From Candidatus Thorarchaeota archaeon (GTDB taxonomy: Archaea; Asgardarchaeota; Thorarchaeia; Thorarchaeales; Thorarchaeaceae), in contig JAWOEX010000031.1 of the NCBI GenBank assembly GCA_046482545.1, forward strand, positions 1 through 33,560: DNA of 33,560 bases, read 5' to 3'. Of the stretch, positions 1 through 33,560 are shown piece after piece (position 1 is the stretch's first letter; the number at the start of each line of letters is the position of its first letter). The notes below the pieces were generated by a model. The model searched no databases, was not told where the DNA came from, and saw nothing but the letters and a program-made list of their open reading frames with translations. A program made the translations under genes and the position numbers.

Positions 1-251
1 GACGAAATGGCAGCTAGGTGGAAGACAAAATCGATGCTGTCATCTATGACTTCTTCCAGATTCTCATTGCAGATATCCACCTCCAAGAAGTGAAAATCAG
101 AGTTTTTGATGAAGTTGGACATGTTACCTTCTTTGCCTGTTCGAAGGTTGTCAATACCAATCACTTTGTAGCCACGACTAAGGAGTTCTTCAGCTATGTG
201 ACTACCGATGAAACCCGCACATCCTGTGACAAGACTAGAATTTTGAACCAT
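1..251 (-). CDS. NAD-dependent epimerase/dehydratase (extended SDR, GalE/WcaG-like), N-terminal part; runs off window start
   Basis: Not in the ORF track. Manual minus-strand translation from ATG at 251 gives MVQNSSLVTGCAGFIGSHIAEELLSRGYKVIGIDNLRTGK...VFHLAAIS, with TGxAGFIG Rossmann, IDNL and HLAA motifs. Confidence 0.92.
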   Translation of the reverse strand, partial: MVQNSSLVTGCAGFIGSHIAEELLSRGYKVIGIDNLRTGKEGNMSNFIKNSDFHFLEVDICNENLEEVIDDSIDFVFHLAAIS

Positions 252-448
252 TCTTTCTCAAACTGCTCAGTGACTGAAGTACTATAATCCTTCTGTTGCT
301 ATTCGTTCGACAAGTTCGCTGATATGGCTTCAGACAGTTCTTTTCAGTTTCACCTTGCCTTATCTGCGATTGGAAACTCACCGGATAATCGAGTATATTA
401 TGCCCAAACCTGATGTTCTTCCTTGAGACTGTCCGCCTTTCTCACATA

Positions 449-1486
449 CTAAATTTCTTTTCCAACACGTCTCTTGATAACATTGTACGAAGCCACACCA
501 AACAGAACTACTCCAGTTGGAATCAAGCCGAGATAGATGAGTGTAGCAAGTAGACCTCCTACTGGTGGGAACAAACACCAGAGAGCAGAAAGGCCTACAA
601 AGATGGCAAAAAACCAAGTTAATCTGCTCTTGCTGATATAATTCTCTTCCACGACAAGTGAATCTAGACGGTTTTCGTTCTTCGGGCTTATATACAGGAG
701 GCCAATCACAAGTCCGTAGAAACCAATAGTAAGAAAGATGGTGAAGGGTGAAGCCCAGCGGTCTGGCACAAACAATATTGACAGCACCACATAGATGATT
801 CCAAGGACAATGGAATTCGCTATCAATCCTCGTTTTCCCAGCTCCAGTTGGCTCATAGAAATGCTATTGCTTATACTGGTTGCTGATTTGAGAACCAGAA
901 ACACAATCAAGGAGTTGGTTATGCTTGCCAGCAAAGTGGTTCTGAGATCCATCTTCAGCCCCATAGGCAAGAACAACGAACCGATTACGAAGAGTAGCAG
1001 CAGCACGGCTACATTTTTCTTTGTTTCCCGGAGATAACGGTTGTGTCCTTTCAGCACCTCGGGGTTTGATGACCTCCTATCTGATATGACTGCCAACTCG
1101 AAGATCAGAATCGGGAGAATAAATGCAAATACAGCATGCCAGAACAAGCCGATAATAGAGAATTCCACGACTGCAAAACCTAGGAATGTTCCAAGGAATG
1201 GCTCTTCTCCCATGTACCCTGCCCAGAGGACTTTCGTTATCCACGATTCATAGAGCGCAAAGAGGACACCCCAAAAATACAACTGGCTCACTGATGTTCT
1301 CTTGTATTTGAGCGCCAAATTGAATAGAAGCAAGGCATGCATCCAGTAAAGCGGGAGAACGACGACGATGCCCCAAGGGTCCATGAACCAGAGTGGAGCT
1401 GACCCCGAGAAGACCTCTGCAAAGACCACAGAGAGAATTCCAAAAGCGAGAAGTCTGATATATCTGGAGTTGCTTTCACTGTTCAA
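449..1486 (-). CDS. Multi-pass membrane protein of unknown function (345 aa)
   Basis: Long ORF with about 9-10 hydrophobic segments; FAEVFSGS / LYESWITKVLW / FWHAVFAF motifs look conserved but family not recognised. Confidence 0.8.
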   Translation of the reverse strand: MNSESNSRYIRLLAFGILSVVFAEVFSGSAPLWFMDPWGIVVVLPLYWMHALLLFNLALKYKRTSVSQLYFWGVLFALYESWITKVLWAGYMGEEPFLGTFLGFAVVEFSIIGLFWHAVFAFILPILIFELAVISDRRSSNPEVLKGHNRYLRETKKNVAVLLLLFVIGSLFLPMGLKMDLRTTLLASITNSLIVFLVLKSATSISNSISMSQLELGKRGLIANSIVLGIIYVVLSILFVPDRWASPFTIFLTIGFYGLVIGLLYISPKNENRLDSLVVEENYISKSRLTWFFAIFVGLSALWCLFPPVGGLLATLIYLGLIPTGVVLFGVASYNVIKRRVGKEI

Positions 1487-1654
1487 CAGTAATCCCCAAC
1501 ATCGATTCTTGGAATGGCGAGCGCAGGCAGAAAGTCAGACCGTCTATCGGTCATTATATCACCGTATCTGGGGTGCTCCTAGTGACTATAATCTTGCCTA
1601 TCCTTTTTGTATTCCAAACCCATTTATCTTGTGATCCAGTTCGAGTATGTGGGG

Positions 1655-1954
1655 ATGGCCTTAGTGTACTACGTGTACATCATAGAGACGCAAGATGGCA
1701 CATACTATACTGGACAAACGAATGACCTGATTCGCCGCCTCGATGAGCACGCATCAGGCAACTCTCATTCAGCCAAGTATCTACGTATGCATCCTCCCAA
1801 GTATCTGGTTCATTATGAGCGGTTCGAATCTCGGAGCGATGCCATGCGTCGGGAGACAGAAATCAAGCAAAGCAGGAGCCTCAAGGAGAGCCTCATAGGA
1901 GAGCGGAGAGACATAGAGGGCATTCTCGAATCCTACCGAGAATCAATCTCATAG
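1655..1954 (+). CDS. GIY-YIG nuclease family protein (UPF0213/YhbQ-like, stand-alone)
   Basis: YYVYIIETQDGTYYTGQTNDLIRRLDEH...SAKY...E..IK; in-frame ATG at 1655 preferred over TTG at 1607. Confidence 0.88.
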   Translation: MALVYYVYIIETQDGTYYTGQTNDLIRRLDEHASGNSHSAKYLRMHPPKYLVHYERFESRSDAMRRETEIKQSRSLKESLIGERRDIEGILESYRESIS

Positions 1955-2007
1955 AGGGCTCGAAGCGTTCTTATCATAGTTTCTCGTCACTTTATTGGGG
2001 AACACAA

Positions 2008-3528
2008 ATGAGCGAGATTGTAGCTGCCATTGACGCCGGAACATCTGGAGTTCGATCAGTTCTCTTTCGTACCGACGGCAAAGAAATCCATAGGGAATAT
2101 GAGGAGTTTGAAAGCATCTACCCACGACCGTCATGGGTTGAGCAGGATGCTGATGACTGGTGGAACGCAGCATCATCCACACTGAAGGCATGCATAGACA
2201 AGTCTCGTATCAGTGCTGAGAAAATAACCGGAGTCGCTGTTACAAACCAGCGAGAAACAATAGTTCCCGTTGATGAGTCTGGTAATCCCTTACGTAATGC
2301 CATTGTCTGGCAGGACCGTAGAACGGGGCCTCAGTGTGAGCAACTTCGCGACAAGCTTTCTGAAAGGAAGATCTATTCGATAACTGGTCTATCGGTGGAC
2401 CCCTACTTTTCTGCACCAAAGATTCTCTATCTCAAAGAGCATGAACCCGAGACATTCTCCAAAGCATACAAATTTCTCTTGGTTCATGATTTCATTGTTA
2501 ACCGGCTTTGCGGTTCCATGGTAACAGACTTCTCCAATGCGAGTAGAACCATGCTTTTTGATATTGAGGCTGCAGAGTGGTCTGAGGAGATTCTTAATAC
2601 ACTTGAAATCTCACCCGGAATGCTCCCCCGGCCTATAGAATCAGGTACGGTGGTTGGCGAGGTAATGGACGAAGCTTCGAAGCAGACCGGTTTGCGTGTT
2701 GGTACTCCTGTCGTTGCAGGCGGTGGAGATCAGCAATGTGCCGCATTAGGAGTCGGAGTGGTGAGAGAAGGTCGAACAAAGGCAACCACAGGCACTGGTA
2801 CTTTCATGCTGGCCCATGTGGACGTTCCGAAGTTTGACCCAGAGCGGAGGGTTCTCTGCAGTCGACATGTTGTTCCTGATGCGTTTGTAGTTGAGGCCAG
2901 CATGTTCACAACTGGTGCCGCTCTACGTTGGTTCAGAGATAATTTGGGATACGAAGAACGTGTGACGGCTGAGGAAGTGGAACTCGACCCGTATGATATC
3001 ATCACGGAAGAAGCATCCCAAGTACCGGCAGGTTCGGAGGGTATTATCCATATTCCCCACTTCACTGGTGCTGGTGCCCCTCATTGGAATCCTGATGCTC
3101 GAGCTATGTTTGCTGGTATGGCCTTGGGACACAGCAAAGAACACTTAATCCGAGCAATCTTGGAAGGTGTCTCATATGAACTGCGAAGCAATCAGGAGGT
3201 AATGCGGACTCTTGGCATACCGATATCCGAACTGAGGGTAACAGGCGGAGCTGCAAGAAGTGACATCTGGATGCAGATACAGAGCGATGTCTTGGGAATA
3301 CCCGTTATTCGTACTGAGCTGGAGGAGGCAACCTCCCTTGGGGCTGCAATACTTGCTTGCCGTGGGGTTGGCATATTCGATTCAATATCTGAGGCGGCTG
3401 AAGAGATGGTTCAACCTTTGGAACCTCTACAACCAAGAACAGAGAACCAGGAAATTTACGACCGGGGGTTCCGTCGGTTCAAGAGTCTCTACAGTGCAGT
3501 TTCGAAGATTAAATATGATGCCGACTAG
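2008..3528 (+). CDS. FGGY-family carbohydrate kinase (xylulokinase/glycerol kinase/gluconokinase-like)
   Basis: IDAGTSG, WVEQD, TNQRET, IVWQDRRT, DFSNASRT, GGGDQQ, TGTGTF, RAILEGV, GGAARSDIWMQ motifs. Confidence 0.93.
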   Translation: MSEIVAAIDAGTSGVRSVLFRTDGKEIHREYEEFESIYPRPSWVEQDADDWWNAASSTLKACIDKSRISAEKITGVAVTNQRETIVPVDESGNPLRNAIVWQDRRTGPQCEQLRDKLSERKIYSITGLSVDPYFSAPKILYLKEHEPETFSKAYKFLLVHDFIVNRLCGSMVTDFSNASRTMLFDIEAAEWSEEILNTLEISPGMLPRPIESGTVVGEVMDEASKQTGLRVGTPVVAGGGDQQCAALGVGVVREGRTKATTGTGTFMLAHVDVPKFDPERRVLCSRHVVPDAFVVEASMFTTGAALRWFRDNLGYEERVTAEEVELDPYDIITEEASQVPAGSEGIIHIPHFTGAGAPHWNPDARAMFAGMALGHSKEHLIRAILEGVSYELRSNQEVMRTLGIPISELRVTGGAARSDIWMQIQSDVLGIPVIRTELEEATSLGAAILACRGVGIFDSISEAAEEMVQPLEPLQPRTENQEIYDRGFRRFKSLYSAVSKIKYDAD

Positions 3529-4808
3529 CCCTTATACACGGCCAGTTTGTTGCCTTTGTTCAGTGCCATGATTCTGCAATCAGGGTTCTCCGAAAGCCAT
3601 TCATCAATGACCTCTTGCGGATTGCCCACATTCTCAAGATGTGCTGATTGTACCTGCTCCTCATCTAACTCGGTAAACATGCGTACCCTTACCTCCTGAA
3701 GGAGCTTGGCGAACTTGTAGGCTTTGTGTTCATAGAGGTGATAGTTAGTGCTTATCGATTTGAGAACCTCATCTAGAGGAGCGGTCAGCTTGTTGTAGAA
3801 ATTATCCATTGCTTCCTTTGGAGCTACACCATCTCGGCATTCAGCCAGAAACAGTATTTCTCCACCATCTTTGACGGCATTCTTTGTCAGCTCAAGTCCA
3901 CGTTGGGCATGATAGAGACTCTTGTCTTGCGGATACCCGCCCGGTGACACTATGATTTTGTCGGTCGGAGATACCGTGAAGCTTGTCGTTTCATCCAGAA
4001 CCTCTATTCCGTTCATTATCACTGGTTCCAGTTTTCCTGCTTCTGCCCACACTAGTCCTTCGCTACTCGATATAACCGACAAAGTGAACACTTCTGCTTC
4101 CTCGGTAATCATCTCATATGCCTCTTTCATGTCATCGGCAAGAGGATTGTCACGGCGTTCTGGGTTTGGATGAAACGGATGCCTACCAAATGTAGACTTT
4201 GGGTGCACAGCCATGGAATGGTTAGCTTCTACGCTTTCGAAAGCACAAATGCCCGGGAGGAAATCTTTCACTGCACTGGAATAGCCCGCGAAATAATGCG
4301 CTTTCATATCTGCCAACGCCACATACAGATCATGATTTGCAGCATCAGAATTGATAACCACTGGTGTTCTCCTACTTGTCTCTCCTACCACTATCATGGG
4401 ATCCTCATGGCAGTCGTGTATGCTAACGCTGTAATCCTGAATTTTGGCTTCTTTTGCTACTGCTTTCACGTGTTCTACAATCTTTAGGTTCTCAGGGTGT
4501 TCCACTTCGTGTGAACCTGTTGCTATTATGAAGGTGACACTGCGAGCATCGCTCAAAAATGGAGCAACTGCACGGAGCAGTTCTTTGTGCGGCTCATCTC
4601 TGGTGTGGTCCTCAACCAAAACACAGACACTACTGTTTTGGGCCAATTCATCAAGCAGGGGTCCATGTGGATTGTACAGTGCTCCCTTCAGTTCAGCAGA
4701 TATATCCTCAGCTGTTTCGGTTTCGCTTGGTTCAATAAGGCCAGCGAAATTTTCCTCTGGGATATTGAGCGTAAGTTTGCGCTTTCCGTAGTTCAGTGAT
4801 ACTTTCAT
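3525..4808 (-). CDS. LarA-family nickel-pincer-dependent racemase/epimerase (DUF2088)
   Basis: EDHTR, ATGSH, HYFAGYSSAVKDFLPG, NHSM, SPGGYPQD, GGEILFLAECRDG; stop codon overlaps the FGGY stop tail-to-tail by 4 bp. Confidence 0.9.
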   Translation of the reverse strand: MKVSLNYGKRKLTLNIPEENFAGLIEPSETETAEDISAELKGALYNPHGPLLDELAQNSSVCVLVEDHTRDEPHKELLRAVAPFLSDARSVTFIIATGSHEVEHPENLKIVEHVKAVAKEAKIQDYSVSIHDCHEDPMIVVGETSRRTPVVINSDAANHDLYVALADMKAHYFAGYSSAVKDFLPGICAFESVEANHSMAVHPKSTFGRHPFHPNPERRDNPLADDMKEAYEMITEEAEVFTLSVISSSEGLVWAEAGKLEPVIMNGIEVLDETTSFTVSPTDKIIVSPGGYPQDKSLYHAQRGLELTKNAVKDGGEILFLAECRDGVAPKEAMDNFYNKLTAPLDEVLKSISTNYHLYEHKAYKFAKLLQEVRVRMFTELDEEQVQSAHLENVGNPQEVIDEWLSENPDCRIMALNKGNKLAVYKG

Positions 4809-5235
4809 AGACAGCTCCCTTGAATATTATCTTCTTTTCCACTAGAAAAGGTTGATGTCCATGCAATATTTCGTCCTGTGATGGTCCACAGGTGATATTG
4901 GAATACTGATTGAGGATTCTCATGAACCAAGGTACTGGTAGCACCAGTTGGGGACCTGCCGGCGTTGATAGATGGATAGCGCGATAGGCTCTCAAATTCC
5001 TTGTAGTATTATCGTGATGCTTTTTGCTGAGCTTGGTTCGGTGAGACTCGTATCCATTGGGATGCTCTTACTGGTTTTCCTTTGGGCTTTTCTTTCGATT
5101 GCACAGCTTCTACATGACGATTCAATACTGCGATAATCTCGAAAAGCGAGCCCACTCATGGGAACAATGTATGCCGCCGAAAGAGGAAATCTATGAGGAC
5201 TATGGTCTTGATACAGTTGATGATAAGGAGGAATT

Positions 5236-5829
5236 CTAATCGAGAAACTCCCTGTCATCTGCATCAAGGACACGTACTATGACTTTTGTTGCACTTCGTC
5301 CCATCATTGCCACGATTATCTGGATAAGCATTGCAACGAAGAACGCTCCGAGTGCTAGGCCGAAGATTCTCAGTGAAATCGAGTTCAGGGATTCTGCCCA
5401 AATGGATAGTATCCGCTGGTCTACAAGATACCAAACATAGACTCCTGTTACTCCCATGAGCGCTATCAACATTCCGTAAAGGACTAGAATTGGTTTCACT
5501 CTAGGAGCGTCAAGGCTGACTTTTGTTATACTATGTCCCACAACAGCATCACTAACTCGCCTTGAGAATCGAATGAACAGACCGATTGCACCGAGGAATA
5601 CCATAAGCGTAATCATGCTCCCCACCAACAGAAGAAGAATCTGGATGTCAACGGGCAAATCATATACTGTATATCCTATCAAGTACGCAGCAAGTGATCC
5701 TATCATTATGATGATTGCTGCTATCTGCACCACAAACGTGACGGTAGCTGATGCCCTGAAGGTCGACTTGATATTGACCTGATTCTCGGGTTTCTGTTCT
5801 GAACTCTTCTCCTTCGCCATAATTCCCAC
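5236..5829 (-). CDS. Four-TM membrane protein of unknown function (197 aa)
   Basis: Four hydrophobic helices arranged as two hairpins, with charged termini. Confidence 0.75.
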   Translation of the reverse strand: MGIMAKEKSSEQKPENQVNIKSTFRASATVTFVVQIAAIIIMIGSLAAYLIGYTVYDLPVDIQILLLLVGSMITLMVFLGAIGLFIRFSRRVSDAVVGHSITKVSLDAPRVKPILVLYGMLIALMGVTGVYVWYLVDQRILSIWAESLNSISLRIFGLALGAFFVAMLIQIIVAMMGRSATKVIVRVLDADDREFLD

Positions 5830-6060
5830 TTCTTAATTGTACGTTATTGGATTATTTGAACGTAACGTATCGAAATTCAATGAGGTTTCTAGTACCGGAT
5901 ATGACCAGTGCAACGAGAAACACCTGTGCACGCAGTCCACTTGGAAAATCGATGGATACTCACACATTGCTTCCATAGCAGCAAAACGATGAACTCTTGT
6001 CAACTTAAGGATTCACGCGACATACTCCGTAGAGCTGGTGATTATGACTGAATAGTGCAG

Positions 6061-6287
6061 TTACGAAGACATTCTGAGTTCATTGGCTTCCCCCAGACTA
6101 CTGACTACGAATACATCGCGTAGCGGGATTCGAAAACAATCAAACCATAACTTGAAGACTTGACTGATATCCTGTCGAAAGTTTCTGCTGAGGTTATCGA
6201 AATTCTCTTACATTCACTGGGCGGCCTTATCAGAGAATTCACTGAAATCTGGCTGGGGATGTTACACGCCAAGGTAAGGCTATTGTT
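6061..6287 (+). pseudogene. Possible degraded alpha/beta-hydrolase (lipase/PGAP1-like) fragment
   Basis: The frame from 6061 reads ...YIA*RDSKTIKP*LEDLTDILSKVSAEVIEILLHSLGGLIREFTEIWLGMLHAKVRLL; nucleophile-elbow-like HSLGGLI at 6211-6231, in-frame stops upstream. Confidence 0.35.
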
Positions 6288-8603
6288 CTACTCTTTTGGC
6301 AATCCTTGATAGAGTGCTATCAATTCATCTTGGCTCTTGTAATTGGGCTCTTGGTCTCTACCGATTCTTTGCTTGTTATCCCACACACCTCGTGCTAGAA
6401 GGTCGGCAATTTTTGCTCTGCCCTCCACGTTCTGAACCGCTTGCTTGTCCCCAATTTTTTGGAATACCTGAACTGCGTCAGAATATTCTCCCACTGCATT
6501 TCTTAGCTGGTCACTAGCATCTGCATAGAATCGTTTTGCTTCCCTTGAATCGCCCATTTTTGATGAAATTTCCGCCACGAAGTCATTCTTGGCAGCCTTG
6601 ATTCTGGCCAGGTCACCATTGAGTTTCATGACGACCCCGCGGAGCTGCTGCACCTGTATCTTGACATTGTTCTTTTCGCGAATCTGCCTATCTTTAACAT
6701 CATCCAATTCACTTACAGCCACCTCAAACGCAGCTTTGGCGCATCTGATTCTGTTCAATGTCACATCATGTGATTTTATGCCTTTTTCAAGAATGTGTTC
6801 CTTCTTCAGTTCTGCAATCTCGTCTTCAATCTCTCCTGACAGATTGATTCTGTGCAATTGCGTTTTGAAGGCGAGCTGTTCTGACTGTTTAGAATAGATT
6901 TGAGCTTCTGAAGCATATGCTGTTGCTATAGCAAGTCTACCGCGATCCATCAGTTCCGCGGCCACATCTTGTTCACCAATGAGTTTGTAATATGATGCGG
7001 CCTCTTCTGCATGCAAATTCTCAAGAATCCTCGATTGTATGAATCGAAGCCCACCTTCAAGTTGAGAACTCAAGCTGAACTGAATTAAGTATTTGATGTG
7101 TCCGAGAAATGCAAGCGTCTTGTTCCTAAGGGTTCTCACTTCCTTATCTTCATCTTCTAGATTCAGCAGTATGCCCAAAATCACTAACCCCTCACGAATC
7201 TCTTCTAAGGCATCTGCAGGGTTCTTTTTCATCTGCACACTTGCTTCATCCAAATGCTTGTTCACATCTTGAATCAAGCCGGTTCTTCTCAAGTCCTTGG
7301 CAAACTTGATGTGTTCTACAATGTTCTTCAAATTCTTTTCTTGCTTTCCTAGCAAATCCTCAACAAAAGAGAATGTACGAAGATTCTCTTGTATTGCTGC
7401 CGTCAGCTCGCGTCTCATGGAGAGTTTCTCAGCCTTTTGCAGATCTCTGAAAATATCCTTCAAAATCTTCACCGATCCCTCACGATTATCTACGGTCAAC
7501 AAATCGGAAAGGGTTTTCACATTATTTTCAGTACGGCAAAATAGAGATTGGGCCTTTCGATGCTTTTTGTCTTTCTGTGATTGTTTGGCATTGTTATACA
7601 ACTTGGGTACTTCTTTGAAACACTTCTCAGCTCGCCCAAAAGCCTCAGAAGACTTCATATAAAGCTTTGACGCGTCTTCCAGATTTCCATTCCGCATCTG
7701 GGCATCAGCGATGTCGTTGTAAATCATCGCGAAATAAACTTCGCTCAGTCCGGCCGTGTTCTTCTTCCAATCTTTCAGCTTATCAATCTCATATTCTTCT
7801 TTGTTTTCCACATCCTGCAGAAGCGGCATGACCTCATTATACAGCTCTGTTGCCTCTTCAAAAATAAACGAACTTAGCAAGTCTCTCCAAAGGAGTTCAT
7901 CAAAGGGATTGAAAGCTTGTCTGAAGGTACTCTCCTTCCCAATCAACTCATTGAGAAATTCATCATAGAATTCTGCCTCGCTGATTTTGGTATTGGCAAT
8001 GATGCGGGATTTTCCATGGTTTTCACCCTTGGCTTTCTTCTGAAGACTGTGAGCCTTGTCACCGAGAGCCACACTTCTCAGTTTCTGTGTTCCATCAACT
8101 TTTGAGGGAACAGCTGAGAATGGCTTCTCCAGTAGTGTATAAATATCCGCCATCAACAGTAATGCCTTTCTCTTGCTATCTTGATTTGTCTCCGCTACAA
8201 AAGGGCTCGAAGCTGCTGCTGATTGATGCATCCAAGCTAAGACCTTAGACATCCATATTTCTGCGAGTTGGGATTTTTCTTGTTGTACCAAATCCTCAAG
8301 CGCCGCCTGCATTTGTTCCTTGACCTCGGGATGAGCCTGTCCGATTGCTTTTCTGAGGAATTCCGTGTCAAAGGATTCAGCTATGACCTCTTGTCCAAAG
8401 CGGGCCATCTCCTGATAGAGATTAGTGAACGCGTTATGCATCTGAATGCGTTTGTGTTCAACCCCCTCTATGTCATCGATATCATGTAGGATGAAATCTC
8501 GTACAGCGTCCTGGATTTCAAGATTCAATTCAAAGAAAATGTTAGAATATACCGTAACATCACTGTCTTGGTTATTCTTGGAACTTGACGAAGAGTGATT
8601 CAT
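6288..8603 (-). CDS. Large all-alpha (TPR/SNAP-like solenoid) protein of unknown function (771 aa)
   Basis: Long ORF rich in A/E/K/L/Q with helical-hairpin patterns such as ADAQMRNGNLEDASKLYMKSSEAF and AEISSKMGDSREAKRFYADAS; GAGGT SD-like sequence upstream. Confidence 0.8.
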   Translation of the reverse strand: MNHSSSSSKNNQDSDVTVYSNIFFELNLEIQDAVRDFILHDIDDIEGVEHKRIQMHNAFTNLYQEMARFGQEVIAESFDTEFLRKAIGQAHPEVKEQMQAALEDLVQQEKSQLAEIWMSKVLAWMHQSAAASSPFVAETNQDSKRKALLLMADIYTLLEKPFSAVPSKVDGTQKLRSVALGDKAHSLQKKAKGENHGKSRIIANTKISEAEFYDEFLNELIGKESTFRQAFNPFDELLWRDLLSSFIFEEATELYNEVMPLLQDVENKEEYEIDKLKDWKKNTAGLSEVYFAMIYNDIADAQMRNGNLEDASKLYMKSSEAFGRAEKCFKEVPKLYNNAKQSQKDKKHRKAQSLFCRTENNVKTLSDLLTVDNREGSVKILKDIFRDLQKAEKLSMRRELTAAIQENLRTFSFVEDLLGKQEKNLKNIVEHIKFAKDLRRTGLIQDVNKHLDEASVQMKKNPADALEEIREGLVILGILLNLEDEDKEVRTLRNKTLAFLGHIKYLIQFSLSSQLEGGLRFIQSRILENLHAEEAASYYKLIGEQDVAAELMDRGRLAIATAYASEAQIYSKQSEQLAFKTQLHRINLSGEIEDEIAELKKEHILEKGIKSHDVTLNRIRCAKAAFEVAVSELDDVKDRQIREKNNVKIQVQQLRGVVMKLNGDLARIKAAKNDFVAEISSKMGDSREAKRFYADASDQLRNAVGEYSDAVQVFQKIGDKQAVQNVEGRAKIADLLARGVWDNKQRIGRDQEPNYKSQDELIALYQGLPKE

Positions 8604-8715
8604 CCTACACTACCTCTAGGAACAGGGCTTTATAGTGACGGTATATGAGCTCTACTTAAGCCTATTCTGGGTAGTGGTTTTTCTTACCCATACAAGCCAC
8701 AAAAATCAGCAGACA

Positions 8716-9099
8716 CTACGGCTCATCATCTGGAACTATGAACCTCATGTGTCGTCCATCTCTCATTTTCACCAATCTGCCCTCATCTACCAGTGTGTTC
8801 AGAACTTCACTAGTGCGCGAGCGCGACCTCCCCCATTTCTTGGCAAGTTGCTGAGCTGTCAACCCTCTCTCAGTATCCTCTAATAACCCAATCAATCGTT
8901 CCCAGCTCAGGTCTCCTTCTATGACGCTTTGCTGGTTGGCAAAAACGTTGTACTGGCCCTCTCGCCCTTTCTGTTCTGCTGGAAGATTCCCGTCTACTTT
9001 CGACTTGAGCTCACCAATAGTCTGCTCAAGATTCGAGACAGTCTGATTCAGCTGTTCTATTTTCTTTCTGAGCCTTTTCATCTCTTCTTCACTATTCAT
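8716..9099 (-). CDS. Coiled-coil plus C-terminal winged-HTH putative DNA-binding protein
   Basis: N-terminal heptads (MKRLRKKIEQLNQTVSNLEQTIGELKSKV); C-terminal GLTAQQLAKKWGRSRSRTSEVLNTLVDEGRLVKMRDGR wHTH; ATG at 9099 follows GGAGG. Confidence 0.8.
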   Translation of the reverse strand: MNSEEEMKRLRKKIEQLNQTVSNLEQTIGELKSKVDGNLPAEQKGREGQYNVFANQQSVIEGDLSWERLIGLLEDTERGLTAQQLAKKWGRSRSRTSEVLNTLVDEGRLVKMRDGRHMRFIVPDDEP

Positions 9100-9119
9100 G
9101 AATTTCCCTCCTACTACCT

Positions 9120-9476
9120 CTAGCATTGGTCTCTGAATTCTATGTAGTCCCTTCCTTTCCTTTTCTTTTCGAAGGCCCGTTTTGGTTCTTCAGGATCGAA
9201 ATTGATTTCATCATTGTATTGTTCTGCTTTGCCTTCGTCTGTTTCCAAGGCAGTCTTCCCTGGGACTAGCGTGTTACCAATCTCGGTTATTATGATATCA
9301 GCTACTTTTGGAAGGTGGTTGGTATTCTTTTTTCTTGCTTCGTCTTGCTCATTGGACTGTTCACGTGTGATAGGTATGATGTCAAGTTCGTATTCCTCTT
9401 CCCCCGTCTGCATAATATTCGCCAGAATGCTTTTGGGATTTCGGCTTGATAGCTTGCTCTTGTGCTCATAGCTCAT
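9120..9476 (-). CDS. Hypothetical charged, probably partly disordered protein
   Basis: ORF co-oriented between trmI and the HTH gene; E/K-rich; start uncertain (9476 or 9506). Confidence 0.55.
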   Translation of the reverse strand: MSYEHKSKLSSRNPKSILANIMQTGEEEYELDIIPITREQSNEQDEARKKNTNHLPKVADIIITEIGNTLVPGKTALETDEGKAEQYNDEINFDPEEPKRAFEKKRKGRDYIEFRDQC

Positions 9477-9543
9477 AGACACATCGCCGTCAACAACAAT
9501 CAACAAGAACTAGGATATACTTGTGCATATAAACGTTTGTCAT

Positions 9544-10326
9544 TCACTTGCCAGAAGCCAATTTTCTGCCAAAGGTTAGATAGCCTGTATGACCTACCAT
9601 CCATGTTTTTGGCCGTGTCTTGCCTTCTCGAACCAGTAGCTCGCGCTGCATCACTTCAAGGGTTTTGATCATTCCCCAACTGGCACTTTGCCCCATGACT
9701 TTGCATGTCTTCATCGTCTGTTCTATCGTAGGACTGTAACTAGCGAGGTAACAGCTAGGTTTCAGTGCATCATGAACCAAATCCACGATTTTCCAAGGCG
9801 TGGCCAAATCAAGAACTACGGCGTCAACATCGTTTTCTTCAATACCCTCTACAATGTCTTTGTTATACATAGTGACGTTATCCAGTGCACCGTATTTCTT
9901 CAGATTCTTTCGCGCTCCGTTGTACATATCTTTGCGGACTTCGTAGGTGTAGATGTGTCCGGAGGATCCTACGGCGTTAGACAAAATGAAGGTGAGTGCA
10001 CCTGACCCAGTTCCAGCTTCAACAACTCTGGAACCTGCTCTGATTCCAGCTTCAACAAGTATTGTTCCCGCATCTTTAGGATAGACGATTTGAGTATGGC
10101 GACCCATCGCTATCTGAATGTCTGTCTGGCTTGGCTTATGAACCTGAAAATCAATACCCGAATGGCTCTCCACGCGTATACCGAACGGGCGCCCAATCAT
10201 ATCATCATATTCAATCATGCCCTTATTGGAATGGAATGCCTTGCCTTCCTGAACCTTTCGTATCCAATTACGTTTGCCATCCAAGAATATGTATACTAAG
10301 TCGCCATCCTGTATCAAGTTCTGCAT
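9544..10326 (-). CDS. trmI: tRNA (adenine-N1)-methyltransferase, TrmI/GCD14 family
   Basis: TQIVYPKD, VVEAGTGSGALT, DAVVLDLATPW, YSPTIEQ, MVGHTGYLTF. Confidence 0.96.
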   Translation of the reverse strand: MQNLIQDGDLVYIFLDGKRNWIRKVQEGKAFHSNKGMIEYDDMIGRPFGIRVESHSGIDFQVHKPSQTDIQIAMGRHTQIVYPKDAGTILVEAGIRAGSRVVEAGTGSGALTFILSNAVGSSGHIYTYEVRKDMYNGARKNLKKYGALDNVTMYNKDIVEGIEENDVDAVVLDLATPWKIVDLVHDALKPSCYLASYSPTIEQTMKTCKVMGQSASWGMIKTLEVMQRELLVREGKTRPKTWMVGHTGYLTFGRKLASGK

Positions 10327-10441
10327 ACCTCTAATGCTCCTTCCCTAGTTTTGAGTGTTCCTGATTATGTTCAACGTGTTATGCTCGTATGGGTATGCGC
10401 TTATAAGGTGAATATGTTGACAATCGAACCGGTGTACTATA

Positions 10442-10798
10442 TTGAGCAAAGCAGATATACGGCCTCCCGTGAACCTAAAATTAGCATCAATGACAGATCT
10501 TGCCAGAATGCTCGTTTCTTGGTCTCAGAGGGAACGGACGGCGAGTATGCTCTATTTCCAGCATAATGACACACACATCTATGGCACACTGATTTCAAAT
10601 CATGGTTACTATGAATACCACGGCATGCCTCTCTGGGTTTACACTGAGGGTGATGAGCCACCTGCTGGTAGCTTTCTTGCGTACAAGTCGCGTCCCGAGG
10701 AGAGTGTGAAGTTTGTCAATAATGTGGATAGCGAGCCCATGATCGTTCACTTGCCTGTAATCAGGCTGGCAGAGAAACTGGAAATCCTGGACTTGTAA
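10442..10798 (+). CDS. Small conserved archaeal hypothetical protein (resembles uncharacterised 'cren protein' type)
   Basis: 118-aa ORF divergent from trmI with TTATAA box about 35 bp upstream; DLAR...YY..G.P...LPVIRL pattern recalled from TACK/Asgard hypotheticals. Confidence 0.65.
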   Translation: MSKADIRPPVNLKLASMTDLARMLVSWSQRERTASMLYFQHNDTHIYGTLISNHGYYEYHGMPLWVYTEGDEPPAGSFLAYKSRPEESVKFVNNVDSEPMIVHLPVIRLAEKLEILDL

Positions 10799-10821
10799 TC
10801 GGAACTATCCCTCCACATCGT

Positions 10822-11262
10822 TCACTCGCGGTCCTTTGTTGACCAGAAACTGCTTTTCCGGGTCAGCCAGTTTCTCAGGTCTCTCAGGATGAGATCATGA
10901 TCGAACGCTAGGTCTCCTGACTGCAGCGAGTCGATTCCACGCCATTTAGCTTCAGCTGCATCGTCACCACCTTGAGGTGTCCCCTTCACAGGGCGTGCTA
11001 CAAATACTGTGGTGATGTTGTGCCCTCGTGGATCCCGGTCTGGAGCACTGTATACCCCAAGTATGCCCTGCAGTTCAATCTCGATCGCTGTTTCTTCTTT
11101 TGCTTCGCGAACTGCCGTTTCTTCTACAGTTTCCCCGTATTCAACAAAACCACCTGGCAAAACCCAGCACCCTTTAAACGGGTCATTTTTCCTTTTCACA
11201 ACAACAACTCTTTTTCCATCCGTAATCGCGATATCGACAGTCGGCTTTGGGTTCCTATACAT
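10822..11262 (-). CDS. NUDIX hydrolase (ADP-ribose pyrophosphatase-like)
   Basis: Nudix box PGGFVEYGETVEETAVREAKEET, plus RDPRGH, GDDA and LAFDH; likely start ATG at 11262. Confidence 0.95.
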   Translation of the reverse strand: MYRNPKPTVDIAITDGKRVVVVKRKNDPFKGCWVLPGGFVEYGETVEETAVREAKEETAIEIELQGILGVYSAPDRDPRGHNITTVFVARPVKGTPQGGDDAAEAKWRGIDSLQSGDLAFDHDLILRDLRNWLTRKSSFWSTKDRE

Positions 11263-11437
11263 CAGTACAACCCCTGTGCACATCGAACATGCAGCAAAGA
11301 ATATCACTACTTTGCAAATGAAGATCTCCCTGATTTGTGCAAAGATACTCTCAGCATCTCCATAGTGAGTAGCTGTAAGATGAGATTAACACTGTGAAGA
11401 ATGTATATGTTTTCACTCGATTGTATGAAACGGGTTA

Positions 11438-12490
11438 TCAGTACATCTCCCTTGGGGACGCGCTAGCATAAGCGACAGCAGAAAGTGCAGCGAATATGAT
11501 AAAGGCCAACCATATGACCAGAGTCACAACCAATAGGTCCGTCTTGAAAAAAATCTCAACAATGAGAAACACACCGACAACAAGGATATTCCCTGGCCCT
11601 CCAAGTGTTTGCTCCTCACCAACATCCAGTCTCCATTTGATGAGTGTCATAATTCCAACTATCCCCATTGATATCCAGTTTATGTACTGCTTGAACAACC
11701 AAGACATGTCAAGAAAAGGTATTGTCCCCAATGAGGTGGGAATCGGAGGTAGATACAGCAGGAGAAAGAGCAAGTAAAGGAGGGTTTCGCCTACACGGAT
11801 TTTGTTTGTTGGGGTGCGGATGTAGCTCCGACCGTATACCCCCTTATCATATTCATTTGCTGCGAAGTAGATGAAATGAAATGGTGAGCCGAAACTAAGG
11901 ACATTAACAAGGCATTGAGCTATACCATACACAACTCCGAACCAGAAACTGCTCCATGCACCGAGGATGGCTTCCCAGACCTCCAAGTATCTTGGGGCAA
12001 AGAGCATGAATACGTGGATGGGTAATATCGATAGTAAGATACCTAGGATTATTGCAACAAGTTTGGCTAGCCCCCCTCCCCCCAGCTTTCCTTTTGCAAC
12101 CTTGTAGATGACTTCGGCGGCAACAAGCAACCCACCTACAACTGCTAAGGGGGCAGCTACCATTGGAAAAATAAAAAACATCAGTACGAAGGCGGCATTC
12201 ATACCGTAGAAGATGCGCCATCTAAGCGGGACAGATGTGGTTGTTTCGTGCATCATGTGAATGGTATTGGCGAGCCGATATCTGTTGAAATAGAGAAATG
12301 ATACCCATGGTGTGCAGAAGAGAGCAGGAACAAGCAAATGATGAAACAACCAGCTCAGAAGGGGGTTCGGAAGTGGCTGTAACTGAAATGGCAGGACGAA
12401 CATGAGGAGGAAGAAGTAGACGGGTAGGAAGATTCCCATTGCTGCCACCGTGACCCGGGTTTTCAGCCAGTCTGGAGACACTTCATCCAC
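11438..12490 (-). CDS. Multi-pass membrane protein of unknown function (350 aa)
   Basis: About 9 hydrophobic segments; GTG start; divergent from pyrF. Confidence 0.78.
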   Translation of the reverse strand: MDEVSPDWLKTRVTVAAMGIFLPVYFFLLMFVLPFQLQPLPNPLLSWLFHHLLVPALFCTPWVSFLYFNRYRLANTIHMMHETTTSVPLRWRIFYGMNAAFVLMFFIFPMVAAPLAVVGGLLVAAEVIYKVAKGKLGGGGLAKLVAIILGILLSILPIHVFMLFAPRYLEVWEAILGAWSSFWFGVVYGIAQCLVNVLSFGSPFHFIYFAANEYDKGVYGRSYIRTPTNKIRVGETLLYLLFLLLYLPPIPTSLGTIPFLDMSWLFKQYINWISMGIVGIMTLIKWRLDVGEEQTLGGPGNILVVGVFLIVEIFFKTDLLVVTLVIWLAFIIFAALSAVAYASASPREMY

Positions 12491-12520
12491 CTTGAGAATT
12501 GCCTGCCATCATGGATATAA

Positions 12521-13378
12521 GTGTTGAACTCCATAGGTGCACTGGAGGTCTTGGAAATTCCCGACGGGTCCTTGAAACGCAAGCTGTCTGCTGCCGCCTA
12601 TGTACGAAAAACGAGATTGGTTATTGGCCTAGACTTGACTCCCAAGCTACCCCTCACAAGTGAAGCAGCTCGGGGAACCGAAAAAGCACGTTTGGAGAGC
12701 GAAGCGCGAAGAATCATAGAATTGACTTCTGACTACGCTGTCGCTTACAAAATCAACCGTCACCTGATGTTACCACTCGGTCTCTTCGATAGGATACCAG
12801 GTATCGTCGACGCCATCCATGACGAAGCTCTGATTGCGATTATGGACTGCAAACTGAATGATATCGGACATAGCAATGAGTGGATTGCCAACCACTACTT
12901 CGATGCTGGTTTTGATGCTATTATCGCTAATCCGATAGTAGGCTGGGACAGCGGTCTTAAGCCTGTTTTTGAAACCGCGGAAAAGAAGAAACGAGGAGTC
13001 ATCACTCTTTGCTACATGTCACATCCTGCTGCTGATGAGGGATATGGTCTAATGGTTGCTACGGAAAACAAGAAGAAGAATCTTGAGCCCCTCTACGTGA
13101 CTTTTGCACGAAGGTCGAGACGATGGGGCGCAGATGGTACGATAGTAGGGGCCACGTACCCTAACAAGATACGGGAGATACGAGAGGTGCTCGGTGATGA
13201 GATTCCTATATTCAGCCCCGGAGTAGGAGCTCAGGGCGGAGACGCAGAAACAGCAATCGAAGCAGGAGCATCCTACGTAATTGTTGCTAGATCGATAATC
13301 AATGCTGATGACCCCGCTGCAGTAGCCAAGAGAATCGCGGCCGAAACTTGGAAGGATTCTCACCCATGGCTTTCCTAG
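12521..13378 (+). CDS. pyrF: Orotidine-5'-phosphate decarboxylase
   Basis: IGLD, AYK, DCKLNDIGHS (DxKxxDIxxT-type), VGAT, SPGVGAQGG, IVARSI; exact start uncertain. Confidence 0.95.
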   Translation: MLNSIGALEVLEIPDGSLKRKLSAAAYVRKTRLVIGLDLTPKLPLTSEAARGTEKARLESEARRIIELTSDYAVAYKINRHLMLPLGLFDRIPGIVDAIHDEALIAIMDCKLNDIGHSNEWIANHYFDAGFDAIIANPIVGWDSGLKPVFETAEKKKRGVITLCYMSHPAADEGYGLMVATENKKKNLEPLYVTFARRSRRWGADGTIVGATYPNKIREIREVLGDEIPIFSPGVGAQGGDAETAIEAGASYVIVARSIINADDPAAVAKRIAAETWKDSHPWLS

Positions 13379-13488
13379 GCGCAGTTCGATATTGAACAGA
13401 AATGTACATCAGCGAACGAAGATTATCTTTGGACATCACTCGCTATCAGAAACAGATAAAGGCAATATTGCTCTTCTCTTATGCGTGT

Positions 13489-13508
13489 CATGTACACTTC
13501 TGTACATG
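13489..13508. promoter_or_regulatory. Perfect inverted repeat CATGTACA-cttc-TGTACATG upstream of aminotransferase
   Basis: 8-bp arms with 4-nt spacer, about 55 bp upstream of ATG 13564. Confidence 0.35.
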
Positions 13509-13563
13509 CAACAAATGACAGGGGCTAACAGCTCAACAGATTATCTATCTGGAGCGAATTGAT

Positions 13564-14835
13564 ATGGATAATAAGGAAGGCTTTGGTTTTGCGGCATGGA
13601 CTGAATTCATTCCTGCCAGCCAGATTCGGACGCTTCTCAAGTACGATGTAGAATACTACTTCGCAGGTGGAAAGCCGGGTATCATTCCAACTGATACCTT
13701 TGCGAAGATTCTCCAAGAACTTGGCAAAGAGTACTCCGAGAAGCCCAGGCTGGCATTGGAAGACCTGAACTACGGAACCACAGGTGGACAGAAGTGGTTC
13801 CGACAGACTCTCGCAAGGAGGCTCTGTGACAAGAGAGATATCAATATTGACTGCGAGAGCGAATGGGAGAGCGTATCAATAACAACTGGCTCACAACAGG
13901 CACTATATGCCTTGCTGGATATTCTTATCGACCCGGGCGATGTCATCATCACTCCTTCACCGGCATACCTTGGTTTCCTTGGTCCAGCGGTCAAATTAGG
14001 AGCACGAGTAATCACCGTGCCAACTGATTTGGATGGTATCATTCCCGAATACGTGGAGAAGGCCATAAATCTCTCGAACGCGAAGTTTGGTAAGAATCCT
14101 GACATAGTTTACGTAGTTCCTGATTCTGATAACCCCAAGGGCACTACCTTGCCAATGAAACGAAGGCAGGAACTCTTTGACATCTGTGAGAACCACAATA
14201 TCATCCTCTTGGAGGACTCAGCATACGCTGAGATTCAGTTCAAGGAAACACATTTGAAGCCTATCAAGAGCTTTGACAAGGACAACAATCGAGTCGCATA
14301 TCTTGGTACCACAAGCAAGGAAGCAGCAGTTCTACGAGTCGGTTATTCAGTGATGCCTGACTCTGTGAGAGATCAAGTTCTCAAATCCAAGGGCTATCTT
14401 GACTTGTGTACATCCACTTTAATCCAGCGTATACTTGATGTATACTATCGTGAGTACATTGATGACGTGCTGGAAGAGGGAGTCAAGGGATACAGGAAAC
14501 GCTATGAGGCCATGGCCGAAGCTATTGATGAATCATTTCCGCCTGGAAAGCGCACAGATCCTACAGGTGGCTTTTTCATTTGGTGGCAGAGTGAAGAGGA
14601 ATTTGATGCGCGCGACTTCCTGAAAGAGGTTGCGATTCCAGCCGATGTTCTATATGTACCAGGAACTGCATTCTATCCAATCACCGGATACAGCCTAGGA
14701 AATGACCAGGATGAATTGGTACGGAGCAAGCCTGAACATAACACGATGAGGCTTGGATACTCTTACGCCGAGCCAGAGGTGATATCTACGGGAATTCGAA
14801 GACTTGGCGATTTGCTAAGTGAGCACCTTCAGTAG
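13564..14835 (+). CDS. PLP-dependent aminotransferase class I/II (2-aminoadipate/aromatic aminotransferase, LysN/MocR-like)
   Basis: FAGGKP, ITTGSQQAL, NPKGTT, EDSAY, GTTSK (PLP lysine), LRVGY, GGFFIW, MRLGYS. Confidence 0.93.
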   Translation: MDNKEGFGFAAWTEFIPASQIRTLLKYDVEYYFAGGKPGIIPTDTFAKILQELGKEYSEKPRLALEDLNYGTTGGQKWFRQTLARRLCDKRDINIDCESEWESVSITTGSQQALYALLDILIDPGDVIITPSPAYLGFLGPAVKLGARVITVPTDLDGIIPEYVEKAINLSNAKFGKNPDIVYVVPDSDNPKGTTLPMKRRQELFDICENHNIILLEDSAYAEIQFKETHLKPIKSFDKDNNRVAYLGTTSKEAAVLRVGYSVMPDSVRDQVLKSKGYLDLCTSTLIQRILDVYYREYIDDVLEEGVKGYRKRYEAMAEAIDESFPPGKRTDPTGGFFIWWQSEEEFDARDFLKEVAIPADVLYVPGTAFYPITGYSLGNDQDELVRSKPEHNTMRLGYSYAEPEVISTGIRRLGDLLSEHLQ

Positions 14836-14844
14836 TACACTCAT

Positions 14845-14875
14845 GGTGCCGGGGACAATCCCGGTGCCTTTCTCA
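14845..14875. terminator. GC-rich hairpin between convergent aminotransferase and bshC genes
   Basis: GGTGCCGGG-gacaat-CCCGGTGCC: 9-bp stem with 2 G-U pairs on the + strand, followed by pyrimidines. Confidence 0.45.
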
Positions 14876-14876
14876 T

Positions 14877-16592
14877 TTATACCATGAAGTTGACAAACAG
14901 AGTCGAGCCATTTTTCAGTTCAGGAACGTAGGCTCGTTCGTATGGCCCGAACAAATCGGTGAAACCTGAGTTAATAACCCACTCTATCCACGACCATGTA
15001 GCCTCCTGTCCAATTTTTCCCTTGGTGTACTGACCATATACCCAGCTGAGATATCGTTCCATTTCAAGGCGGGTTATCTGAAGCTGTTGGTTGTTCTTGC
15101 CGCTTGCTTTTTTTCGTTCCTTTTCCAACTGCTCAATGCCTTGGTTGATTTTCTTATGAGAACTATGCAAAAGGGACCTGAAATCTTGTGCTGCGCTGTT
15201 CATTTCAGAATAGTCTTCTGATTGACGGGCCCTCGTAATGCGCCCGATGGTATTGAACATGTCACCTCCATGGAGTGTAGGTTTGTCCTTTTGCTTCAGT
15301 GTTCTTGACAGACCCTCAGCCCATGGCGTATTGAAGTAGACACGAGGATACTTCAGGAATGACGGGAATGGAACTCCAAGTTCTTCTGCTACCGGGATGA
15401 CCTGCGCGTAGTAGGCAGTCTCACCTCCCCCTCCAATGTGAACTACGATTGGTAAAATCGTATCAATGACGAACTGCCTTGAATCAACTCTGGGTGATAT
15501 ATTCTCAGCAATTTCGCTCAAGTCTGGTTTCTCTGCATCAAATTCCAGTTTAACAGGCCTTCCACAAGATGGACATCGTCCTGTGAGAATTGCTCTTGCG
15601 CCTTCTTGCCTGTAATGCATTTCAACTCTGCTAGAATGACATCCCTTTTCCTGACACTCGTAGAAAAAGGGGACATAATCAGGCGACCTTTCGCCTGCTC
15701 CCGTATCGAATCCATTTTCCTCGATAAGTCTTGTTGCACGTGTCTGGGCTTCAACAAACTTCTTCCGGTTTTGAGCAGCGAGAAGATACTCAAAACCCTC
15801 AGTCATGAGCTTTCTTATCTCAGGATTGGATGAGGGAAGCACAGGCAGTCCGAGATCACCTTCTACGTTGAGTAGTCTTCCAATGATTCTCTGGGCCCAT
15901 TCTCCAAGAGTTTCCGAGTTGTAGAATGACCATCGAGTAACTGCAAGGGCCGCTTCAAGGCGTTCTTCCAACAACTTGGTGCCTGTACCTGATAGGGGTT
16001 TGAACAAATCATTGTAGTTCTTGCGGATACTATTCTCAACTTCGGAATACCATGTGGAATCAGGGAGCGGCAATATACTTACCGGAGAATGTTCATATCC
16101 TTCGGGTACTGGCAGGCTGATTAGATTGCCTGATTGTCCCATAAGAGGGGTCCTAATATTGACAAGCTCGGCTTGAACCTCATCATAATCGCCTACAAAG
16201 AAGAACGCCGACAGGTTGTTTTCTTTCGAGAAGCTTGATACTATCTTCGCTGAGGCCGCCTTGTTCAGGATGTAACATGGCCCTCCCATCACCACACTTT
16301 GATGAGCAGCTTCAACTGCTCCATTTGATAGATTGTCAATGCTATCTTCGACAGCGGGTGTCAGGCAACCTAATCTTGAATTCGTTTCAAGAAGCACGGA
16401 CTTGAGGGAGTCAAGTCGTTTCTCTGGGACAAAGTTGGTTTCCTGATATGCCTCAAGAATTCTAGGTGCCCGTTGAGCAGCTTCACCCATTGTCTGCGGT
16501 GGATTGCCATACAAAAAATCCGCCAAGTCTTTTTTCTCTGATTTCCATATGTAGTCGTAATAGATTTTAGTCGCAATTGGTGTCAACGCCAC
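14877..16592 (-). CDS. bshC: Bacillithiol biosynthesis cysteine-adding enzyme BshC homolog
   Basis: AAHQSVVMGGPCYILNKAASA (cf. TGQQ..L..GP.Y...KA), GDYDE (cf. EDHD), ISPRVDSR (cf. SPNV..R), ILPIVVHIGGGGETAYYAQ (cf. LP...IGGPGE.AY.AQ); 9 bp downstream of bshA with GGAGTG SD. Confidence 0.88.
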   Translation of the reverse strand: MALTPIATKIYYDYIWKSEKKDLADFLYGNPPQTMGEAAQRAPRILEAYQETNFVPEKRLDSLKSVLLETNSRLGCLTPAVEDSIDNLSNGAVEAAHQSVVMGGPCYILNKAASAKIVSSFSKENNLSAFFFVGDYDEVQAELVNIRTPLMGQSGNLISLPVPEGYEHSPVSILPLPDSTWYSEVENSIRKNYNDLFKPLSGTGTKLLEERLEAALAVTRWSFYNSETLGEWAQRIIGRLLNVEGDLGLPVLPSSNPEIRKLMTEGFEYLLAAQNRKKFVEAQTRATRLIEENGFDTGAGERSPDYVPFFYECQEKGCHSSRVEMHYRQEGARAILTGRCPSCGRPVKLEFDAEKPDLSEIAENISPRVDSRQFVIDTILPIVVHIGGGGETAYYAQVIPVAEELGVPFPSFLKYPRVYFNTPWAEGLSRTLKQKDKPTLHGGDMFNTIGRITRARQSEDYSEMNSAAQDFRSLLHSSHKKINQGIEQLEKERKKASGKNNQQLQITRLEMERYLSWVYGQYTKGKIGQEATWSWIEWVINSGFTDLFGPYERAYVPELKNGSTLFVNFMV

Positions 16593-16601
16593 TACACTCC
16601 A

Positions 16602-17762
16602 CTACTCTAGTATCGATTCGAGCATGTTTTCATAAATTGGAACGATTCTTTCTGCAGAGAAATCCTCTTCTACCCGCTTTCGGGCAGCCTTGCCCATTTT
16701 TTCACGAAGGCTCCTATCAGCTACCAGTTGAATAATAGTATTGGCATATTCTTCCTGTTCGAATCCCTCTGTCACCATTCCATCTTTCCCCTTTCTAACG
16801 AGTTCAGGAATACCTCCTGCAGGAGTTGTTACTACCGGTACTCCACTGGACATGGCCTCAAGGAGAACAAGTGGCATTCCTTCCATGGTTGAATTCTGTA
16901 GAAAGATATCTGCGGCCGACATTATCTGGTTCATATTACTTCTGATTCCCAAAAGATGGACGTTGTGGCAGAGATCAAGTTCCTCAATTTTCCTTTCGAC
17001 CTCAGTCCGGGCTGGTCCATCGCCCACTATTACGAGTCTAGTGTTAGGATGATGATCGACCACCTTCCGCATTATTTCAATGAGCTGAGGAACCCGCTTG
17101 ACTTTCCTGAAGTTTGAGGCATGTAGTAAAACCAACTCGTCCGGTTTTATCTCCGTTGCGTCCTCTTCGCGTCTAACCGAAACACAACCGCTCTTGACCA
17201 CTAGCCTGAAACCCTCGCTAGGAGCGAATCGGTCAGTATCTATGAAATTGGGGATTACTCTGATGTCTCGTTCTATGCCAAGCCCCTCATGTGCTTCTCT
17301 TCTCAAGAAATCCGAGACAGAATTCACAGCGTTAGCATTCTCTACTGTGTGCTCAACTACAGGACGATATGCAGGATCTTGACCCAATGTGTGCACATCT
17401 GAACCGTGAAGGGTCACTGCATATGGAATATCAATAATTTCGCGGGCCATGTATGCAGCCATAGCATGGGGAATTGCATAATGGCAATGTATCAACTCGA
17501 GGTTCGAATCTCTTGCCACTTTCACTATTTTGGATGTTAAGGCCATTGCATAAGGTGGACCGATAGCTTCGAAGAGAGGATAATCAAATCTATCAACCAG
17601 ATCTACGTAGACGCTTCCTGCTTCTTCCCACATTAGGGCGAACGGCTCTTCATATGTGATGAAATGCACTTCGTGCCCTCTATCGGCTAGATGCTGTCCT
17701 AGCCGAGTTCCAAGATAGCCCGAACCACCGACGGTCGGATAAAGACAGACTCCAATTCTCAT
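16602..17762 (-). CDS. bshA: N-acetyl-alpha-D-glucosaminyl L-malate synthase BshA (GT4 glycosyltransferase)
   Basis: MRIG..YPTVGGSG, RGHEVHFITY, YPLF..PPY, HCHYAIPHA, TLHGSD, NFID, HASNFRKVKRV, LVLLEAM, GGIPE: BshA-specific signatures. Confidence 0.92.
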   Translation of the reverse strand: MRIGVCLYPTVGGSGYLGTRLGQHLADRGHEVHFITYEEPFALMWEEAGSVYVDLVDRFDYPLFEAIGPPYAMALTSKIVKVARDSNLELIHCHYAIPHAMAAYMAREIIDIPYAVTLHGSDVHTLGQDPAYRPVVEHTVENANAVNSVSDFLRREAHEGLGIERDIRVIPNFIDTDRFAPSEGFRLVVKSGCVSVRREEDATEIKPDELVLLHASNFRKVKRVPQLIEIMRKVVDHHPNTRLVIVGDGPARTEVERKIEELDLCHNVHLLGIRSNMNQIMSAADIFLQNSTMEGMPLVLLEAMSSGVPVVTTPAGGIPELVRKGKDGMVTEGFEQEEYANTIIQLVADRSLREKMGKAARKRVEEDFSAERIVPIYENMLESILE

Positions 17763-17866
17763 CAACATTGACCCAAGGTACAAACCTCTGAATGACCTTT
17801 AAGCAAACTGGTTTAGCATTCAAGCTCTGGCAAACCTTGATTAACAAGTTAAAGGAATTCTAATCT

Positions 17867-18535
17867 ATGACCCAACATTCTGACCCTTCAATTCTTGCCG
17901 TCGTTGCGCATCCGGATGACGAGTGCTTGGGAGCAGGAGGAACTATCTCTGTTCATACTCGGCGAGGATTTCCGGTTGATGTCCTATGCATGACTGGAAC
18001 CGAAGAGCGCAATGAGGAACTCAAATCGGCATGTTCCACGCTAGGGGTTCGACATGTCCTGACGAACATACGAGATGATTTTGACATCAAGCTTTCTATG
18101 AAGGATGAAGTTGCTGATGCCATACTTAGGACGAAGCCGACAATTATCATCACGCACTCCGAACGGGATTACAATGATACTCATGTCACATGCTCACAAG
18201 TAGTTGATCAGGCTGCTGAATGGGCTTCGCACAAGACCATATTCGATAACGCCCACAGAGTTAGGCGAATTCTCAATATGGAAATAAATTCGCTGATTGC
18301 AATCCCTAATCTGGTAATGGATATCTCTGAGGGCTATGAATCCGCAATGAAGGCATTACGGCAGCATGAATCACAAATCGGGAAGGCGGAAGGATATTAC
18401 GAGAAACTCTACGACTACAGAACAAAGCTACGTGGTCTTCAAGGTGGATGTAGTAGAGGCGAAGCATTCACAGTCAAGAGTCCGATACAGGCAGGCCCCT
18501 TCTACCCCGAAAATAGCGTTAAGACCCTGCTCTGA
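17867..18535 (+). CDS. bshB: PIG-L/LmbE-family deacetylase, probable BshB (GlcNAc-malate deacetylase)
   Basis: AHPDDE..G.GGT zinc motif, R..E...A...LG, P.IIITH, DIS, AL..H.SQ, R..L.G...G...EAF; divergent from bshA. Confidence 0.8.
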   Translation: MTQHSDPSILAVVAHPDDECLGAGGTISVHTRRGFPVDVLCMTGTEERNEELKSACSTLGVRHVLTNIRDDFDIKLSMKDEVADAILRTKPTIIITHSERDYNDTHVTCSQVVDQAAEWASHKTIFDNAHRVRRILNMEINSLIAIPNLVMDISEGYESAMKALRQHESQIGKAEGYYEKLYDYRTKLRGLQGGCSRGEAFTVKSPIQAGPFYPENSVKTLL

Positions 18536-18559
18536 CAAGGTATGTTTGAATAGAGCGAA

Positions 18560-18994
18560 TCATTCACCCTGATCTATTTTCTTTCTTCTTGCAGCAAGCA
18601 ATCCTTTGAGTTCACCCATTAGTCCCCCTCGTCCGCCACCTGGAGGCCCTGACGAAGGTTCAGTTTCTGCTGAGGCCGTTGCAGGTTCTGCTTCAGCAGG
18701 TGCCCCTGCTGGAGGTGCGGAGGGAGCTGGTGCTTCTGCATCGTCTCCAGAGGACGGGCTTGCTACACCGCCGCTAGAAATCCTGCTATCCATACTATTA
18801 ACTTTGGATTCAAGATTTCCGATTCTCTTTTCCATTCCGTCAATAGTTACCTGAAGCTCTCCTATAGCATCCACTAGCTTTTTCGTTATTGCATTAACTA
18901 CTTCTCCCAACCCTCTTAGCTTCTCTTCAGTGGGGTCTTTCAGCGCCCATTCAAATTCCTCGGCTATGAAATCATCGTCGTTTTCTTCTGCCAT
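18560..18994 (-). CDS. Coiled-coil / Pro-Ala-rich protein with C-terminal Ena/VASP FAB- or WH2-like motif
   Basis: Heptad coiled coil, then low-complexity APAPSAPPAGAPA linker, then PPGGGRGGLMGELKGLLAARRKKID; co-oriented downstream of glmM; start 18994 or 19012. Confidence 0.75.
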   Translation of the reverse strand: MAEENDDDFIAEEFEWALKDPTEEKLRGLGEVVNAITKKLVDAIGELQVTIDGMEKRIGNLESKVNSMDSRISSGGVASPSSGDDAEAPAPSAPPAGAPAEAEPATASAETEPSSGPPGGGRGGLMGELKGLLAARRKKIDQGE

Positions 18995-19083
18995 AAGCAG
19001 CGGCCCCTTCATCCAGTTTGATGTAAAGTGTTTGTGCTATAAAGCTTCTTTGCATAATGGTTTTCACATAGGTCACCATTAAT

Positions 19084-20460
19084 CTATGTGTCCTCTACAG
19101 TTTCACTTACAATATCTTTGGCTTTGGCAAGCAGGCTGTTGACTCTATCTTCTGAGAACGCTTCACAGGTCACTCTGATTACCGGTTCTGTCCCTGAGGG
19201 CCTTACTAAAATCCAGCCATCATCAAGGAACAAACCAATACCATCCACCTTCACTATCTCCCGTATTTTGCCTAGATTCTGGGGGAGAAGGTCTTGTAAC
19301 TTCTTCATGACTCCTGCTTTCATGCTATTATCACAATGCACTTTCCCTTTTGTAAGTGGATACTCTGGAATCTCAGATATGAGCTCAGCAAAGCTTTGCT
19401 TCTTCTCTGCGATTAATTCTAGAATCATACAGGATGCCAAAAACGGTTCTGGAGCAAGGTGAAACCATGGAAGTATGTAGACTCCACAAGCCTCCCCTCC
19501 AATGGCAGCTCTCGCCTCTTTGATTTTCAGGGCGACCTCAATATCGCCTACGGGGGTTCTAATCGTGTTTCCTCCTGCTTTTTCTACTGTTTCATCAAGA
19601 ACTAAGGAGCTATCGACGGTTGTCACGACAGTTTTGTTCTCAGACCGCTTGATCATTTCTCTTGCGAGTAATGCAATCACCCTGTCGCCGCGGATAAACT
19701 CTCCTTTACTTGTCACAAAGGTAACCCTGTCAGCATCCCCATCATGAGCAATCCCGATGTCAGCTTGAGCCTCTTTGGTGATGTTTATCAAATCACTGAG
19801 GTTCTCTTCTTCAGGTTCTGATGGCCTTCCTGGGAAATGGCCGTCGAGTTGCGCGTTGAGAGTGATTACCTTACATCCTAGCTTTCTCAGAAGATATGGT
19901 GTCATTACACAGGCAGCACCATTTCCAGGGTCTACTGCTATCTTGAATCTCTGCTCGGCGATGGCTTTTGAGTTGACTTGGTCCAAGATAGCCTCAATAT
20001 GTGTTCTAACATCAACATCTGATACTGATTCTGTCCCCAGCCGATCCCACGAGGCAATCTGAAACTCTCCTGTCTCATAGATTGCTTCGAGCTCGCGCTC
20101 TTCTTCCTTGGTATAGCCCATACTATCTGCACGCCAGAATTTGATTCCAGTATACTCTGGCGGATTGTGGGAAGCTGTTACCATAACTCCAGTATCAAAG
20201 CCTCTTACCATAGTATTGTATGCCAAAGTAGGAGTAGGAATAATACCTGCTCTTACAACATTGACACCTGTCGACATCACTCCTGAGGAGAATGCATCAG
20301 CAATCATGCTTCCCGTCGTTCTAGCATCTCTTGCTAGTAATATTGTTCCTTTATCCAGATATGTTCCAAGTGCCTTACCAAGTTCTAATGCCATGATCGG
20401 GTCAAATTCGGAACCGTACACCTTCCGAACGCCTGTTGTCCCAAAGAGATTACCAGTCAT
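19084..20460 (-). CDS. glmM: Phosphoglucosamine mutase / phosphohexomutase
   Basis: LFGTTGVR, TASHNP (phospho-Ser), DGDADR metal loop, GGE, RPSGTEP; substrate (GlcN vs Man/Glc) not resolvable from motifs. Confidence 0.9.
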   Translation of the reverse strand: MTGNLFGTTGVRKVYGSEFDPIMALELGKALGTYLDKGTILLARDARTTGSMIADAFSSGVMSTGVNVVRAGIIPTPTLAYNTMVRGFDTGVMVTASHNPPEYTGIKFWRADSMGYTKEEERELEAIYETGEFQIASWDRLGTESVSDVDVRTHIEAILDQVNSKAIAEQRFKIAVDPGNGAACVMTPYLLRKLGCKVITLNAQLDGHFPGRPSEPEEENLSDLINITKEAQADIGIAHDGDADRVTFVTSKGEFIRGDRVIALLAREMIKRSENKTVVTTVDSSLVLDETVEKAGGNTIRTPVGDIEVALKIKEARAAIGGEACGVYILPWFHLAPEPFLASCMILELIAEKKQSFAELISEIPEYPLTKGKVHCDNSMKAGVMKKLQDLLPQNLGKIREIVKVDGIGLFLDDGWILVRPSGTEPVIRVTCEAFSEDRVNSLLAKAKDIVSETVEDT

Positions 20461-20602
20461 CCTCAGTCACGCTGTGTGCGTTACAATACTAGGACAAAAA
20501 CCTATGGCAATAGATTCCCTTACCTGACGTACAAGAGAGCACGAGTTGTCGTATTAGGATAGTTTTTTCATGTTATTCTGTTTCTTTGTTATTGATTGAC
20601 TT

Positions 20603-21421
20603 ATGAGTAATCTCGCGACGAAACAAGTACCTTCAGATTTCGGAGACGTAGTCTACTATTCGTATTATAATCCCAAGGCCCCAGAAGTAAACCTATACAT
20701 CCACGGATTAGGTTACTGTCGCTCTTGGTTTCCTAGACATTTCGATGCTTATGATTTGAACCGCTATTCATGGATAGTCCCAGATCTCATTGGTCACGGT
20801 GATTCTGCCAGACCGGATGATCCTTCTGCCTACACCATGGAGAGTCAAGCGGAATATCTTCTGGATATCCTACTGGAAGAGAATGTAAATCGAATTCGAA
20901 TCTTAGCTCACTCAATGGGGGGTCCCATAGCCATCTCTCTTTTGGAGCAGCTTGAAAATAATGGTAGTATCAAGCCAATGTTGCTACTGTATCTGGAAGG
21001 TAATCTGGACGCAGGAGATACATTCTTTTCCTCTAAAGTGGTTTCGATGCCATTGGAGAAGTATAGACAGAAATTCGAGCATTGGTGCCAGAAGATCCAA
21101 GATGAGACTGAAGACGAGTCAATGAAATCATGGGTTCGTGCGCTGGAATCTGCGGGGCCTTTTACTATATGGGCATCAAGCAATGATTTGGTTACCGTTT
21201 CCAAGACAGATAATCTACTGCCTCGCCTTTTTGATGTATTCGATGGACCCATGTACTTCGTTTTTGGTGGTGAGAACGCGGGAAAGTATACCTCAGAAAA
21301 ACTGGTCAAAGAATCCGGTGAACAAATTCTATATGTTCCTAATGCAGGACATGCAATGCATGAGGATAACCCTACGGGTTTTTGGAGCATTGTGTTCCGG
21401 CTTATTGAGAAGCATTCCTGA
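20603..21421 (+). CDS. Alpha/beta fold hydrolase
   Basis: IHGLG, PDLIGHGDS, AHSMGG, LEGNLD, NAGHAMHEDNP. Confidence 0.92.
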   Translation: MSNLATKQVPSDFGDVVYYSYYNPKAPEVNLYIHGLGYCRSWFPRHFDAYDLNRYSWIVPDLIGHGDSARPDDPSAYTMESQAEYLLDILLEENVNRIRILAHSMGGPIAISLLEQLENNGSIKPMLLLYLEGNLDAGDTFFSSKVVSMPLEKYRQKFEHWCQKIQDETEDESMKSWVRALESAGPFTIWASSNDLVTVSKTDNLLPRLFDVFDGPMYFVFGGENAGKYTSEKLVKESGEQILYVPNAGHAMHEDNPTGFWSIVFRLIEKHS

Positions 21422-21536
21422 TCATGTAGATTCTACAGGATGGTTCTTTTGTGACATAATTACGAACTATTTTGTATGAAATAGTGCAAAAATAATGAGA
21501 AAATGATTTATATGGATAATCTCCGTAGATATGTGT

Positions 21537-21824
21537 ATGACTGATGTAACTACGCCCTTTGAGAAAATGGTTCGCCTGCTGATGGACAAATACGGCATGA
21601 ACCGTCCTGGAGCAGAGAAGCTAGTTGCCCGAAGCTCTGAGGCTATTCTGACTGTCAGGGAACAGACCCAGTTCGAGGATACTTTCAAAGAGTTCTCTGA
21701 GCAAATCGAGTCTAATGAGGCAAGGATTGAAGCCCTGAAACACATAGTCAACAGTAATGGAGCTTGGCATGCTCTGGCCGATGAAGCACACAGATATCAG
21801 TTAAGTCATCGCTTTGTCATGTAG
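21537..21824 (+). CDS. Small helical hypothetical protein
   Basis: About 95-aa ORF with TTTATA box at about 21507-21512 upstream; protein-like composition. Confidence 0.6.
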   Translation: MTDVTTPFEKMVRLLMDKYGMNRPGAEKLVARSSEAILTVREQTQFEDTFKEFSEQIESNEARIEALKHIVNSNGAWHALADEAHRYQLSHRFVM

Positions 21825-21988
21825 CCCATCATGATTCTTAGTGCTTCCTTGTCTGAAAAGAGTGCTCATAGGTTGAACTCTGTCTGTGGCTTCCTTTTAG
21901 GGTTCAATCTATTGTATAGTAGAACTACTCCATCACGAATAGGGCTAAATGAGAATGGCCTGACACCTCACTAGGTACGTGCGCTGAG

Positions 21989-22777
21989 ATGCCTTTCTTT
22001 CACCATAACGGAGTTCGGTTGCGATACAAGGATACTAACCCAGTTGCGGCGACAAACTCATGTGCACTTCTCTTTGTTCATGGAGCGGGATCCTCCTCGG
22101 AGATTTGGGAGTTTCAGATGGAAGAATTCTCATCCACGCACCGAGTAATCGCGATAGACCTTTCTGGGCATGGTGCATCAGAGGCTGGAAAGACGCCCGT
22201 TTCAATCCAAGGATTTAGCGAGGAGATTTCAGCACTTGTGGGTCATTTGAGCATCGAGAAGTATGTTCTAATTGGTCATTCAATGGGCGGCGCAGTTGTC
22301 ATGACTTACGTTCTACAGCCCTCTGCTGTTTTGCCAGATGGCTTGGTTCTGGTGGGGACTTCTCCAGACCTCGATTTCAGCAGGATTGCCCCCGGTCTAG
22401 CCATAGAATCTCTTGAATACCAATTTGGTCTCTTTCGTTCCTCAAACGAGGAGAAAGAAAGCCTGGAATACCGGATAAAGAAGCGGGAAGTCGAAGCCCG
22501 CCGAAAAAGACCGTTTGTGTTTCGAGGGGATTTACGAGCCTGTGATGATTTTAACATAAGCCAACGAGTTAGTGAGATTCGTATTCCAACCTTCTGCATA
22601 GTGGGACAAGATGATGACATAATCAAGCCTGCTGTTATGGCTGAATTTGAAAAGAAACTTGTCCGTGCTGATTTAGCGGTTATACGCGATTCGGATCATT
22701 GCCCCATGTTGGAGAATGCATCTCATTTCAACATGGTACTACACGATTTCCTTGAGTGTATTGGGTGTGCTGCCTGA
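21989..22777 (+). CDS. Alpha/beta fold hydrolase
   Basis: FVHGAG, IDLSGHGAS, GHSMGG, IVGQDD, SDHCPMLE. Confidence 0.92.
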   Translation: MPFFHHNGVRLRYKDTNPVAATNSCALLFVHGAGSSSEIWEFQMEEFSSTHRVIAIDLSGHGASEAGKTPVSIQGFSEEISALVGHLSIEKYVLIGHSMGGAVVMTYVLQPSAVLPDGLVLVGTSPDLDFSRIAPGLAIESLEYQFGLFRSSNEEKESLEYRIKKREVEARRKRPFVFRGDLRACDDFNISQRVSEIRIPTFCIVGQDDDIIKPAVMAEFEKKLVRADLAVIRDSDHCPMLENASHFNMVLHDFLECIGCAA

Positions 22778-22951
22778 TAGTGACCTTTCATGAGCGAAAC
22801 CTGTCTCCCTGGTTTATCCATAGAGTATATTTCACTAAACCTTATTAGGTGGATAAGCCTTTCTCGCGTAATAATGCCACCCACTGAAACCTATGAGACG
22901 GTTTGTCGGTGGTATTCACACTAACTGAACACCATAAATGGAGCTGAAAAG

Positions 22952-23500
22952 ATGAGCTCATCGTACGACTACCTCTTCAAAGTGGTAATTCTTGGCGAAG
23001 GAGCCGTGGGAAAAACAGCGATCGTGACCCGCTTCAGCCACGGATTCTTCCGAACTGACTATAAAACAACAATTGGTTCTCAGTTTGCGGTGAAGAATGT
23101 ATCTATCCCTTCTTCGCATGGTGACAATCTAGAGGTAAAGTTGCAGATCTGGGACGTTGCAGGCCAATCCCGTTTTCAGATTCTCCGTCCGATGTACTAT
23201 CGTGGAGCCAGCGGTGGTGTACTTGTCTTTGATGTTACTCGCCGTCGCACTTTCATTGTTTTGGAAGAATGGCTGGAAGAGCTGGAAAACGCTATCAACA
23301 AGAAAATCCCCCTTGTTCTTGTCGGCAACAAAATCGATTTGCCTGATAGGGTGGTTAACCCGAAGGAAGGTCACGAATTTGCCGAAGCCCACGGTATGCC
23401 ATATATCGAATCGTCTGCAAAGACAGGTGAGAGCATCGTGGACATTTTTGAGGAGCTAGCAAAGGTACTGGTCAACCAACGAAAGGGCAGCACATTCTAA
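22952..23500 (+). CDS. Rab-like small GTPase (Ras superfamily; Asgard eukaryotic signature protein)
   Basis: G1 GEGAVGKT, G2 TTIG, G3 WDVAGQ, G4 GNKID, G5 SSAK; YDYLFKVV N-terminus; KLQIW, YYRGA and LVFDVT Rab-family motifs; no C-terminal Cys motif. Confidence 0.96.
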   Translation: MSSSYDYLFKVVILGEGAVGKTAIVTRFSHGFFRTDYKTTIGSQFAVKNVSIPSSHGDNLEVKLQIWDVAGQSRFQILRPMYYRGASGGVLVFDVTRRRTFIVLEEWLEELENAINKKIPLVLVGNKIDLPDRVVNPKEGHEFAEAHGMPYIESSAKTGESIVDIFEELAKVLVNQRKGSTF

Positions 23501-23591
23501 CCCTATATGCAGGTCACCTAATTTCGTCATGTTGTTTGTTTTTGTGCAAAACCGAACTCATATCAAGGCATACATTTCCTCTAAATCTATC

Positions 23592-24173
23592 ATGACTGAT
23601 CCTGACCAAATGTACGCTGTGAATATTCTTCCAGCTTTGGCCTATGCCTTTGATGTCTATTCCAAAACGGATGCTCCCTACAAGGATTCGGGTGCAGTAG
23701 AGATGGTTCTTCAGGCTGGAGAGCACAAAAAACTCCTTGAGAAGAAAGGAGAGCACCAAGTGATTGTATGGTTTGCAGATGGGAAGATATTTGCCAGAGC
23801 CAGATGCACGTACGAGAAGGAATGTGACTTCAACAAGCCGCGGGTGAGCGCCAAGGACCGTGAAGGTTTGAAGACTCTACCCTGGGATAAGACCAACGAA
23901 AAGCGATTTTTCATTCTCACTTCGAAGTGGCTCATGAAACTCGGTTATGATTATTCCACACTAATCAAGGCGCTTGTTGCGGTTTGTGACAAGAAAGTAC
24001 AAACCCCGCTCACTACCAAGTACGATAAGACCTTCAACAAATTCAACGAATACCGGAAGACCCAATGGCCTGATGATGTTGATTTGAGTGACAAACAACG
24101 CTTTCTGGAGGAGGTGCTCGTGAGAGTCTCATTCTGGTTCAAGGCAGCTGCAGAAGTGGATGCGCTAAAATGA
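23592..24173 (+). CDS. Hypothetical soluble protein (about 193 aa)
   Basis: Lys-rich ORF co-oriented after the GTPase; start 23592 or 23529. Confidence 0.72.
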   Translation: MTDPDQMYAVNILPALAYAFDVYSKTDAPYKDSGAVEMVLQAGEHKKLLEKKGEHQVIVWFADGKIFARARCTYEKECDFNKPRVSAKDREGLKTLPWDKTNEKRFFILTSKWLMKLGYDYSTLIKALVAVCDKKVQTPLTTKYDKTFNKFNEYRKTQWPDDVDLSDKQRFLEEVLVRVSFWFKAAAEVDALK

Positions 24174-24179
24174 CACTAT

Positions 24180-24893
24180 CTACCTTTTTGTCGGTAGAAG
24201 ATGTATGTGGTCGATATCACTTGTTTCCGACTGCTCAACTATCACTTTGAATGCCTTGGCAACATCTTCCGCTGAAAGCATTCTTGACCGATTAACGTCC
24301 TTGCCGTCAAACCACGGTGTGGATACCGATCCAGGATTGACCGTCGCAGCTTTCACATTGGTGTCCTTGAGTTCTTTACGAAGGCAACCAACCATTGCCT
24401 GCACAGCATGTTTAGTTGCCGCGTAAATGCTTGCTCTTGCTGATGTCTCCAGTCCAAGGTTTGAAGAGGTGACGATAATCTGCCCGGTATCTCTTTCTTT
24501 CATACTTGGAAGGACTTGCTTAATCCAGAGGAAAACACCTCTAACATTGGTATCAAATTGTTCATCATATTCATTGATTGTCAATTGCTCCAATTCCCCG
24601 AAATAGCCGACACCTGCATTTGCTATCAAGACATCGACTGGCCCAAATTCCTCATTCACTTTCTTGTAGTGTTCTTCAACATTATCTGGCGAAGCAACGT
24701 CTCCTACGGCAGCCAGTGCTTTACCTCCAAGTTCCTCTACTCTTCCAATTGTCTCCTCAAGTCGATTTTTGTCTCTTCCGACGAGTAGAAATGAATGGCC
24801 ATCGCGAGCAAGTTCTTGAGCGACTGCTCGTCCTATTCCACTTGATCCACCCGTGATTACTATTACTTTCGACTGCAAGCCATTACTTGTCAT
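24180..24893 (-). CDS. Classical SDR oxidoreductase
   Basis: TGGSSGIG, ANAG, SS, YAATK catalytic motif, NPG. Confidence 0.95.
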   Translation of the reverse strand: MTSNGLQSKVIVITGGSSGIGRAVAQELARDGHSFLLVGRDKNRLEETIGRVEELGGKALAAVGDVASPDNVEEHYKKVNEEFGPVDVLIANAGVGYFGELEQLTINEYDEQFDTNVRGVFLWIKQVLPSMKERDTGQIIVTSSNLGLETSARASIYAATKHAVQAMVGCLRKELKDTNVKAATVNPGSVSTPWFDGKDVNRSRMLSAEDVAKAFKVIVEQSETSDIDHIHLLPTKR

Positions 24894-24961
24894 GATTCGT
24901 TCCCATACAACCAAATTATCCCTCTGCAGAAAGAGCTTTTGCCACGGTGTGCGGAAAATTC

Positions 24962-25030
24962 AGGTAAATTTATAAATTACCTTTCGTTTTCCCTATATTA
25001 TCTCGATGGCTGTTTATTATAAGACAGCCA
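24962..25030 (+). promoter_or_regulatory. TATA box embedded in near-palindrome plus downstream inverted repeat, upstream of S8 protease
   Basis: AGGTAAATTTATAAATTACCT (24962-24982) contains TTTATAAA; TGGCTGT-N10-ACAGCCA at 25007-25030. Confidence 0.5.
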
Positions 25031-25047
25031 CAAGGGAGAGAGATTAG

Positions 25048-27297
25048 GTGAGAGAAGGAAAATACAGACTCGCCGCCTACTGTTTCGTGTTCTTGTTTAC
25101 GGCAGTGATATTCAGCAGCTTTTCTGTTACTACCGTTTCCGAGAACACCACTACGACTGCTAGTTGGGATCAGAACTCCAACAGCATCGTAGATGACTTC
25201 GAAACGAAATTGGCAGGCGTCGAGGCAAACGAGCGTGTCTCTGTCCTAGTAACTACCAGTGGAAGCATCGAAGACTTGCTTCCTGCACTGGGTGCTACGG
25301 TCAGATACAGGTATGATGCAATCGGGGTACTTTCTGTTGAGTTGCCCGCAAAGAATGTGAAAACACTAGCCAGTGCAGCTGATGTACTGCGGATATCCGA
25401 TGCGGAAACCAAAGTCGAAGCAACACTTGATAGTGGTTTGCCGGTCGTTCAGGTTCCGGAAGCTTACGATAGCTACTCCTATCGTGGAGAAGGTACGGTA
25501 ATCTGTGTGCTTGATACCGGAATCGACAACACACATGTCGATTTGGATGATGATGACCCTTACAATGATTACAAGGTTGTCGCGTTCAAAGATATCATCA
25601 ATGGCCAAGACGACTTCAGTACGCCAGTAAGTGCGTATGATGACAATGGTCATGGCACACATTGCTCTAGCATCGCCGCCGGCACCGGTGAAGGCGATTC
25701 ACGCTATCGTGGAGTTGCCTATGCTGCGCAGTTGGTTGGTGTGAAAGTACTGGATCAAGATGGTGGCGGTACCATGGAAGGACTGCTGGCAGGCATGCAG
25801 TGGGTGATTGATAACAACGATGTGTACGGAATCAACATCGCATCCATGAGCCTTTCGACAAACCCATCCAGCTCCACTGACGGAAGCTGTGAAGTCTGTC
25901 AGATGGCGGATGCTATGATGTCTGATGACATTACCCTCTTTATAGCGGCTGGCAATCACGGTACTCCAGCACAACTTTATGGTTACAACACAATCGGATG
26001 TCCATCCGCTTCAGAATATGCTATTACAGTTGGTTCAGTTGATGATGACGGAAGTCATTCGAGCTTCAGTAATGAAGGGCCTACTGCCGATGGTAGAATC
26101 AAGCCGGAGATATGTGCGGCTGGAAATAGTATCACAGCGGCTGAAGCCAATAGCGGTAGCGGCTATGTAACGTACAGCGGCACTTCAATGGCGACCCCTA
26201 TGGCAGCTGGGATTGGTGCTCTTATTCGTCAAGCAGATACATCCCTCACATCCTTTGATGTGAAAAATGTGCTCAAGACCACCGCCCTGGATAAGGGCGA
26301 GGAAGGTGCGGATAATACCTATGGCTGGGGGATAGCACAGGCGAAGGACGCACTTGACTACGTCACAGGTGGAAGTACCGACAATCCACCAAGCGCTTCT
26401 ATTGCAGCTCCAACTGAAGGCGAAACTGTCAGCGGAACCTACAGGATAAAGGTCTCTGCTAGTGATGACAACGGTGTCTCGACTGTTGAGGTCAATATCG
26501 ATTCAGGTTCGTGGATTGACATCACCAACAATGTTGACAGTGATGGCTACTACTATTATGACTGGGACACTACTGCTTACGCTGATGACAGTCATACAGT
26601 TAATGCGAGAGTCACTGATACTGCTGATCAGACAGCAACTGATAGTGTTGGAGTGACAGTCGACAACGGTGGAACAACAGATGATCCTCCAACTTGCTCG
26701 ATTGTAGCCCCCACTGATGGTGAGACGGTTAGCGATACATACAGAATCCTCGTGTCAGCCAGCGATGATGATAGTGTCAGTACAGTCGAAATCAGTATCG
26801 ATTCTGGCACATGGATTGACATAACTGACAACGTGGACAGTGATGGCTACTACTACTATGACTGGGATACAACGGCGTATGCTGACGGTTCTCATACCAT
26901 AGATGCAAGAGCAACGGACTCAGCAGGTCAGACAGCCTCTGATAGCGTTGGTGTGACGGTTGACAATAGCGGGGGCGAGGAAGCAACTATGCATGTTGCA
27001 GATATATCATATTCCTCATCGTCCCGTGGTCCTCACACTTGGCTAACGATAGAGGTTGCAATCGTTGATAGCAATGGTAATCCTGTGAGTGGCGCTGATG
27101 TTACAATCGATTTAGAATATCCGGATGGAAGCATCAACACCTATACTGCCACTACAGGCAGCGATGGTGTAGCGACCTTCGAGTTCAAGAAGGTGCCGCA
27201 AGGTACGTACACAGTGACGGTTACCGATGTGACTCATACCGACTACACATACGATGCTACTGCAAACGTTGTGACAAGCAAAACGTTCACAATATGA
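25048..27297 (+). CDS. Secreted S8 subtilisin-like serine protease with propeptide, two Ig-like repeats and C-terminal beta-sandwich domain
   Basis: Signal-peptide-like N-terminus; triad LDTG / HGTH / SGTSMATP; AAGN oxyanion motif; IKPE; YGWG. Confidence 0.95.
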   Translation: MREGKYRLAAYCFVFLFTAVIFSSFSVTTVSENTTTTASWDQNSNSIVDDFETKLAGVEANERVSVLVTTSGSIEDLLPALGATVRYRYDAIGVLSVELPAKNVKTLASAADVLRISDAETKVEATLDSGLPVVQVPEAYDSYSYRGEGTVICVLDTGIDNTHVDLDDDDPYNDYKVVAFKDIINGQDDFSTPVSAYDDNGHGTHCSSIAAGTGEGDSRYRGVAYAAQLVGVKVLDQDGGGTMEGLLAGMQWVIDNNDVYGINIASMSLSTNPSSSTDGSCEVCQMADAMMSDDITLFIAAGNHGTPAQLYGYNTIGCPSASEYAITVGSVDDDGSHSSFSNEGPTADGRIKPEICAAGNSITAAEANSGSGYVTYSGTSMATPMAAGIGALIRQADTSLTSFDVKNVLKTTALDKGEEGADNTYGWGIAQAKDALDYVTGGSTDNPPSASIAAPTEGETVSGTYRIKVSASDDNGVSTVEVNIDSGSWIDITNNVDSDGYYYYDWDTTAYADDSHTVNARVTDTADQTATDSVGVTVDNGGTTDDPPTCSIVAPTDGETVSDTYRILVSASDDDSVSTVEISIDSGTWIDITDNVDSDGYYYYDWDTTAYADGSHTIDARATDSAGQTASDSVGVTVDNSGGEEATMHVADISYSSSSRGPHTWLTIEVAIVDSNGNPVSGADVTIDLEYPDGSINTYTATTGSDGVATFEFKKVPQGTYTVTVTDVTHTDYTYDATANVVTSKTFTI
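26380..26967 (+). repeat. Tandem duplication, 300-bp period, encoding two bacterial Ig-like domains
   Basis: DNPPSAS...VTVDN (26380-26667) and DDPPTCS...VTVDN (26680-26967); near-identical DNA in the DSDGYYYYDWDT segment. Confidence 0.9.
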
Positions 27298-27327
27298 AGG
27301 AGGATATCCTCCTTCCCTCTTTTTTTT
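27296..27327 (+). terminator. Hairpin plus T-tract terminator after S8 protease
   Basis: Perfect 20-bp palindrome GAAGGAGGATATCCTCCTTC followed by CCTC and T8. Confidence 0.75.
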
Positions 27328-27381
27328 GAACTAAAATGGGGAGATTTTTGGTAACGTATATAAGAGTAGTTGATTTTCTCC

Positions 27382-27855
27382 ATGTTTATGATTCATGGAC
27401 GTAAGACTGTCTTTGCAGTCCTGTTCATTAGCGCAGTTCTGTTCACCTCCATGGCTCAGAATTGCTTTGCCATGAGTGATAGACTGAAGGTTTCTGTGGA
27501 CCACGCATACTACTACGACCTTGATGGTGATGGTCTTGAAGATGATGTCCTGATAGATTTGATTTGCGAGGTTCCCGAAGGGGCGGCTCCACCGAGGAAG
27601 TCTGAGTTTTACCTAGCACTCGGTCTACCATCCGGTATAGAGCATCGTGCAACAATTATGTTGGTTGGGAAATACTCAGAACTTCATATGCGCATACTCT
27701 GGTATGATTCAGCTTGGGAATCCGGTTGGTACACTATTAAAGTCGATGTGATAGCGTTCGGTGGTTCGGTTTTTGGCTGCTGCACGACAAGTTATGAATT
27801 CGATCCCCCAACCGGTTCAGGGACTGGAGATCCACATATAGACGTGCTGTTGTGA
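27382..27855 (+). CDS. Putative secreted beta-rich protein with DxDxDG calcium-binding-like motif
   Basis: Basic then hydrophobic signal-like N-terminus; YDLDGDGLEDD; C-terminal FDPP..GDP; start uncertain (27370-27388). Confidence 0.72.
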   Translation: MFMIHGRKTVFAVLFISAVLFTSMAQNCFAMSDRLKVSVDHAYYYDLDGDGLEDDVLIDLICEVPEGAAPPRKSEFYLALGLPSGIEHRATIMLVGKYSELHMRILWYDSAWESGWYTIKVDVIAFGGSVFGCCTTSYEFDPPTGSGTGDPHIDVLL

Positions 27856-27920
27856 TTGTACTTTAGATTGAAAAATGCGCTTGAACGGGTTCAGAAGAAT
27901 AGGCAGGGGTAAGGTCAAGG

Positions 27921-29015
27921 ATGACCCAAAGACTCAGTGGTAACTATCTCAGTTTGCTTATCGCTCTTCAGGAGGGCCCAATGGACACTCTGGAGGAGCT
28001 TGCAGAAAAAGTAGGCTATTCTCGCACAACCGTATCAAAGTATCTGCAGGAGCTCCAAGGTAAAACGAGTGAAAACGGTCGGCAGTATTTTCGAGTCATT
28101 CCAAATTTGGATGAAGATGCTCTGGGCCTGCAGACCGTGGATGTCTTCATGGAGACATCTAAATTACCTATCATGCGGACTATAGAACATCTTTGTGATG
28201 AACATCCCTACACCAAGTATCGATCCCGCTGCTACGGCCACTATTCAGGTGTATTTGCTCAGTTCCGGGTACCAATTAGCGGAAGTGAGAAAATCAGAAC
28301 GCTACTGGAACAACAACAGCAAGAACTGGGTCTTGATAGCTTTGTCATTCTTCCTACGATGAATACTCAGCCGGTCTTTACAGTATCGAGGCTTGAGCAC
28401 TGGAATGTAGACTCATTCACCTGGGAGTTTGACTGGCAGAACTGGGCCGCACGCAGTCTTGTGGAGACTTCACAACCTAGAAAGAATCCAACAAAAGTAC
28501 GTCTTGACCTCCTCAATAAGAAGGACCTCTATGTTCTTACCAAGCTGGGAATGGGAGCTAGACGAAAACAGATAGAAATCATAAGGGACCTGAAGGAAGA
28601 AGGAGTCGAATTCCGCTCGCAAGAATTTTCGCGGAGATATTCATTGCTCAAAGAATACTTCATCGAGGGTTATCATGTTTTCGTAAATCGCGAGACCTTT
28701 GATTTGTATAGCAATGTTATACTCACCGCACAGTGTTCTAACGAATTTGGAAGAGAATTGCTGGCACGGGTTCAATCATATCCTATTCCTTTCCGTTCCA
28801 CTCTGAAGGTCAAAGATGACTTCATATTCTGGTATCTGAGGCTACCACAGAGTCATCTTTCAAGTCTTCTGAATTACCTACAGCAGAATGTTGACAAACT
28901 GACCGTATCTCTTGTAGACTACATTCAGTCTGAAGTCTACGCTTTGTGGGCAGAAACCTTTGACGAAGACAAGCATCAATGGAAGACTGACGACGAGTTC
29001 ATGATGGTTGCATAG
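27921..29015 (+). CDS. Tandem wHTH / Lrp-AsnC-like transcriptional regulator (364 aa)
   Basis: N-terminal HTH (LEELAEKVGYSRTTVSKYLQEL) plus LGL..V.V; second LNKKD...SRRY..L HTH-like unit; both halves end in a W....W motif. Confidence 0.75.
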   Translation: MTQRLSGNYLSLLIALQEGPMDTLEELAEKVGYSRTTVSKYLQELQGKTSENGRQYFRVIPNLDEDALGLQTVDVFMETSKLPIMRTIEHLCDEHPYTKYRSRCYGHYSGVFAQFRVPISGSEKIRTLLEQQQQELGLDSFVILPTMNTQPVFTVSRLEHWNVDSFTWEFDWQNWAARSLVETSQPRKNPTKVRLDLLNKKDLYVLTKLGMGARRKQIEIIRDLKEEGVEFRSQEFSRRYSLLKEYFIEGYHVFVNRETFDLYSNVILTAQCSNEFGRELLARVQSYPIPFRSTLKVKDDFIFWYLRLPQSHLSSLLNYLQQNVDKLTVSLVDYIQSEVYALWAETFDEDKHQWKTDDEFMMVA

Positions 29016-29101
29016 ATGCGTTTTCGTAACCCAATCTCGGCATAGCGTAACTACTATAGCCTAGTCTTAGCTTCTTGTTATACGGCATGGTGATTCTTAC
29101 A

Positions 29102-30235
29102 GTGATTATCGGATTGCTTGTGAATCCAATAGCAGGTATGGGAGGACGGGTAGGGCTGAAAGGGACCGACGGTGTGGTTGAAGAAGCATTGGAGCGAGGA
29201 GCTGACCCGGTGGCTCCGGGTCGCGCACTGGAATTCTTAGAAGCTTTCCGAGAAAACCTATGGAGCAACTCTTCCGATGACATTGAAGTTTGGGCCTGCC
29301 CTGGAAAAATGGGTGGCGATATGATATCAGAGGTTGGTATTGACCACAACACTATCGACATACAGATACCAGATGATACGACGGCACAAGATACCAAACG
29401 TTGTGTGCCCAAACTCTATGATGTCGGAGTACGATTGCTCGTTTTCGTTGGAGGAGATGGCACCGCTAGGGATATTCTCGACTCAGTAAAAGAATACGAA
29501 CTCGATGACCTCCGAGTCCTTGGTATTCCATCGGGGGTGAAGATGTATAGTGGGGTCTTTGTTGTGAATCCGCGAGAGGCTGTTGAGGTAATCCGACTCG
29601 TTATTGAAGGAACTGGGGGAACAACAGACTTCGAGATAATGGATGCGGATGAAGAAGCTTTCAGAGAAGACGAATTCAACATCAATCTATACGGCTATCT
29701 ATCAGGTCCATCAGTGCCCGCGAAATTCCAAGGGTCAAAGCAAGCAAGTGCTGAAACAGTCAATGAACAAGAAGCAAAGGAAGCAATAGCCCGGTATGTT
29801 GTCGAGACCATGGAAAAGGATGCAACGTATATACTCGGACCCGGTACAACGGTAAAGACGGTCGCGGATTTGCTGGATATCAAAAAGACTGTTCTTGGCG
29901 TTGACATCTATAAGGATGGCAAGATTTACAATGATGTAAACGAATCCAAAATCCTTGCTATCATAGATGATTTTGATAAGTCATGGATAATCGTATCTCC
30001 TATCGGCAATCAGGGTATGCTGTTTGGTCGAGGAAACCAACAGATTAGCCCGGAAATCATCAAACGCGTTGGAAAAGAGCATATAATCGCAATCAGTACC
30101 ACCTCGAAACTGAAAGGTATTGAGGGTGAAGTCCTCAGAGTTGATACTGGCGACAGAGAAGTGGACAAAATGCTACATGGATATATCCGCGTCATCACCG
30201 ATTACAGAGAGATTCGTCTCGTTGAAGTAGAATAG
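29102..30235 (+). CDS. ATP-NAD kinase-like family protein (predicted polyphosphate/ATP-dependent NAD kinase-like, COG3199 type)
   Basis: NPIAGMGGRVGLKGTDG, GGDGTARD, GIPSGVKMYSGVF, GPGTT, SPIGNQG.LFGRGNQQ, VDTGD; start uncertain (29087 or 29102). Confidence 0.9.
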   Translation: MIIGLLVNPIAGMGGRVGLKGTDGVVEEALERGADPVAPGRALEFLEAFRENLWSNSSDDIEVWACPGKMGGDMISEVGIDHNTIDIQIPDDTTAQDTKRCVPKLYDVGVRLLVFVGGDGTARDILDSVKEYELDDLRVLGIPSGVKMYSGVFVVNPREAVEVIRLVIEGTGGTTDFEIMDADEEAFREDEFNINLYGYLSGPSVPAKFQGSKQASAETVNEQEAKEAIARYVVETMEKDATYILGPGTTVKTVADLLDIKKTVLGVDIYKDGKIYNDVNESKILAIIDDFDKSWIIVSPIGNQGMLFGRGNQQISPEIIKRVGKEHIIAISTTSKLKGIEGEVLRVDTGDREVDKMLHGYIRVITDYREIRLVEVE

Positions 30236-30286
30236 GAAAACAAAAGGCTGAAAGAATACTATCAAGAAGAGAACGAGGTATCAATA

Positions 30287-31018
30287 TTGATTGTACTATT
30301 ATCTGATTTCGGTGGCTCACAATATGCAGGAATGATGAAAGGAGTAATTCATACGATTTGCACACAAGCTGAGATTGTGGATTTTACGCATGACATAAGG
30401 CCACATTCCGTACGCGAAGGTGCATGGGTGCTACTCAATGGGTATCACTATTTTCCGCCCCGATCGATTTTTGTCTGTGTTGTCGACCCTGGCGTCGGTA
30501 CTGAGCGTGATGCCGTTTTTGTCAAAACAACGAACTATGTGTTCATTGGTCCAGATAATGGGTTAATGTATCCTGCAGCCCATCATGATATCATTACCCA
30601 AATCTTTCCTATCATTGTTGAAGATGTGCCATCCAGTACATTTCATGGCCGAGACATCTTCGCAAAAATGGGCGCCTATCTGGAAAAGGGGCTCGCTGGC
30701 CGCCACTTAGGCCCACTCAAGGATGATTTCAGCGTTCCCCTCGAATTCTATCTTGAGGGGCGAACAGGGGAAGTAACTCAAATTGACCACTTCGGCAATG
30801 TGGTGACGAACCTACTGCCCGGCGAGAAGAAAGATATGAGGGTCACTGCTGACGGTGTAGACGAGGAAATGAAGTGGGTGCGGACTTTTGAAGAGGGCCC
30901 AGATGATGACCTCTTCCTTGTTACTGGAAGCTGCAACACATTGGAAATCTGTGCGAAGCGTGACAGCGCGTCGGACTCAATTGACTTGGAAGTTGGAGAT
31001 CGGCTTACCATAGAATGA
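30287..31018 (+). CDS. SAM hydroxide adenosyltransferase (chlorinase/fluorinase family, DUF62)
   Basis: LLSDFG, MKGVI, THDI, VVDPGVGT.R, GPDNG, STFHGRDIF, IDHFGNV.TN. Confidence 0.94.
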   Translation: MIVLLSDFGGSQYAGMMKGVIHTICTQAEIVDFTHDIRPHSVREGAWVLLNGYHYFPPRSIFVCVVDPGVGTERDAVFVKTTNYVFIGPDNGLMYPAAHHDIITQIFPIIVEDVPSSTFHGRDIFAKMGAYLEKGLAGRHLGPLKDDFSVPLEFYLEGRTGEVTQIDHFGNVVTNLLPGEKKDMRVTADGVDEEMKWVRTFEEGPDDDLFLVTGSCNTLEICAKRDSASDSIDLEVGDRLTIE

Positions 31019-31212
31019 GCTGTTTTGTCTTGAGTTTCCTATTGCTAGGATGGGAAACCATTCTTTCAAGGGGTCTGCAGGATACCAAAGAGTTATTCTT
31101 ATCGCTAGTTTCATCTCCAACAAACTCAGGTATGGTCAGTCCTGCCAGAAAGTAAATAAGCCCTGTAAAACGTGCGTGAGACTGAGAATAGCCTGAGAGG
31201 TTGAGGTGACCA

Positions 31213-31788
31213 ATGACATTTGATTTTGCTAAAGGCATACAAGAATTCCGCTGGCACGGCAGAGGTGGTCAGGGGGTAGTAACCTCCAACCAGATGCTTG
31301 GAAAAGCAGCTCTGGAAGAAGGTAACTACATTCAGGCCTTTCCGGAATTTGGTCCGGAGCGTACTGGCGCGCCTGTGAGAGCATATTTACGAATTAGTGA
31401 GAAACCCATCCAGATTTACGCTCAAGTATACACACCTAGTGCTGTGGTCTGCATCGATCCGACTCTTCTACAGGTTCTGAATCCCACAGAGGGTTTAGAT
31501 GAAGATGGCACCCTTGTTTTGAACACAGATATGAACCCGGCAGAAGTACGGGACAGATTCGATTTTAGAAAGGGTACTGTAACCACTGTTGATGCAAGCA
31601 CAATTGCTATGGATATCATGGGCCGTCCATTTTACAACATGCCTACGATGGCAGCAGCGATACAGGCTACTGGTGTAGTCAAACTTGAGACTGCGATTAA
31701 GACGGTTATGGAACGTTATCCAGGAAAGGTGGGCGAACTCAACAAGGCTGCAATGGAAAGGGCGGTTGAGGAGGCTGAAACGGAATGA
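31213..31788 (+). CDS. porG: 2-oxoacid (pyruvate):ferredoxin oxidoreductase gamma subunit
   Basis: EFRWHGRGGQGVVT, FGPERTGAPV; GAGGTGA SD at 31203-31209. Confidence 0.95.
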   Translation: MTFDFAKGIQEFRWHGRGGQGVVTSNQMLGKAALEEGNYIQAFPEFGPERTGAPVRAYLRISEKPIQIYAQVYTPSAVVCIDPTLLQVLNPTEGLDEDGTLVLNTDMNPAEVRDRFDFRKGTVTTVDASTIAMDIMGRPFYNMPTMAAAIQATGVVKLETAIKTVMERYPGKVGELNKAAMERAVEEAETE

Positions 31789-32081
31789 GCGAGAAATATG
31801 ACGAAATACCTATGGCAGGAATTGTAGTTCGACCAGGCAATGCGAAAGAATACAAGACTGGTGGTTGGAGAGCCGAGCGACCTGTTCACATTCCGGAGAA
31901 GTGTCTCTGGGTGAAGAACGGTACCTGTGGTCTCTGCTGGATATTCTGTCCAGATGATGCCATCCGCCTTGAGGAACAAGATGGTGAATATGTCCACATC
32001 TATGATTATGACTACTGCAAGGGCTGTGGTATCTGTGCAGAACAATGCCCAGTTGATGCGATAAAGATGGAGAGTGAGTAG
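31785..32081 (+). CDS. porD: 2-oxoacid (pyruvate):ferredoxin oxidoreductase delta subunit (2x[4Fe-4S])
   Basis: KTGGWR, C...CGLCWIFCPD, YDYCKGCGICAEQCP; ATGA overlap with the gamma gene. Confidence 0.95.
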   Translation: MSEKYDEIPMAGIVVRPGNAKEYKTGGWRAERPVHIPEKCLWVKNGTCGLCWIFCPDDAIRLEEQDGEYVHIYDYDYCKGCGICAEQCPVDAIKMESE

Positions 32082-33288
32082 AGTGGCAAGTGTTAAGAGA
32101 ATACCTGATAATCAGATTACGATCGAAGGTCTTACTGGTGATTCAGCAATTGCTCAGGCGCTGAAGCAGTGTGACCTCGATGTTCTCGCTGCATATCCAA
32201 TCACACCTCAGACCATCATCGTAGAAGACTTCCAGAAGTTTGTTGCGAATGGCGAGGTTAATACACGAGTCATTCCGGTTGAATCAGAACATAGCGCTAT
32301 GTCCGCATGTATTGGCGCTTCTTCAGTGGGTGGCAGAGTGGGAACAGCTACCGCATCTGCCGGCTTGGCGCTGATGTGGGAGATACTCTACTGTGCAGCA
32401 TCAATGAGGATGCCTATCGTGCTGAATGTTGCAAACCGAGCTTTGTCGGCTCCCATCAACATCCATAACGACTGGAGCGACAGCTATGGAGCCCGTGACA
32501 GCGGTTTCATTCAGATATACACGAAGAGCTGTCAGGAAGCCTACGATACGACAATTATGGCTTTCAAGCTTGCAGAGGATCACGGTGTGCTTCTACCTGC
32601 AATGGTGTGCATTGATGGGTTCATTCTGAGCCACAATGTGGAGCGTGTGGAGATGCTGCCAACTGAGGCTGTTCATGATTTTCTTGGTACAAGAGAACCA
32701 GTTCTACCACTAGATCCAGACGACCCAATCACAATGGGGCCTCTGGCTTTGACCGACTATTACTTCGAGTTCAAGGAACAGCAGGATGAAGCCATGAAGA
32801 ATGTCCCCAAGGTGTTCAAGAAGGTTGAAGAAGAATTTGAAGAAATGACGGGGCGTTCTTACGGCATGTTCGAGGAATATCGGACCGAGGATGCCGATAT
32901 CGTCATCTTCACTCACAGCACAACTGGCGGTACCGCTAGGGCTGTTGTAGATACTCTCCGAGAGAAGGGTGAAAAAGTGGGTATGCTTCGACTACGGATG
33001 TTCAGGCCATTCCCAACCGAAGAAATTCGAGAAATCCTAACTGGTGCGCAGGCGGTAGCGGTATTTGAGAAGTGTCGTTCGTTCGGTGCGCCGAGCAATC
33101 CTCTGGCTCTTGAAGTGAGGACAGCGCTCTATGACCTCGACGAGAGGCCGATGGTTTGTGACTTCGTTGTCGGATTGGGCGGGCGAGATGTACCACCAAC
33201 CACTATTGTTGAGGGACTGCGAAAGACAGAGGAGTATCTGGAAAAAGGTGAGGCTCCACTTTATGAAACACTGGGGGTGCGTAAGTAA
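32074..33288 (+). CDS. porA: 2-oxoacid (pyruvate):ferredoxin oxidoreductase alpha subunit
   Basis: AYPITPQT, VESEHSA, NRALSAPINIH.D, DGFILSH, FRPFP, GLGGRD. Confidence 0.95.
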   Translation: MSRVASVKRIPDNQITIEGLTGDSAIAQALKQCDLDVLAAYPITPQTIIVEDFQKFVANGEVNTRVIPVESEHSAMSACIGASSVGGRVGTATASAGLALMWEILYCAASMRMPIVLNVANRALSAPINIHNDWSDSYGARDSGFIQIYTKSCQEAYDTTIMAFKLAEDHGVLLPAMVCIDGFILSHNVERVEMLPTEAVHDFLGTREPVLPLDPDDPITMGPLALTDYYFEFKEQQDEAMKNVPKVFKKVEEEFEEMTGRSYGMFEEYRTEDADIVIFTHSTTGGTARAVVDTLREKGEKVGMLRLRMFRPFPTEEIREILTGAQAVAVFEKCRSFGAPSNPLALEVRTALYDLDERPMVCDFVVGLGGRDVPPTTIVEGLRKTEEYLEKGEAPLYETLGVRK

Positions 33289-33560
33289 ATGGCTACGAAA
33301 CTGAAAGATATGTTGAAGACTGATGAGATACTTTCATCTGGGCACAGGATGTGCGCAGGGTGTGCAGCACCGGTTATAGTGAGATTGATGGGACAAGCAC
33401 TTCGAGGCCCGACTATTGTCTGTGAAGCAACAGGGTGTCTTGAGGTTGCAACCACAATCTACCCGTACACCGCATGGAAGATTCCTTGGATACATGTGGC
33501 ATTCGAGAATGCGTCTGCTGTTGCATCTGGCGCCTTCGAAGCTATCGAGGTTATGAGAGA
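33289..33560 (+). CDS. porB: 2-oxoacid (pyruvate):ferredoxin oxidoreductase beta subunit, partial (runs off window)
   Basis: Not in the ORF track. Manual translation gives [25 protein letters not shown]...ATGCLEV...YPYTAW...[13 protein letters not shown]. Confidence 0.94.

Follow-up and report, generated by a model that had tools for sequence, protein, structure and literature searches.

The window, the whole stretch of DNA analysed here (33,560 nucleotides of a Candidatus Thorarchaeota contig), carries a cluster of three genes related to those of bacterial bacillithiol synthesis. All three open reading frames named in a preliminary description of this DNA are present and intact. The bshC-like gene (14877..16592, reverse strand) encodes 571 aa from a GTG start at 16592, bshA (16602..17762, reverse strand) encodes 386 aa from the ATG at 17762, and the gene for a PIG-L deacetylase (17867..18535, forward strand) is divergent from bshA and encodes 222 aa from the ATG at 17867. 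The reported spacings also hold. The end of bshA (16602) and the bshC start codon (16592) are separated by 9 bp, with GGAG immediately 5′ of bshC, and the divergent gap, described as approximately 100 bp, measures 104 or 98 bp, according to whether bshA starts at the ATG at 17762 or at 17768; one of these, rather than the TTG at 17783, is most likely the start. The intergenic region (17763..17866) probably holds the promoters of both bshA and the deacetylase gene. It includes a TTTAAG box near 17798 and a AAACTTGAT-like stretch, which recur in four relatives when the five sequences are compared by eye. A 10-pair hairpin with a T-rich tail (14845..14868, forward strand) is a possible, weak candidate for a terminator at the junction between bshC and the convergent aminotransferase gene. 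In a scan for promoters and terminators, the count of such sites was not above that in shuffled sequences.

The gene arranged tail-to-tail with bshC encodes a PLP-dependent class I aminotransferase (13564..14835, forward strand). It was considered as a fourth member and ruled out; it occurs in eight families without BshC and was not found in the BshC-bearing families f14 and f24. On the other side lies glmM (19084..20460, reverse strand), encoding an archaeal phosphoglucosamine mutase (TIGR03990/Arch_GlmM, 525 vs 439 bits). Its distance of 548 bp from the deacetylase gene agrees with the 550 bp given previously, which passed over the conserved 150-codon ORF (18560-19012, reverse strand) between the two. 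The suggestion that GlmM feeds UDP-GlcNAc to BshA stands in the sense of general supply. As a dedicated pathway member glmM was ruled out, since it adjoins the cluster in no loci other than those of Thorarchaeota and has another gene in between, and it is regarded as a housekeeping neighbour.

The cluster genes belong to the Thorarchaeota genome and are neither contaminant nor chimera. Tetranucleotide distance (33rd percentile) and GC-content (46.2% vs 45.4%) are ordinary for the genome, the same contig carries a Ras-family GTPase gene, and homologues with 50–96% identity are labelled as Thorarchaeota or other Asgard archaea. The gene order is identical in 11 of the 12 Thorarchaeota loci examined, the remaining one being interrupted by an assembly gap.

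The GT4 glycosyltransferase encoded by bshA scores 377 bits against TIGR03999 (cut-off 273.7) and covers model positions 1–374 of 375; the runner-up family model reaches 145 bits and the GlcNAc-phosphatidylglycerol synthase model 72 bits. Its best PDB matches are all BshA (E 1e-76), and it nests among BshA proteins, apart from other GT4s. Both acceptor- and donor-site motifs of BshA are kept across the Asgard copies. By numbers counted from an alignment to B. anthracis BshA, residues H120, N206, R208, K211, E282 and E290 are all kept and T122 is replaced by S; we take these seven to be site residues, the roles of residues in both BshA and BshC resting on conservation and general background. 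In the loop past E282, GMP replaces SFG in Thorarchaeota (ESFG to EGMP). Family membership assigns the protein to BshA, a predicted UDP-GlcNAc:L-malate glycosyltransferase.

The BshC protein passes the PF10079 cut-off (61.1 vs 27 bits) and fails that of the TIGR03998 equivalog (62.4 vs 265.8 bits), on which a bacterial-type Asgard copy, L077, scores 380. Profile and fold were needed for its recognition: as a single sequence it finds 4WBD only at E 0.77, and with a profile at E 1e-23. The predicted model (pLDDT 93) has a class I tRNA-synthetase-like fold and matches 4WBD with a VIA Z of 31.7, an rmsd of 3.0 over 468 aa and a Foldseek E of 7e-18, far above any other fold, at a structural identity of about 16%. 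The second-best fold is class I lysyl-tRNA synthetase 1IRX (VIA Z 20.6, rmsd 3.1 over 300 aa; other synthetases Z ≤ 13). Unlike class I LysRS, BshC lacks a HIGH motif of the usual kind and, within the aligned range, an anticodon-binding domain, and the genome encodes a separate LysRS candidate, in which a motif search for the cysteine ribbon described below found none.

All 62 archaeal BshC sequences and at least 13 of the 14 canonical ones share the same residue at nine positions, among them Q98, K111, D137, E142, R322, E391 and Y394, and 28 of the 54 positions conserved in canonical BshC are retained. The motif test failed: GQQ, EDHD, GGPGE and QER read AHQ, YDEV, GGGGE and QEA, and N368 and H562 are replaced by R and G. 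An insertion with Cys313, Cys318, Cys340 and Cys343, missing in canonical BshC, is a probable zinc ribbon. In the tree, a long branch with 100/100 support separates canonical BshC from the archaeal branch, in which every Asgard family makes up a clade of its own; a sister BshC-like family adjoins polysaccharide genes. As judged from sequence, archaeal BshC is a deep branch separate from canonical BshC, and a putative ligase whose added amino acid is presumably cysteine. The bacterial enzyme had not been reconstituted in vitro as of 2018, and the divergent branch offers a second, independent view of a reaction described as unsolved in a review of that year (PMC5790435). An apparent 1236-aa BshC fusion in one genome (G242) proved to be a read-through of an assembly gap.

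The deacetylase passes PF02585 (68.4 bits, cut-off 28.2) and falls below both curated BshB cut-offs (TIGR04001, 82.6 vs 182.5; TIGR04000, 55.3 vs 195.25); two relatives score 85 and 100. The HMM searches proposed in the preliminary description thus gave a divided result, with TIGR03999, PF10079 and PF02585 passed and TIGR03998 and TIGR04001 not reached. The nearest folds to the predicted model are 2IXD (Z 28.3) and 6ULL/6P2T (Z 27.6). In bacterial BshB the substrate residues are Arg53, Arg109, His110 and Asp112; loss of Arg53 abolishes activity, and R109K and H110A strongly reduce it (PMC4101496). The metal motif (H15-D17-D18 and H106, HxDD plus distal His) and R48, the equivalent of Arg53, are invariant in the archaeal-type alignment. 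Tyr, Asn and Thr stand in place of Arg109, His110 and Asp112; the latter two are mostly retained in Hermodarchaeia copies, and the Arg109 contact is missing in every archaeal-type sequence aligned. Fold modelling and motifs place the protein in an apparent archaeal-type, BshB-like branch of PIG-L/LmbE within the zinc deacetylase superfamily.

Co-occurrence was surveyed in 301 Asgard genomes, more than half of which contain BshC-like genes; the names of the families derive from members of the clusters and a scan with a single protein, f14, f18, f26, f27 and f29 being loosely named. BshC, BshA and the deacetylase type are present in 74, 70 and 73 of the 76 Thorarchaeota-family genomes, in 17, 16 and 17 of 19 Hermodarchaeia, in 27, 27 and 28 of 28 Heimdallarchaeaceae and, without exception, in the 11 genomes of f14. 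The Heimdallarchaeaceae deacetylase gene is unlinked to bshA and bshC and lay outside the search seed, yet it co-occurs with them. The distributions of the three enzymes match over five Asgard families, and each is single-copy in this genome, where bshA is the sole gene above the TIGR03999 cut-off, bshC the sole copy and the cluster deacetylase the sole PIG-L gene. The trio occurs in Thor-, Hermod- and several Heimdallarchaeia families as well as in some Bathyarchaeia. An Asgard-only range of the archaeal BshC branch was considered and discarded, since Bathyarchaeia encode this BshC alongside BshA and a deacetylase of the same type. In Bathyarchaeia these three genes are accompanied by one thioredoxin-like gene and a pair of DinB-family genes; bacillithiol transferases are among the DinB/YfiT proteins. 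The three-gene set is probably long resident in archaea and not lately acquired from bacteria. A 2025 RefSeq survey found the full pathway in no archaeon; since it used Chlorobaculum queries with >25% identity and >80% coverage, it probably misses the archaeal BshC branch (PMC12719100).

In the Asgard survey, Hodarchaeales and part of the Lokiarchaeia, among them cultured Promethearchaeum syntrophicum, carry the archaeal BshC, and no BshA was found in them. One GT2 family, unrelated to BshA, is present in 28 of the 30 genomes of this kind. Relatives such as Hodarchaeales appear to replace the first enzyme, and a different thiol is therefore predicted in these lineages. The window had been placed in the lineage closest to eukaryotes; it is Hodarchaeales, in which BshA was not found, that have been so proposed, and not Thorarchaeota.

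Substrate supply is encoded in the genome by GlmM, two GlmU, class I fumarase and CysRS. No canonical malate dehydrogenase exceeds its cut-off; because the class I fumarase alpha subunit does pass, malate supply is no objection. A GCS2-type glutamate-cysteine ligase was not found in this genome (98.9% complete). In this and four other Asgard genomes, no match over cut-off was obtained for BrxA/B or for the YpdA (YpdA/Bdr) reductase, whose best hit scores 75 bits against a cut-off of 340. These proteins form an accessory redox system and are not biosynthetic; the search covered YpdA/Bdr and BrxA/B.

The bacterial BshA-BshB1/B2-BshC system of Bacillus subtilis, B. anthracis and Staphylococcus aureus (TIGR03999, TIGR04001/04000 and TIGR03998; PDB 3MBO/5D00, 2IXD/6P2T and 4WBD) comprises the same three enzyme types and folds. 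Shared with it are a full-family BshA, the deacetylase metal motif, the nine core BshC positions and a DinB-family gene in the genome. The Thorarchaeota set differs in the deep branching and cysteine-rich insertion of BshC, the loss of R109/H110/D112, the divergent layout and the lack of detected YpdA or BrxA/B. Actinobacterial mycothiol synthesis (MshA-MshB-MshC) likewise combines a GT4, an LmbE deacetylase and a tRNA-synthetase-related ligase to make a cysteinyl-glucosamine. However, the cluster scores only 72.3 vs 462.5 for MshA and 23.4 vs 224.35 for MshB, far below its scores on the BshA and BshB models, and its ligase has the fold of BshC, not of the CysRS-like MshC.

In the proposed route, BshA would couple the GlcNAc of UDP-GlcNAc to L-malate, as its family membership predicts. 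The zinc deacetylase, to judge by fold, metal motif and co-occurrence, would take off the acetyl group, presumably from this product, and archaeal BshC, as a homologue of the bacterial ligase, would attach what is probably cysteine to the freed amine at its tRNA-synthetase-like Rossmann site. Bacillithiol (Cys-GlcN-malate), in the role of a small protective thiol, is the probable product of the cluster. The wider claim that this archaeon makes bacillithiol or a variant is most probably correct, and none of the findings named beforehand as refuting it turned up: the GT4 falls in the BshA clade, the BshC match is significant and the contig is archaeal. Of the "complete bacillithiol cluster", a three-gene archaeal set with a curated BshA stands; its completeness is presumptive, because only BshA is a curated-family member, and BshC and the deacetylase, both divergent branches, differ at positions conserved or functionally tested in bacteria. 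The points that speak against bacillithiol are the wide equivalog failures of these two proteins, the residue changes in all three enzymes and the missing YpdA and BrxA/B. No detection of bacillithiol in any archaeon was on record as of the 2020 review (PMC7278568).

The same three-step logic could lead to an analogue with a different organic acid for malate, or a different amino acid or sulfur donor for cysteine. The altered BshC positions, the loss of the Arg109 contact in all aligned archaeal-type deacetylases and the failure to find YpdA or BrxA/B would fit such a product. So would the fact that, in Hodarchaeales and part of the Lokiarchaeia, the same BshC branch is paired with a GT2 unrelated to BshA, which suggests that this branch tolerates or prefers other glycosides. 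We regard an analogue in Thorarchaeota as rather unlikely, given that BshA lies well above the equivalog cut-off with its acceptor-side motifs kept, that it nests within BshA proteins away from other GT4s, and that the DinB and thioredoxin-like neighbours in Bathyarchaeia suggest a thiol.

Early GPI synthesis also runs a GT4 and then PIG-L, and the genes could accordingly modify a lipid or glycan in GPI-anchor style (PIG-A, PIG-L, then aminoacylation) with no soluble thiol. The polysaccharide genes beside the sister BshC-like family point the same way, as do Hodarchaeales bshC loci, seemingly near lipid-synthesis genes by eye. This is very improbable: the GT4 is specifically BshA by its margin over the other models, the deacetylase model is closest to BshB structures, the predicted models are soluble enzyme folds, and no membrane partner accompanies the trio outside Thorarchaeota. 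A further reading, in which the genes are bacterial contamination, were transferred only recently or are remnants in decay, would agree with the low scores on bacterial BshC and BshB models and with the outcome of the 2025 survey (PMC12719100). It is largely refuted and barely credible in view of the Asgard labels of the homologues, the conserved order and full length of the genes, their ordinary composition and the Ras-family GTPase gene. Phylogeny speaks against it as well, canonical BshC splitting off at 100/100 and the Asgard families forming their own clades. Bacillithiol itself thus remains our preferred product for Thorarchaeota.

The idea of archaeal bacillithiol, for which the preliminary description knew of no characterised pathway, was already in print and in the NCBI annotation of Thorarchaeota MAGs, and the present scan recovered the cluster from at least 10 further genomes. 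Rawat and Maupin-Furlow reported in 2020 Asgard BshA and BshC homologues (for each enzyme 39 InterPro hits, most of them Asgard) and suggested that these archaea may make bacillithiol (PMC7278568). The genes and the possible conclusion are the same here, and the window is therefore a confirmation with a twist and no surprise; the deacetylase, the gene clusters, the phylogeny, the distinct BshC branch and the lineages with BshC but without BshA are absent from that review. In the literature searched, there is no measurement of low-molecular-weight thiols in Asgard archaea, and bacillithiol, a sugar-cysteine antioxidant, has hitherto been measured only in bacteria. If the cluster works as proposed, bacillithiol-type redox buffering would be widespread in Asgard archaea, and old.

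What is new here is the group of Hodarchaeales and some Lokiarchaeia in which archaeal BshC is accompanied by the GT2 family and BshA was not found. Tentatively, and with somewhat more doubt than confidence, cysteine-rich BshC may be viewed as an old archaeal thiol ligase family serving two pathways: with BshA it would yield bacillithiol or a near analogue (Thor-, Hermod-, several Heimdallarchaeia and some Bathyarchaeia), and with the GT2 and a BshB1-like deacetylase a cysteinyl-aminosugar thiol not yet described chemically (Hodarchaeales and part of the Lokiarchaeia, P. syntrophicum MK-D1 among them). If so, the ancestors of eukaryotes would have been cells using such a thiol before glutathione. 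The occurrence of the GT2 version in a cultured strain as well as in Hodarchaeales makes it directly testable by thiol profiling. In Hodarchaeales, too, the aminotransferase gene is found tail-to-tail with bshC.

The bshC-like ORF (14877-16592, minus strand, 571 aa), the bshA ORF (16602-17762, minus strand, 386 aa counted from the likeliest ATG) and the PIG-L deacetylase ORF (17867-18535, plus strand, 222 aa) are all intact. The spacing of 9 bp between bshC and bshA and the divergent gap of about 100 bp between bshA and the deacetylase gene agree with the three-gene layout of the preliminary description. The glmM gene lies 548 bp past the deacetylase gene, with a 150-codon ORF in between. The window spans an entire 33.6-kb contig of a 3.05 Mb genome with a completeness of 98.9%. 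Homologues of the bshC-like ORF are 50-96% identical and labelled as Thorarchaeota or other Asgard archaea, many of them named “bacillithiol biosynthesis BshC” by NCBI. The gene order is identical in 11 of 12 Thorarchaeota loci, the composition is ordinary relative to the genome, and a Ras-family small GTPase typical of Asgard genomes is encoded on the same contig (22952-23500, plus strand; PF00071, 170 bits). The contig is archaeal, as first proposed, and neither contamination nor chimerism is a live explanation.

The reading of the GT4 protein as BshA was borne out by a score of 377 bits against the curated model TIGR03999 (cut-off 273.7; next family 145) and by a quick tree with narrow bacterial sampling, where its clade was placed inside BshA, apart from other GT4s. 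All five PDB matches below 1e-20 are BshA structures, and the whole genome contains one gene above the BshA cut-off. The protein retains the glycine-rich loop, both glutamates and the motifs HYAIPH, TLHG-D and SNFR-VKR; Thr122 is replaced with Ser in every aligned Asgard copy, and ESFG with EGMP in Thorarchaeota. The window copy groups with those of Hermodarchaeia, Bathyarchaeia and Ranarchaeia (support 0.91). The BshA assignment is the best-supported part of the case.

The HMM support anticipated for BshC was obtained in part: the protein passes the PF10079 cut-off but scores 62 bits against TIGR03998 (cut-off 265.8). A profile built from 26 Asgard copies matched the canonical BshC structure 4WBD (E 1e-23), and the structural model (pLDDT 93) matched it with Z 31.7 over 468 residues, the next-best fold being class I LysRS (Z 20.6). 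Among 1.8 billion representatives, a sharp gap separates full-length branch members (E < 1e-126) from the next full-length match (8e-41). In the maximum-likelihood tree, canonical BshC was separated with 100/100 support, the archaeal branch received 88/79, and every sampled family formed its own clade. Nine positions are invariant across both groups, and archaeal BshC differs from canonical BshC at EDHD, QER, N368 and H562. The archaeal insertion, absent in 14/14 canonical sequences, features C313 and C340 in 62/62 copies and C343 in 58/62, and may bind zinc. A third BshC-like family (P0210-P0268; loci L099, L100 and L143; 36 representatives) has an HQPN motif and a four-cysteine pattern identical to that of archaeal BshC; one copy adjoins a PIG-L gene and another lies among polysaccharide genes.

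The deacetylase scores above the PF02585 cut-off and below those of BshB1 (82.6 vs. 182.5) and BshB2. The closest folds to its model are 2IXD, 6ULL and 6P2T, all BshB (Z 28.3-27.6); since other LmbE enzymes trail these by only 2 to 3 Z units, the fold alone does not settle the substrate. The protein retains the HxDD+H metal motif and an equivalent of Arg53, but has Tyr, Asn and Thr in place of Arg109, His110 and Asp112, respectively. In BshB, R53A abolishes activity and H110A and R109K strongly reduce it (PMC4101496). The strongest argument for a role in the pathway is distribution. This is the sole PIG-L gene of the genome, and its subfamily is single-copy across the six families having BshA and archaeal-type BshC (73/76, 28/28, 17/19, 11/11, 1/1 and 2/3 genomes), a pattern rather than a statistical test because kin are not independent. 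In one of the six, Heimdallarchaeaceae, the gene is unlinked to the BshA and BshC genes and was absent from the search seed. The subfamily was not found in the remaining Asgard families searched. In the single BshA-bearing genome of family f18, a different PIG-L gene adjoins the bshA/bshC pair.

Homology, folds, single copy, clustering and co-occurrence form the basis of the proposed pathway; the trio is real and conserved, and is probably a bacillithiol pathway working like BshABC. UDP-GlcNAc would be supplied via GlmM and GlmU, and L-malate via class I fumarase; BshA would couple the UDP-GlcNAc-derived sugar with L-malate, deacetylation would follow, and BshC would acylate the deacetylated product with cysteine. 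All these activities are predicted, above all the cysteine addition; even the bacterial BshC reaction had not been reconstituted by the time of a 2018 review (PMC5790435). No canonical lactate/malate dehydrogenase (PF00056) was found above the cut-off in the 98.9% complete window genome (G000), although the family is present in 13 of the 14 genomes used as controls. A thiol product is supported by Bathyarchaeia loci, where the trio has a thioredoxin-like gene and a pair of DinB genes as neighbours, and by the GCS2 ligase not being found in the window genome. Among the trio, only BshA belongs to its curated family; bacillithiol itself is the probable product, and an analogue of it seems rather unlikely. 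YpdA and BrxA/B were searched for and not found; recycling of the disulfide could fall to generic thioredoxin-reductase-like genes. Several Hermodarchaeia carry a gene between bshC and bshA that is nitroreductase-like by eye (L093:7837-8349, L094:7836-8366), a possible candidate for a disulfide-recycling or detoxification partner; a close homologue lies elsewhere in the window genome (C4:20301-20807).

Three versions of the pathway were distinguished among 301 Asgard genomes. Type I, as in the window, occurs in Thorarchaeota, Hermodarchaeia, Heimdallarchaeaceae and three further families, either labelled Heimdallarchaeia or unnamed, and also, beyond the Asgard archaea, in some Bathyarchaeia. 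Type II comprises archaeal BshC with BshA not found, in a family-wide search scoring at most six candidates per genome: Hodarchaeales (BshC 19/21, BshA 0/21), two Lokiarchaeia families (5/68 and 4/7 genomes) and family f29 (2/2). Five fully scored genomes, including the closed chromosome of the cultured Promethearchaeum syntrophicum MK-D1, have no BshA above the cut-off. The MK-D1 operon (L074:6361-10743; likewise L051 and L052) has the order GT2 (a glycosyltransferase unrelated to BshA), PIG-L, BshC and amidohydrolase, and its PIG-L protein exceeds the BshB1 cut-off. The MK-D1 GT2 profile matched 30 genomes, namely exactly the 5 + 4 BshC-bearing Lokiarchaeia genomes, 20/21 Hodarchaeales and one f29 genome, with zero matches in BshA-bearing families; GT2 is present in 28/30 BshC-positive, BshA-negative genomes. 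Because the seed was taken from these families, part of the agreement at family level is built in; the genome-level GT2/BshC match within the two Lokiarchaeia families is free of this effect. In the cultured strain, the operon is a candidate for making a different thiol. An amidohydrolase gene also accompanies the type I trio, the thioredoxin-like gene and two DinB genes in Bathyarchaeia (L096:4291-10518, L113), as it does downstream of bshC in Lokiarchaeia; the amidohydrolases of the two groups do not align mutually.

In Hodarchaeales, the BshC, BshB1-like and GT2 genes are unlinked, so their putative partnership is based on co-occurrence only. Among the Hodarchaeales loci (L038-L041, L059, L089-L092, L114-L123), four genomes have the BshB1-like gene and BshC on one contig, about 40-50 kb apart. 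The MK-D1-type GT2 is present in one or two copies, and in one genome (G259) about 2 kb separates it from a DinB gene. Type III is a bacterial-type bshC-bshB-bshA operon (L076-L081, L086) found in 10/11 genomes of the Heimdallarchaeota-labelled family f27 and in one f20 genome. Its sequences are nested among bacterial ones, and it is a second, separate acquisition.

The main claim of archaeal bacillithiol has already been published. In their 2020 review, Rawat and Maupin-Furlow listed 39 InterPro matches in archaea for BshA and as many for BshC, most of them Asgard; their conclusion was that bacillithiol may be made by archaea, in which it had never been detected (PMC7278568). A 2025 survey with Chlorobaculum queries found zero archaea with a full set (PMC12719100); the archaeal BshC branch probably fails its identity and coverage limits. 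Our literature search found no paper on this branch or on the GT2 version. The divergent enzymes are new relative to the published claim, and the main interest lies in the archaeal BshC branch and in a testable prediction for MK-D1 and Hodarchaeales.

Elsewhere in the window, a conserved Thorarchaeota protein (18560-19012, minus strand) features an acidic N-terminus, a coiled coil and a proline-rich linker, and ends in a basic, nearly invariant helix reminiscent of the actin-binding motif of VASP; it matched no Pfam family, and its Atlas clusters are Asgard. Long ORFs without a Pfam match are located at 449-1486, 6288-8603 and 11438-12490 (all minus strand) and 23529-24173 (plus strand); the 11438-12490 product is a 350-aa membrane protein with synteny across Thorarchaeota. 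The window also encodes a LarA-family racemase beside an FGGY kinase (3525-4808, minus strand), a SAM hydroxide adenosyltransferase (30287-31018, plus strand) and 2-oxoacid:ferredoxin oxidoreductase subunits (31213-33560, plus strand) that extend past the contig end.

Follow-up and report, generated by a model that had tools for sequence, protein, structure and literature searches.

A conserved coiled-coil protein of Asgard archaea with a proline-rich arm and a tail helix resembling the Ena/VASP FAB segment, a candidate actin-assembly factor

Asgard archaea crawl and make actin-filled protrusions. The order of parts in actin regulators of the WAVE/WASH type is WHD-PRD-V-C-A. These nucleation-promoting factors come with the trimeric coils of BRK1, CCDC53 and HSBP1 (bioRxiv 10.64898/2026.09.18.752629), and human VASP has a GAB at residues 223 to 239, a FAB at residues 259 to 278 and a tetramerising coil at residues 343 to 380 (PMC10340426). 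Arcadin-2 of Pyrobaculum attaches to an actin homolog by inserting its C-terminal helix into a hydrophobic groove (PMC5173319). Work on Asgard actin regulators names profilins and gelsolins only and notes that no formin-, VASP- or nucleator-type factor is known (PMC9433394, PMC13716822); filament nucleation machineries able to recruit profilin-actin are described as still missing from these organisms (PMC9433394).

We analysed a window of 33,560 nucleotides (contig JAWOEX010000031.1 of a Candidatus Thorarchaeota genome) in which an initial annotation had proposed a VASP-like actin regulator on the minus strand at 18560-19012. The open reading frame was present as claimed. The upstream ATG at 19012 is an improbable start, and the second Met, at 18994, is most likely the real one, because homologs align from this residue and a database protein with 97% identity has a length of 144 aa. 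The features of the protein were as follows.

18560..18994, minus strand: coding sequence of 144 aa plus stop (P0001), delimited by homolog alignment
18875..18958, minus strand: conserved head, residues 13-40, with a short helix, a KDP turn and the beginning of a long helix; near-invariant in Thorarchaeota and recognisable across Asgard archaea
18779..18901, minus strand: heptad coiled coil, residues 32-72, with I/V/L/M at the a/d positions
18809..18826, minus strand: trimer-type R-h-x-x-h-E motif, RIGNLE, residues 57-62 (motif defined in PMC3653964)
18623..18778, minus strand: disordered Pro/Ala/Ser/Gly linker, residues 73-124, with 10 Pro and runs of PP only
18578..18622, minus strand: conserved tail helix, residues 125-139, LMGELKGLLAARRKK, resembling the VASP FAB

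The layout drawn in the initial annotation was confirmed. The N-terminal coiled coil occupied residues 32 to 72 (18901-18779), the tail segment that had been singled out corresponded exactly to residues 117 to 141 (18646-18572), and the remark that proline runs do not exceed PP was correct for this protein. The linker, which had been called disordered, was of low confidence at residues 73 to 124 in an AlphaFold2 model built from a 71-sequence alignment (pTM, 0.33), in which helices were placed at residues 6 to 18, 21 to 74 and 125 to 142. A head motif that this annotation had passed over (residues 13 to 40) was conserved to the same degree as the tail. Since mean column conservation among 121 Thor homologs was 0.91 for residues 125 to 139 and 0.87 for residues 13 to 44, against 0.45 in the distal coil and 0.39 in the linker, the conserved features of the protein exceed chance. 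A tail that varied among homologs had been named beforehand as grounds for refuting the proposal, and the tail proved to be conserved. The longest proline run among these 121 homologs was P in 58, PP in 7, PPP in 52 and PPPP in 3.

A profile of the Thor protein matched 82 of the 85 genomes of its own family at E values no higher than 0.01, a few of them only weakly, and 117 of the 135 genomes of the largest Loki-type family. (The names Thor, Hel and Heimdall are those printed by our sources; other lineage names were inferred from grouping.) With broader profiles, full-length members were detected in almost every other sampled Asgard family, mostly as a single copy per genome, and a model of the tail matched 26 of 30 Asgard genomes at E values of up to 0.001, many of these genomes being in the training set of the model. 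Homologs in actin-less archaea were a second ground for refutation named beforehand; 251 Thermoproteota genomes yielded neither a full-length member nor a tail match, and the partial matches found there were to the coil only, with no arm or tail. Further archaeal phyla were covered by global protein searches, in which the remaining non-Asgard matches were generic coiled-coil repeats only. Some homologs carried Deferrimicrobium, Bathyarchaeia or Zixibacteria labels; these were treated as mislabelled bins because one such sequence sits in a genome (G124) that is placed in the Asgard phylum. Matches in the ESM Atlas were to unnamed archaeal clusters only.

Expression was assessed for the homolog of L. 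ossiferum (genome G138, whose protein masses match the published ones) in the supplement of bioRxiv 10.1101/2025.11.30.690169. This homolog was inferred to be GNAMCCOK_02219 from the protein masses given there: the upstream gene product, at 24.01 kDa, has the mass of GNAMCCOK_02218, and the direction of numbering is set by three more anchors. Each of the 16 proteome columns contained it, with a mean log2 value of 18.47, a level similar to that of gelsolin GelX (18.64), and with profilin Pro2 at 17.38. No description of an Asgard family with this coil, proline arm and tail was found in the published literature, most subscription journals being outside the scope of the search. The protein belongs to a real, conserved and expressed family that is apparently undescribed.

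The resemblance of the tail to VASP was examined with the GAB and FAB of the human protein, taken from PMC10340426, against a background of 826,158 windows from 2,672 proteins serving as a proteome proxy of the same genome. The FAB ranked the Thor tail first of all windows, with a score of 52 versus 35 for the next, and 10 of 20 residues were identical. When the poly-Gly was removed and only the 14-residue core was used, the scores were 38 and 37. A profile made from non-Thor tails only gave the FAB core 18 bits, higher than every window of the other proteins in the genome and higher than all 20,000 shuffles. Outside Thor, the tail consensus, SxRxxLMxELKxLFxKR, was less FAB-like, with a median core score of 26.5 versus 35. 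The FAB likeness is suggestive rather than proof because the comparison was picked after the motif had been seen, and its p-values overstate the case because of this post hoc choice and because basic amphipathic helices are common.

Profile tests gave a different picture. The proposed FAB-like tail had its first rank among the windows but no match to a VASP profile or to the PDB, and the proposed likeness to WH2 was not upheld, as there was no match to PF02205 and no LKKT after the tail helix. Searches with this Pfam model detected nothing in the Thor protein, the tails, the repeats described below or the genomes; Pfam likewise gave no match to any actin-binding family, VASP and WASP included. 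PDB sequence searches with profiles of the whole protein, head, tail and repeats returned generic coiled coils only and no relevant chain. No EVH1 domain was detected in Pfam scans, and the AlphaFold2 model consisted of helices only. Membership of the Ena/VASP, WH2 and WASP families was rejected on the basis of these tests.

Relatives of the Thor protein were found to elaborate the arm and the tail. The putative profilin-recruiting proline region has only PP runs in the Thor copy; Loki-type members had long PPPPPG arms and, in some cases, an acidic end. Although the longest proline runs are those of Loki members, binding of polyproline is reportedly absent from Loki profilins (PMC8410842). In Hod-type members, the C-terminal helix was followed by Trp and acidic residues. 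The Heimdallarchaeia-type families f8, f9 and f13 were longer: the head and a Pro-rich arm were followed by between one and three helix-LxK[AV] motifs (LKKV, LKKA or LTKV) and then by the FAB-like helix, an acidic stretch and a second related helix, so that the LxK[AV] motifs lie upstream of the FAB-like helix in the GAB-then-FAB order of VASP. The GAB itself did not match the Thor protein (rank 439), and GAB similarity was weak in most f8 forms. With a joint GAB-then-FAB score, four long forms were equalled or exceeded by just 1 to 4 of the 2,672 background proteins, whereas five other long forms were unremarkable, with 16 to 182 background proteins scoring as high.

The head coil of the family probably forms a trimer, judging from its motif and its structural matches. 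R-hxxhE is mostly found in parallel trimers (PMC3653964), and it was present in 24 of 53 heads compared to 1.5 in shuffles, a control that is lenient because shuffling destroys the heptads. The best PDB matches of the head were largely trimeric coiled coils. One f8 head scored above the Pfam cut-off for CCDC53 (25.5 versus 24.6 bits); CCDC53 was absent from the top 25 families for the 53 heads, and nothing exceeded the cut-off in 83 genomes. Homology of the head to CCDC53 was dropped as unproven, the match being limited to one f8 member and not family-wide. Two tandem paralogs, which could form mixed oligomers, were observed in Hel-type genomes (L039, L046, L116 and L338).

Compared to known systems, the VASP-like architecture proposed in the initial annotation was supported in part. 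An oligomerising coil, a Pro-rich region and a FAB-matching helix, preceded in Heimdallarchaeia-type forms by a GAB-like motif, recall the EVH2 region of Ena/VASP. However, the VASP coil is C-terminal and tetrameric whereas that of the Thor protein is N-terminal and trimer-like, so that the domain order is reversed; the Thor copy lacks an EVH1, a GAB and polyproline; and no Ena/VASP or WH2 profile, Pfam family or PDB entry provides a link. The family order of coil, Pro-rich region, WH2-like motif (where present), basic helix and acidic stretch also parallels the WHD-PRD-V-C-A order, and the Trp and acidic end of Hod-type tails and the f8 head above the CCDC53 cut-off are further points of likeness to the WASP family. 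Against this, the Thor copy has the C-like helix alone, with no Trp of an A region, a V-like part occurs only in f8, f9 and f13, no WH2 profile matched and the Thor genome lacks an Arp2/3 pair, since its actin-family gene is single. Arcadin-2 (PDB 5LY3; PMC5173319) is similarly a small archaeal protein with a C-terminal helix, but it is a depolymeriser encoded beside crenactin, and neither the 251 Thermoproteota genomes nor the PDB yielded a sequence link to it. Asgard profilins and gelsolins (PMC9433394, PMC8410842, PMC13716822) share the phylum-wide distribution of the family but have no fold in common with it, and the WH2-like motif of gelsolin is an internal LKxV linker.

We tentatively favor, at somewhat less than even confidence, a reading in which the family forms oligomers, probably trimers, that serve as actin-binding adaptors in the manner of VASP or WASP without belonging to either family. 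In its favor are a tail that stays constant as the linker diverges, the spread of the family across Asgard archaea and not the 251 Thermoproteota genomes, the FAB ranking, the proline runs and LxK[AV] motifs of relatives, the trimer-type heads and the gelsolin-like level of the L. ossiferum homolog. The head would form a parallel trimer and display three flexible arms. The end helix would bind actin as the VASP FAB does, with its hydrophobic face on actin and its basic end on the acidic surface of the filament, and the trimer would thereby tether or bundle filaments. In forms with polyproline and helix-LxK[AV] motifs, the arm could capture profilin-actin or G-actin and feed it to the filament end, as a VASP/WASP-like elongator or nucleator; the Thor copy, having neither, would be a plain tether or bundler. 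The invariant head may bind a localising partner, and fusions to Arf/Rag-like GTPases would place the module under GTPase control.

The genome that contains the window (98.9% complete) encodes a single actin-family gene, a two-domain gelsolin and a profilin-like gene (G000 C21:63367-63864). The last of these was found with a Lokiarchaeum profilin query, and a Pfam profilin search had no matches anywhere, this gene included. Because there is only one actin-family gene, a tether or bundler fits the Thor copy better than an activator of Arp2/3. The family is a good but unproven candidate for the missing archaeal actin-assembly factor, and a soluble, nearly universal Asgard protein of 15 kDa with this layout opens the gap in actin regulators to standard actin assays. 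A more far-reaching version, which we consider unlikely, is that the family represents the ancestral actin-assembly factor of Asgard archaea, a homotrimer with the layout coil-polyproline-(WH2)-C-helix, and the source of VASP EVH2, of the V-C-A of WASP/WAVE/WASH and perhaps of the BRK1/CCDC53 trimer coil, with the Heimdallarchaeia forms preserving an intermediate.

The most serious competitor to the actin-binding adaptor arises from the occurrence of the tail in unrelated proteins. In Loki/Hel-type genomes, Arf/Rag-like GTPase domains were followed in the same protein by the whole module, and tyrosine recombinases of f10 (L390:85-1686) and f9 (L392:124-1749) carried a Pro-rich arm and the family tail helix, the former with an additional LxKAP motif. 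An internal copy of arm plus helix was present in a 697-aa protein with a predicted C-terminal membrane segment (L182:817-2907 in genome G143), encoded directly after a two-domain gelsolin gene. The GTPase fusions and the position of this internal copy count toward the actin reading, and the recombinase counts against it. Conversely, the head protein of f10 comprised only head and arm, at ~120 aa (L410:3403-3768, L417:5398-5757 and L415:6164-6526). Because the tail is attached to GTPases, a recombinase and the internal copy, and is missing from the f10 head protein, it is a portable docking motif rather than part of a fold. On the Xer-like recombinase it could be a tether to a cytoskeletal or division structure. 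The GTPases ending in coil, Pro arm and tail helix were located at L142:737-2080, L143:1723-3051, L144:1702-3132, L162:1306-2454 and L403:738-2030; fusions of the head to gelsolin were not seen among the gelsolins of five genomes.

Such portability would be expected of a localisation tag for an Asgard-specific hub, such as a small-GTPase/longin system, a membrane protein or an anionic lipid, with the FAB likeness being a convergence of basic amphipathic helices. The weaker FAB likeness of non-Thor tails and the lack of a profile match to known actin binders are in keeping with this generic docking adaptor, as are the Lokiactin coimmunoprecipitation data (bioRxiv 10.1101/2025.11.30.690169). The L. 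ossiferum homolog was absent from the rows listed there, which include gelsolins and profilins and span all ratios above log2 -1.06, 841 rows ranking below; it was consequently not enriched. This result speaks against actin as a stable partner, although weak or end-restricted binding could have been missed. An Arf of 38.1 kDa that coprecipitated with Lokiactin was apparently a GTPase without the family tail. A generic docking adaptor does not account, however, for the several families in which polyproline, GAB-like motif and FAB-like helix follow one another as in VASP/WASP, nor for the FAB scoring above all background windows even with non-Thor tails, and we judge it somewhat improbable. Even with a partner other than actin, the family would point to a conserved docking interaction that is specific to Asgard archaea and common to GTPases and a recombinase.

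Gene neighborhoods provided a further alternative to the actin-binding adaptor. In the window, the gene adjoins bshC-, bshA- and bshB-like genes of a bacillithiol-type pathway (14877-18535) and a phosphohexomutase gene (19084-20460). The order of the bsh cluster and phosphohexomutase was the same in another Thor genome, and these neighbors have no relation to the cytoskeleton. Around the stand-alone gene, 45 flanks contained no gene for actin, gelsolin or profilin, which counts against the actin reading, and no conserved gene context was seen across Asgard classes. In 3 of about 16 lineages, ESCRT clusters were present 1 to 6 kb away: in f10, the gene preceded, at a distance of two genes, a co-oriented UEV-Vps28-Vps22/36 run that had Vps4/Vps25 on its far side or, in another genome, beside two Snf7 genes and Vps4; in an Odin-type genome, it was 5.4 kb from two Snf7 genes and Vps4; and in f4, it was 4.1 kb from Vps4/Vps25. 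Tail-less f10 homologs (L410, L417 and L415) were observed beside genes for TFIIE-alpha and ESCRT-I/II/III/Vps4. This proximity, which counts against the actin reading, is more frequent than we would expect by chance but is possibly the relic of an old gene neighborhood.

The three linkages could alternatively reflect an ESCRT-associated adaptor, in which the end helix would be a MIM1-like dock for the MIT domain of Vps4 or another protein and the coil and Pro arm would resemble those of ESCRT accessory factors. The ELKxL core of the tail recurs in one Asgard Snf7 tail, which ends LEDELKSL, and the Hod-type arms contain LPPLP repeats, which we take to fit the MIM2 pattern. On the family tail profile, however, four Asgard ESCRT-III tails scored only +2 to -13 bits, whereas the VASP FAB reached 19.5 and the lowest-scoring family member 17, and a Snf7 search of the genome matched two other genes, the family gene having no Snf7 core. 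Moreover, the f10 copies closest to ESCRT genes have no tail, metabolic genes intervene in f4 and in the Odin-type genome, no linkage is seen in about 13 other lineages, among them Thor, and the LxK[AV] repeats are left unexplained. An ESCRT adaptor is accordingly rated as quite unlikely. Least probable by far is a structural tail that folds back on the head or joins oligomers in self-association or autoinhibition: the joint conservation of head and tail in Thor and a conceivable pairing of the acidic N terminus with the basic tail would fit it, but head, coil and tail were not docked on one another in AlphaFold2 models (pTM, 0.33 and 0.20), and the tail occurs without the head (recombinase and internal copy in G143) and the head without the tail (f10).

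Two other coiled-coil proteins were encountered during these searches. A separate family of ~190 aa (L183:1114-1683, L185:1465-2097, L187:1096-1668, L053 and L063) has a similar N-terminal helix and coil followed by a folded C-terminal domain, and in Loki-type genomes it adjoins a small GTPase with an N-terminal extension. The window itself encodes, on the minus strand at 8716-9126, a 136-aa protein that starts with a coiled coil and has a helix-turn-helix-like C-terminal part; its match to the family profile was weak and confined to the coil.
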